Below, piece by piece: positions 1 through 64,000 of a DNA stretch of 64,000 nucleotides. This stretch comes from Giardia intestinalis. Taxonomy: Eukaryota. The stretch lies in the NCBI GenBank assembly GCA_000002435.2, contig CM018793.1; one strand, written 5' to 3'. Numbering within the stretch: the first letter of the stretch is position 1; each line of letters starts with the position of its first letter. A program made the position numbers and the translations under genes. The notes below the pieces were generated by a model. That model had not been told where the DNA came from. It was given only the letters and a program-made list of their open reading frames with translations, and made no database searches.

Positions 1-7
1 AATTCAC

Positions 8-607
8 TCAGGTAAAGCGTATCTGGCAGGTTTCCATCGCCCTGGCCCTGCAGTAGGGGCATTTGGCGTCTACACGCATTAGCAGCTCCGCGCAGGAGCT
101 GCAGACGCACAGATGCCCGCAGGGGACGAAGGCGTGCGTGCTCTGCTTATCTAAGCAGACGCAGCACTCCCCGTCGGGCAGCTGCACCCTCTTGACGGCT
201 TTGGGGCGGCGGCGGCGTAGGGCGGCTTGCTGTCTCCTGATTATCGTTTGAGCCTTGGCTAAATCGAAACCAAGGCTTCTCGCTGCCCCTTCCGCCCTAT
301 CAAGCTGCTCGTAGAGCTCAGATAGGGCGGTCCCCGCCGTTGTGTATTTGGCCAGGCGCTGCTCTAAAGAGCACTTCTCTTTCCTGGCCTGCGCGCGCTC
401 TGCCCAAAGCTTTTCGCGGAGCCTCTTCACTTTGAGGCCCCGACGCTTCGCCTGGCTGCTCGCCATTGCGAGCAGCTCTTCGGCCGATCGGAGGAGGTCC
501 AGCTCGTCCACCGTAGTGGAATCGAGCTGGAAATCCTCGTCCGGCGTTTGTGGGAAGCCCACAAAGCCGGGGAAGCCGATCATGCAGTCAAAAGGCGGAG
601 TAGTCAT
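8..607 (-). CDS. Coiled-coil protein with C-terminal RING-HC finger (E3 ubiquitin-ligase-like).
   Basis: C-terminus 'CCVCLDKQSTHAFVPCGHLCVCSSCAELLMRVDAKCPYCRA' fits the C3HC4 RING pattern (LRSAM1/IAP-like tail). AT-rich sequence is immediately upstream of the ATG at 607. AGTGAAT overlaps the stop at the window edge. Confidence 0.6.
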   Translation of the reverse strand: MTTPPFDCMIGFPGFVGFPQTPDEDFQLDSTTVDELDLLRSAEELLAMASSQAKRRGLKVKRLREKLWAERAQARKEKCSLEQRLAKYTTAGTALSELYEQLDRAEGAARSLGFDLAKAQTIIRRQQAALRRRRPKAVKRVQLPDGECCVCLDKQSTHAFVPCGHLCVCSSCAELLMRVDAKCPYCRARAMETCQIRFT

Positions 608-702
608 CTGAACGGGACTTTTTCTCTATTTGCAATTTCAATTTAAAATGCTTCTCCGACGTTTATTATCCCTATACTCGTCAATATAGTGTAAATAAGA
701 AA

Positions 703-1191
703 ATGGGCAAGGTCATAAGAGCAGTAAACAGGACAAAGAAGGGCTATGTAGGCGCCCCGCGCAGCGCCCGCTCGACGGAGGTGGTAATTACGCTGCCTCC
801 GCGCGAGTACAGGCGCCTCAGACGCAGCCTCGGGATGACCCGCCCCCCGCCCGAGTTCGCCGAGAAGGGGCGCATTATAAGACACAATAAGCCCTCCCCG
901 GCGCGCAAACGGGCCAGGATAGCCGCCCTAGAGGCCCTGAGGGCGGCCAGGGAGGAGGAGCTCGCCCGCAAGCGCTTCCCGGAGGACAAGGAGTACATAC
1001 TGAGGATCCTCCGCAAGTGGCTGGGCGAGGCGGCGGCGCACGAGAACGCCCAGATCGTGGACTCCCGCGCCGTCTGCGGGCCGAGGGCCGTCCGCCGCAA
1101 GACCGCCGTCCGCCTCCTCCCTCTGGTGCGCCAGTGGCTGCTGGAGCCCCTCAAGGACCTCGTGGCGAGGCTTGAGGCGGCCGAGAAGTAA
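703..1191 (+). CDS. Hypothetical basic (Arg/Lys-rich) protein, 162 aa.
   Basis: Start is preceded by 'aaataagaaaATG'. Stop is embedded in AGTAAAT. GC3-rich coding sequence. Antisense ORFs 744..1547 and 928..1239 are judged artefacts. Confidence 0.45.
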   Translation: MGKVIRAVNRTKKGYVGAPRSARSTEVVITLPPREYRRLRRSLGMTRPPPEFAEKGRIIRHNKPSPARKRARIAALEALRAAREEELARKRFPEDKEYILRILRKWLGEAAAHENAQIVDSRAVCGPRAVRRKTAVRLLPLVRQWLLEPLKDLVARLEAAEK

Positions 1192-1201
1192 ATTGCACCG
1201 T

Positions 1202-1675
1202 TTACTCGTCGTAGCCCTCCTCGAAGAGGTCCCAGGCATGGTAGAAGCTCTCCAGGGCCGCGCACTTGTCGACGTGCTCGAGCTTGAGCGCCCGCCGCTT
1301 CTCCGGGTCGGGCTCGCGCCAGAAGGCCATCGAGCTGATCTTCTGGAAGGCCCGGAGCGCCCGGATCTGGAGGCGACCGTCCCGGGGCGAGAGGACGGCG
1401 GGGAGCAGCTTCTGGCCGAGGAGCCCCTTCCGCGCCATGTACAGCTCGATCATCTCCGCCCGCCAGCGGGTGAGGCAGCGGATCTGGCCCGCGCGGCGCG
1501 CGCTCCGCCTTCTGAACGCGCGGAGGGGGAGCCTCCCGCGCGGGCACTTATCGCAGCGCAGCCAGAACAGGTGGTCCGAGTAGAACGTGATCAGCTCCCA
1601 GAGCTTCCCCTGGGAGACGGAGGCCGGCTGGGCCAGGATCTCGGGCACGAAGCCGAAGGGAGGGAGGTAGGGCAT
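1202..1675 (-). CDS. Hypothetical protein, about 157 aa (trimmed from the 308-aa ORF to the Met of 'MPYLPPFGF').
   Basis: Stop lies inside a palindromic AGTAAAC element at 1196-1205. Upstream purine/AT-rich 'gggaaagaaaaagggcgATG'. The longer N-terminal extension would overlap the start of the divergent 809-aa gene. Confidence 0.4.
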   Translation of the reverse strand: MPYLPPFGFVPEILAQPASVSQGKLWELITFYSDHLFWLRCDKCPRGRLPLRAFRRRSARRAGQIRCLTRWRAEMIELYMARKGLLGQKLLPAVLSPRDGRLQIRALRAFQKISSMAFWREPDPEKRRALKLEHVDKCAALESFYHAWDLFEEGYDE

Positions 1676-1775
1676 CGCCCTTTTTCTTTCCCGTCCGCAG
1701 AAGCCGATTTGAAGTGGTTTGCAACACATATGTTGCTTGGCCGTTCTGCAACACATATGCTGCCGCGAATAAATA

Positions 1776-4205
1776 ATGACGCGGCGCATCCAGTGCGGAG
1801 GCTCCAGCCTCGAGATCGACCCGCTGACCGGCGAGCTCTCCTTCGAGGACTTCCTGAACACGGCAGAGCCGCCCGAGCAGGACCCGATGCCCGTCCCGAA
1901 GATCGACGTCGGAGGATCGCTGGAGATACTTAACAGCCCGATTGTCGAGGCTATCTTCGGCGACGTCCTTGATAAGCTAGATCTTTTCAAGAAAGATGTC
2001 GACGCGTTCATTGCGATGCTCAAGCAGAAGACGAAGAACGCGATCAATTGGGGGTTAGCGTTAGTCGGCGTGACGACTGTCTCGGGCCTCATGGTCGTCA
2101 TGGTGAGAGAGATCACCATGGCCATCAAGCGCTGGCAGCGAACGAGAGAGTATCAGGACAGTCAGCAGCCAGAAGCCCAGCCGAAGATGATCTCCAAGGA
2201 GAACATGGAGAAGAAGGACGAGATCAGCGAGATTAGCGGCGAAGATGTGGAACCGCCGAGTCTCGGGGAGTACGAGGAGCAGGTGTATGACGAGAACGGC
2301 AACGCCATGTTGAATCCTGACGGCTCGCCGTTGACAAAGACAGTCGTTATCCCCCTCGATCGGGACATCTCCGACCAGTACGACCCAATTCCCGAACCCG
2401 ATGACATCTCAGAAGAGGAAGAGGAGATAGAAGAGGACGAAGTGGAAGAGGAGCCGCCCATCAAGATAACTGATGAGCTGATCAGCGATATCTTCTGGGA
2501 GTTCGACAAGCAGCCCATCCTCAACGAAGAGAACTTCGAGTTCCTCTACGACAGCGGCGTTTACATCATTCACATCCCCCACGTATATATGAAGCGTACA
2601 TGCAAGTTGGGCGGCGACTATGCGGCCTATCCCTGCAAGATGATCGAAAGCATCATCGGACCTGCCTTATGGGACAGATACGGCCATACATTCAAACTGC
2701 GCTTTCCAAACTGCTCACATCAAGTATCTGGTCCCATGGGCACTGAAATCTGTTGTAAGTGTCATATGAATGATTCAGTTCATTGGAGGATACGCGTAAT
2801 ACCGGACGATCAGCCTATATGGTATAACAACGACTGCACGTGCGGCGCTAATTGCAGTTGTCGTTGCCATACCAAGACTCCAGAGAGCGTCTTCACCGTA
2901 ACATACAATTGCGTTTTTTGGTGTGTTCCCTGTGCCACAAGATGTATCTATACCCAGTACGAATCTGACTGTTGGACTCATTACAATTTTTCCACGGATC
3001 GGGGCTTTAGATCAGAAAGTGTCGCCGATAGTAACGGTTTTAGTTCTGCATATATAATACCCGCAGGTAAAAAAATCATACGTTATGAGAGCGAAAACAA
3101 GAACTACCCATATAACTCGCGCGAGTGCTGTGACTTCTGCAAGGTGATGAAGAATTACTTTTACGAAACCGAGGGCTACAAGCTGCACCGCACCAACACA
3201 GAGGTCTACATCTTCTTCTCCCGCGGCGAGAACTCGACAATCTTCGAGAAATGCAACGACCTCTTCAATGGCTATGTGTCCCAGAAGATCCACGACCTTC
3301 TTTCAGACTGGGACGCTGGCAACAATAAGATCATGAATCGACTCAGCATCGACTGTAAGTGCGATGTGAAGCGGCCGCGCTGCACGGACGTCTTCCGAGG
3401 CCTGGGAGAGGTCCATGCTGATACCGTTGGTTTCCTAAAAGGCCATGCCCAGAAGGTCAAATGGATATACCTCCCCGACTACGATTCAAATCTCGGCTTG
3501 CCTTGGTGGTATGACGACCCGCACGACTACCAATCGATCTCGAAGGTCTGCGCATTCGAGGGCTTCCTCGAGCGCAACATCCCCGAGCACGTCATCCGCT
3601 TCTACTCTTACCGCAGACTCACAGACAAGAAGTGGTTCGGGAACCTCTACAAGCAGATCTGCGATGCGATACTCTTGGATTACCCAGACATGCCTGCGGG
3701 CATTGGGGCTGCTGCGCAGAAGTGGAAGGACTTCAACGCATGGAAAGGCATTGATAAGATGCTCAGCGACGTCGTTCCGGTTAAACAGATATATCCCGAA
3801 CAGGTTTATCCTGAGACGCGGCTCTTCACTAGCAAGCCGGCCAACTGGAACCAGCTGAAGCAGCGCGGCGCGAGTTGGACCGGCGAAGTAGAGCCAGAGC
3901 TCGCGTCCTTCAAGCGCTACCTCGACCTCCTCAACAAGTACTACCCGGGCTGGTGGGAGTTCCGGGAGACGCAGGAGCTCGGCTGGTGGGACAATTTCTG
4001 GACCCAGATACCCGACCTCAGGGACCTTGAGCGGACCTCCATCTTCTACTACGAGGACCTCACCATTGACGAGACCCACTATGAGATATACGGCGAACCT
4101 CCTTGGTGGCGCAGTTTCTGGGGGCCGACGATACGAGACAAGGCGCCCGACCCGGAGAGGCCGCGCACATACGAGGAAACAGTTGAAGTGGCAAGTCGAT
4201 ATTAG
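1776..4205 (+). CDS. Hypothetical 809-aa protein with one predicted TM helix (aa about 90-115), an acidic tract and a Cys/Trp-rich C-terminal domain.
   Basis: Start 'aataaataATG'. Stop sits inside AGTGAAT. Hydrophobic 'WGLALVGVTTVSGLMVVMV', acidic 'ISEEEEEIEEDEVEEE', and Cys clusters 'CTCGANCSCRCH' and 'CVFWCVPCATRC'. Composition is mosaic: AT-richer 2560-3130. Confidence 0.6.
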   Translation: MTRRIQCGGSSLEIDPLTGELSFEDFLNTAEPPEQDPMPVPKIDVGGSLEILNSPIVEAIFGDVLDKLDLFKKDVDAFIAMLKQKTKNAINWGLALVGVTTVSGLMVVMVREITMAIKRWQRTREYQDSQQPEAQPKMISKENMEKKDEISEISGEDVEPPSLGEYEEQVYDENGNAMLNPDGSPLTKTVVIPLDRDISDQYDPIPEPDDISEEEEEIEEDEVEEEPPIKITDELISDIFWEFDKQPILNEENFEFLYDSGVYIIHIPHVYMKRTCKLGGDYAAYPCKMIESIIGPALWDRYGHTFKLRFPNCSHQVSGPMGTEICCKCHMNDSVHWRIRVIPDDQPIWYNNDCTCGANCSCRCHTKTPESVFTVTYNCVFWCVPCATRCIYTQYESDCWTHYNFSTDRGFRSESVADSNGFSSAYIIPAGKKIIRYESENKNYPYNSRECCDFCKVMKNYFYETEGYKLHRTNTEVYIFFSRGENSTIFEKCNDLFNGYVSQKIHDLLSDWDAGNNKIMNRLSIDCKCDVKRPRCTDVFRGLGEVHADTVGFLKGHAQKVKWIYLPDYDSNLGLPWWYDDPHDYQSISKVCAFEGFLERNIPEHVIRFYSYRRLTDKKWFGNLYKQICDAILLDYPDMPAGIGAAAQKWKDFNAWKGIDKMLSDVVPVKQIYPEQVYPETRLFTSKPANWNQLKQRGASWTGEVEPELASFKRYLDLLNKYYPGWWEFRETQELGWWDNFWTQIPDLRDLERTSIFYYEDLTIDETHYEIYGEPPWWRSFWGPTIRDKAPDPERPRTYEETVEVASRY

Positions 4206-4213
4206 TGAATTTA

Positions 4214-7090
4214 CTAATAACTGATGTTTATAGCCGGGTTCTTTGCCCAGTACCAGATCTTCACCCGGTTACCTGAGCCAAGGGATCTCGAATTCGACCA
4301 TGTTAATCGTAGGTTAATGTACGAATCGCTAGTATAGTCCGACCACGAGACTATGATTGTGTCATATGTACTAACGCGACAATCATACGCCTGGATCGAG
4401 ACAATGTCGTCATTGGATCTGCTCTGCATGTCGCTCGGAAAGTCCGCGAGATTCAGTCGCATGAACCCGTTGCCGTCGGTCGTCTGACTCGGCACAAAGC
4501 TCTTCAGCAGACACGGCGTCTTGAGGGCGTTGCATATCCGCTCTGAGTAGCTGCACAGCGTCTCACAGTCAGTAATCCGGCTCAGCTGATTAGAGAGCTG
4601 AGAGGTGTTCTGAGCGATAGAAGCCAGAGCACCCGTGATCTTACCAGCTTGCTGACTGACGTTGTTCGAGATGACCTGCACCTGGTTGTAGAGCTGGTTA
4701 TAACAACTAATGTGCGAGTTCAGAGACGATTGGACACCGCTAATGCGATTCGTGTTCCCTAAGACAGAGTCCCAAATGCCGCGCTCATTCGACTCAAGCG
4801 CATTGATGCGAGTCTCCAGAGCAGGCACATTTCCAACATTGCCATCAAGACGAGTAAGGCTCTCTCGAATCTCGCTGATGCTCTGGTCGACTGCTGTCAT
4901 GTGGCGGTCATGTGCATCTAAGGCGTCCTGCGTAGAGTCTCTCAAGCTCTCTAGTCGACCGTTTATCTCTCTCGCTGAATTGTTAACTGCATCGATAGTA
5001 GTCGCGAACTCTGTCGTTGTCCTCTCTAACGAACCTATCTTCACCTCAGATGCTTCCACTGTCCTGCTCATCCGAGACAGCGATGAAGAGAAGGCTGCAT
5101 TGTCTGTCTCAAAGACGCCTACCTTTTCAGCGAGCCTTCGGATGATCTCGTCCTGTGCAGCAAGGCGTTCTTCAAAAGCGCTTGCCTTTGCGCGCTCCTC
5201 TTCTAACTGTCTCTCAAGAGAGTCGATACGCGCTGCCGTTAATTGAGCGCCCACCTTTGCCTCGACCTTCTGCTGGTCGATGAGCTCTCTGAGATAGTTG
5301 TACGCGCCCTCGAGGTCTCTCTTGATCGTCATAGCATCGATCAGACCTCCCTCGAAGTCGGGAACTGAGATGTCGTTCCGCTCAAAGAACTGTGCGACAA
5401 TGGTCATCAGAATCTCCATGCGGTTCCGGAACTCCATGAGACTGTCCTGGTTACCCTCGAGCACGCTCACGCGGTCCTTCGTTTCATCTAACTGAACGCG
5501 GTCATCGTCAGTGTGACTCGTCAAGTCCCGAATACGCTCTTCAGCTCGCTTTACTTCCAAATGGGTCAAGGTCATATCATCGTTTATGTGTGAGAACTCA
5601 TCCCAAATGAACTGGAAGCGTTTATAAAGATCATCAGTCAGAAACTTGTATATCTTGCCGAACTTATAGTCATGCTGGTCGAGGCGGTACTTCGCTTCCA
5701 CTGCATATGTAAGGGCTACCGCAGCGACGACGCCAAGACACGCGTCTATCACATATCCGGTAATCAAGTTAATCAGATTCAGCTTCCGGAAAAGACCGCC
5801 CCCTGCGGCGATAATAGTATCAAACTCGCCGAGCTTATCCTTCATCAGATCTTCCTTCGTGAACGTCTTCTTCTTGATGAGATCGATCTGGCCCTCGGCG
5901 CGCTTGATGCGAGCCTCTAGAGTCTTCCGCTGCTTCTCGAGACGGTTGATCTTTGAATCGGCTTTCATTGCGTGCTTAGCAAGATAACGCGTTTGATGTG
6001 AGATGCGTCCCTTGCTAAGCTTCTTGAGACTCTTAATGGCTGTAACGTTACCGCCGATCTTGTAGTACTTTCCGAGGTGCTTGCGAAGACCATTGTCCTC
6101 GTCGCCGTCCTCATCGAAGCCCTGAAGCTGTCGATAGAGCCACATTGTCTGCTGGTTGAGCGAGGCGGCCATGAAGTCTGCACGAGACACGCGACCATCG
6201 GGAGAGAGCTTCTGATTGCTGCGACCAGCAAGCGACCCGCCGACCATCTGATAGATATACTGGATCTGCTCGATGACCGGTTGGCTCTTCAAATCGTCTT
6301 CGCTAATAGCGCCCGTCACGCCCTTGATGGAGATATCAGCATCTCTTGCAGCTCGCAGCCCAAACGTCTCAGGCTTCTTTATCTTACGTGGCTTCTTCGG
6401 CTCCTTTGGCTTCCTCTCCTTCTTGAGCTTCTTCTTCTTATCTGTAAGCGGCAGAAGGTCCTCCCGAAAAGCATAGTTGCCCCTTACCATCCACGTGACA
6501 GCAAGGATCTTCTGAACAATCGTCAGGTCGCGCAAATAGTCGAGCTTGTTCGGCGCATTCATATAGTCCTCCGGCTGGAAGTTGTTGTTGAAGCCGACCA
6601 TTGGGACCGACTTGACCTTCGGCTTCGAGAGAGTCTGCCCGGTTAGAGACATCGTATAGAGATCCGCAGGCACAGTCTTGAAGCCCAGTATCTCCTCCAT
6701 GAACTTCACTAGAAACGCTAGACACGGACCCTTCACCGGAGACTCTCCGTCGAAGGCATTGCCGTTCCAGTTCTTGATTTCATAGTTCTCATGATTACAA
6801 TAGTACTTGATGCACTTCTTTCGCTGAGCGGGGTCAAGAAGCTGCACGGCGCAGTGTATTGTCTTCCCGCCAAAGTACCCCGATATGCAGTGAGTCTTGC
6901 TGAGATTCAGGTTAGACCCAAACAGAGCTTTGCGTTCGTCAGGCACTAAGGCACACTGCATCACGTAGTCTTTGATGAGGTTATAATGATACGATGAGAG
7001 TGCGCTGACCTTATCTGCGAACGACTGCATCGACTCTGTCGTCATGAAGACGCCGTCGAGCTGCTCCCTGCGGATGATGAGGTTGTTCAT
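4214..7090 (-). CDS. Hypothetical 958-aa protein with a central TM-like segment, a long heptad / coiled-coil stalk and a beta-rich C-terminal domain of about 100 aa.
   Basis: Start is preceded (minus strand) by 'ggggaaaataaataATG'. Shares a palindromic AGTGAATTTACT 3' signal with the convergent 809-aa gene. Ser/Leu heptads span aa about 640-860. No family recognised. Confidence 0.6.
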   Translation of the reverse strand: MNNLIIRREQLDGVFMTTESMQSFADKVSALSSYHYNLIKDYVMQCALVPDERKALFGSNLNLSKTHCISGYFGGKTIHCAVQLLDPAQRKKCIKYYCNHENYEIKNWNGNAFDGESPVKGPCLAFLVKFMEEILGFKTVPADLYTMSLTGQTLSKPKVKSVPMVGFNNNFQPEDYMNAPNKLDYLRDLTIVQKILAVTWMVRGNYAFREDLLPLTDKKKKLKKERKPKEPKKPRKIKKPETFGLRAARDADISIKGVTGAISEDDLKSQPVIEQIQYIYQMVGGSLAGRSNQKLSPDGRVSRADFMAASLNQQTMWLYRQLQGFDEDGDEDNGLRKHLGKYYKIGGNVTAIKSLKKLSKGRISHQTRYLAKHAMKADSKINRLEKQRKTLEARIKRAEGQIDLIKKKTFTKEDLMKDKLGEFDTIIAAGGGLFRKLNLINLITGYVIDACLGVVAAVALTYAVEAKYRLDQHDYKFGKIYKFLTDDLYKRFQFIWDEFSHINDDMTLTHLEVKRAEERIRDLTSHTDDDRVQLDETKDRVSVLEGNQDSLMEFRNRMEILMTIVAQFFERNDISVPDFEGGLIDAMTIKRDLEGAYNYLRELIDQQKVEAKVGAQLTAARIDSLERQLEEERAKASAFEERLAAQDEIIRRLAEKVGVFETDNAAFSSSLSRMSRTVEASEVKIGSLERTTTEFATTIDAVNNSAREINGRLESLRDSTQDALDAHDRHMTAVDQSISEIRESLTRLDGNVGNVPALETRINALESNERGIWDSVLGNTNRISGVQSSLNSHISCYNQLYNQVQVISNNVSQQAGKITGALASIAQNTSQLSNQLSRITDCETLCSYSERICNALKTPCLLKSFVPSQTTDGNGFMRLNLADFPSDMQSRSNDDIVSIQAYDCRVSTYDTIIVSWSDYTSDSYINLRLTWSNSRSLGSGNRVKIWYWAKNPAINISY

Positions 7091-7104
7091 TATTTATTTT
7101 CCCC

Positions 7105-7159
7105 ACTCACACCAACCATTTGAAAGTGGAATCTGTTCTGAGAAAATAAAATGACGTAA
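7105..7159 (+). promoter_or_regulatory. Cassette-specific promoter module ahead of polB-A: 'ccaaccatttgaaagtggaatctgttctgagaaaataaaATGacgtaaATG'.
   Basis: The same module (aaaccatt..gaattc..ggaaaataaaATG) recurs at 11825-11867, 18318-18365, 20705-20746 and, in minus orientation, at 13680-13745 and 21099-21175. It contains a 2-codon uORF (ATG ACG TAA) abutting the polB ATG. Confidence 0.45.
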
Positions 7160-10100
7160 ATGGCAACCACTAGGGAACTCCTGACCATGCATCCCCAGCA
7201 GATGTCCGAGGACCAGCTCGCCCAGCTCAAGACGTCGCTCGAGACGCTCAACTACACCCAGCTCCGACAATACGTGCTCGGCCGCGTCAAGCCCCTCATC
7301 GAGAACGTCCGCAAGCACATCCAGGAGGACCCCGTCGGCTCGGTAGATCAAGTCCTCGACTTCCAGGACGGCTTCTGGTCCAAGGACCTGATCCAGCGCG
7401 TCCGCTGGAACCTCGCCCAGTTCAGGGTAAACGAGAAGAACCCCCGCAGAGTGCCGACCAGCAGAGCGAAGGAGGCGCTGGAGCTGAACTACATGACCGA
7501 CTACTCCTTCCGGCGCATCGTCTACCCGATCGTCGCAGACCTCGCCAAGGCTCTTTATCTCCGCGCAGAGGAAGCTAACCGCCGCAACACCGACGCTTCG
7601 GTGCGCTATGTCCCGCTTCTTGTCATGTTCAACCAGCAGAACACGTTCGGCTATCCGCCCCGCGTCGCCTTCCTCGTGACGCCTGCCGTCATCACGTTCC
7701 TCCGCGGATGGAAGGTCTTCGCCGACGGAGACGACGCCCACCAGCACTACCTCAACGCGGTCACGAGGGACGCGGCGCAGATCCACGGCGTCCAGTCCGC
7801 AGAGCCTGGCGAGATGCTCTACTGCTTCAACTGGGACCCCATTTTCGCCGGCACAGAGAGCGACCCCGAGAACCCCCGCAACGCCATGTTCTCCTTCGGG
7901 ACGATGTACGAGCCCGTCTTCATCTTCCAGATCCAGATCATCCGCACCAGAGAGGGCCAGCGGAAGCTCATCCACCGCAGGGGAGGTATGGCGCCCTTCA
8001 CGAACGACTCGTTCTTCGACCTCACGCGCTACCAGATCGAGAAGACAGGCGAGGGCTTCAAGAACAGCAAGGACACGTGTTTCCTCTACGCCCTCAAGCA
8101 GAGCGGCGTGCTGAGCGACGACGAGATACGGGCCGCCGCCTTCCACATCAACCAGGCCTCTGTCACCTTCGCGATGATCGACGCCATCGGCAAGCAGCTC
8201 TTCGTCTGCTTCCACATGCACATGGCAGACAGGGTCGTCCTCAAGGGCGCGCAGAAGAACCGCAAGGTTCCGCCGGGCGTCGCGATCCGGAACATCCACC
8301 TGGGCTTCGACTTCAACCACTACTACATCTTCGACGAGAAGCTCCCCTACAGCAAGACGTACGTGAACAACGCAGCCGTCATGATGGAGCACCACACATA
8401 CCCCGCGAACACGAACCTGCGCGAGGTCAACGTCAGAGACACCTTCCACCCGCAGACCAGGGAGCCGACGAAGAAGGTCGTCTTCGGCTACCACCGCGAC
8501 GACGACCCCCATACATGCTCGAGTCGGGACCTCATCCTCTCGCTCCACAAGCAGGGCCTCCTCAAGCCCATCCGCTCCGACAGCCTGCTGGCCATCAAGG
8601 AGTCCTTCATCCGCGAAGAGCACTACGAGGAGGACGCGCTCAACTACTGCGAGGACCAGCTGAAGGAGATCACGCCGAAGAAGAAGACCCAGTCGCCCAA
8701 GGACGTCTGGTTCGCAGACTTCGAGACGACGACCGACGGGGACCAGCACCACCCGTTCCTCCTCTGCTTCCACGGGATCAACAACGTCACGGGGACGTAC
8801 TGGGCGAAGGACTACAACAGCATCGGGGACATGGTCCGAGCGGCCTTCAACCGCCTCGCGATGCTCAACCGGCCCCAGCTGGTGTACTTCCACAACCTCA
8901 ACTACGACGGGGCCTTCGTCCTCCCGTACTTCGACGTCAAGAAGGACAGCATCGTCACCCTCGGGGCGAGCAAGATCATCGCGTTCACGATCCATGTCCG
9001 GCTGAGCGACGACCGGAAGAACAAGCCGATCCCGATCCACTTCCGGGACTCCTACGCCCTGATCACGGCTCCCCTCAGCAAGTTCGGCAAGATGTTCAAC
9101 CTCAACGTGCACAAGGAGGTCCTCCCGTACTCGTTCTACACCCAGGACAACGTCAAGAAGCTGTGCCAGGGCTTCAAGCCGACGCTCGAGGAGTACCTCT
9201 CGTACGAGATCGAGAGCAGGAGGGAGGAGCTCGAGCAGCTGCTCCGTACGCTGCCGGAGATGCTGGTAATAGACAGGGTCGACGCCTTCAAGTACGCCCA
9301 CTACTACTGCGCAAGAGACTGCCACGTGCTCAAGGACGGGGTGATGGGCTTCAGACGCCAGCTCCTCGAGGTCACGGGCATCGACGCCTTCACATCCATG
9401 ACGCTCCCGAGCATTGCCTACAACTTCCTCATCAACGAGAAGTGCTTCGAGGGCTGCTTCAACCTCAACACGGCGCCGCTCCTCTTCGTACGCCAGTGCG
9501 TGACGGGCGGGCGCTGCATGCTCCGGTGCAACGAGAAGCAGTACGTCGAGGGCGAGGTCATGGACTTCGACGCCGTCTCGCTGTATCCGTCTGCCATGGC
9601 GCGCCTCCACACCCTCATGGGCCACCCGAAGATCGTCGACCCCGAGAAGCACGACCTCGGCTGGCTCCTCCGGCAGGACGGCTGCTTCCTCGAGATCGAC
9701 ATCGAGGTCGTCCCGAAGCAGCTCGACTTCCCCCTCATCAACAGGCAGACGGAGAAGGGGAGGCACTTCTCGAACGAGCCGGGCCCGATGTTCGCCGACA
9801 ACATCACGATCGAGGACATCATCGAGTACCACAAGGTCCCGATGAACCGGATCAGGGTCCTCCGGGGCTACTACTACGACGAGGGCAAGAACACGAACAT
9901 CCAGGCCGTCATCCGGAAGATCTTCGAAGCGCGGCTCAAGTTCAAGGCGGAGGGCAACCCGCTCGAGAGCATCTACAAGCTCATCATGAACAGCTGCTAC
10001 GGGAAGAGCATCCTCAAGCCCGTCTACAAGCGGATGAACACGGTCGACCACGCGGGCCTTGAGAGAGAGCTCCTCGACAACTCGGCCGATGTCCTCTGCT

Positions 10101-18621: not shown

Positions 18622-19272
18622 TTACTTCGAGATCTCCTCGAGGAAGCGAGCGAACGTGCCCGGCTCGGTCGAGGCGTTGAGGAAGCACTGGATGCCCTCT
18701 GCCCACTGCAGCGCCTGCTCGTCGGTGAGGCACGGACTTGTCGCCGTGTACGAGCGCTTGAACTTCGGGAGCCGCGACAGCCTCACTAACTCCTCCCCGG
18801 TCTCCTCTAAGAGGTAGAAGGCAGAGCGCACTCCATCTGATGCTCGCCTGCAGAAGGCGGTGTAGTGGGGCGCGCGCACGAACTCGTCCTCGGGCCTCTT
18901 GACGAAGCGGAAGATGACCCCGAGCTGGTTGAGCCACTGGCAGAACCAGGCCGTGACTCGCTCGTAGTCCTCCGTGCCCTCGGCGCAGTCGGCAGTAATG
19001 CGGCCCAGTAGTCTTCCCACCTGGCCACAGAAGCTCTTGAAGGGCGGGCCGGCGCGGGCGGATGTCTGCTGTGCGGGCTCGGGGTGCGAAGTCTGCTGAA
19101 CGGGGTCGGGGTCGGCGTGCGCTCGAGCCTTGAGGGGGCTTCGCTTGCGAGAGGATCCTCGAGGAGGGAGGGCGATGTCTTGCGTGAAGAGGTCCTCGGT
19201 GTAATGCTCAGGAATGATGCCATCTGCCATGCGTCCTTTTATTTTCTTGACGCTCCTATCATAAAGACGCAA
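18622..19272 (-). CDS. Hypothetical 216-aa Cys-containing protein, copy B.
   Basis: Start 'gaaaataaaaggacgcATG'. Shares the AGTAAATGTTTACT 3' palindrome with the small basic gene. Confidence 0.55.
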   Translation of the reverse strand: MRLYDRSVKKIKGRMADGIIPEHYTEDLFTQDIALPPRGSSRKRSPLKARAHADPDPVQQTSHPEPAQQTSARAGPPFKSFCGQVGRLLGRITADCAEGTEDYERVTAWFCQWLNQLGVIFRFVKRPEDEFVRAPHYTAFCRRASDGVRSAFYLLEETGEELVRLSRLPKFKRSYTATSPCLTDEQALQWAEGIQCFLNASTEPGTFARFLEEISK

Positions 19273-19343
19273 ACCATTTCAAATCCACTTCTACCAAACA
19301 ATATTAAATTCACTTCCTTCCGGCGTCTGCAGAAAAAAAAAAA

Positions 19344-19787
19344 ATGCTGGACCTCCGCAAGCTTAACAAGGAGGACTTCGAGCAGGCCATAGCCACCTTC
19401 ATCGAGCGTGCTCTTGACCTCGAACGGCCGGAAGATCTGAACAAAGACGAGCCGATTTATAACAGAAGCTATCTCCAGATCGACCCCGTCACGCACGGAG
19501 AGTATAACCTCACCCCGGCCGTTCTCTGGTCGCTGATAGTTATGACACTGACCTCCTATGGCCTTACAATGTTTACTGAGGACGACTGTCTTTGCGTGCA
19601 ATATGGCAAAATATACAAGTTTCCCATCGAGCCGGCAGACGAAGACGTTCTCAGAGAGATACACTATGCCATACACGTTGAAGCGACAGAAGACTTGGAA
19701 CTCTTCCCCCAGACCGAAGAGGAGATCGTGGCAGCGTTCAAACAGATACTTGGCGGACAGATAGAATTCCACATCCGACCCAAGTAA
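19344..19787 (+). CDS. Hypothetical acidic 147-aa protein. Occupies the slot that the ankyrin gene holds in unit A.
   Basis: Start 'cagaaaaaaaaaaaATG'. Stop in AGTAAAC. The antisense ORF 19239..19772 is judged spurious. Confidence 0.5.
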   Translation: MLDLRKLNKEDFEQAIATFIERALDLERPEDLNKDEPIYNRSYLQIDPVTHGEYNLTPAVLWSLIVMTLTSYGLTMFTEDDCLCVQYGKIYKFPIEPADEDVLREIHYAIHVEATEDLELFPQTEEEIVAAFKQILGGQIEFHIRPK

Positions 19788-19789
19788 AC

Positions 19790-20230
19790 CTGCGCTCCTC
19801 GGTCATGCGAATCAATTCCCGAATCAGAATCAAATCAAAATCAATTCGTCACAATTAATTGCACGAGGGGTCTCACAGGGCTCAGAAAAAAAAAATTACG
19901 CTGACCTGCCGGGCTGTCTGTATGTCGCACCTCGGTGTCGTGCGGGCCCGACAGGCTGGCTGGCTGGCCGGCAGCTGAACTGAGCCTCGAACGTACCACA
20001 CCCACAACGCGTCTCCTCCCGGCGTGCACAGTTCACGCTGGGCGGTTCCGGGGGGAGGCGCGTTTTTTTTAGAAAAATTACAGGTTTTTTATTCTATCAA
20101 AAATCATAATGTTTGGACGGGAGATTGCAGCAGGGAGAACAAAATCGCGGCGGTCGTTTTCGTTTTTTTGGGTAAGGCCCCCGGCCGGCCCAAAAAAACG
20201 AAAGCGGGCGCCTCGAGGATATATACTACT
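19790..20230. repeat. Conserved inter-unit spacer, copy B (includes hairpin 20155..20206 and the 'atatatactact' junction).
   Basis: Colinear with 13700..14157. Confidence 0.7.
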
Positions 20231-20339
20231 GGCGTGCTCCCTGTAGAGGTGATCGCGCTCTCTACGTTGATCGAGCACGATATTGTACAACTTCTTCACT
20301 TTGAGGTTGCGGCGCCTTATTTGGGTTCTAGCTCGTTCA

Positions 20340-20460
20340 AAGAGCTCCCCGTCGGTTCTAACAGGCCCCAGCTCGTCCACTTCCACAGCCTCAACTACGA
20401 CGGGGCTTTCATCCTTCGACATCAAGGAGGACTCCATCGTCACCGCACGAGGCACCCCGC
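20340..20460 (+). pseudogene. Third, highly degraded polB fragment (ExoII region 'NRPQLVHFHSLNYDGAFIL').
   Basis: Nucleotide similarity to 8866-8960 of polB-A with indels. Embedded in the non-genic ORF 20024..20743. Confidence 0.4.
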
Positions 20461-20864
20461 AGGTCCGGGAGGGCCCGAGCATCGGCCAATCCACGACAGC
20501 ACCAACGATGGCGAAGCAGACCCACAACCATCCCACACTCTGGGCCGGACTCCCGCCCCGCGGGCCCTACTCTGCCCCGCCGCCGCTGGCCCTGCGCCCT
20601 GGGTCGGAGCGGCGGCCCGCGCCCCCGCAAGCCTCTCGGCCGCCGGAGATGCCGCGGCGCCACGCGCTGGGCCGCCCCGGGACCCGGCGCCGTCTTCCAA
20701 AAAACCCAAACCATTGCAAATCGGAATCTCTCCCGGAAAATAAAATGACGCCGGCGCTGCCGGTATGTCGCACCGAGGTGTCGTGCGGGCGCCTGGAAGG
20801 CCTTTCCTCAAGCCCCTCTGCGGAGGGCAGGGCAAGAGCCTGCGCGGCCTGCCCTGGGCGCTGT

Positions 20865-21098
20865 TTACTTCGGCTGGCTCCCGTGGGAGAGCACAACCGA
20901 GACCTTGCGGCAAGCCCTCCCCTGGCCGAGCGTGAACCTGACAGTGAGCTGGTCCAGGCGCATCACAGCGCGGAACGCGGCTCGAACGGTGCGGGGGAGG
21001 GCTCGAACGGCTCGAGCGATGCAGAGGAGCCTCGAGAAGATCCCGGGCGGCCTCGGGGGGTGCTCCAGAGGCGGCGTCGGAATGGTGGCATCAGACAT
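20865..21098 (-). CDS. Candidate small gene (77 aa, Arg/Ala-rich).
   Basis: Minus-strand start 'ggaaataaaaagcagcgaccATG' with an upstream 'cgaattgattttgattc' module. Stop embedded in AGTAAAC. Overlaps a plus-strand ORF (20747..21182) that also carries the cassette promoter. Confidence 0.35.
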   Translation of the reverse strand: MSDATIPTPPLEHPPRPPGIFSRLLCIARAVRALPRTVRAAFRAVMRLDQLTVRFTLGQGRACRKVSVVLSHGSQPK

Positions 21099-24000
21099 GG
21101 TCGCTGCTTTTTATTTCCGGACACCAGGTCAACCCGAGGCCGAATCAAAATCAATTCGGAATCTGTCCGCCAAATAGTTTAGACGAGAAGTCAGACAGGC
21201 CCGAAAAGACGCGACCCGCCGCCGGTGTGCTTCGCCGCGGCGCCGCGCGAGTGGATGCACCAGTCGACCCGAGCGGCGAGAACCAGGCGGGGCAGACGGC
21301 TGGCGTGGGGTAGGAGGGCCCAGGCGCAGATGTGGGTGGCCGCCTCCCCCTAACGCTCTGCACTGTGGCTCCACCGCGCCCGAGGCAAGCAGATGGGCAG
21401 GTGGGCGCACCGACGCGCGGCGCCTGGGCCAAGACCAGGAGGTGAGGCACTAATCCTGCTAGAATAGCTATACGCCGAACCCAACGGAACGCTCGACTCC
21501 ACCTCCTTGGAAAGCACCCGACCACCCAAAAGTGGAAGAGGCCGCCGCTAAGATAGGCACTATGTTGCCCGCAGGCAGCGGCCTCAGCTACAGCACACAG
21601 AACCAAACACAACGCACGCCTTAGCCGCTGGCTCCCCCACCGGGCCATACCTGACGGCGCCCTGGCTAGCTTTGAGGTGCAAGGAAACAACTAGCTTCAC
21701 TCCTGTACACCCTCCCCAGACCAGCCGCCTATCAATCCGCTCGGCTCGCCACAGACGCTCAGTCTGTGTCGGCGCAGCCGTTGAGCTCCGCATTCACAAG
21801 AGTGGATACCAAGCACCACGCAGGCACTAAGGAGGATGGCTCCGTGCAACTGGACCTTGAGCGCAGGACGGCACAGCGTCATCCAGACGGGCTCATAGAG
21901 GTCGACGTCGTCCTGATGACCCGTTTTTGCGGGAGGAAGCCCGGCTACGTGAGATAGACATAGGCCATCCTCACACACGGACACAGTGCTTACCCTCTCA
22001 CCTTGTGGTGCTCCATGTGGCTTCCCATCTATTCATGAAGCCCGCCATGATAACACCTAGTGCACCAACGTCGGTCTTGTGCGCCCACCTGCGGCGCCCT
22101 CTATGGATCCGAGACGCTCTGGTCCCTCGCATTGTGTCGCTCAAACTGCTGGCTCCTCGAGTCTGTGTGCCCCCAGGGGCTCGGTCGAACCAAGAACAAC
22201 GAATCTCAGGCTTGCCCATGAGCTGGAACACGTCCAGGAGCCAGGCACCGTGCAAGCGGCTACCGCTCCCCAGGCGTCAGCTCCAGACTGTGGGGAGGTT
22301 CGCCCGGACACCCGCTGGCCCAGGGGTGGCGGCCCGCCAGGCTCCCAGCCCCCGGATCAATGTCCAAGGGCGGCCGCACAGCAGAAGACCGCCCCGGTGC
22401 CACGGCCGGCGACAGACAACTATTTACAGTGACGCTGCGGCTGCAGAGGCGGGGCCTCGGAGCGCCGGCCTGCCGACACGCTCCGCCGGCTCAGAGAGAG
22501 AGCCCTGGACCCGGCGCGGCTCCGCGAATAGGAGATGCAGCCGTCCTGCTTGGCGCTCTGCAGCAGGGCTATGTTCTCCTCGAAGGACATGGGCGGCGCA
22601 ACGGCCCCGGCCCTTATCACGACCGGCGGGGCATCCCTTAGCCTTGGGCCAACCGGGCGCCGCCCATGAGCCTCGCTGTCAGGTGATGTAGCGTCTTCAG
22701 GCCCCAACGACGCTCGTCACTGTCTCATCGTGCTTTGTGACTTAACTCGTGTGGCCCTTGGCTTGTCCTTGCCACAGAATGCACTCTTGAAGTCGGATGA
22801 GCGGAAACTGATGGTCGACTGTAGCTCGCTGCAACGTTTGTGTGTCGACCACCTACCCAGCCACGCTCAGAGATCAATGACCCGGCCAACTCTTCTTGGA
22901 CAACAAAAAGGCCACCGGCAGACTCGAAATCCTTGTGGACGACACAGGGAAGGGATCCTCGCTGGCATCGATCTTGTCGGGGTCGTGGAGGTAGGTAAGG
23001 ATGATGACGATCTGCTCCATGATGGAGAGCACTGTATCGGTAGGGTTACCGGTTCTTGCACAATCGGCAACCACATCTTGAGGCACCGATCCCAGCGGTC
23101 CATAACGATGACATGGAGTGGGCGTCTCTGAGCACCCGGTAGTGCCTAATGGCATCTAGGTGTCAGCGTCTGGAAATGGTGGCCAGCGCGACCCAGTGGC
23201 CTCCGTGAGCTTCCCACTCTGAGCCTTGGGTAGCTACCTATCACATGGACAGTACCAAAGCTGCCCACATCAAGCACCCCTCCTCGCATCGATGCAGCTC
23301 GTCAAGAGCGAACACGGAATATCGGGTGCGCCGTCCCCAGCCATGACGGTGTCAACGGCGCTGTGCAGAGCACGCTCGGGGGCAGGGGAGTGGCCACCCC
23401 TTTTCCCGGTTGCTGGCTGGCTGGCGAAGTATACGAGGCGCACCCGCTTGTCAGGCAGCTGTCTGAGATGAGGGCATTCCCGGCCCGGAGAGGCCCCTGC
23501 TTAGAACAGGTCACCAATTGTGTAGTAGAAGGAGCACGATCCTTGACATCCTTCCGTGCCAGACTGAAGGAACAAGCTCTGATGCGCTCCTTGCATTTTC
23601 TATTATCATAAACAGTGCTCGATAAGGTAGACGGTATCCCTAAGGAGACACACCGATGCGCTGTGCGAGTCGTCAACCACTTTCCGATCAATCTTATATG
23701 GGTGCGTCTCAGTATGGCCCATATGTTCGCAACATCACAACCGCCGCAGTTGCTATTTACAAAAAGTGGGCCATCAGTGAATGAAGCCAACAAACCCTGG
23801 ACTGTGAGGGAGACGCCTTTTCACGCCTGTCTCATGCCAGTACTTTGGGCCCTCGAATACTTATTGCCGCAAACCAAGCCAATCTATCGGCGTGTCAGGC
23901 GTATCGTTGCGACCATAAGGCTCAGTTTCTTTCATAATTAGCCCTGCTACCATCCACATCGCTGCGAGTGTCCCGCAATAGACTTGAGTAGGAAGCGCTT

Positions 24001-24297
24001 TAAACCCTTGACAAAAGCCCGCAGGCGGCACTAAACGCGCAGTTGATAAGCAAAATGGCCTTAGCCCCAGTAGTCTGTACAGCGCTGGTTGCGCCACGTA
24101 GCAGGCTTTCGGAGCACCCGTCTTCCCCTTCTTCCACAAGGGGTCCCGCTGTTGGTCATGGTGTTCTGAAATTGGACTGTTTTAGGCACATCCAGAATAC
24201 TCACACCCACCCTACTAGCGCACCTAATGCCTGTGCCGGATGAAATAGTGAGCGCGATCCATTTAACCTCAGTTTTCTGCGTTCAAAGTAAAAATTA

Positions 24298-25077
24298 ATG
24301 TGGAGCTGGGAGAGATCGCACTTTCACCACCATCATCACTACTGTCACCACCATAGTGTCCCTGAGTATGGGGTGCTTGGGGGTTTTGGCGGGCTCATCG
24401 GAGGACTCATAGGGGGCGCCATCGGGGCTAATCTGGGTCGCAAAAAAGAGAGAAAAGAGAAAGAAGTTATAGTCCAGCAGCAGCAGATCTCGCCCCCGCA
24501 GCAGAGTAAAGACAAGGAGGTTCACATCCACATTAACCAGTACACCCCGCCAAATAACGCTGCTCCCTCTCCAGCGGCAAACAATGCTAGCAAGCAAGCT
24601 GGGAGCAGTGCAGAGCCGTCTACACAACACATAGAGGCAGGGCTAGCGTCACTGGAGAAGCTTATGTATCTCGGCAACATAGAGGCGGCTAGGCTGCAAA
24701 TGCCGGCATTCAAGAAGTGGTACTTCTCCGAGCGCGAGAAGTTCACCGACCTCAATCTGCTGGGGGTGTACGACACGCGGCTACTGACTGTAGACATGTG
24801 GCTGGTTAACGATGCCGCAAGGGTTGTTAAGGCGCCACAAGGCCCCTTTACGGAGAACGATGCCAAGAAGGTTATGGAGCGCCTGGTAACCAAGGATGGC
24901 CAGCAACAGTTTGTGCAACTGTTCCAACCCGCCCCCATAATGGAGGGTGATAAGCACGAAGACAAAAGCTCAGAGGAACCACTCTTCCTGCGAAGCCTGA
25001 GGAACGCCAATCTCGCCCCCCGCAGCTCTGTTTCAGCCGACCCCATGCAGGCCTACCCGGGCCTAAGAATGAAGTGA
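24298..25077 (+). CDS. Hypothetical protein with His-rich N-terminus ('HFHHHHHYCHHH') and a Gly-rich 'GGFGGLIGGLIGGAIG' tract.
   Basis: Start 'gtaaaaattaATG'. 259 aa. Confidence 0.5.
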   Translation: MWSWERSHFHHHHHYCHHHSVPEYGVLGGFGGLIGGLIGGAIGANLGRKKERKEKEVIVQQQQISPPQQSKDKEVHIHINQYTPPNNAAPSPAANNASKQAGSSAEPSTQHIEAGLASLEKLMYLGNIEAARLQMPAFKKWYFSEREKFTDLNLLGVYDTRLLTVDMWLVNDAARVVKAPQGPFTENDAKKVMERLVTKDGQQQFVQLFQPAPIMEGDKHEDKSSEEPLFLRSLRNANLAPRSSVSADPMQAYPGLRMK

Positions 25078-25106
25078 CCCTGTACGCGATCGTGCAAGGA
25101 CTCTCT

Positions 25107-26000
25107 TTACTGTTCAACCAGGGCGGTGACCGTGTTTCCAAACAAGTTTTCTGGTTCTAGGGAGGCTACGTCCCGGCGCACTTTATAGTGCGGGTTGTCC
25201 CCCGCCTTTAGCCATGAAAAGTCGCGAACGGTGAAGCACTGGGTCTCGTCTAGCACTGGGTCCAAACCCGACTGCAGTAAACGCTTGTTGAACTCAGGAT
25301 CTAACTTGCCGAGGAGGGCCGTGTGTGCCTCAATGGTGGCACGTGTGAGCGGCGCAAACTGCAGATCAAGGCTGTGCTCAATGATAGGGGAACTTCCGAC
25401 AGCCACGACAAACGTCGAGGACGCTGTGTGGTGGATCCGCAGCTGATGGCAGGAAGCGATGACCACCAGCCCGCGACAGCGCTCCATGTGTAATGCTCCA
25501 GACACGCTGCTGCAAAAGATCATGCAGCCATCACAATCATCGACGTACAATGTAGATAATTGGGTTGGGAGGACTATTCGCGCGTTGACGCACTTGCGCA
25601 GAGTATAGTCCGTGCCTTCTTTGTCCGGCTCGAGTCGAAAGCTAGCGTCAACAATGTCGCAGGTAACGTTTTCATCGATGTACTGAATCACGGGAGCGCT
25701 CGGGGTTTCTACCGCGCTGTCCTTCTTGATATATTTCCTGCTAGAAAAGGCGAAAGCCTTGCGGGGGACCTTGAGCTGCCTCGCTGCAGCCAAATTGTAA
25801 GCCAGCTTAGTCAGCTGGATATTTGTGACGCGCCTGTCATAAGCGCTCAGAGAAGACGTTATTTGTGCCCGGCGCTCATATGCGCGTAGCTGGGCTGCCA
25901 GACCCCGGAGCACCGCCTCTGCCTCGTCCCTGTCTGTGATGGCTCTAAGCTCTCCCAAGGCAGCGTTAAACGCGTCCACCTCTGCGTTCGCTAGGGTCAT
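25107..26000 (-). CDS. Possible tubulin-folding-cofactor-C / CARP-domain-like protein (trimmed to 'MTLANAEV'; boundary +/-1 nt).
   Basis: Repetitive beta-helix-like pattern 'VTCDIVDASFRL...CVNARIVL...VDDCDGCMIFCSSVSG...CRGLVVIASCHQLRIHH'. Weak recognition. The ORF track started at a GTG. Confidence 0.4.
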   Translation of the reverse strand: MTLANAEVDAFNAALGELRAITDRDEAEAVLRGLAAQLRAYERRAQITSSLSAYDRRVTNIQLTKLAYNLAAARQLKVPRKAFAFSSRKYIKKDSAVETPSAPVIQYIDENVTCDIVDASFRLEPDKEGTDYTLRKCVNARIVLPTQLSTLYVDDCDGCMIFCSSVSGALHMERCRGLVVIASCHQLRIHHTASSTFVVAVGSSPIIEHSLDLQFAPLTRATIEAHTALLGKLDPEFNKRLLQSGLDPVLDETQCFTVRDFSWLKAGDNPHYKVRRDVASLEPENLFGNTVTALVEQ

Positions 26001-26070
26001 CGGGGTCGACGAGCGCAAGGAAAATAAAACGGGTAAAGGCACAATTCACTGAGCCTGACAAAAGCCTGTC

Positions 26071-26877
26071 TTAGAAGACAAACTTCTCCTCCTGGTCGTC
26101 CTCTGGACGAATGAAGGTCGAGATCTTCTTCATGTTGTTCTGGAGACCGTCGAGGACAGAGCCCATGGTCCTCACAATCTCGTCGTAGCTGGTCTTGCGG
26201 GTCGCAATCAGCTCAGCAACGACGCCGGCGAGAACCTTGCACTCTGCAGACAGCGAGACGACACCGTCGCGTGCGATGGACTCATAGTGCCTGCTCAGGA
26301 TCTCGGAGTCGCGGAGGTACTCGTCGATGCTCTGCTCACGGTCTGCACGCGCACGGTCATTCATGTCGGTGGCATGCTTGAGGTCGCGGTCCACCTTGCT
26401 GTAGATCTCTGTCGCCAGCGCCATCCTGGTATTGCGCTCGTTGGTGAGATTGCCAATAAAGGCGCCAAAGGACTCCTCGGCACTGGTCTTGAAGTAGCGG
26501 ATAGACTCCAGCAGATCGTCGTGCTCCTGGGCGATCTTCGCCATGGCGTGTCTGCACTTGTGGGCGAGGTCGGAGAAGTTGTCATTGTTCTCCTTCGTGT
26601 GGAGGCTCACAGAGGCCCCGAGCGCATCTCTTGTGTCCATTATGCGGGTGGTGAACTTCTTGCGGATGTCATCGAGGCGCTTGGTCGCTCGCTCGGTCTC
26701 CAACTGGAGGATCTTGTCAAGGTGCTCAATCCCGTTCTGGATGAGCTCGAACCTCTCGAGGTCAACCTGCTTGGTCTCGTCAACCTGCCTCTTGAAGTCC
26801 TCGTGAAAGTCGGTCACACGGCTGTTGATCTTTGCGAGGCGGTCCTTGAGAGAAAACGACGTGGAGACGGTGGTCAT
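26071..26877 (-). CDS. Striated-fibre assemblin family protein (beta-giardin / delta-giardin / SALP-like). Trimmed to 'MTTVSTSF'.
   Basis: 'NSRVTDFHEDFKRQVDETKQVDLERFELIQNGIEHLDKILQLETERATKR' parallels beta-giardin 'NQRVSRFHDKMENEIEVRRVDDDTRVKMIKDAIAHLDRLIQTESRKR'. Coiled coil of about 268 aa. Start 'gccagaaaaaaaATG'. AGTGAAT 25 nt past the stop. Confidence 0.75.
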   Translation of the reverse strand: MTTVSTSFSLKDRLAKINSRVTDFHEDFKRQVDETKQVDLERFELIQNGIEHLDKILQLETERATKRLDDIRKKFTTRIMDTRDALGASVSLHTKENNDNFSDLAHKCRHAMAKIAQEHDDLLESIRYFKTSAEESFGAFIGNLTNERNTRMALATEIYSKVDRDLKHATDMNDRARADREQSIDEYLRDSEILSRHYESIARDGVVSLSAECKVLAGVVAELIATRKTSYDEIVRTMGSVLDGLQNNMKKISTFIRPEDDQEEKFVF

Positions 26878-27214
26878 TTTTTTCTGGCGCAAAAGCGGAC
26901 TATTAATAATTATGAAACAGAGGGCAGAAGGCGCGCATTTGGCCCTGACCATGCACCTGCAGCGTGGCCGGTAGTGCTAGGCGTCTCCTTGCCGTCGAAG
27001 GGTCTGGCTTAGGAATCCGCATCGGCACTCTGCCCGCGGCCAGCCTTTCAGAGCACCAAAATTAGTTTAAGGAACAATCGTCAGCGGAAATCCGTCCATC
27101 GAACAAGGAAAGATCAAGGGTGCATAGCCACTAGCACTACGGTGCAGGATGTTGTGGTAAATTTCCGATTTCACGTGTCTGGACAGGCAGCAGCTTCTGG
27201 GCTCCATCTAAAAA

Positions 27215-30181
27215 ATGCTCCTCTCTCTTCCTGTCCAACCTCTCAGACTACGGCACCTCAAGAGTCACCAGTTGCTCGTGCAGGTCCAGAAGTACTGGGA
27301 GGCAAAGAAAAAGTCGCGTGCAGATGAAGAGTGCCGGTTCTGCGATGCAGCGCGAGACTCCGCTGAAATTTTAGAACAGGAGCATCTTGAGTCAGATACT
27401 GCACTCCGAGAGTATCAGCGGTATTGCGCCATGACAAGCTCTGTCCACTCTTTAACGACCTGGAACAACAATACCCTCTTGCAGCTTACAACCAAGAATC
27501 ACCCAAATGTGTGGCAGTTTTGTGCTACAGATAGCGCTTCCTATCAAAGCACATGTCTCTACAATGATATATTCAGCTCCTTTTACAGTTCTTTCGCCAT
27601 TTTATTCAATGCTTGCTGTGCACAGGCCTCTGCTGGCACTGGTCCCTTAAACGCCGTTCTTCCTCACAAGAGATTCCTGTTCAAAACTATTCTTGAGCTT
27701 TCTAGCATTATCCGTGACTCCTTTGCATGCTACCTCCCCGATGAGCTTTTGAGCACCGAACTCGCCCGCTGCCTCCACAGCGACGCATTTGATGCTCTGT
27801 TTTCTCTTGTTGACCTTTCGATGATAGAGCTACTACTTGCAATTGACATTGATAGGATTGAACAAGGCGGTCCTTCAGATATGCAAAGCTTTTTGTCCGT
27901 TACTTTTCTCTACACAGATATATCTACCTCTTTGCAACAGCAGCTCTTGAGCATCCACGACAAAGATCCTATCTTCCTTGCTATTCAGCAGGATCTTGCT
28001 GTTCGAACACCACTTTTTCTTGCATATACCTACTGTTCCTTTGCGAAAGCAATGATGACATCAGACAGTCTGCCGTTGGCAGGTACATATGCACAAAAAG
28101 CGTACAGCTTCCTGGAGCGGTTCCCCTCCAAGAACAGTGCACCCACCGCTACGATAGATCCAAATCTGGTATCGCCGCCAGAAGATATCAGATTGTTTGT
28201 CCAGCGCTTGCGGAGTGAGATTAACGAAATCGTAGAAAGGTGTGGCACAACAGAATTAGCGGACGTGCCATCTCCCCCGCCTCTGTCTATAGAGCGTGTT
28301 CGTGAGATGCTGCTGGCAGACGATGCAGACTATGAAGTACTCGAGCACTATCGACTTCTTCTAAGCTGGGATCACGAGAAGAAACGACTTGTATTCACAC
28401 CGCCTATGAAGGACTCCACTGGATCGTTCGACATGGAAGGTGATGACATTGATTTTGAGAGCATGCAAGGAGGCTCTCGGTCTATCCAAAAGGGGCTTGA
28501 CTTAGATAACGAGGACCTTCCAGACTTTAAATCAAACCCCTCCGAGCCCACTGATAAGCAGGAGTCTGCTGGTTTGGATGCAGAAGAGAAAGCTGTGGAG
28601 GACCCATCTTCGGATGCTCATCATTCGGACCGGGCTTCGTCCAAAAGCTCTCAACCATCTATGGTGTACATCGAACATACGCCGACCATGAATGGGCTCT
28701 CAGTGAAAGGAGAGCACTCTCTGGATGTGATGGAGACCCCGTCAATAGAGCTACCCACCCTTGCTATTGAAAAGCCAAGCAAAATACCAACTCCCACCTT
28801 TACGAGCAGTTATGTTGACCGCATGGCCACAGAGGATATTCCTTCGGATCCTACATACAAAACAAAGCTACCTGCACTGGAAGGCATGCCGCTCCCCAGG
28901 TCTATGCCTGCTGTTATCAAGCCAGAGTGCTGCGATAAGCGAGATAACCTCGATCCCTCGCTACCCCTTGATCTCTTGTCAGATAGCTCCAGTTCCTTAC
29001 CATTTAATTACGAATCCAAGCCAACGGAGAGTGATGTCCTAGATGTACCTCCTGCACCAGCTCAGCCTTCAGTAATGTCGACATTTGATCATGGAGATCT
29101 CCATACTCCAGAAGACCAGGAGAAGGTGAGCGCGAAAGAGAGCTCGCAGCATCCTGCTGAAGCGCTACAGTCACACGATTTGCAGGATACACACAAGCCT
29201 TCGGGCGACCCAGAGGAGGCCTCTCACGAGCTCTATCTTGGAGCGCCTTCAGATGTCGTGGCCATTGATCGGGATGCGGTCTTTCCAAACGACTCTCCTT
29301 CTGTTGAGAATTGTCCGCCATCGACAGACAAGCTCTCTGGAGACGATGACCTTGACAGTATGACCACTAAAGACTTGATATGCAGTAACGGTGTACATGA
29401 TTCGTTTGAGCACGATTCTATGGAAGAAAAGGAGCCAGAAGATGATGGCAACAGACCGACAGCTTTACTCGATGAGATTGCAATTGGCATGCAACAATCG
29501 ACGCAGAGCGGATGTTTCATGGATAACTCCTCCAGGATAACTGAACCGGTGCGAGAGACAGAGCTAGAACTAGACATGATCGTCAATGAAATGAATATCG
29601 CGCAGAGTGACGACTCTCTGAAGATAAGCTCACATACCAGCATTCATAGTAGTGGGAATGAGCCTGCAATTTCACGGGTGTCTCCCAGCTTGGTTAAGCC
29701 TGGCTCAGCGGTTACATTATCTGCGCCGCCTAACGTTAATTCATCAACAGTTGCAGTCGATGTCAATGCAGTGTTAGCAGAAAAGATAAACCCAGAGGAG
29801 GCCATGAATGTAGCCGCGCCGGTGTTTATGGCAAACATGCGCTCCACTTCATTAGGGCCCACGTCAACCTTGATAGAGAACGCGCTGTCGTACTGCGAAG
29901 AGGTTTCCCTTCACCACTCTGTCACTTCGAGCAACGTTAACAATATAGTTCTTTCCATTGGTTCTGGTGCCAGTTTCTCCACGTCTGCTGATTCTATTAA
30001 GAAGTTTCTGTCTGATTCTCAGACAAGCCTGGGGATGAATCAATCCGTCTCTCTTGGTCACAGTTACATTGACAAAGCACGCATACGCACAAGACTTCGT
30101 CTTCTACAATCGCGTGCCGAGCGAGCAATTCTCATTGCCCTGCTAATTACCTTTGTAATAGCAATAGTATGCACACTATAA
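27215..30181 (+). CDS. Hypothetical 988-aa Ser/Asp-rich protein with a C-terminal tail anchor.
   Basis: Start 'atctaaaaaATG'. C-terminus 'AILIALLITFVIAIVCTL' is hydrophobic. Confidence 0.6.
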   Translation: MLLSLPVQPLRLRHLKSHQLLVQVQKYWEAKKKSRADEECRFCDAARDSAEILEQEHLESDTALREYQRYCAMTSSVHSLTTWNNNTLLQLTTKNHPNVWQFCATDSASYQSTCLYNDIFSSFYSSFAILFNACCAQASAGTGPLNAVLPHKRFLFKTILELSSIIRDSFACYLPDELLSTELARCLHSDAFDALFSLVDLSMIELLLAIDIDRIEQGGPSDMQSFLSVTFLYTDISTSLQQQLLSIHDKDPIFLAIQQDLAVRTPLFLAYTYCSFAKAMMTSDSLPLAGTYAQKAYSFLERFPSKNSAPTATIDPNLVSPPEDIRLFVQRLRSEINEIVERCGTTELADVPSPPPLSIERVREMLLADDADYEVLEHYRLLLSWDHEKKRLVFTPPMKDSTGSFDMEGDDIDFESMQGGSRSIQKGLDLDNEDLPDFKSNPSEPTDKQESAGLDAEEKAVEDPSSDAHHSDRASSKSSQPSMVYIEHTPTMNGLSVKGEHSLDVMETPSIELPTLAIEKPSKIPTPTFTSSYVDRMATEDIPSDPTYKTKLPALEGMPLPRSMPAVIKPECCDKRDNLDPSLPLDLLSDSSSSLPFNYESKPTESDVLDVPPAPAQPSVMSTFDHGDLHTPEDQEKVSAKESSQHPAEALQSHDLQDTHKPSGDPEEASHELYLGAPSDVVAIDRDAVFPNDSPSVENCPPSTDKLSGDDDLDSMTTKDLICSNGVHDSFEHDSMEEKEPEDDGNRPTALLDEIAIGMQQSTQSGCFMDNSSRITEPVRETELELDMIVNEMNIAQSDDSLKISSHTSIHSSGNEPAISRVSPSLVKPGSAVTLSAPPNVNSSTVAVDVNAVLAEKINPEEAMNVAAPVFMANMRSTSLGPTSTLIENALSYCEEVSLHHSVTSSNVNNIVLSIGSGASFSTSADSIKKFLSDSQTSLGMNQSVSLGHSYIDKARIRTRLRLLQSRAERAILIALLITFVIAIVCTL

Positions 30182-30223
30182 TCGTGATTGTAAATCGCCC
30201 CGTTCACACTAAAAGCTGGCTCC

Positions 30224-32332
30224 CTACTCGCCAGAAAAGGTGAAGGCCCCCACTTGCACATGGCCTCGACCTTCGGGAACGTAATGGAGAATGGGAATCC
30301 CATTCTCAAGCCTGTCAAAGTAGTAGAAGCCCCACCTTTCCAGCTGCAGAGTCTCCTTCGGCTTGACGTATTGTAGTATATTCCCCTGGACGTATGCATC
30401 GAACGTCTTGAAGGAACTCTTGTTAACGAAGTCTCTGAAGTCGTCATCAGGCCCAAGAATGTCCTTGGTTATTAGGTGACCGAAGTAGCACGTCCGCACA
30501 CGCTTCACTGTCCTTGACTTCCCGACCCACGTGATCTTCAAGGTGCCTGAGTAGTCTGTATCCTCAGGAACATGCCTTAGGGCCAGTGTCTGGGCGCCGT
30601 AGTCAACGGCCTCGATCTGCATGTTACCCCACGTCATAAGAGTGAGTTTATCGCCGACCTTCAAGCCCTGGTCCTCCATCTGCTTAAAGTCCGAAGAGTC
30701 GATGAGAACCTCGGGACGATAGAGGACCTGCTTTGTGCCCAAGTCTGCATTCTTTGCATGCAGTGGGACATCCCGCAGCGCGTAGAACGCATGCTTCGGC
30801 GTGAAGTTCACGATTCGGGCAGTGACAGCGTCATCTGAGTGGACGGCGTGGAACCTCTTAGCAATGGGCTCTATGAATTGCTTATTCACGGCCCAGATCT
30901 TCGACCACTCCTGATAGTTGTTGCGGCGCGACGGGCCCTGATCCAATATGAACTTCCGCAAGGCATCGGGGCGCAGTCCTCTGCGCATGAGACCCTGGAC
31001 GGTGGGAAAACGCGGATCGAACCAGCCTTCCACGAGTCCTTCCTCCACAAACCACTGCAGATGACGCTTGCTCATGATACTGTATTGCATACGAAGACGC
31101 GAGAAATCGTATAGCTCAGGCTTGCGTAGGCCTAGCTTATCGCAGAACCACCAGTACTGGTTGTTTCTATCTAGAAACTCCGTGGTGCGAAGGGCGTGCG
31201 TGATTCCTTCCACAGAGTCGACAATCGGACACGCAAAGTCATAGGTTGGATAGACCTTGTATTTTGTCCCGGTCCTGTGGTGCTCGTCCTTGACGTTCAC
31301 CCTGTAGATCACTGGGTCGCGCATGCACTTGTTAGGATCGTCGATGGATATCTTTGCCCGCAAGCACGTCAACTGGCCTTCCTCGCTGCCCTTTTTCATC
31401 TCCTCCCACAGACGGAGAGACTCTCCAACAGCTGTATCACGAAAGTCGGATGCAACTCCATCAAATCGCCTCTTCTGCATCTCTTCTGACGGGGTTTTGT
31501 CGCAGTACGCCAGCCCGTCGAGAATGAGCTTCTCCGCCAACTGGAGCATCAAGTCAAAGTGGTCAGAAGTATAGGAAAAGGAATCGAAGTCGAGCTGCAG
31601 AGACTTCATATCACGCTTCAAATTTTCGACAAACTCCGGGTTTTCGCGCCCGGGATTAGTGTCGTCCATGCGAAAGTGCAGGCGACCCTTATATGCGCGA
31701 GCAAAGTAATGATTGAGCATGGCCGCCTTTGCGTGACCAATGTGCAGGTACCCGGACGGCTCGGGCGGGAAGCGAGTGCAGACCTTTCCGAGCTCCGCGT
31801 TGTTAAGCACAGGCCCGTCTTTCGGCAGAAGAGACCGGGTGTAGTTCTTCACAGCCATGCTTGTCTGCCCGCGGGCAACCTTAAGGGCAACATCTGAAGC
31901 GTATGCCTCAAGCAGAGAAGCTGTCCTAGGGTGTCCGGCGAGGACATCAGCGTGAGGAGCGCCGACGATGATATAGTCAAGCTCCTTGTGTCCTGTTGAG
32001 ACAGGCGTATCCTGCGCTATTGCAGAGACTATCGTCTCTAGCATATCGGGCTGCGCTGGCTGGTCGATTAAATAGAGAAGAGGAAGAACGGCGGTAGAAA
32101 TAAGCATCTCGACCTCAACAGGCATAGACGGCCAAAGGATCCTAAAAAGCTCCAGATAGCCCGTCGTGAGGACGCCGTCGGGCGCCTTGTACGTTGGTTC
32201 GGTCAAATCGGCCTCAGCAACGTAGTTTGCGTGGACGCCCCCCACGTAGGCCAGGAGAGCTAGTGACACGGGGGCCCGATCGGCGCGAAACGTGATGGTT
32301 GCGGCTGGTGTCTTGTCCTTCTTCGCGCACAT
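30224..32332 (-). CDS. QARS: Glutaminyl-tRNA synthetase (class I) with a eukaryote-type N-terminal extension.
   Basis: 'TRFPPEPSGYLHIGHAKAAMLNHYFA' versus the E. coli GlnRS 'TRFPPEPNGYLHIGHAKS' HIGH region. 'MSKR' KMSKS-like motif. Start 'gtaaataaaaATG'. Confidence 0.9.
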   Translation of the reverse strand: MCAKKDKTPAATITFRADRAPVSLALLAYVGGVHANYVAEADLTEPTYKAPDGVLTTGYLELFRILWPSMPVEVEMLISTAVLPLLYLIDQPAQPDMLETIVSAIAQDTPVSTGHKELDYIIVGAPHADVLAGHPRTASLLEAYASDVALKVARGQTSMAVKNYTRSLLPKDGPVLNNAELGKVCTRFPPEPSGYLHIGHAKAAMLNHYFARAYKGRLHFRMDDTNPGRENPEFVENLKRDMKSLQLDFDSFSYTSDHFDLMLQLAEKLILDGLAYCDKTPSEEMQKRRFDGVASDFRDTAVGESLRLWEEMKKGSEEGQLTCLRAKISIDDPNKCMRDPVIYRVNVKDEHHRTGTKYKVYPTYDFACPIVDSVEGITHALRTTEFLDRNNQYWWFCDKLGLRKPELYDFSRLRMQYSIMSKRHLQWFVEEGLVEGWFDPRFPTVQGLMRRGLRPDALRKFILDQGPSRRNNYQEWSKIWAVNKQFIEPIAKRFHAVHSDDAVTARIVNFTPKHAFYALRDVPLHAKNADLGTKQVLYRPEVLIDSSDFKQMEDQGLKVGDKLTLMTWGNMQIEAVDYGAQTLALRHVPEDTDYSGTLKITWVGKSRTVKRVRTCYFGHLITKDILGPDDDFRDFVNKSSFKTFDAYVQGNILQYVKPKETLQLERWGFYYFDRLENGIPILHYVPEGRGHVQVGAFTFSGE

Positions 32333-32365
32333 TTTTATTTACTAGGGAACAGCAGTGCGGGTGCA

Positions 32366-33898
32366 TCAGAGCTTGTTTGCTACAAGGTACTTGGCTGTGG
32401 AGACGAGCCGTCGATAGTCTTTGACCACCTTGTTGATGGCCTTCAGGAAGTCGGCCTCGGAGATCAGACGTCTTTTATCACGCAAACAGTACATGCCTGC
32501 CTCTGTACATATTGAGCGTATCTCGGCTCCGCTGGCGTTGGGGCTGAGGCGCGCAAGAAGCTTGACGCGGATGTTCTTTTCTACGCTCATCTTCCGGAGG
32601 TAGATCTCGTATATTTCTTCACGGCCCTTCTGGTCCGGCAAGCCAAACTCTATCTTCTTATCAATTCTCCCTGGACGCGTCAGTGCAGCATCCAGGATGT
32701 CTGGCCTGTTGCTCGCCATGATCACCTTCACATTTCCCCTCTGCTTGAACCCGTCCAGCTGCGTGATTAGCTCAAGCATCGTCCTCTGTACCCCAGTGTC
32801 TCCTGTCTCACTTGCATTAACTGATCTCTTCAGCCCCCACGAATCTACTTCGTCAAAGAAGAGGATCGCTGACTTCTTTGTCCTCGCCAAGCTGAAGATC
32901 TCACGAACTAGTCGTGCTCCCTCGCTGGAGTATTTCGAGATGAGCTCCGAGCCCAGAATACGAATGAAAGTGGACTCTGTACGGTTGGCCACTGCACGGG
33001 CTGTGAGGGTCTTGCCGCTGCCCGGAGAGCCGTAGAACAAGAGGCCCTTGCAAGGCTCTATGCCCAGGTTTGTGAATCTCTGAGGATGGAGCAGCGGAAG
33101 CTCTAGAGACTCGCGTATCAGCTTCAGCTGCTTAGCGCAACCGCCAATGTCTCTGTACGTTAGGTTAGGTCTATCATCAACCTGCATAAGGGAAACAAGA
33201 GGGTCAATCAAAGGCGGCAGAGGAAAACGGATGGCATACTTGGAGCGGTCGCAGGCCACGCGCATGCCCTCCTCAAGGTCTGCTGGCGCTATGTTTTCAT
33301 CTTTGCTGACAACGTAGTTGAGGTGCCCAAAAAGATCGATGCATGCACGCCACACAGGCTGTGTGCCCCCAAACCGCCTTGACTGGTCGGAAAAGAGCTG
33401 AGGAACCCCCAGGTCGCCTCCGTCAAGCGTGTGCAGATCAGCGGAGGCGGATGTGTCAGAGTCAGGGGGTCTGGGGATCTTGCTCGCCGCTTCCTGAAGT
33501 GCAGCCCCTGGGTCATGCGAAGAGGCAGGTCCGCCTTGCTGTGGAGCGACTCCGGTAGGTGTTATAACTGTGTTGTCATAGCCCAGTATGTTGGTAATTG
33601 TTGCTATTTGCAATGCCATGAAGTTGCGTACAATCGCTGCATCTCCCTCAATGTCCCATTGGCTTGGAGGCGCTAGGCCACAGTCAAGATCCTCGAGGCC
33701 GGAGTTTGTCTTAATGGTGTTGGCTAGGCGCGTTATGGACGTCTCTAGCTTTTCCAGCTCAGATGAATAGGGCCCCTTCCCGATCTGTTTGAGAAGGTCC
33801 AACTCGCTCTGATCGAGAGTTGGCATATTGGCTACAAACTCATCCATATCCGATTCTGTGTCGTCTCTGTATCGCCTCTTCTGGGCCTGTGGGGGCAT
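32366..33898 (-). CDS. RPT1: 26S proteasome regulatory AAA-ATPase subunit (Rpt1 / PSMC2-like).
   Basis: Walker A 'GSPGSGKTL'. Long colinear match to the PSMC2 pattern 'ARAVANRT..FIR..GSEL..KY..EGAR.VRE.F..ARTKK...FFDE.D...VQRTMLEL..QLDGF..RGN.KV.MA.NRPD.LD.AL.RPGR.D.KIEF.LPD'. Start 'caataaaaaaatatcATG'. Confidence 0.85.
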   Translation of the reverse strand: MPPQAQKRRYRDDTESDMDEFVANMPTLDQSELDLLKQIGKGPYSSELEKLETSITRLANTIKTNSGLEDLDCGLAPPSQWDIEGDAAIVRNFMALQIATITNILGYDNTVITPTGVAPQQGGPASSHDPGAALQEAASKIPRPPDSDTSASADLHTLDGGDLGVPQLFSDQSRRFGGTQPVWRACIDLFGHLNYVVSKDENIAPADLEEGMRVACDRSKYAIRFPLPPLIDPLVSLMQVDDRPNLTYRDIGGCAKQLKLIRESLELPLLHPQRFTNLGIEPCKGLLFYGSPGSGKTLTARAVANRTESTFIRILGSELISKYSSEGARLVREIFSLARTKKSAILFFDEVDSWGLKRSVNASETGDTGVQRTMLELITQLDGFKQRGNVKVIMASNRPDILDAALTRPGRIDKKIEFGLPDQKGREEIYEIYLRKMSVEKNIRVKLLARLSPNASGAEIRSICTEAGMYCLRDKRRLISEADFLKAINKVVKDYRRLVSTAKYLVANKL

Positions 33899-34031
33899 GA
33901 TATTTTTTTATTGTTGGTTCCATCGGGATCTACAGTTCTTGACATGGAACTTTTGCACCATGCACAAAGCGTGCCAGTGTGTTAGGACCCGAAAAATAAA
34001 TTCCATCTGCGTTGAAAATTCAGAACCCCTT

Positions 34032-36605
34032 ATGTCTCTAACGGCCGTAAGCGATCTTCTTAAGGAAAGCGATGCCATGCTGGATGAGGTCCTGCGGATC
34101 AGAACCATTATTCAGCAGTCCAAAGACGCGTCTGCAGCAGAGCTTCTACGCCGCGTTCGCTATGAGGCGGCAGCCGCCCAGTTCATTCCCTCAGATACCA
34201 TAACCACGCAGCAACTGGAGGAAAATGCTAGGCTCTTGAAGGAGCAAGCGGAGGTCTCCAGTGACGCCTTTGATGATCTTAGGCTCACAGATGAGGAGGT
34301 GCACCAATTTGAGCTTGAGCTTCAGGAGAGAGCAGCAGAGGGCATCGATAAAGTTCCGAAGAGCAATCCTACCGGTGGACCGCCTAAACCCGGCTCTCGG
34401 CGTGGCCAACGAAATGTGAAGGGGTCTTCGGGTAAGCCACATCTCCAGGGTAAGTCCCGGGGTAGTGATCGCCTCCAGAAAGGGACTAGCCAGCCTCAGG
34501 GACCGTCCCGTGTACTAAGCGCTGATAGCTCCATGTCAGCAGAGCAAAGCGATTCGTCGCACAACTGTGGAGACTCAGCAGTTCTTCTCTCTGTCATTCT
34601 GCAAGAAGGCACCTCTTATGCACCAGAGAACCCTGACGGGGACCGCTGTGATGCAAACAGCGGAGTGCTCTCAGAGACGCAGGATCTTGATGAGATGCTT
34701 GACGGCCTTCTGGAGTACCACGAGAAACTGGAAAACGACCGTGTGGACGGGTGTCGGGGTCGGGTTTTCCAGACAGAATTGCCAACCATCCTGGAGTCTC
34801 AGACATCGTCCCCAGGCGCTTCCCAGTACACTGCATCTGAGGCATCCCTTCTTCCAGATCCAACATACAACCCCAATAACATCTACAATCCGAACTTTAC
34901 AGTACTATTAACTGAAAAAGAAAACGACAAAGTTGAGAAACTTTTGGCAGAGGATCTCCCCACTGAAAATGCGTTTCGGCTTTCAAACGAAGACATCCGC
35001 CGCGATGCCGAGATATGCGCACAGCTGTCCATGCTTGTTCCGCTGGACCGTAGCGACATGATCTATGCCCCAACCTTCACAACAGAAGCCTCTGCCGACG
35101 AAACCGTAGAGACGGCCTCTAAGCGGCCATCACGTCCTTACACGCACAACTCGTCCTCAACGCTCGTGACTTTGTCAGAGCCTTCCCATATGACGGAGCG
35201 AGGGCGGGAACTTTGGGCCAAGCATACCAGAGGCCTGTCACTGGGCGAGCCACTGGACATCTTTGTTCCTCGCCTCAAGTCTGGAGTCCCTGACTATTTG
35301 AAGGAGCAGCGGCGAGACAACATCTTGGTCCAATATTACTCTGCGATTTCACAGTGCTTGAACGAGCTTAAAAAAGACAGAAGCCTCATCCACATGACAG
35401 GAGAGAGAGTGAAAGAACTCCTCACGGACTTCTATATGACCCCAACAAACTTTGAACTAGTAGGAGACCTCCACAAAGCCATGGATAGTGTTGCGTCGAG
35501 CTCTCTTCCCTTGCGCAGTATAGGAGACGATGAGACCCCCCTAACACCTCAACTCATCCAGAAACCTGAAGACCTTGTACGGAACATCCTTCCTCCAGAA
35601 GATCGTGAAAAGCTAGACGACATTCTCTCAAGGGTGCGTAGCGATGCGTTGGAAGTTATTGAAACAGATGAGTATTACAAAGATCTGGATCTGACGGAGT
35701 ATATTAAGACGGCCACGGCTTTGCAGGACTTGAATGCCGATCCTGAATCCTCTCCTAAAAGCTACACAGCATATTCACGTGCACTAGATGTTGATGATAA
35801 TCCAGGGATACAGGATCCACTTCTTCTTAAGATCTACCGTGAGAGGCAGGCCGCTGCTCAAAACGCCGATAATATCGAGAACAGCAGCTGCGACTACAGC
35901 AGCATCAGTGATGATTATGATTTCGAAGATTATAAATCTAACCAACTTCTAACAGACCAAGAAATTAAGCGCGAGACCAAGAAGTTATTAGATGGAAAAG
36001 ATCAGGAGGGAGGGAAGTTGTATACGATATTGCAAGACGGAACAGGCCTAAACACCGAAGTAATGTCAGGGGCTGCAGGCCCTACCATAGCCCACTTCTC
36101 TCTGCACCAGGGCACTGACGTCAGCACTGCAGGGCTGGGAGGCACAACGGCAACATCTGAGGCAACTGATAGGACTGCCAACAAGACCAAGATCAAAACC
36201 AAAAAGCAGCTCACGAACACTGAACTGTTGGCCAAAAAGAGCAAAAATCTTAGCAACAAGTTCCAAGAGATAATAAACCGTTCTAAGCCATCAGAGATGA
36301 CTGCAGAGCTTAACCGCGTCTACGAGGATCTCCAGCCAGATGACGTAGACAAGATCCTTTCGGGTCCACAGGCCAATCAGCATATCCAGACACTCAAAAG
36401 GCAAGGGATAGCTTTACTGGATCTAGAGCCGGTCGGCACGGAGTGTTCAGGTCAGTCGATGACGACCCAGAACACGTCTGCATCGTCAACTGTGCTTGGA
36501 GCCTCATCTGGAAGAAGCTCTGCCAAGCCTGTCCTGGCAAAGTCGGGCACAAAGGCGTCGTCTTCAAAAGTTCATAGCAGAATTCCGCAAATACAAGATC
36601 ACTAG
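34032..36605 (+). CDS. Hypothetical 857-aa protein (trimmed from 33828 to 'MSLTAVSD', which has an AT-rich 'gaaaaataaattcc...gaaaattcag' element upstream).
   Basis: The longer ORF would overlap the start of the Rpt1 gene. Acidic, Ser/Thr-rich. Confidence 0.5.
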   Translation: MSLTAVSDLLKESDAMLDEVLRIRTIIQQSKDASAAELLRRVRYEAAAAQFIPSDTITTQQLEENARLLKEQAEVSSDAFDDLRLTDEEVHQFELELQERAAEGIDKVPKSNPTGGPPKPGSRRGQRNVKGSSGKPHLQGKSRGSDRLQKGTSQPQGPSRVLSADSSMSAEQSDSSHNCGDSAVLLSVILQEGTSYAPENPDGDRCDANSGVLSETQDLDEMLDGLLEYHEKLENDRVDGCRGRVFQTELPTILESQTSSPGASQYTASEASLLPDPTYNPNNIYNPNFTVLLTEKENDKVEKLLAEDLPTENAFRLSNEDIRRDAEICAQLSMLVPLDRSDMIYAPTFTTEASADETVETASKRPSRPYTHNSSSTLVTLSEPSHMTERGRELWAKHTRGLSLGEPLDIFVPRLKSGVPDYLKEQRRDNILVQYYSAISQCLNELKKDRSLIHMTGERVKELLTDFYMTPTNFELVGDLHKAMDSVASSSLPLRSIGDDETPLTPQLIQKPEDLVRNILPPEDREKLDDILSRVRSDALEVIETDEYYKDLDLTEYIKTATALQDLNADPESSPKSYTAYSRALDVDDNPGIQDPLLLKIYRERQAAAQNADNIENSSCDYSSISDDYDFEDYKSNQLLTDQEIKRETKKLLDGKDQEGGKLYTILQDGTGLNTEVMSGAAGPTIAHFSLHQGTDVSTAGLGGTTATSEATDRTANKTKIKTKKQLTNTELLAKKSKNLSNKFQEIINRSKPSEMTAELNRVYEDLQPDDVDKILSGPQANQHIQTLKRQGIALLDLEPVGTECSGQSMTTQNTSASSTVLGASSGRSSAKPVLAKSGTKASSSKVHSRIPQIQDH

Positions 36606-36625
36606 AGGCTAGCGCGTGTCTACTA

Positions 36626-37753
36626 CTACTTCTTCATGCCAAGAACTCGGAGTATCGCGTCATCTCCCCCCACAACCGTGACCTTGGCCTCCTCATTGAT
36701 TCCTATCTTATTAATCCCACCTCTGCACACAGGAACCCTAAGGACTACCTCTTCTAGTTCATTGTTCCAGATCGTGAGTGTTCCGTCAGAGTGCCCGCAA
36801 TATATCAAGAAGGTTTTCTCCACGAATCGATGCGCAATAGACATGATTGGAACCTTATCAGTAATGGTTACATGGTTGAGTTTAGAGATATCTCCTTCAT
36901 AGTTTTCATAAATAGCGAGAGTTCCATCTGAGTGGCCTACGAAGAGAAGATCATCGTCGGCAGTGAATGCAGTGACTCGCCCGCAATTGTTACTTGGAAA
37001 TGCTAAGTAGTCGGAGCAAGAAGAGGCAACCGCTGCTGCATCAGTCGACCCCCCTGGATTGACAAAGATAGTCTGACCATCGGCGCCACCGAAAACACAC
37101 ATGCTACCGAATGGATAGCACGCAATGACAGATTGTGTAAAGGCCTTCTTCTTCCAGAGGATGTCTCCGTTGCTCTTGTCGAGGACGAAGATACCTCCGT
37201 CTCGGGCGCCTATGCCCACATACTTTCCCCCAAAAATGCAGCAGGTCATTAGATTGGGCGCCGCCTTCATCTTTGGCAGGACAGACGTTTGCCAAACGAG
37301 CCTTGTTTGGTGCATGAGGCAGACCGTTGCATGGGACCCTCCGAAGACACTCTCTTGGGTTTCCCTGTCGAAGAACCCGTTGGCGATCGATCCCATCTGA
37401 ACCTGTTCCGTCCCCTTTGCGCCACCCTTCGCCCACGAGATGACACGCCCGTCCAGGCCTGCGCTGAGAATGTCGCCCGACCGGAGAATCGCAACAAAGG
37501 TGACCCACTCCACGTGACCGCCCTGCTTAAACAGTGTCCTGACGTGCTTCCCGTTGGGCAGGGTAAATACACGGATACTGTGATCTCCAGAAGCGCTGGC
37601 AACAAGCCATGGATCGGTACCATAGTTGTGCTGCTCCCAGTGAAAGTCGAAGAGGGCCCCATGACCCTCGTCGTGACCCCTGCATTCCAAAACGTGGGTG
37701 AAGAAGGGGTTCTGCGGCATGTCAACGCGGACAGTCTCAAAGCCCCCACTCAT
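36626..37753 (-). CDS. WD40-repeat protein.
   Basis: Recurrent beta-propeller-like 'GH.D...IW' / 'G..DG...W' blades. Start 'aaaagtaaaaaaATG'. Confidence 0.6.
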   Translation of the reverse strand: MSGGFETVRVDMPQNPFFTHVLECRGHDEGHGALFDFHWEQHNYGTDPWLVASASGDHSIRVFTLPNGKHVRTLFKQGGHVEWVTFVAILRSGDILSAGLDGRVISWAKGGAKGTEQVQMGSIANGFFDRETQESVFGGSHATVCLMHQTRLVWQTSVLPKMKAAPNLMTCCIFGGKYVGIGARDGGIFVLDKSNGDILWKKKAFTQSVIACYPFGSMCVFGGADGQTIFVNPGGSTDAAAVASSCSDYLAFPSNNCGRVTAFTADDDLLFVGHSDGTLAIYENYEGDISKLNHVTITDKVPIMSIAHRFVEKTFLIYCGHSDGTLTIWNNELEEVVLRVPVCRGGINKIGINEEAKVTVVGGDDAILRVLGMKK

Positions 37754-37792
37754 TTTTTACTTTTGTCCATCACTCTGCTCTACGCCTCTGAC

Positions 37793-38452
37793 TTACTCCT
37801 CCCGTCCAGAAATGGCCATGAGGATAATCATTCCGAAAAGCAGAACCTTCGCCCATTTGTGCTCTTGTAAAAGAATCGTCATGTATCCCAGGCCCGGAAG
37901 ATTGATTAGCATTTTCCCGACCAACTCATACGGCTCAAGGTACACTCTCCCCGTAGTATAAAGGAACGTGTCCTTGACTTTGTTTGCGTCTCCCTTTGTG
38001 ATGAATGCCAGTCTGCGACAGGGACTGGGCAGTGCTGGAGGGTTTGCAGCTTTTGCAATACTGGAAGGACCGTGATGCAACACGACTCCAGTAGCGTCTA
38101 CTACAGTGCTATTCACGTCACAAGGAAAGTCGTTGTCGATAATGACACGTCTCTCGGTAACTCTGTGGGATATCGGGATAGCCCTATGCATCAGCGAATA
38201 CCCCACGATGTCTCCGACTTCTATTCCCAGATTGTGGTTGGTGCTCTTAATTGCTGAGATGTCTCCTCGCATGAACCCGGGCACCATGGACCCCGTCAGA
38301 ACTACTATGCCCGGCATATCGTTGTTTAGAAAAAGCTTGAGGAGGTTCCAGTGCATGTAAGCTGTGCATATGGAAAGGACGAACTTCAGTATGTAGTAAA
38401 GAACGTCGAAAACAGAGAGCGAGCGCACGCGCTGGAGGGTCTTGGAGAGCAT
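37793..38452 (-). CDS. SEC11: Signal peptidase complex catalytic subunit (SEC11-like, S26 family).
   Basis: 'VVLTGSMVPGFMRGDI' versus the SEC11 'VVLSGSMEPAF.RGD' Ser box. 'ITKGDANKVKD' resembles the 'TKGDNN..DD' box. N-terminal TM. Confidence 0.75.
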   Translation of the reverse strand: MLSKTLQRVRSLSVFDVLYYILKFVLSICTAYMHWNLLKLFLNNDMPGIVVLTGSMVPGFMRGDISAIKSTNHNLGIEVGDIVGYSLMHRAIPISHRVTERRVIIDNDFPCDVNSTVVDATGVVLHHGPSSIAKAANPPALPSPCRRLAFITKGDANKVKDTFLYTTGRVYLEPYELVGKMLINLPGLGYMTILLQEHKWAKVLLFGMIILMAISGREE

Positions 38453-38478
38453 AGTTTTTAAATTGGAAGCCTTACCAA

Positions 38479-40056
38479 CTAGGTCTTTGTAGCGGATTCC
38501 TCGTACTTTGCCGCATGTGGTCCGCGAAGGAATAGTTCACAGAGGTTCTGAATAGTGAACTCTGCTCCTCTAGTATCATCACTGTCCAAATTGAGGATAA
38601 TGCTACAGTCGCTAATCATATCCGTAGAGGTCAGACAATGAGACACGCAGAAGATCTGGTCAATTTCGTGACTGAGTCGATTGTAGACACTACTATTTAG
38701 AGTTAGTCGCACCCATACAGTGTATCGGTTGGCCGTCAAAGCTAGTGACCAGTCCAGATACTTAAGGATTGCCTCTTGGATGTCTGTCAGACACGTCTGA
38801 GGCGGCAGAGTTAAGAGCTCGTTTGCGTTGGCAAACAATGTGGTTTCTATCTCTGGCAGGAAGAACGTTTGGGGAAGAGATGGCCTATCTCCAGAGTGGG
38901 TAGTGGAGTAAAATGTATTAGCCGATGCCTTAAGCAACGATTCGCGGGAAGGCAAAAGAGTTTGGCTAAGAGAGCTATTTAGAGTGATGGCTTGAAGGTC
39001 GCCAACGTAAGGTAGGGTAATCGAGGACGTCACCTCATCGCATGCCTGGTTCAATGCTTTCCCCACATCTTGGCAACGAGAGAGAAGGCCCGCATATTCC
39101 TTCAGCGTGTATATAGGTATATTTGTGAGAAGAGCAAAGATCACAATAGGGCTTATCCAGAGCTCCACGGCATCCACCAAACACAACATCGCGTCTCTGT
39201 TGGCCATCACTAGACTCCAGTTATATGCAAGCTGTGCAAACAAATCGAAGAGCCGCCGGATCAGAACGTACTTACCCTTTAGGGAGTCTCCATACCAGCC
39301 AGTCGACCCCGCAGTTGATGCATTTGTGCCTCCAAGCAGTCGCGGAAGTATCTCATCCAATTCTGAGGTGTCCTGGCACGTGGTAAGAATGTAGAGGGTG
39401 TCGCACTTGGGCTGCAAAACAGTCAGTGACAAGCTAGACTCATCGAGAACAGATGAAAAGGAGTTCTCCTGTGCTGTTGGTGTGAAGGGGTTCTGTCTTA
39501 GAATGAAGCTAGGGTGCATCCGAAACCGAGCAGAGGCCAGGACTTTGCTAACGGAGGGCTGCTCCAGGACTGTCTTGGATAAATCGGAGAGACACATGCT
39601 TGCCTGATTGGCGTCCTTGATGCTAATGATTGCGGAAGATACGGTAGCAAACTCTTCGTGCCGGACGCCAACAGGATCCGCGTCCGCTGTAGAAAAACGT
39701 GCAGAGGGCTGCCAATTATTACCAGATACTGACAGGTGAGTGTGCTGCGATACGTCTCGCTCGTGCTTATCTAAATAAAACGCTACAGTGTATGTGCCAC
39801 GCTGGCTTGCCGAGATGCTAAATGGAGGTTTAAATGCAAAGCTGTCCGTGGATATACGGCTCCACGTGCCATTGACGGGCTTAAAATACATGGACTTTGG
39901 ATAGCTTTCGAGGTAGACCTTCCCATCGTTCATGCGAAACGTCACCTGTAGAAGAGCATTTGGAGGAAACCAGCGAGGAGCTATGTCATGCAGAAACCCG
40001 GTCTTCAAGCTGCCGGTCTCCCACTTCTTGTTTTTGTGCCGAAAGATAATACGCAT
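38479..40056 (-). CDS. Hypothetical 525-aa protein.
   Basis: Long ORF. Start 'ggtaaattaaagagggtATG'. Confidence 0.5.
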   Translation of the reverse strand: MRIIFRHKNKKWETGSLKTGFLHDIAPRWFPPNALLQVTFRMNDGKVYLESYPKSMYFKPVNGTWSRISTDSFAFKPPFSISASQRGTYTVAFYLDKHERDVSQHTHLSVSGNNWQPSARFSTADADPVGVRHEEFATVSSAIISIKDANQASMCLSDLSKTVLEQPSVSKVLASARFRMHPSFILRQNPFTPTAQENSFSSVLDESSLSLTVLQPKCDTLYILTTCQDTSELDEILPRLLGGTNASTAGSTGWYGDSLKGKYVLIRRLFDLFAQLAYNWSLVMANRDAMLCLVDAVELWISPIVIFALLTNIPIYTLKEYAGLLSRCQDVGKALNQACDEVTSSITLPYVGDLQAITLNSSLSQTLLPSRESLLKASANTFYSTTHSGDRPSLPQTFFLPEIETTLFANANELLTLPPQTCLTDIQEAILKYLDWSLALTANRYTVWVRLTLNSSVYNRLSHEIDQIFCVSHCLTSTDMISDCSIILNLDSDDTRGAEFTIQNLCELFLRGPHAAKYEESATKT

Positions 40057-40063
40057 ACCCTCT

Positions 40064-42358
40064 TTAATTTACCACCGTTGGGGTTACAACGATGCGGTCA
40101 GCCAATAGCCGAAGACTCGCCATTAGCCGTCTGCTGTGACCAAGGTTTTCCCGAGAGACCCGTGCCTTCTTTCTGTACATCACAAGAGAAGAGTAGAGCA
40201 CCTTCAACGACTCCGCAACAATCTCGTTGGCTACAAAGAACAAGGAGGTATTTTCGATTAGAGATAAATAGTCTTGCAATGTATCACATGCAATGCTAGC
40301 GATCTCCGCGTCTGCATCAAAGGACGCTTGTTGCCTTTGCACAGCACGTATTGTACGAAATACGTACTTTAGCCGCAGAAGAGAAAAGCCCTTGCCGCCT
40401 CCCTTGTTTCTCTCATTAGTTAGCGAACCGAGAGAGTCGAAAAATAAAGACCACAATCTACGAAGAAGAGCGCCCAGTGTGTAGCTATCAATCACTTCAG
40501 GATGCTTGATAATCTCCTCTATGGAAAGCTTTCCAATCAGAATGGCCATTAGGACCGCAAATTTGTGGTGTCGAATGCCAGATGCTTTCGGTTCTGCGGC
40601 ACTGTAGTGTTCGAACTGAGCCGTCTGTCGCTGACCCACATTGAGGGCAGGGTGTGTTGAGTGTTGGATGTCTCCTAGAGCCCCATCATTGAGCATCATG
40701 AAATCTATCCCGGCGTCGTCCAGGATCAACCCCGTGGTGTTGTCGCGACCTATCAAGAAGTCAAGCCCAATCATGTCGTCGATCAACTCGTCATTATTGG
40801 CCATGTCTTCTCTAAAGCGGTCTCCCGGACCGGCAGCATTAGCATATGTAGTTCCTAGATCGACGAAAAACTTGTGCATGTCCGTTATCGGCTCGGAGGC
40901 CGTGATGTTATAGAGCTTACGTTGAACGTTAATGATTGCAGTACTGAGACGCTTCACATCCCTAGCCTCCTTGTCCCCGAGGACGTATCCATACCACCCC
41001 CCGTAGAACCGTATGTCCCCTACGCCCATGCGGGCAGCGGTGGCCAAGAGGGAGTGGATCAGGAAGTCAAATAGATAGAGCAGGCATCCTGGACAAGAGT
41101 TGTTGTAAGAGTAGATGTGCAGAGGCAGCAGGTCTTTCAGATACGCTGGAGGAACACCGTAGTGGCAACATCCCTGGGTCACCTCCAAGGATAGCACCTG
41201 TGCCTCCTGCGCAAGGCTGTTGGCACGATTGAATGTTGCACTGAAACCGTTCCAATCCACTATGTAAAGGGACCGTGAGATGGACGAAAGGATGGTGTGC
41301 ATAAGTCTCACATCCTCAACGTAAAAGCAAGGAATTTGATCTCTGTAACGGTCTGGTACGTAGGAGCGCTTGTGGAAGAACCTTTTCCTGGCCATTTCTG
41401 CGGAACTCTGGCCTGGCTTGGCTTCTCCTAATCGACTGAAGAGCTCTGTACGTCTCCTGGCTTCGGCTCCGCTTTCTCCAAACTGAACTGCAATTGCATT
41501 GATATTGGTTGCATCCATAACATCGCTCTCTGCAGCTAAAATCTCAGCTACGCGTCTTGCTAATAAGTCATAGGTTTGCGCCCCAAAGCCAATGGAGAGC
41601 GATGCAGACACGGGCAGAAGCATGTCTGGTCGCTCCAAGATGTCTATTGGTCGTGAGACAAGTGCGCCGTGAAAGACTGCCACAAATCTTATCATTGCGA
41701 TGGACGGAAGGACCAGGTAGTAAATCATATGATAGTTCACGGCGATGGTGGACGGCGCATTCCGTACGAGAAGGTTGAGTAGCCATGCGACGCACGAGAA
41801 GAGGATTGTCCAGCGTATGGCAGCACTGAGAATAAAGATCAGGGTGACCTTGATCGAGTGGCGCAGACCCGCATAGATGCCGATGTAATATGGAGACGTG
41901 AGTCGCAGGGTACCCTTTGCGTGTACTATAGAGCGAAGAAAGAGAGTGAAGAGAACCGTGACAAGTGCATATACAAGAGCGTCTGTGCTTTCGAGCCAAG
42001 TCAAGTCCACAGGTGAGAAGCGCGAGGCCAGCGTAAAGACATCACTATTGGGGCTTGTGTAGGCAACTCTCGGCTCCAGATGCAAAAGCTCGAGTGTGAA
42101 TAGAAACCCGAAAACCAGAACGAGTGGGGTGCCCAGGGAATTGTTCCGAGAGTAGTAAAGGCATGATGTGAGGAAGGGTGACAGGAAGAGGAACAAGGTG
42201 GTAACAGGCGTCCGGTCGTAGACCTGGGGCATGCAGGCGTAAAAGACCATCGAGAGAAACGTATTACAGAGGATCGTCACAAACGCGCATCGGAATGTCC
42301 ACGTCCGCATGAACGAGCGAATGCTGTCGTTGGTGCTACATATAAACGATGGCAGCAT
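40064..42358 (-). CDS. Multi-pass membrane protein (about 8 N-terminal TMs plus a soluble C-terminal domain). An oligosaccharyltransferase STT3-like identity is only a weak guess.
   Basis: Hydrophobic N-terminal 300 aa. 'FYGGWYGYVLGD' is reminiscent of the STT3 'WWDYGY' motif but not convincing. Confidence 0.5.
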   Translation of the reverse strand: MLPSFICSTNDSIRSFMRTWTFRCAFVTILCNTFLSMVFYACMPQVYDRTPVTTLFLFLSPFLTSCLYYSRNNSLGTPLVLVFGFLFTLELLHLEPRVAYTSPNSDVFTLASRFSPVDLTWLESTDALVYALVTVLFTLFLRSIVHAKGTLRLTSPYYIGIYAGLRHSIKVTLIFILSAAIRWTILFSCVAWLLNLLVRNAPSTIAVNYHMIYYLVLPSIAMIRFVAVFHGALVSRPIDILERPDMLLPVSASLSIGFGAQTYDLLARRVAEILAAESDVMDATNINAIAVQFGESGAEARRRTELFSRLGEAKPGQSSAEMARKRFFHKRSYVPDRYRDQIPCFYVEDVRLMHTILSSISRSLYIVDWNGFSATFNRANSLAQEAQVLSLEVTQGCCHYGVPPAYLKDLLPLHIYSYNNSCPGCLLYLFDFLIHSLLATAARMGVGDIRFYGGWYGYVLGDKEARDVKRLSTAIINVQRKLYNITASEPITDMHKFFVDLGTTYANAAGPGDRFREDMANNDELIDDMIGLDFLIGRDNTTGLILDDAGIDFMMLNDGALGDIQHSTHPALNVGQRQTAQFEHYSAAEPKASGIRHHKFAVLMAILIGKLSIEEIIKHPEVIDSYTLGALLRRLWSLFFDSLGSLTNERNKGGGKGFSLLRLKYVFRTIRAVQRQQASFDADAEIASIACDTLQDYLSLIENTSLFFVANEIVAESLKVLYSSLVMYRKKARVSRENLGHSRRLMASLRLLADRIVVTPTVVN

Positions 42359-42612
42359 TAGGGGCCCAACGACGCCGACTCAGCAAAATTTACTGACTGA
42401 AATCAAAACTGATAAACCAAGCCCCGCACCAACCAAGAAGGGGGACACCGGGCTATCCAGAAGCATTGCCAGGCGCACAGAAAAGGATATGCACAAAGGA
42501 ATTTTCTTTGCTCAATAGGAAGAGACGCGTTGCTTCGTGCTGACAGGCTTATAAAGCAGCTGACGCGTTCCTCGTGTCTTACACAGAAACCTCTGTCTCT
42601 CTGCCGGATCAC

Positions 42613-43476
42613 TCATTGAATACTGCTCCCTTTCAATGAAGCCCCTGGGATCTGAGCAAACTCAGGCCAATACCCCCGATCCAAAGCGCAGAGAACGCAG
42701 ATTGGAAGATCGGCTGGTCCAAGAGAAGAGGGGATTCTAGATGGAGGTTGGTTCACAGGACCAAGCGGACTCAGGGATCGCAGAGTCTTTTGTATAGTTG
42801 TGGAGGTAATTGTCGGTATCCTGCTCACCGTGCGCCTTTCTTTTTCCAGAGGTGGAAGTGCTTGCCACCTGTGAGAGGATAAAGCGTGAAACTCAGCTGT
42901 TAGATTCGGAAATAAAACGGGTGCTGCAGGAGTAATGGATGGCCTACGGGAGGCATTGAAACTTTGCTGTGTACTCCTGTTCGTCATCGTGCAAGGCTGA
43001 GAAGAACGACAGAGTAGGGTAGGGTACGTTGTAATCAGCTCTGCCTCCATCGAGCCGGTGCGCTCATGATGGATAAAGTCTCTTTGTAAACACTGCCCAG
43101 AGGTATCCTCATGTGGTGCTTGTGGTCCTGCATTCATGGTAACTAACTTCGAGGATGTGCTCCGGCCAAATGTTTTGAAATTGCTGGGATCAACTCTAGA
43201 ATAGCCTAAGACTTCTTCTATGCAGGCGATGGACTTTCCAAAGAGCTCCTCAGAGGCAGGATCCTCAAGAGAAAGGATCCGTTCAGAAAGGTCTGGCCGG
43301 GCAAGAAGCTCGGATGCCGCTTCCGTGAGCATGAGCTTTTTTCTCTGCTTGGATGCGATTTTGGGATCGACATGGCGGAATACAAGTCTCGCGTCGTCAT
43401 GGCTCTTAGAGATATCGGAGATCAAGTCTGTAGAGAAGGATACCTTCGTATCTGGTTTGCTATTCAACGGGCCCAC
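42613..43476 (-). CDS. Hypothetical 287-aa protein.
   Basis: ORF only. Confidence 0.4.
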   Translation of the reverse strand: MGPLNSKPDTKVSFSTDLISDISKSHDDARLVFRHVDPKIASKQRKKLMLTEAASELLARPDLSERILSLEDPASEELFGKSIACIEEVLGYSRVDPSNFKTFGRSTSSKLVTMNAGPQAPHEDTSGQCLQRDFIHHERTGSMEAELITTYPTLLCRSSQPCTMTNRSTQQSFNASRRPSITPAAPVLFPNLTAEFHALSSHRWQALPPLEKERRTVSRIPTITSTTIQKTLRSLSPLGPVNQPPSRIPSSLGPADLPICVLCALDRGYWPEFAQIPGASLKGSSIQ

Positions 43477-43481
43477 TGCTT

Positions 43482-44150
43482 TTATATTTGTGGCAAATCA
43501 TCTGATGTATCTGTGTATGTAGCGAGGGTGGCACTGAGAACGGTAGAAAGTTTACGAAGACTATACAATTTGCTGACCGTCCTTCCCCTCAAGCACTGAT
43601 GTGAAAGCTCTGCCGATCTAACGGGCCGTCCGTGAAGCAGCGGTCCTAGAATGATGGCCCTGTTGATCCCCTGGACAGCAGCAGCGCGGGCCAACGGGGA
43701 CTCTTCTACTTGGCTTATGCTGGGCACCTCTGCTGGGCACAGGCTGCCATTGAGTGGCATGGGTGAGACGGCCAGCCCGATACTGACAGCCTGCTCACTG
43801 GGTTGCATATCGTGATCAAGTATGCGTATGACAGCAGACTCATTGGAGTCAGCAGACCCCCTCTCTACGGGAGTACATCCTATGTCGATAGTCTCACCGG
43901 CGGAACTACCTCTCAAGTGTATATTCTCAGCGGCTTTGGCAGCAATTTCAATAGTAGGAGCTGTGGCAGAACGCGATGTGTGCCTCTTGTCTTCAATCGC
44001 TTTGGAAGTCATAGCAGGTACTGGTTCCCATAATGCTGTGTCGAGGGGAGTGAGCTGGATGCAGCTTTCTTCCTCAATAGTAACTAGGCGTGGCTCCTGT
44101 GCTTGTGGAATGCCTACGAGAGGGGATAGCAAGGGTCTTTTAGTCCTCAT
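43482..44150 (-). CDS. Hypothetical 222-aa protein.
   Basis: ORF only. Start 'aaaataaATG' is shared (divergent) with the next gene. Confidence 0.4.
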   Translation of the reverse strand: MRTKRPLLSPLVGIPQAQEPRLVTIEEESCIQLTPLDTALWEPVPAMTSKAIEDKRHTSRSATAPTIEIAAKAAENIHLRGSSAGETIDIGCTPVERGSADSNESAVIRILDHDMQPSEQAVSIGLAVSPMPLNGSLCPAEVPSISQVEESPLARAAAVQGINRAIILGPLLHGRPVRSAELSHQCLRGRTVSKLYSLRKLSTVLSATLATYTDTSDDLPQI

Positions 44151-44157
44151 AAAATAA

Positions 44158-45312
44158 ATGGGCGAAACGGATATTTTGCCATCACGGCAGGCTTCCCCAA
44201 GGGCGAGTGCAGAAGCCTCTGCGCAGCTCTATAAGCCGTGGGAGTACTTGAAACGCGCACAGGCCCTCCAGCCGAACCTACAAGAGACCAGCCCGTGTCA
44301 GCGAGGGCCTTACAATCTAGCCTCCGAGGATCCCGGAGACAGAATACCCCTGTCTAAACATGATCGGCTAGTGACAAGCCCGCAGAAAATCGATGATGCA
44401 GACGGGGTCGCGCTTCCGGTTCTCCGTCAACCGCCTTCCGTCAAGGAAGGTGTGGCTGGGCGGTCTAAGAAGCGATCTTCCAGCTTGGCTACAGTACGGG
44501 CTACAGCCGGAACTGCCGACTACTCCTCAGCAGAGCCTCGCAGCGGTAAGCGTGCGCCTTACCAGAACCTAAACCCCATTCGGTATCGACTTTTCCTTGA
44601 CCAACTATCGTTCCGCAAGAAGACGAACAGTGTTCCAGAGCCCAGCCTGCTCTTGTCTCCACTCGAAACCAGCCTTCTCTCCAACGACAAGCAAAGACTC
44701 CCCGCCGCAAAGCCATGGATTGGATTCCGCTACAACCTGAAACGATCGGATCCGGTAGTCTTCTCCCCTGTTCTCGTCACTAACAGTGATTTATTGGATT
44801 ATGACGGCGCCCCTAGCCTGGCAGACTCACATCGATATAAGATGTTCACTCAGAGCGGGAGCAAATCCATGACAGTCAGCGCTCCGGTCCTGCAGACGAC
44901 TCCCTTAAACTCCTCAACTATCCTTTCTAAGGCTGATGAGTCTCTTCTCTGTGGCTATAACACCATTAGTGCATGCAAGAAAATGCTTGCGCGGTCATTT
45001 TCCAAGCGATCCTCCAGTACAGTCACCCACCGAAGCCTGTCTACCGGTCTAGCAGACGCAGAACAGACCAAGAGTACGACCAACAGCCCGTACGACTCAA
45101 TTTTGCTGGAATTTGCAGACGATGTTGTTCCATTTGCTGAATCATCCAATCACACTCCTCACCAACGGGCCCTAATCAAGGCTCAAGAGCAGCGAATACA
45201 ACACCTAGTAGATACGCAGCCCGATGTGCTAGCAGAGGCCGAGCCCCCCTCCTTTGCCAGCTACTACGTGCGATCAAGAAGGGGGTCCACGGGGATCAAC
45301 AGCGTAAGTTAG
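44158..45312 (+). CDS. Hypothetical Ser-rich 384-aa protein.
   Basis: Start 'cataaaataaATG'. Confidence 0.45.
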   Translation: MGETDILPSRQASPRASAEASAQLYKPWEYLKRAQALQPNLQETSPCQRGPYNLASEDPGDRIPLSKHDRLVTSPQKIDDADGVALPVLRQPPSVKEGVAGRSKKRSSSLATVRATAGTADYSSAEPRSGKRAPYQNLNPIRYRLFLDQLSFRKKTNSVPEPSLLLSPLETSLLSNDKQRLPAAKPWIGFRYNLKRSDPVVFSPVLVTNSDLLDYDGAPSLADSHRYKMFTQSGSKSMTVSAPVLQTTPLNSSTILSKADESLLCGYNTISACKKMLARSFSKRSSSTVTHRSLSTGLADAEQTKSTTNSPYDSILLEFADDVVPFAESSNHTPHQRALIKAQEQRIQHLVDTQPDVLAEAEPPSFASYYVRSRRGSTGINSVS

Positions 45313-45449
45313 CGCAATTGCCGGCCCATGGAGTCAGCAGCCCTCTCGGTAAATTATTTTCCTCGTGTTTAGGCTTTACTACTAATCATCACATTTGACC
45401 TACACCTTTGATAGGGTTTAAAACATATTCTTTTGTTTGACAATCATAA

Positions 45450-48400
45450 ATGTCGGGCACTCGTCTTCGGACCGCACCGTCGTACACCCCTGAAGATTTG
45501 GCGAGCGTGATTGCCGGGACCGCCAGTGACGCTGTGATCAAGGCGGTCCTGAACACGGCCGTTGCCAAGCGAGAGCTAGATGTCCTCGAGAGGCTCCGCG
45601 CTGAGGGCCCATTCAGCATCCAGCGCTGCGCAGAGCGCCGTCTGAAGGTTCCGGCCATTGCCAAGCTGATCAGGAACTCGGGCGCGGCTCCTCCTCCCTC
45701 TCTGCCATCGTTCGATTCCTTCACCGGTAACTTTAATCCTTCTATCTTCAAGAGAGCCGTCAAGTCGTTTTACAGGCAGACCCGCCAGCTTCCGTGTGAG
45801 GCGCTTTACAGCGTGTACTTCATCCAGGGCAGCTTTGCCGTTTTCCCCCGTTGCTTTGAGGCGGGCTTCCAGGCCTTTATGCTCAATAAGCTGAGCCTTG
45901 CTTTAGATGACTACAGGGCGAAGTTCACCCTTGACGAGACCCAGACAGCCGAGTCGTCAGATGCGTTGGTGAGGCTCAGAAACATCTGTGCCTACTACGA
46001 GAAGCTGTACTCTCTGGAAGGTATTCGCATCTACTGCTCAGCCCCATCTCAAGGCGTTCCCCTGTCAAGGGAGCAGAGGAAGGCTTGTTCTAGACAGGAA
46101 TTCGCCAACTTCAAAGACCCCCTGGCGGTCAGACAATGCAAGTATCCCCACGAGCTTATCCTGGAGAAGCTTCCCACCAAGGCATTTCTGACGATTCTTT
46201 CGGGATCCTCTTATCCGTCGATTCCCTTCGTTAAGCAGGCAGCCTCGATGAACCCCGTGAAGACTCTTCTGCTGCTCGGCGTCTTGAGCGAGCCCAACGG
46301 CACCGAGGCCCCACGGGTCAACTTCTCCATCTTCGACATGCGCCTCCGCGATGACCTTGTTGTCTATGCGGCCAACGATAGAGGCTTCAAGCTGGCCTAT
46401 TCGTATCACAACCTGACACACTGGTGGATAAACACTTATCTGATTGAGCTTCTGGACACGGGGTTGATGAAGAATCTCGTCAACTCGGGCTACTTCGACC
46501 TCGAAACTGTCTTTGTGCTTACCTTTATGAAGCATCGGGACCCCACTGAAATAGGGCCATCTCTCGACCTCCTTACCTCGTACTTTGCGAAAGTATCACA
46601 GGGGCTCATTCCATTCTTTTCTGGTGACATGATCGAGGTGGATCGGACTCTCCGGGGAGGGGAAAAGGCGGACCCCCATCACGTGCTCGATAAGATGGTC
46701 TCCTCAACCGCGAAGCTGCTTCTCATTTTCCTGGAGTATATGGTCTGCTGGACGCTCGGGATCGGCCGGAAACAGCTTCTTTCGGAGCAAGACCTTGCAG
46801 CTCTGAAGCCGGAGGAGGTTTACACGTGTGTCTCGACCAGTACCATTCTGTCGGCCTTCATGGCGAAGACAAAGAGCTTAGCAAGCGCGCAGTCTGCGTT
46901 CACACTCTACATCCTTGCCCACCAAGTAGCGGTGCTTCACAAGGCCCAGGGAATGGACTGCCCGAAGATCATTTCTAATCTGTCTCTCCAGCAGTACATA
47001 GAGAAGTCGCACCTCCTGACAAACAAGGATGCGCATATCCGCTCTTCTGTTCTTGTCTCTCTCTGCAGACACTGTGAAGCCTTTGCGTCCATGGCCCGCA
47101 TCACGGCTTCGTGCAAGCAGCTACACAAGGTCTTCCTGGACGAGGCTCACGAGACAGCCACATACATCAGGTCCATTGTCGACAAGTTCCTAAAGGACAA
47201 GGAAGCCTTGAGCAACGCTTCCAACTATCTTAACTCGAGATTTGATTCTGATGAGGCCGTTTATAACCTTTTCTATGTTGCGCGGCTCCACGACGTGCTG
47301 TTCCGACTCTGCCCTGAGAAGGCGTCGACTGAGTTTTTCACGAGAGCCTTGAGGGTCTACTTGCGGTTCTCAGGGGATGGTTCGATCAGCATCTCTGATA
47401 GTTACTCTGTCCTCTGTAAAATCTCTACCAGATGGCAGGAAAAGCTTCAGGGAACAATGGATCCCAGCTACAAGTATACTCCGACGCACTACCCGAGCGG
47501 CTGTCTTGTGTCAGTAGAGTATCCGCACCACGTTGACCAGCTGACCTACGACACCTTGTCCAGTGAGATACGGAGTGCCTTGTCGTGTGAAGATCTTTCC
47601 TTGCTCTCCCCTGTGGACATGTCTCGCTACATTGCCCCACGGATTGAGCCGTCCGCCTTCTACGTCGGTCCTGGGTACATGTACAGACGGCACCATCCTG
47701 TCGTTGCAGTCCCACTCCTGTCAGCCTCTTCGGCAGACTCAGTCCTGCTTTCGGTTCCTCTTCGCGTGGCGCCTCGTGACCCGACAAAGAAGGCCGCTAC
47801 GCCATCCCTCAGCGAGAAGACAGAAAAGATTCTCCAGGGCTTGTCCTATTTGCTATTCCGGGACAGGTTTGCCGGCCTGAAGAAGAGCCTGCAACATCTC
47901 GTTCTCCACAAAGACGTCTTGGCTCCTGCCGTGAACGGAGGGGCGCCAGTTGCCGAGAGACTCTTCCAGTATGTGCAGTCTCTTCACAGTTATGTCACGC
48001 GCCTTCTGGGAACTCTGGCTAGAGTTCCAATCTACGACAAGAGCATGCTTATTTGTCACAACAAGGATTTGACAGAGGAACAGGCGCTTTCCCTCGCTAC
48101 AAGAGCCTCCGCGATTGTCCTGAATTATTCCAACAGAAACCTCAAGGACCTGCAGAGTGTTCTTGAAAAGTACATCTCAGTCTTCTTTGAGACTACCCTC
48201 TCCATTAAGAGCGTCAGCGAGCACATCGTGAAGCCAATTTCACTTTTGATTCCGTCGAATGACATGAAGGTATCGCTGCAGCGTAAGCACAATCAACTTC
48301 TTAGGGCGCAGGACCCGTACTTCGCCTCTCCTCCGACAAATGTCCAGATCAGGTTCGACTTCAAGGGCACAGAGGAGTACTACAAAACTCTGATGAGCCT

Positions 48401-51164
48401 CCCCATCATTTCTAAGAACTTGAGGTCTCAGATGAGCACAGACACGGTCACTGCCGTCATCCAGTTTTCCTTGGTTCAGCTTCTTACGGACGACCTCCTC
48501 CCGGTCACCAAGGGAGTCTTCGCTAATTCCTTCAGAGAGAATTTGCTTTTGTACCTGAACTACACAACCCTCTACACAACCCAGAAGAGGCTTGCTGACG
48601 TCATATCTCGCGGGTACGGCACGTTCTTCAGCAACGTCCATGCACACAAGCAGTATGAGAAGGCCTGGAGCTCCCTCGTCAAGAACGTGAGTATAAAGCT
48701 TGACGACTTTGTGAAGGTCCGCGAAGCTATGATTAGCCACAACCACAGGGACTACGTAGAGAACATCTGCAAAGTGCGTACATCCAAGACTTTCATGGGC
48801 GATTGTGAGCATATCTTCTACAAAGCGCTCTGCTTGATGATCGACGACAGAAATCTGAAAGTGGTTGACCAGCTGTCCGACGAGGCTAGGAAATACTTGC
48901 ATCCGTTCGACCCCGACCAGCCCCAGGCACAGCGCGCCTTCGACACAGAAGGATTCAATAGGCTATTTGGGTGGATGATCCTCCTGTGTGAGTGCATCAT
49001 CAGCTATAGCGTTCTCGAGGAGGACGTCCTGGACTCCCCTGACCTTGGCTTCCTTTGTACAAAGCTGGACGACATAGAGAAGATCTTGGGTGCAGCCGGG
49101 CTGCTTTGCAAGGAAAAGGCTTGCACTTTGAACATCGGGGCGTTCATGACTTCTCTCAGGAGCATCTCTACAGGCAGTGGCCTCGCGGTTGCGCACCGGT
49201 CCCTCCTGATCATGCTGTCTACCTCGGTTGTGGTGACTGCCCACCTGGCGCCTGTCCCAGCCGAAAGGTCCAACGTCGATCTTAAGCCTCTGCAGCCCAG
49301 CTTCGTCAAATATGTGAAGGAGCACATCAGGGTGTACATGAGACACGCTTGCCCTGCCCCGGTTCCAATGAAGATGGCGCGGACGGGCATGGCGGCCAGA
49401 GCCTGTGCAGTAGATTCAGCCCAGCCTATGATGCTCTGCGCTGCATCGAATCGTGTTGTCCCAGAACGAGAGACGAAGCGCAAGAAGCTCGTTCGTGGCG
49501 GACGAGGAAATCAGCGTGTCTTTAAGCATGTGGACTATCTGGTTTCGATCATGGCTCGCTTTTATCGTGCCGCCAGCATGAAGCTAGCGATCACTGCGGG
49601 TGTTCTGCTCATTTCCAGCAACACAAATGCCTTTGTCTCCCCGCTGATCTCGATTTTACAGGCATCCGTTTTGAATGAGTCGGATGTCACCTCCGTGATC
49701 GAGTCGTTGGAGGCCATCACGGCCAAGTCCTTCTCCGTGGCATCTATGTCTATGATCGTCAAGATCATCACGCTCCCCGTTCTCCTGCAGCACCCGCGGG
49801 CTCCGGAGTTCTTGTTCAAGAAGGTCGTCTTCTCCCACTTCGACGTCGACCTTCTGCTTATCCGGTGCTGCATCATGCAGTTTAATACCGACCGCGCCAT
49901 GGAGGTCATCGAGCACTACATAGATAGGATCTCCAAGGGCTACCATAATGCGTGTGCAAATCCTGGCAAAGATGATGGAATTGTGGAGTCGCTCAAGATT
50001 GGAGCAACGGACAATATCACAGAGATCCCGCAGGATGATGACCTCGTTGCGTTGCCGAAGAACGTCGAGACCGCCCTGCGCTATATGGCCATTATTCCTA
50101 CCATGCTGAACCCGGAGATCCGTCCCCGTGGCTTCAGCGGGGACATCCTTCCCAAGAGCGACCAGGAGAAGTATCCCCTCATCGTCACCAAGGAGTCGAA
50201 GCGTGACGCCTTCATTGAGCCCGAGCGGATCCTCCGCCTCGTTCAGCTCACTGAGTTCTTGATAGATCTGCCCAATCCATTTAAGACGGGCCAAGTCGCC
50301 GAAATCAAGATGGCGTGGTTCGTCAACGCTGTTACACACGGCTACTTTAAGAAGTCTGTCATGGACACGGCGTTCACGTTTCTGGACAATTGCAACGGTA
50401 AGAGCCTGAAGTACCTGATACCAGGAGCATCCGAGGCGGAGCTCCGCTACCTCCATGAGAACATATCGGCGATCTCTGAAGCGAGTGTCCTCTGCGTCGC
50501 AAGCCTTGTTAGGGCTGGCGAGAAAGAAAAGGAGGACTTCGCCGCCGACAGGTTCATCAACAACATGAAGTTCATCGTCAGCACGGCCACCTCAGAACCG
50601 GATTACCGCGTAGACTCGTGCATCTTCACCTACTTCGATCTTGCTCGGGAACTGGTTCAGCGCCAGCAGGATGCCCACGGGTATTGCTGCGACGCGTGCG
50701 GCGGCGATCGCGTGCCGCATACAGAGTGCACGCTCTACAAGGACATGTGCTTTATGGTCCGACTGATTGAGTGGGCTGCTGAATACAGGACCTCGTTGCC
50801 GGACTTTGTTAAGTTCCGGACTCTCTACAAGAGTCTTCCCATAGACGAGATTGACGCGATGGGCTCGTTCGCCCTCGCGATCGTCAAGAACCACGAGGCC
50901 CCGGGTGAGTCTTCCTGCCTTAATGCCGTAAGCGCTGAATTGGCCAAGTTCGCGACCGCGGCCATCGCCATGGGCGTAAACATTCGTGTGGATAGGTCGT
51001 ACGTGAGTGTCTACACGCCTGTCGTCTATTCCGATGCACCTCTATTCACTCGCGGGATCTTTGCCAAAACCTTCAACCTGCATGACGCTATGAGTGACAT
51101 CTTAGCTCAAATGACTCTTGAGGAGAGGAGCAAGCTGTTTGCATACCTCTGTTACTGTTTGTAG
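45450..51164 (+). CDS. Large hypothetical protein (1904 aa).
   Basis: Uninterrupted ORF. Start 'caatcataaATG'. Stop in AGTGAAT. Confidence 0.65.
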   Translation: MSGTRLRTAPSYTPEDLASVIAGTASDAVIKAVLNTAVAKRELDVLERLRAEGPFSIQRCAERRLKVPAIAKLIRNSGAAPPPSLPSFDSFTGNFNPSIFKRAVKSFYRQTRQLPCEALYSVYFIQGSFAVFPRCFEAGFQAFMLNKLSLALDDYRAKFTLDETQTAESSDALVRLRNICAYYEKLYSLEGIRIYCSAPSQGVPLSREQRKACSRQEFANFKDPLAVRQCKYPHELILEKLPTKAFLTILSGSSYPSIPFVKQAASMNPVKTLLLLGVLSEPNGTEAPRVNFSIFDMRLRDDLVVYAANDRGFKLAYSYHNLTHWWINTYLIELLDTGLMKNLVNSGYFDLETVFVLTFMKHRDPTEIGPSLDLLTSYFAKVSQGLIPFFSGDMIEVDRTLRGGEKADPHHVLDKMVSSTAKLLLIFLEYMVCWTLGIGRKQLLSEQDLAALKPEEVYTCVSTSTILSAFMAKTKSLASAQSAFTLYILAHQVAVLHKAQGMDCPKIISNLSLQQYIEKSHLLTNKDAHIRSSVLVSLCRHCEAFASMARITASCKQLHKVFLDEAHETATYIRSIVDKFLKDKEALSNASNYLNSRFDSDEAVYNLFYVARLHDVLFRLCPEKASTEFFTRALRVYLRFSGDGSISISDSYSVLCKISTRWQEKLQGTMDPSYKYTPTHYPSGCLVSVEYPHHVDQLTYDTLSSEIRSALSCEDLSLLSPVDMSRYIAPRIEPSAFYVGPGYMYRRHHPVVAVPLLSASSADSVLLSVPLRVAPRDPTKKAATPSLSEKTEKILQGLSYLLFRDRFAGLKKSLQHLVLHKDVLAPAVNGGAPVAERLFQYVQSLHSYVTRLLGTLARVPIYDKSMLICHNKDLTEEQALSLATRASAIVLNYSNRNLKDLQSVLEKYISVFFETTLSIKSVSEHIVKPISLLIPSNDMKVSLQRKHNQLLRAQDPYFASPPTNVQIRFDFKGTEEYYKTLMSLPIISKNLRSQMSTDTVTAVIQFSLVQLLTDDLLPVTKGVFANSFRENLLLYLNYTTLYTTQKRLADVISRGYGTFFSNVHAHKQYEKAWSSLVKNVSIKLDDFVKVREAMISHNHRDYVENICKVRTSKTFMGDCEHIFYKALCLMIDDRNLKVVDQLSDEARKYLHPFDPDQPQAQRAFDTEGFNRLFGWMILLCECIISYSVLEEDVLDSPDLGFLCTKLDDIEKILGAAGLLCKEKACTLNIGAFMTSLRSISTGSGLAVAHRSLLIMLSTSVVVTAHLAPVPAERSNVDLKPLQPSFVKYVKEHIRVYMRHACPAPVPMKMARTGMAARACAVDSAQPMMLCAASNRVVPERETKRKKLVRGGRGNQRVFKHVDYLVSIMARFYRAASMKLAITAGVLLISSNTNAFVSPLISILQASVLNESDVTSVIESLEAITAKSFSVASMSMIVKIITLPVLLQHPRAPEFLFKKVVFSHFDVDLLLIRCCIMQFNTDRAMEVIEHYIDRISKGYHNACANPGKDDGIVESLKIGATDNITEIPQDDDLVALPKNVETALRYMAIIPTMLNPEIRPRGFSGDILPKSDQEKYPLIVTKESKRDAFIEPERILRLVQLTEFLIDLPNPFKTGQVAEIKMAWFVNAVTHGYFKKSVMDTAFTFLDNCNGKSLKYLIPGASEAELRYLHENISAISEASVLCVASLVRAGEKEKEDFAADRFINNMKFIVSTATSEPDYRVDSCIFTYFDLARELVQRQQDAHGYCCDACGGDRVPHTECTLYKDMCFMVRLIEWAAEYRTSLPDFVKFRTLYKSLPIDEIDAMGSFALAIVKNHEAPGESSCLNAVSAELAKFATAAIAMGVNIRVDRSYVSVYTPVVYSDAPLFTRGIFAKTFNLHDAMSDILAQMTLEERSKLFAYLCYCL

Positions 51165-51170
51165 TGAATC

Positions 51171-53501
51171 CTATGGTTCGTCGCTGGAGTAGTAGTCCGA
51201 GCTTTCTTCCTCGGAGCTCGAGACCCAGCCCCTGTAGCGCCACACAGCTGGGTTCTTCTTCCTTCTGCCGCCTGTCTTGCGTCGTGCTGCCTTGGATGTT
51301 TTGGCTATGTCGACCAGCTGGATGGCGAGCTGTGCATAATCTTTGTCGTAGATAGGCAGCCTGTGCCCTTGTTCGTCTGTGGCCGGTTTGCTGTGCGCCA
51401 TCTGATCTAGTAGCGCTCCTCTATCCACGTGGCCGTGTGGCTGTTCTCCTCCTGGAGCTGAAACAGCAGCAGGCGACAGTAGTGGAGGTGGCGAGGTGTC
51501 TCTGAGCCTTTTCCGCGATCTGGTATGCCGCGGCGCCTCAGGAGTGTTCAATTGCTGCTGAATCTCTGTGTCTGCACCCAGCTCTGCCTTCAGCAACTCC
51601 AGGTCTAAGTCTGCTTCTGTAAAAAAGAGAGGAGAGGGCGGTACAAAGTGATAGTCGTAGAGCCGCCTACTAAGCACGAAGCACGGCACCATAGCAAGCT
51701 TTCTACCGCTGCCATTCACTTCTTCGCTGGCTGCAGAGGCACCCAAGAAGAGCTGCATGACATCTTTATAGCTGGAGTGCTTGACAACAGGCTTCTTCGG
51801 GGCAGCAAAGTAGCGATGATTAACGCCCGACTCTGCCGTGGAGCTATTAAGCCGCGTCTTGTAAACATAGTAAAGGCGCTTGTACTGCTCCTTTGCTAGC
51901 TGCTGCTCCCTTTGGAGAGAGGCCAGGGACAGCTTTACAATATCCTGTATGTACTTACGCTCGGACTCGCCTATGTATGTCTTGCAGCATGTTGGCGGCA
52001 GGGTCAAAAAGAGATACTGATAGAACGCTCCGAATGCACAAAGCATGTCCCCATGGGGAGACCACGACACACAAGTTAGAAAAGCTGTTTGGTAGCTCTC
52101 TCCCTTGAACACGGCTATGCAAGAAAAGTCCTGGGTAGTATAAAAGTGAACGTCACAGCCTGCGACGATGGCAAAGATCATGCTGTAAGGAAGCCCAGAG
52201 TAGTTTGGAATTCCCGGACACAGCTCATAAAGATGTGGTGAGAAGGCAACGTCTACAGACGGAAAGCGGTGTCCGGGCAAGACAATGTCAGGAGCCATGG
52301 ACTTGTCTCTGTCCAGGAGAAGAGACTGACGAGACAGGACATACGAGCAGAAGGTGTACCCCAGTATATCGTCTTCCCGGTTGTCTGGTACAACTGGGAG
52401 GAATCCGCAGGTAGCAACAAGGAACGACCCGTCTGGAGAGTATGCACAGCCGCGTCGGTAGAGAGATATGGCGTACATGGTCCGCAAAGAGCGCCGTTCC
52501 TGATTCATGGCCTTTTCAGGTCCACGTTCCAGAAAAAGACTGACAGTGGAGGGAGAGGTGGCGTGTTCAGAAAGACTCTTGGATCCTTGGGTAAGCAAAG
52601 CCATCTGAGCCCTGGCAAGTTCTTCAGGCTGTTGAGGTGGATTTATTATTCCCCCACTATCATCTCGCAAGAAGCAATCTCTGAGATATCTTTCATATTC
52701 ACCGGGAGTAGTCATGCGCCCGAAGGCTAGGAACTCTCCCAGAAGCTTTATATCCACTGAAGACACTTTGGATCTGAGAGAGTAGGACGCGTGTCCGTTC
52801 TTAGTGCGTGTTCGAAGAATGAGAAATAGGGACGACAGAGATTGAGCAGCTAGGATGGATCCACAAGGGGACCACGATATGCTCAGGAGTTGTGACGAGC
52901 TAACTTTGACTGTTTGTGGATTTGAGTCCCGCGGACGCTCGTCGCTGACTGAGTTGTAAAAGAGGTTGTCTGTACAAACTGGGATAATAGTGATCGTTCC
53001 GTTTCCTCCAGCGAGTGCAATCGACGTTCCATCCGGAGACCACACGATGCTCGTGGGCCAAGTATCTATCAAGAAGCGTCGGAAGTGCGTCAGCATATTG
53101 CCCTCGGAGTCAGACAGCACAGAAAAATCACTGGGGAGGATGGCAGCAGAAGTAGGCACTAGGTTAGGAAGAGTTTCAAGGCCCTGGATCTCGGCCGTGC
53201 TCGGCCGGAAGTGGTAGACCAAGAGCTTGTATGATTCAGAGTCACAGCCCGCCACAGCCAAAAATCTGCCGCTGGGAGAGAAGCGCAAGGCCTCGACAGA
53301 GTTCAGAGGGAGTACCTCTTCGAGGGAGACCTCAAACATGTTCTCGTCTGGGCCGCACTGAGAGCGTCTGCACACAAACTTGACCGCTCCAGACTCCTTG
53401 TATATTCCACCGGCAGCTAGGACGCAGAGCTGCGGGTGAAAATCTATGTGCTTTGCAATGATGTTGTCCTTGGGATCCAGCCCAAGGTTGTAGGCGTCCA
53501 T
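51171..53501 (-). CDS. WD-repeat-like protein (776 aa) with a basic/acidic C-terminal tail.
   Basis: 'IVWSPDGTSIALAG', 'ISWSPCGSILAAQS', 'VSWSPHGDMLCAFG' blades. Start 'aaaaatttcgATG'. Confidence 0.6.
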   Translation of the reverse strand: MDAYNLGLDPKDNIIAKHIDFHPQLCVLAAGGIYKESGAVKFVCRRSQCGPDENMFEVSLEEVLPLNSVEALRFSPSGRFLAVAGCDSESYKLLVYHFRPSTAEIQGLETLPNLVPTSAAILPSDFSVLSDSEGNMLTHFRRFLIDTWPTSIVWSPDGTSIALAGGNGTITIIPVCTDNLFYNSVSDERPRDSNPQTVKVSSSQLLSISWSPCGSILAAQSLSSLFLILRTRTKNGHASYSLRSKVSSVDIKLLGEFLAFGRMTTPGEYERYLRDCFLRDDSGGIINPPQQPEELARAQMALLTQGSKSLSEHATSPSTVSLFLERGPEKAMNQERRSLRTMYAISLYRRGCAYSPDGSFLVATCGFLPVVPDNREDDILGYTFCSYVLSRQSLLLDRDKSMAPDIVLPGHRFPSVDVAFSPHLYELCPGIPNYSGLPYSMIFAIVAGCDVHFYTTQDFSCIAVFKGESYQTAFLTCVSWSPHGDMLCAFGAFYQYLFLTLPPTCCKTYIGESERKYIQDIVKLSLASLQREQQLAKEQYKRLYYVYKTRLNSSTAESGVNHRYFAAPKKPVVKHSSYKDVMQLFLGASAASEEVNGSGRKLAMVPCFVLSRRLYDYHFVPPSPLFFTEADLDLELLKAELGADTEIQQQLNTPEAPRHTRSRKRLRDTSPPPLLSPAAVSAPGGEQPHGHVDRGALLDQMAHSKPATDEQGHRLPIYDKDYAQLAIQLVDIAKTSKAARRKTGGRRKKNPAVWRYRGWVSSSEEESSDYYSSDEP

Positions 53502-54007
53502 CGAAATTTTTAAAATGGCACCCCAATGAGGTCATCGAGGCACAACGGCTTCACTGGCTGTCATCGCTCTATGTGGGGACGTGTCCCGCCACAGCTGCCA
53601 AAACTCTAGCTCTCCGTGCCAACCAGCTTTTGAGGTAAAGAGTGACTTGACAGGAGCTAAGAACTGGGACAAAAGATGGTCTACGTTGGTCAATAACTAA
53701 TCCGTATAAGAATATAATCAAGGTAGGCAGAGTGTTGAGCCTCCAAGAAAGCTGTCGGAATGGAGCACTACTGTAGATCTAATGACGCGTGTTCCTATAC
53801 CCGGCGCACGACGCCTGGTGGCAACAGTTGACCGCGTCTAACTGTGTTGCAAAATTTATAAGGAAAAGATGTTGATACATATTCAGTTTAAGTTGGTACG
53901 CTGTTGTGGCTGTAGTCCCATGCAGTTATTAATTAGATGGCTGAGATAATCATAATTGACCCAAAACCTTTTAACTGAAATTCCCATTCCAAATAATTAA
54001 ACTGGCC

Positions 54008-57000
54008 ATGCTTTTTGCGGCGTTGGCGGTCCTGTTTAGCTCTGCGTCCTCTCCGGGATGCATAGATCCTACACAGAACCCAGACGGCGAGTACGAGTGC
54101 CAGCACGGAGGCGTCTGCACGAGGTTCGAGACGCTTCTCAGCTCCGGCTTTATCTGCGACTGTCCTCGCGGGTCCTTCGGCCGCGCATGTAACTTCTGCG
54201 ACCGGTCATTCATGCTCATCAATGATCGGTGTGTCAGCCCCGCTTGCGTCCTTGATGGTGTGAGCGTTTGCGGGGGCAGCGGCGAGTGCCTCTACACCGA
54301 GGACACAGACTCATGGTCGTGTTCGTGCAGAGATGGATTCGTTAACATCGCAGGGACGTGCGTCTCCTCCTCATGCATTAATCCAGAGAGTCCGGATCTC
54401 ATTTGCAGCGGCAACGGCAGCTGTAGGTCTCTTCCAGGTGGGGAAACAGGCGATGACTATCTCTGCGACTGTAACGATCTCCACTTGGGCGACCATTGTG
54501 AGGCATGTAATCGCAGAACGTCTAAGCCCGTGACTACAAACGGGGTGACAGAGTGTGTTTCCCTGGAATGCTTTACTGAAGATGAGGAGCTACCCTGCGG
54601 CGGTCACGGACACTGTGGCAGCTACCCTGTCGATGGGAAACTCTCCTATACTTGCATGTGCGGGTTTGGATACTCTCTCGTGAACAAGACATGTGTAGCA
54701 TCATCGTGTATTTTTGAATACAGTAACGGACATCATGTCTGCGGCTACGACGACTCCTTCAAGACGGCGTGCGTAGAAAGTGCCCAAGGTGAGTGGTCCT
54801 GTAGATGCCCGTCCGACACTACATTCATGGACGGCTATGGCTGTGTTTCTAGCCAGTGCATCGAGAATAGTGGCGAGCCTCCATGCGGTGGCGTTGGTGG
54901 ATGTTATGTATTCCAGATTAGCGGTGAGACGAAGACGTACAAGTGTCAATGCCCGCATTACACTGTTGGAAACTTTTGCAAGACTTGTTCTCCTAACGAG
55001 GCAACGAACATAGACGGTGTTTGCGTTCCTAATGATTGTATTTATGGCAACACATCGTGTAATGACCACGGGGTGTGTCATAGTCTTTTAGTTCATAGCT
55101 TCTGCGAATGTGAGTCGGAATTTGACACTGTTGATGAGATGAAGCACTACTGCGGGATACCGGAGTGCCATGACCCCAACACAAAGATGCTTTGCTCCGG
55201 GGCTGGTGCGTGTAACGAGCAAACGCGGGTCTGCGTGTGCATCAACGGTTTTCAGTATCAATCATATGGCGGCTGTGTTCCTGATAAACTAATTAACGAG
55301 AATGGTGTTTGCAATGGGCGCGGAACGGCCTCCCTGAAGGACCCGTGGGACCTTCCTGCCAACGAAAAGCTTAATGCCACAAACCCCGAGCATTGGATCT
55401 GCGTGTGTGGTACTCTATACACTGGCGAAACTTGTGACCAATGCAACCCATCAACATCCTTCACGCCAACAGCTTCCCCACCAGAATCACAACCTACGGG
55501 TGCTCCTCCTCAACTACCAACTTGCACGCCTCGTGATTGTTATAATGATGGGTATGAGTTGAAGGATCCTGATCCTCCTGTCGATCCTAATCAGCCGTCT
55601 GATCCTACTTATATCGATCAGCCTACTAAGCTATGCACGAATCCTTTACAGGAGAATAACAGTCCCTTGGGTACGTGTGAGAGCTACAAGATAGAGGACG
55701 AAGACATGTTCATATGCACCTCGAACGATCCGAATCAGTACCAGCAGGCCTATAATTCTTCCTCCATCTATCCCGTCGCCTGTACGACACCGGGACAGCA
55801 TTACGTTCGCCAAAATTTCATGTGCGGGCTTCTACAGGGCAAAACAGCTCCTCTTGAGATCAGGATGGTTAGCTGTAGCACTACCGAAACCAACGGTTAC
55901 AACTGTACGTGCAATGGAGAGTACAACTGGGTTAGCAGGACGATCAATGGCGTGATACACTACAGCTGTATGCACGACGAGTGTCTTAACGATGGGGCTA
56001 CTTCCGGGTCTTCAGACATTAACGACTATTGCTCCGGGCTGGGCGATTGCATACTGGATCTTACTGGAACAACTCACACTTGCGCCTGCAGCGCCAACGC
56101 CGTGTTCTACAAGAATAAGTGCATTCCAAGAGCGTGTGTTTCTGGGTGGAAAGATGAGCAGACGCCAATCATATGCGGCGGCCGTGGAACCTGCACACAC
56201 TGGGGAGACGGCGACTGGGGCTGCAAGTGCATGGATGTCGATCACTATACTTACGTGAGCGGGGGCTGCTATCCGAATTCTTGTGTCTATCTCTGGCAAA
56301 ATCCTACCGATGGCGCCTCATACATCCAACTCTGCGGTGGTGATAGCGTGGTTGCAGGGGGCACGTGCATCGTTGACGAGGCTGATCCTTCGAAGTCCTA
56401 TTGTGAGTGCAATGCCGACTTCGTGAGATATGGGCAGACGTGTGTGCATAAGAAGTGCACATCTGTGGATTATCACAACGACTTTCAGGTAACCCCCGAC
56501 TCCATCTGTTCTGGAAACGGCTACTGTCTGTTCAACTCCCGTACCAATATGTCCACCTGCTTCTGCACGAAGGGGACTGCCTACGGTCCATTTTGCTCCG
56601 TCGAACCATGCATTACGAATATTGAGTATGAGTTTGGAGATACTTGGGGTGAGATAACTCTGAATTGCGGAAGGCCTGGGGCCGGCGTTTGTAACATCAC
56701 TGGGGAGTCCACCGGCGAATGCTCATGCAATCCCGATTATGAGCTTTTGCCACCAACTTCTGAGCATCCAGAACTGGCCAAAATTTGCGTCAATACAGGG
56801 TGCATCGACAATGGAGTATACTGTGGCGGAGACCTGGCCGCAGTTTGTGGTATATCCAGAGCCGTGGCTACGTGCCTATGCAGCCAGGCATTCGAGGCCG
56901 TGAACAACACATGTGTGCCGAAGATGTGCTATGCGCCGAATCCAGACGGGATGATGGCCGTCTGTGGCGGCGTGGGAACGTGCGAAAAGGAATCAGGCTC

Positions 57001-60000
57001 TAATGTGTACTCTTGCAAGTGCCCCACGAGCGGCTACACAGCTGCTCAGATGAAATATAACGGTAACACAGTCTGGACTTGCGCCCCGCAGAGCTGCGTC
57101 AATGGCACAGACAGTAGCGCCACAGTGTGTGGAGGAACTACTGGGGGGTCTTGCGTAGGCTCCGGCGGGCAGTATCGCTGTTCATGTAGTGACGGATTCT
57201 TCCTTATCACCCCCACCCAGTGCGTCAGCAACAATTGCCTCTCGCAGAATATGAATGGTCAGATTTCCGTTTGCAGCGGGGTAGGAACGTGTTCTGAGAG
57301 TACAATGGGCATGTTCACTGAGTACTACTGTACTGGCTGTACTACTGGTTTCAAAGCTATAGATGGAAAATGCGTCAGCGAGAGCTGCTACTTCCAAATC
57401 GATTCCCTGAGCAAGTACTACGTTTGTGGAAAGCTGGGCAACTTCGGCGAGTGCGTGGGGACGGGTTCGGGATTCACCTGCTCTTGCTCCTACGGCTTTT
57501 TCCTAGCCGAGAAATACTGCGTCCCTAATCAGTGCACAGATAACCGCAGACACCCGGCAGAGTGTGGGGGCCATGGCGAATGCAAGCTTAAGAGCCTGGC
57601 CGAGTTCACCTGCGTTTGTAATGCCAACTATGAAACTGTCGACACCGATGAGCTTGGACTTCACTATTGTGTCGCCCAAGCTTGCATGGTGAAGGATAAC
57701 GGAGTTGTTACATCCATATGTAATGGTCATGGCTTGTGCAGGAAAGATAGGTGTTCCTGTTATGAAGGATATGCAGACGATCCATCTGCATCAACTAATG
57801 ATCCAACAGGAAACTGTACGGTTTGTGCTACTGGTTATAAAGAGTATCCTGCTCCTAACACTCTCACCGCCATCGCAGCCAACGCAAACTGCGTCAAAAA
57901 TAACTGCGGCCGGTCGACTCAAGACGATGACTGCGGCGGGTCCACTGTTGCCAATAATCCCTCCTGTGTGTACTCGTCTAAGACTTCGACCTATGAGTGC
58001 TCTTGCAAGACAGGCCACTACTCTAACAATGGAATTTGTAAGGTCTCCAGCTGTACGGACGGCGACTCCACTGTAGAGTGCGGTGGCTCTCAATTTGGCA
58101 CGTGTGATAACACAAACAATATATGCACGTGCGTCTCTGGGATGGTTTTGGTCAAGCCGTACCTTTGTGTCTCCCCGCGCTGCATCTCCAACAGTGCAAC
58201 GAACGAGGTCTGCAATGGGCACGGAACCTGCGCAATAAATCCTCGCACGCAGATAGCCGCCTGTAGGTGTACTGACGACTACGTTACAGCCAGGGACGGT
58301 CTGTGCTACCTCAGCACTTGCTTCAACGATCCCGAGCATTCTCAGCCAGTGGTTTGTGACGGTGCTGACAACAGCTGCAATACAGGAGGTGAATGCTCTT
58401 GCACACCGCCGTTCGTTAAATTCGCTGGCCAGAACGGGTGCGTGCATAGCAATTGTATCCAGAACGGGGTCGTTTGTGGAGGTCGCGGCGTGTGCCGTGC
58501 AAACCTTCTTTACACGCAGTACTCGTGTTTCTGCAATGATGAGTACATCCTAGCGTCAGACGGAACATGCCAGCCTAGGTCCTGCTCCCGAGACGGGGTG
58601 ACCGTCTGCGACAACAACGGCACCTGCGAGGCGGATGCAAGTGGCTCGACATATAGCTGTAAGTGCAATGGTACAACTATACTCTACATGAATGGCTGCG
58701 TTCCACGCGCCTGTTTCCCGCAATACAATCCTCGAGCATCTCTTTGCGGAGGAAATGGTCTATGTGATATGTCATCTGGGATGTGCCAATGCAATAGCGA
58801 CGCGTCGCTTACGGACGAACTTCTCTGCCAGCCAACCGACTGCGTTAATCCTCAGTACTCGGCAACAGTGTGCACGAATAACGGAGTGTGCAATTCTGTC
58901 AGCAACGTTTGTTTGTGTGTCGAGGGAAGCTCTGGGAAGTACTGTGAGTCGTGTGCCTCCGGATATAAGAAGTACACTAGTAACGACGAGTACAACGGCA
59001 GGTGCGTCAAGGACTCCTGCGGAAGCAAGAATTGTGGGACCCCAGGAAAATGCATCTTCGACTCCGACATCATCGAATATCGCTGCCTATGCAATGACGG
59101 GTTCTACTACAGCACATCCGAGCAGGAGTGCCGCCGATGCCTCATGGATAACTGCGTTACCTGCAACGGGGAGTCTTCATGCGCCGTTTGCGAGGATGGC
59201 TATTATTCCAACGGAGGGCGCTGCAGGGAGTGCGACGATGATTGTCGGACCTGCTCAGGACCAGAGGAGAGCCATTGCTTGAGTTGCATGCCGGGGAAGG
59301 TCCATAGCACAGGGGTCGGTCCCGCAAATTGCATTGACGAGTGCAAGGAGAATGAGGACGGATGCGCGACGTGTGGCTCGGTGATTGCGGGAAGCAGGTA
59401 TTGCTCCGTCTGTCGTGGACAGACCAGCTTCCCTCTCGAGGGTACCTGCCATGCGAAGACCTCCCGGGCCGGCGACGCCTGCGAGAGCGTCGTGGCAGGC
59501 AGGTGCACCAGGTGCTTGGGAAACTACTTCCTTTACGAAGGCGGATGTTATAGTAGCAGTCGTCTTCCTGGGAGCCAAGTGTGTTCCGTGGTTCTCGGGG
59601 GCAACTGCCTGAAGTGTGCCGACGGGTACTATAAGGCCGGGAGCGACGTCGAGCACGCATGCGTGTCATGCGATGGTCTGATGGAAGGATGCACTAAGTG
59701 CATGGCAAGCGGTTGCACAGAGTGCAAGGCTGGGTACTATCCAGACACTTCCAATGGACGGTGCATGGAGTGCGCCAGCCCATGCAAGACGTGTAACGGC
59801 GCTGGCGGTCGGTGCACATCCTGCGCGAAAGGATATTTCGCTCAGTTCATGGCCGATGATCTGAACAACTACGGTGAGTGCCGGAATTGTAGCAACACCA
59901 CCGCAGACAACGGGCTGGTTGGTGTGAGGAATTGCAAGGAGTGCGTCGTTTTTGCAGTCGGATCCCTTTCGCAACCGGAGATGGTCCACTGTAGCGAATT

Positions 60001-64000: not shown

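What the first reader, a model, noticed from the sequence alone, without database searches (positions are those of the whole stretch)
7100..21200. Tandemly reiterated, progressively 5'-truncated pPolB-dNK-basic-protein cassette: candidate endogenous self-replicating element
Unit A spans 7100-13700 and carries an intact 1198-aa pPolB, a convergent dNK, an 84-aa basic protein, a 198-aa protein and an ankyrin gene. Unit B (13700-19790) repeats the same four genes at 85-90% aa identity, but its polB starts at codon about 172 and is frameshifted, and its last gene is a different 147-aa ORF. A third polB scrap lies at 20340-20460. A conserved hairpin-bearing spacer separates the units. None of the Polinton hallmarks (integrase, packaging ATPase, protease, capsid genes) is present. 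The window also shows no terminal inverted repeats of the linear-plasmid kind. The closest analogy is a chromosomally captured and decaying protein-primed replicon or plasmid. A second reading is an unreported host gene family amplified by unequal crossing-over. Either way I am not aware of a pPolB locus described in a diplomonad-like genome.
Basis: partly seen in the sequence, partly recalled or inferred. Interest (0 to 1): 0.9.

Follow-up and report, generated by a model that had tools for sequence, protein, structure and literature searches.

The report
Integrated capsid-encoding DNA virus in Giardia
The polymerase-kinase cassette is the right-hand arm of a roughly 25-kb Polinton/Maverick-like DNA virus integrated in the Giardia intestinalis WB chromosome, followed by two older, increasingly decayed partial copies of that arm. 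It matters because no capsid-encoding DNA virus element of this human parasite turned up in the literature I could search.

Summary
The window is Giardia intestinalis WB. It holds an intact 1198-aa protein-primed polymerase (pPolB), then a divergent deoxynucleoside kinase (dNK), an 84-aa basic protein, a 198-aa protein and an ankyrin gene. A second unit follows whose polB lacks codons 1-172 and is frameshifted, and then an 85-bp polB scrap.

The interpretation needs enlarging. About 10 kb left of the window, on a contig 100% identical to it, lie four more element genes:
- an A32-type packaging ATPase
- a penton-like minor capsid protein
- a probable double-jelly-roll major capsid protein
- a weak rve-like integrase

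It is about 400 bp long, has a strong subterminal hairpin and ends in ...ATACTACT. Assemblage E isolate P15 carries an inverted copy on the capsid side. In isolate DH the terminus abuts host flank directly, and two independent contigs stop exactly there.

Units A and B are not a simple recent duplication. Their dNKs differ by 44% at nucleotide level against 11% for polB, and unit B groups with other lineages. The best reading is an endogenous polintovirus-like element with reiterated, truncated right arms from successive invasions or recombination.

I file it as a new member of a known kind, of moderately high interest.

The parts
8..607 (-). RING-finger protein (199 aa). Probably part of the element's left or central region.
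   Evidence: Pfam zf-C3HC4_3, E 2.9e-13. Homologues sit in the same neighbourhood in L008 and L013. The 27-kb virus-like contig L010 also carries one: 31% identity over 139 aa to the L013 copy, E 4e-16.
1776..4205 (+). 809-aa protein of unknown function. An element gene, hypervariable between isolates.
   Evidence: Syntenic in L001, L002, L008, L013, L014 and L018. Its N-terminal homologue is in the compact 20-kb contig L005. It is only 73-87% nt identical to L001, where the neighbouring DNA is 97-99%. dN/dS 0.22-0.31.
4214..7090 (-). 958-aa coiled-coil protein, divergently transcribed from polB. An element gene.
   Evidence: It is always adjacent to polB (L001, L002, L006, L008, L013, L014, L018). 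A homologue is in L005. Its C-terminal domain weakly matches a 382-aa protein of the 17.4-kb virus-like contig L011, E 6e-9; coiled-coil composition may inflate this. dN/dS 0.16-0.19.
7160..10756 (+). Intact protein-primed family-B DNA polymerase (polB-A, 1198 aa).
   Evidence: PF03175, E 5e-37. All motifs are present: ExoI 518, ExoII 578, ExoIII 716, A 804, B 940, C 1035, KxY 1093. It has 2966 relatives, 1402 of them at E<1e-30. dN/dS 0.15-0.34 against other G. intestinalis lineages. It equals XP_001707488.1.
10763..11815 (-). Deoxynucleoside-kinase-like gene, A type (ATG probably at 11794).
   Evidence: PF01712, E 1.4e-15. It is 44% nt divergent from the B type. Its best PDB sequence match is Drosophila dNK, E 3e-4. 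The gene numbers published for the host dNKs are different ones (PMC11662666).
11868..12122 (+). 84-aa protein with an Arg/Lys-rich C-terminal tail.
   Evidence: Sequence. It is the most conserved small gene: dN/dS about 0.06 against L001 and L008, 65% aa identity to L006.
12127..12723 (-). 198-aa protein of unknown function.
   Evidence: Homologues in L001, L002, L008, L013, L014 and L018. No Pfam hit.
12840..13679 (-). Ankyrin-repeat gene (279 aa), the last gene of unit A.
   Evidence: Pfam Ank_2, E 4e-61. Present in L001 (87% aa) and P15 L018 (shorter, 168 aa). It has an internal 93-bp periodicity.
13690..14160 (+). Terminal repeat, copy S1: the right terminus of the complete element. Hairpin at 14085-14135; the end ...ATATATACTACT falls at 14160.
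   Evidence: It aligns with S2, L001, L002 and the P15 penton-side copy. Hairpin dG -28.3, z -7.6. The L001 contig ends exactly at ACTACT.
14160..17229 (+). polB-B pseudogene. It lacks codons 1-172 and is frameshifted at 15280-15463.
   Evidence: At nucleotide level it groups with L008, not with polB-A.
17232..18377 (-). dNK, B type, with an open reading frame (ATG probably at 18296).
   Evidence: PF01712, E 1.3e-10. It groups with the L008 and L002 dNKs: 16-26% nt divergence to them against 44% to dNK-A.
18366..18617 (+). Copy B of the 84-aa basic protein, open.
   Evidence: 87% aa identity to copy A, dN/dS 0.17. Sequence.
18622..19272 (-). Copy B of the 198-aa protein, open (internal ATG giving MADGIIPEH...).
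   Evidence: 69% aa identity to copy A, dN/dS 0.23. N-terminus.
19344..19787 (+). 147-aa ORF unique to unit B. Whether it codes is uncertain.
   Evidence: No homologue in any fetched locus. No Pfam hit. A 177-aa ORF overlaps it on the other strand.
19828..20234 (+). Terminal repeat, copy S2. Hairpin at 20155-20205; ACTACT at 20225-20230.
   Evidence: 72% identical to S1. Hairpin dG -30.5, z -6.7. Alignment.
20360..20444 (+). Third polB remnant (85 bp, the ExoII region).
   Evidence: About 80% identical to 8867-8959 and to the polB of L001, L002, L008 and L018.
20612..21089 (.). Start of the flank shared with isolate DH. This is the right boundary of the variable, element-occupied region.
   Evidence: L014 16772-17247 matches window 20616-21089 at 97.7%. 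In DH the ACTACT terminus abuts this flank directly.

Best explanation
The region 7100-20600 is the right arm of an endogenous Polinton/Maverick-like (polintovirus or adintovirus-like) DNA virus integrated in the Giardia intestinalis WB chromosome. Two older, increasingly degraded partial right arms follow it.

**The complete element.** It is about 25 kb, and the window covers only its right half. The gene order, from left to right in window orientation, is:
- left terminal repeat
- penton protein (reverse strand)
- A32-type packaging ATPase
- 129-aa and 181-aa proteins
- probable double-jelly-roll capsid protein (872 aa)
- rve-like protein (342 aa)
- 773-aa and 209-aa proteins
- RING protein
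- 162-aa and 809-aa proteins
- 958-aa coiled-coil protein
- pPolB, dNK, p84, p198, ankyrin
- right terminal repeat (S1)

**Shown.**
- gene content
- terminal repeats with a conserved subterminal hairpin and an ...ACTACT end
- purifying selection on the genes
- the different ancestry of units A and B

**Inferred.**
- The element replicates, or replicated, as a linear genome by protein priming from the 5'-AGTAGT... ends. The trinucleotide repeat would allow the sliding-back or jumping-back known from adenovirus (5'-CATCATCAAT) and phi29.
- The N-terminal roughly 500 aa of the polymerase may serve as the primer protein.
- The dNK feeds dNTP supply in a host that has no ribonucleotide reductase.
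- The array arose when the right terminus of a newer genome was joined into the polB gene of the resident copy. The S1 junction lies within TGACG. This happened more than once, so the oldest copy (the scrap) lies furthest right and the newest, intact copy lies on the left.
For: **Identity of the polymerase.**
- PF03175.
- All seven exonuclease and polymerase motifs are present.
- Thousands of 1000-1200-aa pPolB relatives share 33-44% identity over residues ~250-1183.

**Virus hallmarks at the same locus.**
- L015 is 100% identical to window 1-7536 and extends it to the left.
- That extension carries an ATPase that passes Pfam's Pox_A32 threshold (25.4 bits against 22.8). The orthologues score 26.9-31.1.
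- rve is the top or only Pfam hit of all three 336-342-aa orthologues.

**Termini.**
- Nine copies in five lineages end in TACTACT or TATTACT and diverge immediately afterwards.
- Each has a strong hairpin 11-19 nt from the end. There are four unrelated stem sequences.
- In DH the terminus abuts host flank that is 97.7% identical to WB.
- Contigs L005 and L001 stop exactly at ACTACT.
- In P15 the same roughly 400-bp repeat sits inverted beyond the penton gene.

**Conserved gene set.** The 20-kb contig L005 holds homologues of 11 of the genes in a different order.

**Foreign composition.** GC is 0.58-0.59 in the element against 0.52 in the rest of the window.

**Units A and B have different ancestry.**
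- polB-B and dNK-B group with L008 and L002, while unit A groups with L001 and P15.
- The dNKs differ by 44% nt against 11% for polB.
- The gene next to the terminal repeat differs between the units.

**Incongruence with host phylogeny.** The DH (assemblage AII) polBs are 91-94% identical to those of assemblage B and only 78% identical to WB-A. WB-A is 98% identical to the assemblage E copy.
Against: - The capsid-protein call rests on a low-confidence model (pLDDT 47, 8 sequences).
- The rve hit is below Pfam's threshold (about 20 bits against 32.6). The third catalytic position reads N rather than E. A PDB sequence search with the profile found nothing.
- No maturation protease was found.
- No target-site duplication could be examined.
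- The left terminal repeat was seen in P15, not in WB itself, because the L015 contig stops short of it.
- The P15 left and right repeats are only 72-80% identical.
- No episomal or virion form is shown. Neither the WB polB nor the two capsid protein families has relatives in IMG/VR, and the penton family has none in the JGI metagenomes.
- The locus is syntenic and the ORFs are intact in every G. intestinalis lineage examined. That also fits an old, domesticated insertion.
- The successive-invasion order is inferred from the decay gradient and the trees, not observed.
Confidence: 0.72

Rival explanations
1. In-situ tandem duplication of a resident element's right arm, followed by gene conversion or allelic replacement. 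The subterminal hairpin stalls replication, and the fork switches template by microhomology back into polB at codon 173.
For: - The unit period is regular, about 6.1-6.5 kb.
- The S1 junction lies immediately after a 20-bp palindrome, within a short shared TGACG.
- A single breakpoint explains the 5'-truncated polB.
Against: - Divergence between the units is very uneven: polB 11%, p84 13.5%, spacer 28%, dNK 44%.
- Unit B groups with other lineages for both polB and dNK.
- The gene next to the terminal repeat differs, ankyrin in A and a 147-aa ORF in B.
- P15 and L002 have single units.
Confidence: 0.2
2. Domesticated host genes. The polymerase, kinase and small proteins were captured long ago from a virus and now serve Giardia, for example in repair, telomere or episome maintenance, or deoxynucleoside salvage. 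The capsid genes nearby are relics.
For: - polB ORFs are intact and syntenic in all G. intestinalis-complex lineages found.
- dN/dS is 0.15-0.34 for polB and 0.06 for p84.
- polB is 98% identical between assemblages A and E.
- Giardia depends wholly on deoxynucleoside kinases (PMC11662666).
Against: - The capsid, ATPase and other element genes are also intact and conserved.
- The terminal repeats and hairpins are conserved.
- Copy number and arrangement differ between closely related isolates: WB tandem, DH inverted pair, P15 single.
- The polB tree conflicts with assemblage relationships.
Confidence: 0.15
3. One reading: a capsid-less linear-plasmid-like protein-primed replicon, or an amplified host gene family, with no virus connection.
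For: Within 7100-21200 there is indeed no capsid, ATPase, protease or integrase gene.
Against: - The same contiguous locus carries a packaging ATPase, a penton protein and a probable capsid protein.
- These genes travel with polB and dNK in DH, P15 and L005.
Confidence: 0.04
4. Assembly artefact: a collapsed or falsely expanded repeat.
For: The 2007 protein model for copy B (XP_001707491.1, 980 aa) is only about 91% identical to unit B of this window. One of the two assemblies is therefore imperfect here.
Against: - The copies differ by 11-44%.
- The independent metagenome contig L001 breaks exactly at the S1/polB-B junction, as expected for a real repeat.
- Unit B has its own closest relatives elsewhere.
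Confidence: 0.02

Closest known systems
Polintons/Mavericks (polintoviruses), including those of Trichomonas vaginalis and Entamoeba
   Same: - Size of 15-30 kb.
- A large (about 1200 aa) protein-primed PolB.
- An A32/FtsK-type packaging ATPase.
- A penton-like minor capsid protein and a probable DJR major capsid protein.
- A retroviral-type integrase candidate.
- Terminal inverted repeats of a few hundred bp.
- Termini that read 5'-AG...CT-3'.
- Chromosomal integration in multiple, partly decayed copies.
   Different: - No adenain/Ulp1-like maturation protease was found.
- The integrase is only a sub-threshold match, with D-D-N at the catalytic positions.
- The capsid proteins are undetectable by sequence.
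- It carries a dNK, a RING protein, an ankyrin protein and a long coiled-coil protein.
- It has a strong subterminal hairpin.
- Copies cluster at one locus instead of being dispersed.
- No target-site duplication could be checked.
Polinton-like viruses (PLVs) and adintoviruses
   Same: - Morphogenetic module of MCP, penton and ATPase.
- Some encode a pPolB.
- PLVs lack the protease.
- Structural matches of the penton model include Tetraselmis virus S1, MELD virus and adintovirus proteins.
   Different: - Most PLVs lack an integrase.
- Adintoviruses encode a protease and adenovirus-like accessory genes.
- No free genome of this element has been seen.
Adenovirus replication origin
   Same: A linear genome end with a direct trinucleotide repeat followed by an A/T-rich stretch. 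The element reads 5'-AGTAGTATAT... and adenovirus reads 5'-CATCATCAATAATATA... This arrangement supports jumping back after protein-primed initiation (established knowledge of adenovirus; not tested here).
   Different: - No separate terminal-protein gene was recognised.
- The hairpin next to the end has no adenovirus counterpart.
- The analogy is by sequence pattern only.
Linear pPolB plasmids of fungal and plant mitochondria and yeast cytoplasm
   Same: - A protein-primed PolB of the same Pfam family.
- Terminal inverted repeats.
- A possible terminal protein fused to the N-terminus of the polymerase.
   Different: Those plasmids have no capsid or packaging genes and usually encode an RNA polymerase. 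This element has capsid and packaging genes and no RNA polymerase.

Membership tests
Polinton/Maverick (polintovirus) | Protein-primed family-B DNA polymerase | tested here: met
   PF03175, E 5e-37. All exonuclease and polymerase motifs are present. Relatives are 1000-1200-aa pPolBs.
Polinton/Maverick (polintovirus) | Retroviral-type (rve) integrase | tested here: inconclusive
   rve is the top or only Pfam hit in three orthologues, but at 18.9-20.5 bits it is below the 32.6 cut-off. The catalytic positions read D15, D71, N107 with DD35E spacing. A PDB profile search found nothing. The gene lies outside the window (L015 11396-12424).
Polinton/Maverick (polintovirus) | FtsK/HerA-type (A32-like) packaging ATPase | tested here: met
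   Pox_A32 scores exceed the gathering score in WB-L015 (25.4), P15 (31.1), DH (27.8) and L005 (26.9), against 22.8. The gene lies outside the window.
Polinton/Maverick (polintovirus) | Single-jelly-roll penton (minor capsid) protein | tested here: met
Polinton/Maverick (polintovirus) | Double-jelly-roll major capsid protein | tested here: inconclusive
Polinton/Maverick (polintovirus) | Adenain/Ulp1-like maturation protease | tested here: not met
   No protease family hit in any element protein scanned with Pfam. Remote homology was not excluded.
Polinton/Maverick (polintovirus) | Terminal inverted repeats with 5'-AG...CT-3' ends | tested here: met
   The roughly 400-bp S repeat ends in ...ACTACT at the polB side (WB S1 and S2, P15 L018). 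It is inverted beyond the penton gene in P15 L017. The WB left copy was not retrievable.
Polinton/Maverick (polintovirus) | 6-bp target-site duplication | not tested
   Both junctions of one copy were never available together. The DH right junction is ACTACT|CCCGCG.
Capsid-less linear pPolB plasmids | pPolB plus TIRs, no virion genes, usually an RNA polymerase | tested here: not met
   Capsid and packaging genes are present in the same element. No RNA polymerase hit.
Host replicative family-B polymerases (alpha, delta, epsilon, zeta) | Match to the cellular PolB family rather than the organellar/viral family | tested here: not met
   The only Pfam hit is PF03175, DNA_pol_B_2.
Canonical non-TK1 deoxynucleoside kinases | dNK fold with P-loop | tested here: met
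   PF01712: 58 bits (A) and 41.9 bits (B), above the cut-off of 27. PDB similarity is weak, Drosophila dNK at E 3e-4. Enzyme activity was not tested.

The most novel reading that the evidence does not exclude
The element is a live, inducible endogenous DNA virus of Giardia. It excises or replicates as a linear, protein-primed genome of about 25 kb from its AGTAGT termini and builds icosahedral particles from the penton and DJR capsid proteins. It brings its own deoxynucleoside kinase because the host cannot make deoxynucleotides. It moves between Giardia assemblages, which would explain why the polymerase tree conflicts with the host tree. The unassigned 17-kb and 27-kb gut-metagenome genomes that carry the nearest polymerases would then be related viruses of diplomonads. 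One of their types already has an integrated relative in P15.
Probability: 0.25. Interest if true: 0.85.

Novelty: new member of a known kind. Interest (0 to 1): 0.62.

Why it matters
- **A gap in Giardia virology.** Giardia is a major human and veterinary parasite. To my knowledge and in the papers I could search, its known viruses are a dsRNA totivirus and, by inference from endogenous fragments, CRESS-DNA viruses (PMC7493932). I found no account of a capsid-encoding dsDNA virus element in Giardia (ten searches). The literature held only an annotated 'putative DNA polymerase' and one leaf in a published tree.
- **Possible uses.** Such an element would add a deep-branching metamonad host beyond Trichomonas to the Polinton world. 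It would offer a natural marker of gene flow between assemblages, and possibly a vector or an inducible system.
- **Viral metabolic adaptation.** The kinase gene in a host without ribonucleotide reductase is a neat case. It also means that WB has two more open dNK-like reading frames than the three kinases counted in the enzymology literature (PMC11662666).
- **Testable replication signal.** The conserved hairpin-plus-ACTACT terminus gives a concrete, testable origin or terminus signal.

Tried and rejected
**Searches that found nothing**
- IMG/VR searches with polB, the penton alignment and the capsid alignment found no relatives. The JGI metagenome scan with the penton alignment also found none.
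- Rfam on 13600-24300 gave only sub-threshold chance hits.
- PDB sequence searches found nothing for polB, the rve-like profile or the P15 second dNK-like protein.
- hhalign of the Giardia capsid and penton profiles against L011 proteins showed no similarity.
- PHROGs gave nothing useful on L005 proteins.
- BLAST of window 20.2-24.4 kb against all element loci found only the polB scrap and the DH flank.

**Ideas I dropped**
- I first read the much lower synonymous divergence of polB compared with its neighbours as recent transfer. The sliding comparison with L001 showed instead that the 809-aa and 958-aa genes are hypervariable against a 97-99% background.
- My two-frame conceptual translation of polB-B gave meaningless identities (last row). 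I ignored it in favour of the nucleotide tree.
- I considered Helitron-like and integron-like explanations, because the hairpin sites lie in direct orientation. I dropped them once the inverted copy, the capsid genes and the pPolB context were found.

**Blocked step**


Full report
**Origin of the window.** The 1198-aa ORF at 7160-10756 is identical to XP_001707488.1 / KAE8305704.1, 'putative DNA polymerase' of Giardia intestinalis WB (ATCC 50803), on a 4.02-Mb record. A neighbouring ORF is GL50803_0086680.

**Checking the observation.**
- ORF listing and Pfam confirm a DNA_pol_B_2 (PF03175) polymerase (E 5e-37), a convergent dNK (PF01712), an 84-aa ORF, a 198-aa ORF and an ankyrin gene in 7160-13679. 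A second PF03175 ORF and a second dNK lie downstream.
- Self-comparison gives four matches:
  - 7677-10763 to 14160-17236, 88.9%
  - 11044-11614 to 17558-18125, 67.6%
  - 11763-12741 to 18262-19249, 78%
  - spacer 13711-14164 to 19828-20234, 72%
- An 85-bp polB remnant lies at 20360-20444.
- polB-B starts at the equivalent of codon 173. It has eight 1-2-nt deletions at 15280-15463, so its motifs lie in three frames.
- The other unit-B genes are still open.
The dNKs are 50% identical and p198 is 69%.
- The two spacers each carry a 20-bp-stem hairpin (dG -28 and -30 kcal/mol, z about -7).

**The polymerase.** All exonuclease and polymerase motifs of protein-primed PolBs are present: DxE at 518, NxxYD at 578, Yx3D at 716, DxxSLYPS at 804, Kx3NSxYG at 940, YxDTDS at 1035 and KxY at 1093. 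An exhaustive HMMER search found 2966 relatives, 1402 of them below 1e-30. These are typically 1000-1200 aa and match residues ~250-1183 at 33-44% identity. This is the large Polinton-type pPolB, not a cellular polymerase.

**Relatives and synteny.** Close homologues (55-98% identity) exist only in Giardia genomes and in gut metagenomes.
- In every G. intestinalis-complex locus the order is ~800-aa gene, ~960-aa coiled-coil gene (reverse strand), polB, dNK (reverse strand), ~84-aa gene, ~200-aa gene (reverse strand).
- Nei-Gojobori estimates give dN/dS of 0.15-0.34 for polB, 0.06-0.16 for p84 and 0.16-0.31 for the two upstream genes. The genes are therefore under purifying selection.

**The wider element.** Four lines of evidence show that the cassette is one arm of a virus-like element.

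1. *A compact relative.* The 20-kb contig L005 (polB 55% identical) packs polB and dNK together with:
   - an ATPase that passes Pfam's Pox_A32 threshold (26.9 against 22.8 bits)
   - homologues of the window's 809-aa and 958-aa 'flanking' genes, in a different order
2. *Isolate DH.* The DH contig AHGT01000070.1 has two inverted copies, 90.9% identical to each other, of a 10.6-kb block running from the 809-aa homologue through the coiled-coil gene, polB, dNK and p83 to p198.
   - Next to it lie an A32-like ATPase and a divergently transcribed 491-aa gene.
   - The contig's end is 97.7% identical to window 20616-21089, so this is the same chromosomal locus.
3. *The sequence left of the window.* Contig L015 is 100% identical to window 1-7536 and continues about 10 kb further left. 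In window orientation that stretch reads: penton-like gene (reverse strand), A32 ATPase (25.4 bits), 129-aa, 181-aa, 872-aa, 342-aa and 773-aa genes, 209-aa gene (reverse strand), and then the RING gene at window 8-607.
4. *Structure predictions.*
   - The 336-342-aa protein has rve as its only or top Pfam hit in three orthologues. The scores (about 20 bits) are below threshold, and the residues at DD35E spacing read D-D-N.
   - No protease was found.

**The 'spacer' is the terminal repeat.** Aligning S1, S2, L001 and L002 shows a conserved block. It ends with a hairpin followed by GGATATATACTACT, and the sequences then diverge completely.
- The same layout recurs with quite different stem sequences in DH (twice), L005 and P15. 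The hairpins have dG -20 to -36 kcal/mol and z -3.9 to -10.3, and lie 11-19 nt from ...ACTACT.
- In DH the ACTACT end abuts the WB-like host flank directly.
- Contigs L005 and L001 end exactly at ACTACT.
- In P15 the roughly 400-bp S-type repeat also lies beyond the penton gene, pointing outward. It is therefore inverted relative to the polB-side copy. P15's polB-side copy ends at ACTACT as well.
- The element thus has terminal inverted repeats whose 5' ends read AGTAGTATAT.... From established knowledge, Polintons have 5'-AG...CT-3' termini, and adenovirus ends (CATCATCAAT...) use such a trinucleotide repeat for jumping back after protein priming. That these ends are a protein-primed origin is my inference.
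- From the inferred left repeat to S1 the complete WB element is about 25 kb.

**Units A and B.** Neighbour-joining trees place polB-B with L008 (8.9% nt divergence) and polB-A with L001 and P15. dNK-A is 44% divergent from the clade of dNK-B, L008 and L002.
- L008 and L002 align better with unit B than with unit A over polB, dNK and the small genes.
- The gene next to the repeat differs between the units (ankyrin in A, a 147-aa ORF in B), and the repeats themselves are only 72% alike.
- A plain recent duplication does not predict this.
- The decay gradient runs from an intact unit A, through a frameshifted polB in unit B, to an 85-bp scrap. Together with the fact that each unit ends in a complete terminus joined to an internal polB position of the next, this suggests successive arrivals. 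In each, the newcomer's right end was joined into the resident's polB, at S1 within the shared pentanucleotide TGACG.
- Template switching at the hairpin followed by gene conversion remains a serious rival.
- P15 shows a different arrangement: its terminus is joined to an inverted partial copy beginning at the 773-aa gene. DH shows an inverted pair. The locus is therefore a rearrangement hotspot in all isolates.

**Host phylogeny.** The polB of WB (assemblage AI) is 98% identical to that of P15 (assemblage E). The DH (AII) copies are 91-94% identical to assemblage B proteins and only 78% identical to WB-A. This means either transfer between assemblages or ancient paralogues that were lost differentially. 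I cannot separate the two.

**Function of the kinase.** Giardia lacks ribonucleotide reductase and lives on salvaged deoxynucleosides. The literature counts three kinases, with GL50803_4558 and GL50803_17451 as the non-TK1 enzymes (PMC11662666). The element's dNKs are divergent extra copies, with only a weak PDB match to Drosophila dNK. A virus-borne kinase that boosts dNTP supply in such a host is a reasonable inference, but it is untested.

**Literature.** Ten full-text searches found no description of a Giardia pPolB element. A Giardia pDNAP is listed in the legend of a published Polinton/PLV polymerase tree (PMC4642659). Papers outside the held library could not be checked.

**Verdict.** The object is an endogenous Polinton/Maverick-like virus with reiterated truncated right arms, which makes it a new member of a known kind in a medically important host.

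Noticed in passing
L017 14100-21300 (P15 contig ACVC01000209.1): Just beyond the left terminus of the P15 element lies a second, different virus-like gene set. It has a dNK-like 352-aa gene, a 418-aa protein 33% identical to the 491-aa protein of L011, and a 614-aa protein 30% identical to L011's 584-aa protein. This links the unassigned 17.4-kb metagenome genomes to Giardia.
   Followed up: partly
L010, L011, L012 and the clusters of P0042, P0044/P0205, P0045 and P0046: The nearest non-Giardia pPolBs (41-44% identity) sit on contigs of recurrent size in many samples: 17.1-18.5 kb (P0044/P0205 and P0046 clusters), about 26-29 kb (P0042) and up to 25.7 kb (P0045). L011 and L012 have polB next to one contig end, and L010-L012 each carry an A32-like ATPase. 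They look like discrete virus genomes. Their ends could not be fetched.
   Followed up: partly
window 1800-7160: The 809-aa and 958-aa genes are only 73-87% nt identical to contig L001. DNA on both sides (1200-1800 and polB) is 97-99% identical. dS is 0.7-1.2 for these genes against 0.07 for polB. They are hypervariable genes within a conserved element.
   Followed up: partly
L013 and L014 (DH contig AHGT01000070.1): The assemblage AII isolate carries two inverted copies, 90.9% identical, of the 10.6-kb polB block. Each is bounded by a second type of hairpin-plus-GATAGATACTACT site.
   Followed up: partly
window 14297-17226: The 2007 protein model of the second polymerase (XP_001707491.1, 980 aa, uninterrupted) is only about 91% identical to unit B of this window and 88% identical to unit A. 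The older assembly was probably chimeric here.
   Followed up: partly
window 13803-13843, 19910-19950, 20753-20793: A 41-nt GC-rich motif (CGGGCTGTCTGTATGTCGCAC...GCGGGCCCG) lies inside both terminal repeats. It occurs a third time in the flank shared with DH, and L002 also has it twice. It may be the remnant of an older terminus.
   Followed up: no
window 20445-24300: A GC-rich (0.59-0.63) stretch without convincing ORFs or Pfam hits and with no similarity to element genes. It lies between the last polB scrap and the first clear host genes, TBCC at 25107-26042 and an SF-assemblin/beta-giardin-like gene at 26071-26952.
   Followed up: partly
window 7094-10375 (-), 7708-10062 (+), 14156-15031 (-), 17226-18320 (+): Very long ORFs overlap polB and the dNKs on other frames or strands. 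They are most likely by-products of the GC-rich codon usage of the element, not genes.
   Followed up: no
window 10763-11815 and 17232-18377: Two open dNK-like reading frames exist in WB in addition to the three deoxynucleoside kinases counted in the enzymology literature (PMC11662666). Their activity is unknown.
   Followed up: no

What the first reader, a model, noticed from the sequence alone, without database searches (positions are those of the whole stretch)
7160..8700. 510-aa N-terminal extension on the protein-primed polymerase: possible terminal-protein fusion
The phi29-type ExoI motif (DFETTTDG) only begins at residue about 517. The preceding 510 aa have no recognisable motifs. TP-DNAP fusions of similar size occur in fungal and plant linear plasmids. 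A fused priming domain would make the polymerase self-sufficient for protein-primed initiation.
Basis: inference. Interest (0 to 1): 0.75.

Follow-up and report, generated by a model that had tools for sequence, protein, structure and literature searches.

The report
Priming-domain plus protease extension on polymerase
The long front end of this virus-like DNA polymerase in a Giardia-type genome contains an OTU-type cysteine protease, preceded by a probable DNA-priming "terminal protein" domain; this layout was already described in 2024 for Polinton/Maverick polymerases, so this is a new member of a known kind.

Summary
ORF 7160-10756 (+) encodes a 1198-aa protein-primed family B polymerase. 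Its ExoI motif DFET starts at residue 520, so about 516 residues lie upstream with no Pfam hit.

Residues 1-276 form a helical region plus an alpha/beta domain. That domain ends in a conserved G-x-x-S-D loop (Ser234), one strand, a basic linker and an invariant Gly within RRGG (273-276).

This matches the TP-vOTU-Exo-Pol architecture published for polinton, virophage and cytoplasmic-plasmid polymerases (Krupovic et al., PNAS 2024). The protease part is shown at fold level. The terminal-protein part is inferred from position, motifs and selection, because its fold could not be confirmed.

Copy B breaks at codon 173/174, inside the putative TP domain. The break sits at the edge of a repeated hairpin-bearing element, so it is not a domain boundary.

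The fitting model is the polinton/pGKL type, not the kalilo type. New member of a known kind; moderate-to-low interest.

The parts
7160..10756 (+). Complete 1198-aa TP-vOTU-Exo-Pol protein-primed family B DNA polymerase gene (copy A), including the stop codon
   Evidence: ORF list; PF03175 E 5e-37; all Exo I-III, A, B, C and KxY motifs intact; full-length homologues at 54-98% identity
7160..7594 (+). aa 1-145: N-terminal alpha-helical region, basic (pI 9.25), specific to the Giardia-type family. Function unknown; may be an accessory part of the terminal protein.
   Evidence: AF2 helices 4-9, 17-29, 32-56, 75-87 and 116-142 with pLDDT 76-90 over aa 1-90; aa 91-113 disordered. pI. No remote homologues cover this part.
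7595..7945 (+). aa 146-262: alpha/beta domain, the putative terminal-protein (D1) domain
   Evidence: AF2 strands 148-157, 168-172, 222-224 and 253-262, and helices 175-183 and 190-209; confidence is medium to low. It has the lowest dN/dS of all segments, 0.28. It sits immediately upstream of the vOTU, as in PMC11161782.
7859..7861 (+). Ser234 codon: candidate DNA-linking (priming) residue in the loop 'AGTESDPENP'
   Evidence: The S-D column is conserved in >=70% of 15 diverse D1 segments. A G-S-D-type motif lies 40-56 aa upstream of the DLxRYQI anchor in 18 of 24 relatives, and is replaced by Tyr-Asp in P0033. It lies in an unstructured loop before the last strand, with Gly231 and Pro236 nearby, as the paper describes for linking residues. 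Inference only.
7946..7987 (+). aa 263-276: flexible basic linker 'TREGQRKLIHRRGG'. RRGG (7976-7987) is the predicted vOTU cleavage site, which would release a 32-kDa TP.
   Evidence: pLDDT <50 for aa 263-275. Gly275 is invariant in 18 sequences. The pattern is (R/K)-x-G-(G/S/A) in most relatives. The 1-276 fragment is 32.1 kDa. Cleavage itself is inferred.
7988..8500 (+). aa 277-447: OTU-like cysteine protease (vOTU/D2) domain; catalytic Cys307 (8078-8080) and His387 (8318-8320)
8501..8707 (+). aa 448-516: conserved helical connector between the protease and the exonuclease domain
   Evidence: AF2 helices 455-464 and 476-482. phmmer alignments to P0023 and P0033 extend to aa 509. Highest dN/dS of the segments, 0.49.
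8708..10753 (+). aa 517-1198: 3'-5' exonuclease plus polymerase core of the phi29/polinton type
   Evidence: ExoI 518, ExoII 578, ExoIII 716, motif A 804, motif B 940, motif C 1035, KxY 1094; PF03175
14160..17229 (+). Copy B: a degenerate second copy of the polymerase, lacking aa 1-172 and frameshifted around aa 545-610. It retains the vOTU Cys and His.
   Evidence: tblastn; direct repeats D2, D3 and D7; alignment A1
13900..14164 (+). Repeated hairpin-bearing element whose 3' end abuts codon 173/174 of copy B. A second copy lies at ~20000-20234.
   Evidence: The Giardia WB fragment P0003 ends at the same codon and then reads through the reverse complement of this element (plus a hand translation of the sequence shown).

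Best explanation
The 516-aa extension is the N-terminal module of a Polinton/Maverick-type protein-primed polymerase. It consists of a lineage-specific helical region (aa 1-145), a terminal-protein-like alpha/beta domain (aa ~146-262), a flexible basic linker ending in RRGG (263-276), an active OTU-type cysteine protease (aa ~277-447; Cys307, His387) and a connector to the exonuclease domain.

Proposed mechanism:
1. The polymerase attaches the first dNMP to a hydroxyl residue of its own TP domain. The best candidate is Ser234, in the conserved G-x-x-S-D loop.
2. That primes replication from the end of a linear element.
3. During or after the switch to elongation, the OTU protease cuts the polypeptide at or near RRGG|MAPF.
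4. A ~32-kDa TP stays on the 5' DNA end and a ~107-kDa vOTU-polymerase is freed.

What is shown: the domain layout, the OTU fold, the invariant Cys/His pair, the conserved motifs, purifying selection, and the polymerase motifs. What is inferred: the TP identity of aa 146-262, Ser234 as the linking residue, the cleavage site, and the order of events.
For: Polymerase core:
- PF03175 at E 5e-37, and all catalytic motifs are intact.

Relatives of the extension:
- An exhaustive phmmer search with aa 1-516 found remote matches (E 1e-8 to 8e-4) only to aa ~250-410. The eight long matches (710-1260 aa) scanned against Pfam all carry PF03175 downstream of the matched stretch.
- Gly275, Leu288, Cys307 and His387 are invariant in 18 sequences that are only 17-22% identical outside the Giardia group.
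- The Cys and His motifs are present in all 24 relatives examined.

Structure:
- The AF2 model from the 18-sequence alignment has mean pLDDT 71.8, and 80-94 over aa 277-480.
- Foldseek: Hokovirus OTU at prob 1.00, tymovirus polyproteins at 0.98-0.99, TYMV PRO/DUB at 0.96-0.97.
- Cys307 starts a helix and His387 starts a strand, the OTU catalytic geometry described in PMC11161782.

Support for the TP reading:
- The S-D loop motif is conserved, with Tyr replacing Ser in one relative.
- That loop is followed by a strand, a basic low-confidence linker and the invariant Gly.
- dN/dS is 0.28 for the D1 segment and 0.36 for the whole extension, against 0.32 for Exo+Pol.
- The predicted TP fragment is 32 kDa. 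pGKL1's TP is 26 kDa and is cleaved between TP and vOTU (PMC11161782).
- The paper states that active vOTU domains go with fused TPs and inactivated ones with separate TPs.

Element context:
- A relative at 55% identity (L001) sits beside a Pox_A32-type packaging ATPase (26.9 bits, cutoff 22.8) and a weak rve integrase hit. That is a Polinton-type element.
Against: - The TP fold was not confirmed. pLDDT is <50 for aa 201-248.
- The modelled order of strands and helices does not clearly reproduce the beta-alpha-beta-beta-alpha-beta little-finger topology.
- About 20 Foldseek hits to human pol eta, a Y-family polymerase, have probability of only 0.07-0.16, and the aligned region is unknown.
- hhalign of the D1 alignment against PRD1 P8 gave probability 0.2%.
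- P1 of the proposed cleavage motif is Asn in P0014/P0015 and Arg in P0032.
- The scissile bond would lie only ~4 residues before the first strand of the protease, which makes cis cleavage geometrically awkward.
- In this window the element is partial and duplicated. No integrase, ATPase or terminal inverted repeats were found in the window.
Confidence: 0.7

Rival explanations
1. The extension contains a real OTU-type protease or deubiquitinase, but the upstream 276 aa are not a terminal protein. They would be a lineage-specific DNA-binding, localisation or host-interaction module. The OTU would act on host ubiquitin or ISG-like conjugates, or process other element proteins. Priming would use a separately encoded TP or another mechanism.
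For: The D1 fold is unconfirmed and low-confidence. There is no structural or profile match to known TPs. aa 1-145 have no relatives outside the Giardia-type family. Viral OTUs are known deubiquitinases (PMC11161782).
Against: The same order of S-D loop, strand, basic linker, Gly-Gly and OTU is conserved in very distant pPolBs. According to the paper, lineages with a separate TP (adenoviruses) have inactivated vOTUs, whereas the dyad is intact here. The D1 segment is the most constrained part of the extension. None of the small ORFs syntenic with the polymerase matched any Pfam family at the thresholds used, so no candidate separate TP stands out.
Confidence: 0.17
2. TP fusion without release. 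The domain primes, but the whole 139-kDa protein stays attached to the DNA, as in kalilo-type plasmids and bidnaviruses. The OTU domain would be structural or would serve only as a deubiquitinase.
For: The proposed scissile bond lies very close to the protease core. P1 is not always small.
Against: According to the paper, non-cleaving lineages either lack D2 or have lost the catalytic residues. Here Cys307 and His387 are invariant and the linker Gly is conserved across distant relatives.
Confidence: 0.08
3. The extension is an artefact: a read-through or mis-called start that fuses an unrelated upstream ORF, or a decaying pseudogene, to the polymerase. Alternatively, it is simply an enlarged exonuclease N-terminus.
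For: The region is rearranged and duplicated, and copy B is a pseudogene. Very high GC3 also produces a long spurious antisense ORF.
Against: Eleven homologues of 1148-1202 aa from independent assemblies keep the same start and length. dN/dS is 0.36. The OTU domain is confidently folded and separate from the exonuclease. Distant pPolBs share the same upstream domain.
Confidence: 0.03

Closest known systems
TP-vOTU-Exo-Pol pPolBs of polintons/Mavericks, mavirus-like virophages and adintoviruses (Krupovic, Kuhn, Fischer, Koonin, PNAS 2024; PMC11161782)
   Same: The order of modules is the same. An OTU-fold protease with Cys in a helix start and His in a strand lies directly upstream of ExoI. An alpha/beta domain lies upstream of that, with a hydroxyl residue in a loop before its last strand and Gly/Pro nearby, followed by an unstructured linker. 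The catalytic dyad is intact. A relative's element carries an A32-type ATPase and a weak rve integrase hit.
   Different: There is an extra ~145-aa helical region at the extreme N-terminus, found only in the Giardia-type family. The D1 fold is not verified here. Sequence identity to other family members is <=22% in the extension. The host is a diplomonad-type genome. The window holds only a partial, tandemly duplicated element.
Cytoplasmic linear plasmid polymerases (pGKL1/pGKL2 of Kluyveromyces lactis)
   Same: [quoted passage not shown] The released TP is of similar size: 26 kDa in pGKL1 (PMC11161782) against 32 kDa predicted here.
   Different: Those are plasmids of fungal cytoplasm with no capsid genes. 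No detectable sequence similarity was tested or found here.
   Same: The N-terminal priming region is fused to a pPolB of similar overall size.
   Different: According to PMC11161782 these lack the vOTU domain (kalilo has an unrelated beta-rich DX domain), and the whole polymerase stays on the DNA. Here an apparently active vOTU is present.
Entamoeba histolytica Polinton-derived family B2 polymerases (Pastor-Palacios et al. 2012; PMC3511435)
   Same: A protist-parasite genome encodes pPolBs of 813-1279 aa with an N-terminal part of no recognised homology, which was proposed to act as a TP. Canonical Polinton partner genes are missing nearby.
   Different: No direct comparison was made here. 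The Entamoeba work characterised only the shortest enzyme biochemically.
Cellular and viral OTU deubiquitinases/proteases (OTUD1-3, yeast Otu1/Otu2, nairovirus OTU, tymovirus PRO/DUB)
   Different: There is no Pfam OTU match for any member, and 6-16% identity in the structural alignments. The domain is embedded in a DNA polymerase rather than an RNA-virus polyprotein or a cellular DUB.

Membership tests
Polinton-type TP-vOTU-pPolB (PMC11161782) | Protein-primed family B polymerase core with Exo I-III, motifs A, B, C and KxY | tested here: met
   PF03175 E 5e-37. Motifs at aa 518, 578, 716, 804, 940, 1035 and 1094. The TPR1/TPR2 insertions were not examined separately.
Polinton-type TP-vOTU-pPolB (PMC11161782) | D2: an OTU-fold domain immediately upstream of the exonuclease domain | tested here: met
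Polinton-type TP-vOTU-pPolB (PMC11161782) | Catalytic Cys (helix alpha1) and His (strand beta4) conserved, meaning an active protease | tested here: met
   Cys307 at the start of helix 307-315 and His387 at the start of strand 387-390. Invariant in 18 aligned sequences and present in all 24 relatives examined. Enzymatic activity was not tested.
Polinton-type TP-vOTU-pPolB (PMC11161782) | D1: PRD1-TP / LF-PAD-like fold (four-stranded sheet plus two helices) upstream of vOTU | tested here: inconclusive
Polinton-type TP-vOTU-pPolB (PMC11161782) | Ser/Tyr linking residue in an unstructured loop before the last D1 strand, with Gly/Pro nearby | tested here: met
   Ser234 lies in 'AGTESDP' within the low-confidence loop 227-248, before strand 253-262. 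The S-D column is >=70% conserved, with Tyr in one relative. Covalent linkage is not testable with these tools.
Polinton-type TP-vOTU-pPolB (PMC11161782) | Unstructured linker between the TP and the rest of the protein | tested here: met
   aa 263-275 have pLDDT <50, and the sequence is basic: TREGQRKLIHRRGG.
Polinton/Maverick element | Companion genes (rve integrase, FtsK/A32 packaging ATPase, jelly-roll capsid proteins, Ulp1-like protease) and terminal inverted repeats | tested here: inconclusive
   Relative L001 has Pox_A32 at 26.9 bits (cutoff 22.8) and rve at E 0.0018, below its cutoff. In the window itself no homologue of these was found, and there are no inverted repeats of >=60 nt. Capsid and protease genes were not identified.
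Kalilo-type mitochondrial plasmid TP-DNAP fusion | TP fused to pPolB without a vOTU domain, with the whole protein remaining DNA-bound | tested here: not met
   A vOTU domain with an intact dyad is present. The definition is taken from PMC11161782.
OTU superfamily as defined by sequence (Pfam OTU models) | Significant match to a Pfam OTU-type profile | tested here: not met
   No OTU family appears at E<=1 for any of the 18 N-terminal regions. Membership rests on fold and catalytic residues only.
phi29-type terminal protein | Separate, elongated all-alpha TP | tested here: not met
   No phi29 TP hit appears in the PDB searches, and the candidate priming region is alpha/beta and fused. The N-terminal helical region aa 1-145 was not specifically compared.

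The most novel reading that the evidence does not exclude
Three things the evidence does not exclude go beyond the 2024 description.

(1) The invariant Gly in a conserved (R/K)-x-G-(G/S/A) motif directly upstream of the OTU domain is the ubiquitin-tail-like self-cleavage site that releases the terminal protein. The G-S-D loop serine about 40 residues upstream would be the universal priming residue of this large polymerase group. Both would be directly testable by mutagenesis.

(2) Giardia-type parasites carry a so far undescribed, recently active Maverick-like virus lineage. It has intact polymerases at 54-98% identity in independent assemblies.

(3) Its copies insert into each other's polymerase gene at one specific codon (173/174).
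Probability: 0.35. Interest if true: 0.5.

Novelty: new member of a known kind. Interest (0 to 1): 0.33.

Why it matters
This extends the TP-vOTU-polymerase architecture to a diplomonad (Giardia-type) genome, with a family of intact relatives in metagenomes. It gives concrete residues to test: Ser234, RRGG 273-276, Cys307 and His387. For polinton-type polymerases, both the protease that frees the terminal protein and the priming residue have so far only been predicted. It also flags a virus-like mobile element in an important human and animal parasite. It does not reveal a new kind of system.

Tried and rejected
- Pfam on aa 1-513 (E<=0.1) and on all 18 N-terminal regions (E<=1): no relevant family.
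- phmmer and a profile search against PDB sequences: only the phi29 polymerase for the core, plus a spurious tRNA methyltransferase hit for the extension.
- First AF2 run with a six-sequence Giardia-only alignment: unusable, mean pLDDT 40.9.
- Word-indexed homologue search with the N-terminus alone, and again with profile A2: only four Giardia fragments. The second search was wasted.
- afdb50 fold library: unavailable.
- hhalign of the D1 alignment against the PRD1 terminal protein: probability 0.2%.
- Look-up of the Giardia WB fragment's contig, to check the insertion junction at DNA level: not on record.
- Search for an inverted copy of the junction repeat in the window and in the fetched loci: none.
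- 'Copy B truncation marks a domain boundary': rejected. The break lies at the end of strand 168-172 inside the putative TP domain, and coincides with the end of a repeated element.
- 'Integral exonuclease N-terminus' and 'annotation artefact': rejected.
Full report
**1. Observation**

The window carries an uninterrupted ORF at 7160-10756 (+) of 1198 aa. Pfam places the protein-primed family B polymerase model PF03175 on aa 569-974 (E 5e-37), and the only PDB sequence relative is the phi29 polymerase.

All catalytic motifs are intact:
- ExoI FADFET at aa 518 (Asp520)
- ExoII at 578
- ExoIII at 716
- motif A DAVSLYP at 804
- motif B KLIMNSCYG at 940
- motif C YTDTDS at 1035
- KxY at 1094

The extension is real coding sequence:
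- Eleven homologues of 1148-1202 aa (54-98% identity) from independent ENA and Logan assemblies keep it.
- dN/dS against a 78%-identical homologue is 0.36 for aa 1-516 and 0.32 for Exo+Pol.
- GC3 is uniformly very high along the ORF.

**2. Context**

The window looks like a Giardia-type chromosome:
- It has a variant-specific surface protein gene (PF03302, E 4e-56), an SF-assemblin/beta-giardin gene, and intron-free housekeeping genes.
- The only named homologues of the extension are Giardia duodenalis fragments.

Window 1720-12570 is syntenic with a 42.7-kb metagenomic contig, L002. The shared order is 809-aa ORF, 958-aa coiled-coil ORF, polymerase, deoxynucleoside kinase, 198-aa ORF.

A more distant relative, L001 (55% identity), sits in a densely coding 19.9-kb contig. 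That contig has a Pox_A32-type packaging ATPase (26.9 bits, above its cutoff) and a weak rve integrase match. The family therefore looks Polinton/Maverick-like.

In the window itself the element is partial. No ATPase or integrase homologue and no long inverted repeats were found. A ~6.5-kb unit is tandemly duplicated.

**3. What the extension is**

An exhaustive phmmer search with aa 1-516 found remote matches (E 1e-8 to 8e-4) only to aa ~250-410. The eight long matches (710-1260 aa) scanned against Pfam all carry PF03175 downstream of the matched stretch.

Alignment shows three conserved blocks:
- (R/K)xGGxFxPFxNxxxxDLxRYQI
- an invariant Cys in xCF(I/V)YAL
- an invariant His in (N/D)HYF(I/L)

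Gly275, Leu288, Cys307 and His387 are invariant in 18 sequences that share only 17-22% identity with the query outside the Giardia group.

With this 18-sequence alignment AlphaFold2 gave a usable model: mean pLDDT 71.8, and 80-94 over aa 277-480. A first run with six Giardia sequences had failed.

Fold searches point to an OTU domain:
- Foldseek gave its only high-probability matches to a Hokovirus OTU protein (prob 1.00), tymovirus polyproteins (0.98-0.99) and TYMV PRO/DUB (0.96-0.97), with weak E-values.
- Cys307 opens helix 307-315 and His387 opens strand 387-390, the OTU catalytic arrangement.

So aa ~277-447 are an OTU-like cysteine protease with an intact dyad.

**4. The upstream 276 residues**

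The model shows a helical region (aa 1-145; pLDDT 76-90 for aa 1-90; basic), followed by an alpha/beta region. That region has strands 148-157, 168-172, 222-224 and 253-262, and helices 175-183 and 190-209. Confidence is low for aa 201-248 and for the linker 263-275.

Across very different polymerases the same linear pattern recurs:
- a G-S-D-type motif (G-x-x-S-D in the Giardia family, i.e. Ser234; Tyr-Asp in one relative)
- a hydrophobic strand
- a Lys/Arg-rich stretch
- the invariant Gly in (R/K)xG(G/S/A)
- the OTU domain

The D1 segment has the lowest dN/dS of the protein, 0.28.

**5. Comparison with the literature**

- an N-terminal D1 domain homologous to PRD1 and adenovirus terminal proteins. 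It has the little-finger/PAD fold, with the linking Ser or Tyr in a loop before the last strand, near a Gly or Pro.
- an unstructured linker.
- a vOTU protease (Cys in alpha1, His in beta4), proposed to cut the TP off.

For pGKL1, the 26-kDa TP size fits cleavage between TP and vOTU. Lineages that keep the TP attached or encode it separately (kalilo-type plasmids, bidnaviruses, adenoviruses) lack the vOTU or have lost its catalytic residues.

Earlier work on Entamoeba Polinton-derived polymerases had already proposed a TP role for the unannotated N-terminus (PMC3511435). A Giardia intestinalis pPolB also appears in a published pPolB tree (PMC4642659).

The protein here matches this architecture in every feature I could test except the D1 fold, which remains unconfirmed:
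- No PRD1 TP or adenovirus pTP match appeared in BFVD, and none in the PDB.
- There are only about 20 low-probability Foldseek hits to human pol eta, a Y-family polymerase.
- hhalign against PRD1 P8 was negative.

**6. Mechanism (inferred)**

1. The fused TP domain presents Ser234 to the polymerase active site for attachment of the first nucleotide at a linear DNA end.
2. After initiation, the OTU protease cleaves at or near RRGG(273-276)|MAPF.
3. This leaves a 32.1-kDa TP on the DNA and a 106.6-kDa vOTU-polymerase.

The Gly-Gly/Gly-Ser/Gly-Ala pattern resembles the substrates of ubiquitin-directed OTUs and of tymovirus PRO (from my own knowledge). The paper does not mention such a motif.

Caveats: the bond is very close to the protease core, so cleavage may have to occur in trans. 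P1 is also Asn or Arg in a few relatives.

**7. Copy B**

tblastn shows that copy B (14160-17229) begins at codon ~173 and is frameshifted near aa 545-610. The break lies at the end of strand 168-172, inside the putative TP domain, so it is not a domain boundary.

It coincides with the 3' end (...GGATATATACTACTG) of a ~250-bp repeat that contains a near-perfect hairpin. A second copy of the repeat lies at ~20000-20234, followed by a third small polymerase fragment.

The Giardia WB protein fragment GL50803_0092663 stops matching the polymerase at the same codon. It then reads through the reverse complement of this repeat (one search compared). This suggests the two ends of an insertion into the polymerase gene at one site, possibly nested copies of the element. 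I could not obtain the WB DNA to verify it.

**8. Verdict**

The terminal-protein idea is partly supported and needs refining:
- The extension is TP-like region + linker + active-looking OTU protease + connector.
- The right analogue is the polinton/pGKL type rather than the kalilo type.

This architecture is already published, so the finding is a new member of a known kind in a new host lineage. It offers useful, testable residue-level predictions.

Noticed in passing
window 7677-12416 vs 14160-18911: A ~6.5-kb tandem segmental duplication at 82-93% identity carries the polymerase, the deoxynucleoside kinase and a ~200-aa ORF. Copy B of the polymerase is frameshifted and 5'-truncated. Copy B is closer to the metagenomic relative L002 (81.6% nt) than copy A is (76.3%).
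   Followed up: partly
window ~13900-14164 and ~20000-20234: A ~250-bp direct repeat has an internal near-perfect hairpin (CGTTTTCGTTTTTTTGGG...CCCAAAAAAACGAAAG) and a conserved end GGATATATACTACTG. The first copy ends exactly at codon 173/174 of polymerase copy B. The Giardia WB fragment GL50803_0092663 (P0003) breaks at the same codon and continues into the reverse complement of this repeat. This suggests an insertion, possibly nested element termini with a TGACGCC-like target duplication. No inverted copy occurs in the window or in loci L001-L004.
   Followed up: partly
window 20360-20444: A third, tiny polymerase fragment (aa 570-600, around ExoII) lies just downstream of the second copy of the repeat.
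   Followed up: no
window 7160-10756 and 15274-17229 vs neighbours: The polymerase has extreme third-position GC (0.94 in copy A, 0.93 in copy B). Adjacent element genes have 0.65-0.73 and host-like genes 0.49-0.79. This bias also creates a spurious 1093-aa antisense ORF at 7094-10375 (-). The cause is unknown; codon selection or biased gene conversion among copies are possibilities.
   Followed up: partly
window 4214-7090 (-): A 958-aa protein has long coiled-coil segments and a beta-rich C-terminal end. It is divergently transcribed from the polymerase and is conserved in synteny in L002-L004, and partly in L001. Its shape is reminiscent of a fibre or spike protein, but this was not tested.
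   Followed up: no
window 10763-11815 (-) and 17232-18377 (-): A deoxynucleoside kinase gene (PF01712, E 1.4e-15) lies next to the polymerase. It is conserved next to the polymerase in L002-L004 and elsewhere on the contig in L001, which is unusual cargo for a Polinton-type element.
   Followed up: partly
L001 (ENA ERZ27287779 k141_64424) 5747-6694 (-) and 15182-16192 (-): The 55%-identical relative lies in a compact 19.9-kb contig with a Pox_A32-type packaging ATPase and a weak rve integrase hit. This suggests complete Maverick-like viral genomes of this lineage exist in metagenomes. Capsid genes were not identified.
   Followed up: partly
window 12840-13679 (-): An ankyrin-like repeat gene built of 93-nt (31-aa) units, five in-register copies, sits between the two duplicated units. 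It is not part of the duplicated block.
   Followed up: no
window 1-24000 vs 24000-64000: The left third of the window has higher G+C (0.55-0.63) than the rest (~0.50). From ~20.4 to 24 kb it contains only overlapping GC-biased ORFs with no clear genes. It looks like a decayed or foreign block next to ordinary host genes (TBCC, SF-assemblin, Gln/Glu-tRNA synthetase, proteasomal AAA ATPase, VSP).
   Followed up: no
window 8-607 (-): A 199-aa ORF ends in a C3HC4 RING-finger-like motif (CVCLD...CGHLCVCSSC...CPYCR) at the very left edge of the window. It is unclear whether it belongs to the host or the element.
   Followed up: no

What the first reader, a model, noticed from the sequence alone, without database searches (positions are those of the whole stretch)
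21183..24297. 3.1-kb GC-rich block with no credible ORF in an otherwise more than 85% coding window
Only short, mutually overlapping Arg/Pro/Gly-rich ORFs are present. The contrast with neighbouring gene-dense DNA suggests a long ncRNA locus, a thoroughly degenerated mobile element or former cassette cargo, or a pseudogene graveyard. One minus-frame fragment ('NPTDTVLSIMEQIVIILTYLHDPDKIDASEDP', 22874-23155) looks protein-like but is isolated.
Basis: seen in the sequence. Interest (0 to 1): 0.5.

Follow-up and report, generated by a model that had tools for sequence, protein, structure and literature searches.

The report
Duplicated gene-tail junk made GC-rich
The gene-free block in this Giardia chromosome is non-coding patchwork: mostly an upside-down spare copy of the tail and downstream spacer of a nearby gene, plus old intergenic DNA. 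The copied part became GC-rich only after it was duplicated, probably because repeated copy-correction between the two copies favours G and C.

Summary
The window is Giardia intestinalis WB (assemblage A). No credible gene lies between about 19.8 kb and 24,297, while the 40 kb to the right is 96% coding.

The block is a composite.
- 20,600-22,419 is an inverted second copy of the non-coding spacer downstream of GL50803_5183, a gene lying upstream of the window.
- 22,420-22,635 (minus strand) is the last 71 codons of that gene.
- 22,636 to about 23,113 is filler specific to assemblage A, of unknown origin.
- About 23,114-24,297 is ancestral intergenic DNA upstream of GL50803_4447.

Independent assemblies cross the 22,635 junction, so it is real. 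Assemblage E has a single-copy spacer with 54% GC.

WB/E differences carry no codon periodicity, and every WB ORF in the spacer is broken by stops in E. Pfam, Rfam and protein searches found nothing credible.

The high GC is derived. G/C-versus-A/T differences between WB and E run 197:196 in the unique part of 5183 and 291:102 past the duplication boundary (34:1 in the copied coding part). Seven amino-acid replacements derived in assemblage A are all AT-to-GC. GC-biased gene conversion between the two copies is the best explanation.

This is ordinary junk in kind, with a tidy evolutionary signature.

The parts
19828..20234 (.). Third copy of the terminal segment of the ~6.5 kb tandem unit (pPolB, deoxynucleoside kinase, hypothetical gene). 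It includes a 28-nt inverted repeat at 20145-20172 / 20189-20216.
   Evidence: It matches 13711-14164 at 83-98% (families D10, D11, D16, D19 and inverted repeats I2, I3). The same unit end is present in assemblage E (P15) contigs.
20235..20599 (.). Scrambled remnant of a third unit. It holds a short pPolB fragment at 20360-20444 (+) and a weak trace resembling a RING-finger protein on the minus strand.
   Evidence: blastn places 20360-20444 against 8867-8959 at 80%. tblastn matches pPolB residues 570-600 with E = 1.6e-7. A RING-protein profile hits 20237-20566 (-) with E = 1.8e-5.
20600..22419 (-). Inverted duplicate of the non-coding spacer that lies downstream of GL50803_5183. GC is 64.7%. 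It is non-coding in both lineages.
   Evidence: 20721-22635 is 100% identical to ten short-read contigs that continue into the full-length 5183 gene. The spacer is orthologous to the P15 5183-to-pPolB-2 spacer, L030 12961-15040, at 71-76% identity. Mismatches show no codon periodicity, and the WB ORFs are broken by stops in P15.
22420..22635 (-). Truncated pseudogene fragment: the last 71 codons plus the stop codon of GL50803_5183 (DUF4485 protein, 985 aa). GC is 69.4% and third-codon-position GC is 83%.
   Evidence: Its translation is identical to the C-terminus of P0077 (KAE8305684.1), and that C-terminus is conserved in all orthologues. The junction at 22635|22636 is crossed by the DH (assemblage AII) contig L020 and the ENA contig L018.
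22636..23113 (.). Filler of unknown origin, specific to assemblage A. It contains most of the deprecated ORF GL50803_115278 (22874-23155, minus strand).
   Evidence: It is present in AI and AII and has no counterpart in P15. The 93-aa ORF is listed twice in the old WB proteome. Its only match is its own AII copy; two other hits are repeat proteins and are spurious. The ORF is frameshifted in AII.
23114..23438 (.). Highly diverged ancestral intergenic DNA. Part of it is repeated elsewhere in the genome.
   Evidence: 23114-23221 aligns locally with the DNA upstream of the variant-specific surface protein (VSP) gene in P15 (L019 8704-8814). The score is 51, against 21.4 +/- 2.3 for shuffles, and the alignment is collinear with the synteny boundary. 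Short-read contigs of many isolates end at 23340, 23392 or 23432. AI-AII divergence is 7.4% across 22874-23434.
23439..24297 (+). Ancestral intergenic region upstream of GL50803_4447 (24298-25077). GC is 51%.
   Evidence: Continuous synteny with P15 starts at 23439. Identity here is 67-69% with many indels, against 84-92% in neighbouring coding sequences. AI-AII identity is 97.4%, against 99.0-99.4% in coding sequences. Mismatches show no periodicity.

Best explanation
The block is non-functional, non-coding DNA at a rearrangement-prone junction in the Giardia intestinalis WB chromosome. The junction lies between a decayed, tandemly duplicated virus-like element carrying a pPolB gene (window about 1-20.6 kb) and the host gene GL50803_4447.

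Its GC-rich two-thirds (about 20.6-22.64 kb) is an inverted segmental duplicate. The duplicate covers the last 71 codons of the host gene GL50803_5183 and the roughly 1.8 kb non-coding spacer downstream of it. The parent copy lies upstream of the window, 18 protein accessions before its first gene in the 2020 annotation.

**Shown.**
- The duplication exists and its junction is real.
- It is absent from assemblage E.
- The DNA is non-coding.
- A sharp excess of AT-to-GC changes in lineage A starts exactly at the duplication boundary.

**Inferred.**
- After the duplication arose, in the common ancestor of sub-assemblages AI and AII, the two arms kept exchanging sequence by gene conversion.
- That conversion was GC-biased. 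It raised GC from about 54% to 65-69% and fixed seven AT-to-GC amino-acid replacements in the conserved C-terminus of the real 5183 gene.

The remaining third is filler of unknown origin plus the fast-evolving ancestral intergenic region upstream of GL50803_4447.
For: **Identity of the organism and the parent gene.**
- Exact protein matches to Giardia WB accessions on a 4.02-Mb chromosome.
- Accession order along the chromosome is KAE8305683 (Rad3 helicase), 684 (5183), then 702-706 (window genes), 711 (4447) and 715 (glutaminyl-tRNA synthetase).

**The duplication.**
- Window 20721-22635 is 100% identical to contigs L008-L017, which run on into the full-length 5183 gene.
- In 59 of 78 samples the spacer ORF sits on a contig shorter than 2 kb, as expected for a two-copy repeat of about 1.9 kb.
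- The C-terminal 71 residues are native to 5183 and conserved in four orthologues down to 68% overall identity.

**The junction is real.** DH (AII) contig L020 and ENA contig L018 cross 22635.

**The duplication is specific to lineage A.** P15 has the spacer only at the 5183 locus. No similarity was found between P15 loci L030 and L019.

**Inverted orientation.** In P15, 5183 and 4447 lie on the same strand about 51 kb apart. The WB accession order agrees with this.

**Non-coding.**
- Six-frame Pfam search found nothing, and Rfam found nothing.
- Mismatch periodicity gives p = 0.4-0.9 in the spacer, against p = 9e-5 in the adjacent coding control. WB ORFs carry stops in P15.
- Spacer identity is about 78%, close to the 74% seen at third codon positions of eight genes.

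**The GC shift.** S means G or C; W means A or T.
- Sites where WB has S and P15 has W, versus the reverse, number 197:196 in the unique part of the 5183 coding sequence.
- In the duplicated part the counts are 291:102 (Fisher p = 6e-12).
- In the duplicated coding part they are 34:1 (p = 4.5e-9).
- The step falls within one 50-nt bin of the boundary.
- Third-position GC of the last 72 codons is 83% in WB and 53% in P15. In the rest of the gene it is 55% in both.
- Seven replacements derived in lineage A, polarised with P15 and three further orthologues, all require W-to-S changes.

**Concerted evolution.** The two DH copies are identical to each other, yet share six differences from WB.
Against: - The second WB copy was not read directly from the reference chromosome. 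It is inferred from short-read contigs and from the annotated 985-aa protein.
- Within-genome identity of the two arms could partly be an assembly artefact. Possible sources are bubble popping in short-read graphs, shared reads at the DH contig ends, and short-read polishing of the long-read reference.
- No outgroup DNA was available. Polarisation of the nucleotide changes rests on composition and on seven amino-acid sites.
- A single replacement of the 5183-locus arm by an already GC-rich copy would give the same step, although it would still require gene conversion.
- The left limit of the duplicated arm is not defined. The short-read contigs stop at variable points between 20721 and 21063.
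- 19 of 78 samples assemble straight from 5183 through position 22635 without a break, which is unexpected if both junctions exist at equal coverage.
- The origin of 22636-23113 is unexplained. That segment shows a weak hint of coding-like divergence: mismatches by codon phase are 3, 2 and 10 (p = 0.02, uncorrected).
Confidence: 0.7

Rival explanations
1. The block, or the ancestral spacer it copies, is the thoroughly decayed remains of genes of the virus-like element carrying pPolB. Candidates are its morphogenetic or integration module. On this view it is a mobile-element graveyard, not host spacer.
For: - In both A and E lineages the spacer lies between 5183 and a pPolB gene.
- A gene-dense relative (L031, 19.9 kb) carries pPolB, deoxynucleoside kinase, a Pox_A32-type packaging ATPase (26.9 bits) and a weak rve integrase match. 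It also carries homologues of GL50803_3666 and 16686, so intact versions of the element have many more genes.
- The P15 spacer holds weak traces resembling a RING protein (E about 1e-5) and the 198-aa hypothetical protein (E = 0.003). Window 20237-20566 holds a RING-like trace.
Against: - No protein of L031, of the window's element or of the P15 element matches 20,600-23,438 at E < 0.05.
- Pfam on all six frames found nothing.
- WB/P15 differences show no residual periodicity.
- The significant traces all lie outside the finding's coordinates.
- This rival is compatible with the duplication-and-conversion account. It concerns only the deeper origin of the spacer.
Confidence: 0.3
2. The block encodes a long non-coding RNA or another functional non-coding element. 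One candidate is a regulatory region for GL50803_4447 or for the 5183 3' end. On this view the block is retained for that function.
For: - 21,500-22,200 aligns to P15 with few indels (about 11 gap columns in 700 nt) at 73-82% identity. That is slightly above the 74% seen at third codon positions.
- Both copies are kept identical within a genome.
Against: - No Rfam match even at E <= 1.
- Identity is close to the neutral (synonymous-site) level, with no conserved islands above 88%.
- The strong compositional drift from 54% to 65% GC argues against sequence constraint.
- 23,439-24,297 evolves faster than coding DNA, at 67-69% identity with many indels.
- Transcription could not be tested.
Confidence: 0.08
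3. The block contains one or more real but unannotated protein-coding genes, for example the 93-aa ORF at 22874-23155 (-) or the 179-aa ORF at 21151-21690 (-).
For: - The 93-aa ORF was annotated in 2007 as GL50803_115278.
- AI-AII differences in its last 70 codons are 9 synonymous and 6 nonsynonymous, with 10 of 15 at third positions (p = 0.02, uncorrected).
- Gene callers called the 179-aa and 95-aa ORFs on many short-read contigs.
Against: - The 93-aa ORF loses its ATG-initiated N-terminus to a 1-bp indel in AII.
- It has no homologue among 5.8 billion clustered proteins or 1.84 billion representatives, apart from its own AII copy and two spurious repeat-protein hits.
- The 179-aa, 95-aa, 254-aa and other spacer ORFs all carry stops in P15, and their differences show no periodicity.
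- The 2020 re-annotation removed many such small ORFs as over-annotation. Its accession numbering leaves no room for a gene here.
Confidence: 0.05
4. The block is an assembly artefact: a chimeric join or collapsed repeat in the reference.
For: - It lies next to tandem repeats and duplicated DNA, where assemblies often fail.
- 19 of 78 short-read assemblies run from 5183 through 22635 without branching.
Against: - Two independent assemblies of a different sub-assemblage cross the 22635 junction collinearly with the window. They are the DH contig AHGT01000020 and an ENA metagenome contig, at 98.1-98.3% identity over 10-13 kb.
- The right-hand boundary at 23439 coincides with the start of synteny in P15.
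Confidence: 0.03

Closest known systems
Inverted segmental duplications and palindrome arms kept identical by gene conversion, with GC-biased conversion (for example the arms of primate sex-chromosome palindromes; from my own knowledge, not checked in the paper library)
   Same: - Two inverted copies lie on one chromosome.
- The copies are identical within a genome while differing between lineages.
- GC is raised, with an AT-to-GC substitution bias confined to the repeated arms and a sharp boundary at the arm edge.
   Different: - The arms here are short, about 2 kb.
- By analogy with P15 they are tens of kb apart.
- They contain no intact gene other than the tail of 5183.
- The organism is a tetraploid, binucleate protist in which meiosis has not been observed.
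- Arm identity is not yet proven with long reads.
Duplicated regions of the G. intestinalis WB genome and the gene-poor neighbourhoods of variant-specific surface protein (VSP) genes (Xu et al. 2020, PMC7000408)
   Same: - That paper reports that 6.9% of the genome arose by duplication.
- It reports duplicated pairs in head-to-head or tail-to-tail orientation.
- It reports gene-poor regions around VSP genes with raised sequence variation, and over-annotation of small ORFs in the 2007 genome.
- In assemblage E a VSP gene occupies the position corresponding to this block.
   Different: - No VSP gene or VSP remnant is detectable in the WB block.
- The duplicated piece is a gene tail plus spacer, not a member of a gene family.
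- The paper does not describe this locus or any GC shift.
Polinton/Maverick-type elements and Polinton-like viruses
   Same: - The DNA to the left of the block carries pPolB (PF03175, E = 5e-37).
- The Giardia intestinalis pPolB already appears in published Polinton/Polinton-like virus polymerase trees (PMC4642659).
- A related contig adds an A32-type ATPase and a weak integrase match.
   Different: - The block itself has no detectable remnant of any Polinton gene.
- The window has no terminal inverted repeats, no recognisable capsid, protease or integrase gene, and a tandem rather than a unit-copy arrangement.
Giardia non-LTR retrotransposons GilM, GilT and the 'dead' GilD
   Same: These are degenerate, ORF-poor repeated DNA in Giardia chromosomes.
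   Different: No reverse-transcriptase or endonuclease similarity in any of the six frames at E <= 1. The repeated part is demonstrably copied from a host gene and its spacer.

Membership tests
Segmental duplicate / truncated gene-fragment pseudogene | A second, near-identical copy exists elsewhere in the same genome, contiguous with the intact parent gene | tested here: met
   Window 20721-22635 is 100% identical to contigs that continue into full-length GL50803_5183. The 985-aa protein is annotated on the same 4.02-Mb WB chromosome.
Segmental duplicate / truncated gene-fragment pseudogene | The copy is truncated and cannot encode the parent protein | tested here: met
   Only the last 71 of 985 codons are present, and homology stops at 22635.
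Segmental duplicate / truncated gene-fragment pseudogene | The junction is real and not an assembly chimera | tested here: met
   It is crossed by the DH contig L020 and the ENA contig L018.
Segmental duplicate / truncated gene-fragment pseudogene | Orientation relative to the parent copy (inverted) | tested here: inconclusive
   Inferred only. In P15 the two genes lie on the same strand. In WB the protein accession order is Rad3, then 5183, then the window genes. The WB chromosome sequence outside the window could not be read.
Tract of GC-biased gene conversion | An excess of AT-to-GC over GC-to-AT changes confined to the converting segment, with a boundary at its edge | tested here: met
   The counts are 197:196 outside the segment and 291:102 inside it. 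The step falls within 50 nt of the duplication boundary.
Tract of GC-biased gene conversion | The bias affects synonymous, nonsynonymous and non-coding sites alike | tested here: met
   The duplicated coding part gives 34:1, including seven nonsynonymous W-to-S replacements. The spacer gives 294:105.
Tract of GC-biased gene conversion | The direction of change is polarised with an outgroup | tested here: inconclusive
   Polarisation was possible only at the protein level, for seven sites, using P15 and three more distant orthologues. Composition gives a second argument. No outgroup DNA could be obtained.
Tract of GC-biased gene conversion | Direct evidence that the copies convert one another (concerted evolution) | tested here: inconclusive
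   Both DH copies share six differences from WB, and the WB-type copies are identical. Assembly collapse or polishing could mimic this.
Tract of GC-biased gene conversion | Within populations, AT-to-GC alleles segregate at higher frequency than GC-to-AT alleles | not testable with these tools
   This needs read-level population data.
Polinton/Maverick element (as the identity of the block) | pPolB together with an rve integrase | tested here: not met
   The block contains only a 28-residue pPolB fragment, at 20360-20444 and outside the finding. No integrase is present anywhere in the window.
Polinton/Maverick element (as the identity of the block) | Double jelly-roll major capsid protein, penton protein, A32-type ATPase and cysteine protease | tested here: not met
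   No Pfam match in the six frames of 20700-24300. No tblastn match to any protein of the relative L031. Structure-based capsid detection was not possible.
Polinton/Maverick element (as the identity of the block) | Terminal inverted repeats | tested here: not met
   No long inverted repeats in 1-30000.
Non-LTR retrotransposon remnant | Reverse-transcriptase or endonuclease-like coding remnant | tested here: not met
   Six-frame Pfam search at E <= 1 found no RVT or endonuclease family.
Structured or long non-coding RNA locus | A match to a known RNA family, or conservation above the neutral level | tested here: not met
   Rfam found nothing at gathering thresholds or at E <= 1. Spacer identity is about 78%, against 74% at third codon positions, with strong compositional drift.
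Structured or long non-coding RNA locus | A discrete transcript | not testable with these tools
   No expression data were available.
Protein-coding gene | An ORF conserved in a sister lineage, with differences concentrated at third codon positions | tested here: not met
   Spacer ORFs carry stops in P15 and show no periodicity. The 93-aa ORF is frameshifted in AII and has no homologue. There is only a weak, uncorrected hint of periodicity.

The most novel reading that the evidence does not exclude
The two inverted arms of about 2 kb (the 5183 tail plus spacer) are a natural reporter of ongoing ectopic, GC-biased gene conversion in Giardia, an organism whose capacity for recombination is still debated. 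The process has been strong enough to raise GC by 10-17 points. It has also driven seven AT-to-GC amino-acid replacements into the most conserved part of a host protein. If the effect is general, it would explain why repeated DNA in Giardia is GC-rich, including the rDNA and the pPolB element.
Probability: 0.45. Interest if true: 0.55.

Novelty: new member of a known kind. Interest (0 to 1): 0.35.

Why it matters
For genome annotation the block is ordinary. It is a gene-free patch of duplicated and intergenic DNA, and nothing needs to be added to the gene list.

Its value is as a clean natural experiment. The same sequence is single-copy with 54% GC in assemblage E, and two-copy with 65-69% GC in assemblage A. 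The switch in substitution bias falls exactly at the duplication breakpoint, inside a conserved coding region.

That points to GC-biased gene conversion between dispersed repeats in Giardia. It bears on how this tetraploid, apparently asexual parasite homogenises its genome, and on why its repeated DNA is GC-rich. It is also easy to extend into a genome-wide test: compare all lineage-specific duplicates with their single-copy orthologues.

Tried and rejected
- **Plasmid or integron origin.** megablast of 20500-25000 against PLSDB found no match. The window is eukaryotic.
- **Known RNA families.** Rfam on the whole window at gathering thresholds, and on 20000-24600 at E <= 1, found nothing.
- **Hidden protein domains.** Pfam on all six frames of 20700-24300, with stops masked, found nothing. 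The best match was a hepadnavirus surface antigen at E = 0.1, which is chance.
- **Degenerate third copy of the tandem unit.** Nucleotide similarity to units A and B ends near 20,790. tblastn with all unit proteins, P15 element proteins and L031 proteins finds only the pPolB fragment at 20360-20444. Family profiles add only a RING-like trace left of the finding.
- **The 'protein-like' 93-aa ORF.** The word-indexed search of 5.8 billion proteins found only its own AII copy. The full HMMER scan of 1.84 billion representatives added two repeat proteins, each matched in six stretches: a bacterial PKD-repeat protein and a 539-aa repeat protein. I judge both spurious.
- **Second copy of 22636-23438.** It is not in the window or in any fetched locus. 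An exact 49-mer scan of JGI metagenomes found nothing.
- **Outgroup DNA for 5183.** A metagenome scan with the 5183 alignment found no relative.
- **VSP remnant in WB.** tblastn of the P15 VSP against the block gave only E = 3.2.
- **PHROGs on element proteins.** Only coiled-coil noise.
- **PDB sequence search with pPolB.** No match.
- **IMG/VR scan with the pPolB alignment.** One distant hit at 31% over 106 residues, not followed up.
Full report
**Source of the window**

The window is Giardia intestinalis WB (assemblage A, sub-assemblage AI).
- Ten window proteins were looked up by exact sequence. Several match WB accessions on a 4,018,654-bp chromosome: glutaminyl/glutamyl-tRNA synthetase XP_001707446, delta-giardin XP_001707449, hypothetical GL50803_004447 (24298-25077), and a 'putative DNA polymerase' (7160-10756).
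- Pfam confirms a eukaryotic, intron-less, gene-dense setting. Hits include TBCC, SF-assemblin and a class I tRNA synthetase.

**Checking the observation**

- To the right of the block, 24,298-63,938 is 96% covered by long ORFs, and no gap exceeds 506 bp.
- Inside 21,183-24,297 only short overlapping ORFs occur. The longest ATG ORF is 218 aa. Random sequence with the same first-order composition gives 153 +/- 45 aa (p = 0.09).
- GC is 64.7% in 20,600-22,419, 69.4% in 22,420-22,635 and 58.4% in 22,636-23,438. It is 51.2% in 23,439-24,297, equal to the 51.7% of the rest of the window.
- The left limit of 21,183 is only the stop codon of a spurious 299-aa TTG ORF. The gene-free stretch begins near 19.8-20.2 kb.

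**Surroundings on the left**

Window 7.1-20.2 kb is a tandem array of a GC-rich unit of about 6.5 kb.
- Unit A (7.1-14.16 kb) carries a protein-primed family-B DNA polymerase (pPolB, 1198 aa, PF03175, E = 5e-37). It also carries a deoxynucleoside kinase, a 198-aa hypothetical protein and an ankyrin protein.
- Unit B (14.16-20.15 kb) repeats these at 72-100% identity, with a 5'-truncated pPolB.
- A third unit is represented only by its terminal segment (19,828-20,234) and a 28-residue pPolB fragment (20,360-20,444).

The Giardia pPolB is already in the literature as a member of the Polinton/Polinton-like virus polymerase tree (PMC4642659).

A related 19.9-kb metagenome contig (L031) is gene-dense. 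It carries:
- pPolB at 55% identity, and a deoxynucleoside kinase;
- a Pox_A32-type ATPase (26.9 bits, cut-off 22.8);
- a weak rve integrase match (18.9 bits, below the cut-off);
- homologues of GL50803_3666 and GL50803_16686.

The left third of the window therefore looks like a decayed Polinton-like element.

**Anatomy of the block**

*(a) 20,721-22,635: a second copy of the 5183 tail and spacer.*
- This segment is 100% identical to ten short-read contigs from different sequencing runs. Beyond position 22,635 those contigs continue into a full-length 985-aa DUF4485 gene, followed by a Rad3 helicase, SelR and other genes, none of which is in the window.
- That gene is GL50803_005183 (KAE8305684.1), on the same chromosome. 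It lies 18 protein accessions before the first window gene.
- Window 22,635 down to 22,420 on the minus strand is the last 71 codons plus the stop of 5183. Window 22,419 down to at least 20,721 is its downstream spacer.
- The 71-residue tail is the most conserved part of the protein in four orthologues down to 68% overall identity. It is therefore native to 5183 and was copied from it.
- In 59 of 78 samples the spacer ORF lies on a contig shorter than 2 kb, as expected for a two-copy repeat of about 1.9 kb.

*(b) The junction at 22,635|22,636 is real.* The DH (sub-assemblage AII) contig AHGT01000020 is collinear with the window from 22,157 to 35,078 at 98.3%. An ENA metagenome contig is collinear from 22,495 to 33,058 at 98.1%.

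*(c) Assemblage E (isolate P15).*
- The 5183 orthologue is followed by a 4.46-kb gene-free spacer and then a second pPolB paralogue.
- The first 2.1 kb of that spacer is orthologous to window 22,419 down to 20,600 at 71-76% identity.
- P15 has no second copy. Its 4447 locus and its 5183 locus share no similarity.
- In P15, 5183 and 4447 lie on the same strand about 51 kb apart. The WB accession order agrees. The window copy is therefore inverted relative to its parent; this is inferred, not read directly.

*(d) Synteny with P15 on the right starts at 23,439.* To the left of that point P15 has instead a 766-aa VSP gene, about 3 kb of gene-free DNA and the right end of a pPolB unit.

*(e) 23,114-23,221 still aligns locally with the DNA upstream of the P15 VSP gene.* The score is 51, against 21.4 +/- 2.3 for shuffles, and the alignment is collinear with the synteny boundary. 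Ancestral intergenic DNA therefore reaches back to about 23,114.

*(f) 22,636-23,113 has no counterpart outside assemblage A.*
That ORF was GL50803_115278 in the 2007 annotation and is listed twice in the old WB proteome.
- Short-read contigs carrying 4447 stop at 23,340, 23,392 or 23,432 in many isolates, which also points to a second copy elsewhere.

**Is any of it coding or a known RNA?**

No.
- Six-frame Pfam search found nothing. Rfam found nothing at gathering thresholds or at E <= 1.
- Between WB and P15, mismatches in the copied 5183 tail are strongly periodic: 8, 23 and 5 by codon phase (p = 9e-5). In five spacer segments they are flat (p = 0.4-0.9).
- Every WB spacer ORF (254, 179, 117, 95, 93, 85, 69 and 63 aa) is interrupted by stops in P15.
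- Spacer identity is about 78%. Third codon positions of eight genes are 74% identical. The spacer is therefore evolving close to neutrally.
- 23,439-24,297 is 67-69% identical to P15 with many indels, against 84-92% in neighbouring coding sequences.
- The 93-aa ORF:
  - matches only its own AII copy among 5.8 billion proteins;
  - in a full HMMER scan of 1.84 billion representatives it adds only two multi-repeat proteins, each hit in six stretches, which I regard as spurious;
  - loses its N-terminal part to a 1-bp indel in AII;
  - leaves one weak residual hint: in its last 70 codons the AI-AII differences fall 3, 2 and 10 by phase (p = 0.02, uncorrected), with 9 synonymous and 6 nonsynonymous.

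**Why it is GC-rich**

S means G or C; W means A or T.
- The P15 orthologue of the duplicated segment has 54% GC, the same as the body of 5183 in both lineages.
- Along the 5183 coding sequence upstream of the breakpoint, sites where WB has S and P15 has W number 197. The reverse class numbers 196.
- From the breakpoint onward the counts are 291:102 (Fisher p = 6e-12). Within the duplicated coding part they are 34:1 (p = 4.5e-9).
- In 50-nt bins the switch occurs in the bin that starts at the breakpoint.
- Third-position GC of the last 72 codons is 83% in WB and 53% in P15. In the rest of the gene it is 55% in both.
- Control genes nearby give ratios of 1.0-1.4.
- Seven amino-acid replacements in the conserved tail are derived in lineage A, judged against P15 and three further orthologues. 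They are K922R, V/I925A, I938L, M967V, V969A, S970G and Y982R. All need W-to-S changes and all are shared by WB and DH.
- Of the six clean AI-AII differences in 22,241-22,483, both DH copies carry the same state at every site. The WB-type 5183-locus contigs are identical to the window copy.

This points to concerted evolution of the two arms. A substitution bias that starts at a duplication breakpoint, acts on synonymous, nonsynonymous and non-coding sites alike, and accompanies concerted evolution is the known signature of GC-biased gene conversion. I adopt that as the mechanism, as an inference.

Caveats:
- There is no outgroup DNA.
- Assembly effects may contribute to the apparent identity of the arms.
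- A single large conversion from an already GC-rich copy would give the same picture.

In the paper library, GC-biased conversion in Giardia appears only as a suggested explanation for the GC-rich rDNA.

**Comparison with what is known**

- Xu et al. 2020 report that 6.9% of the WB genome is duplicated, that gene-poor and variable regions surround VSP genes, and that small ORFs were over-annotated in 2007. The block fits all three points, and a VSP gene sits at the corresponding site in P15.
- The block is not a Polinton. It has no integrase, capsid or ATPase remnants and no terminal inverted repeats.
- It is not a retrotransposon remnant.
- It is not a recognisable non-coding RNA.

**Verdict**

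The finding is real, but it is ordinary junk in kind: an inverted segmental duplicate of a gene tail plus spacer, filler of unknown origin, and ancestral intergenic DNA, at the decayed edge of a virus-like element. The interesting residue is the sharp, derived GC shift, which is a locus-level signature of GC-biased gene conversion in Giardia. Interest is 0.35. Novelty: a new member of a known kind.

Noticed in passing
window 7100-20234: Tandem array of a GC-rich unit of about 6.5 kb (pPolB, deoxynucleoside kinase, 198-aa hypothetical protein, ankyrin or other gene). Unit A is intact. In unit B the pPolB is 5'-truncated and frameshifted, with the junction 14160 matching 7677. Unit C survives only as its end segment. 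Assemblage E (P15) has a single unit ending exactly at the point equivalent to 14160.
   Followed up: partly
window 1309-1708, 7300-10500, 12109-12508, 13709-14160 versus P15 contig L028: Parts of the element are 95-99% identical between assemblages A and E: pPolB, the 198-aa gene, the unit end, and a segment at 1309-1708. The interleaved genes (GL50803_3666, 16686, deoxynucleoside kinase) are 64-87% identical, and host third codon positions are 74% identical. This suggests recent exchange or re-acquisition of element DNA between assemblages.
   Followed up: no
locus L031 (ENA ERZ27287779 k141_64424, 19.9 kb): Gene-dense relative of the element. It carries pPolB (55% identity), deoxynucleoside kinase, a Pox_A32-type packaging ATPase, a weak rve integrase match and homologues of GL50803_3666 and 16686. 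It also carries several large proteins with no annotation that could be capsid proteins. It looks like an intact Polinton-like element or virus of a Giardia relative.
   Followed up: partly
window 14074-14147 and 20145-20216: A 28-31-nt inverted repeat sits at the end of each tandem unit, with arms resembling GGGACGCTTTCGTTTTTTTGGGCC / GGCCCAAAAAAACGAAAG. It is conserved in P15 (L028 12624-12697). Function is unknown; it could be a terminator, an origin or a recombination site.
   Followed up: no
window 24298-25077: GL50803_4447, the gene bordering the block, is one of only three WB genes longer than 200 aa that Franzen et al. 2009 reported as absent from the assemblage B (GS) genome (PMC2723961). 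It is present in assemblage E. The whole junction is therefore lineage-variable.
   Followed up: partly
locus L019 3150-9076 (P15) and L030 12961-17419 (P15): Assemblage E also has gene-free blocks at both loci. One is about 3 kb plus a 766-aa VSP gene upstream of its 4447 orthologue. The other is a 4.46-kb spacer between 5183 and a second pPolB paralogue. That spacer carries weak pseudogene traces resembling a RING protein (E about 1e-5) and the 198-aa protein (E = 0.003).
   Followed up: partly
window 22874-23434: AI-versus-AII divergence is 7.4% here, against 2.1-2.6% in the flanking non-coding DNA and about 1% in genes. AII also has a 28-bp and a 1-bp insertion. The right edge coincides with the points where short-read contigs break, and with the P15 synteny boundary.
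   Followed up: partly
window 13011-13586: The ankyrin gene (12840-13679, minus strand) contains an internal tandem repeat with a period of 93/186 nt, about three copies at 64-76% identity.
   Followed up: no
window 1-2130: A separate GC-rich island (59-65% GC) holds a RING-finger ORF (8-607, minus strand). It also holds an ORF (744-1547, minus strand) whose DNA at 891-1139 matches, at 79% identity, the start of P15 locus L019 (bases 8-249). That stretch lies inside a SLFN_AlbA_2 gene which in P15 directly abuts a deoxynucleoside kinase fragment. Gene order around the element therefore differs between assemblages.
   Followed up: no
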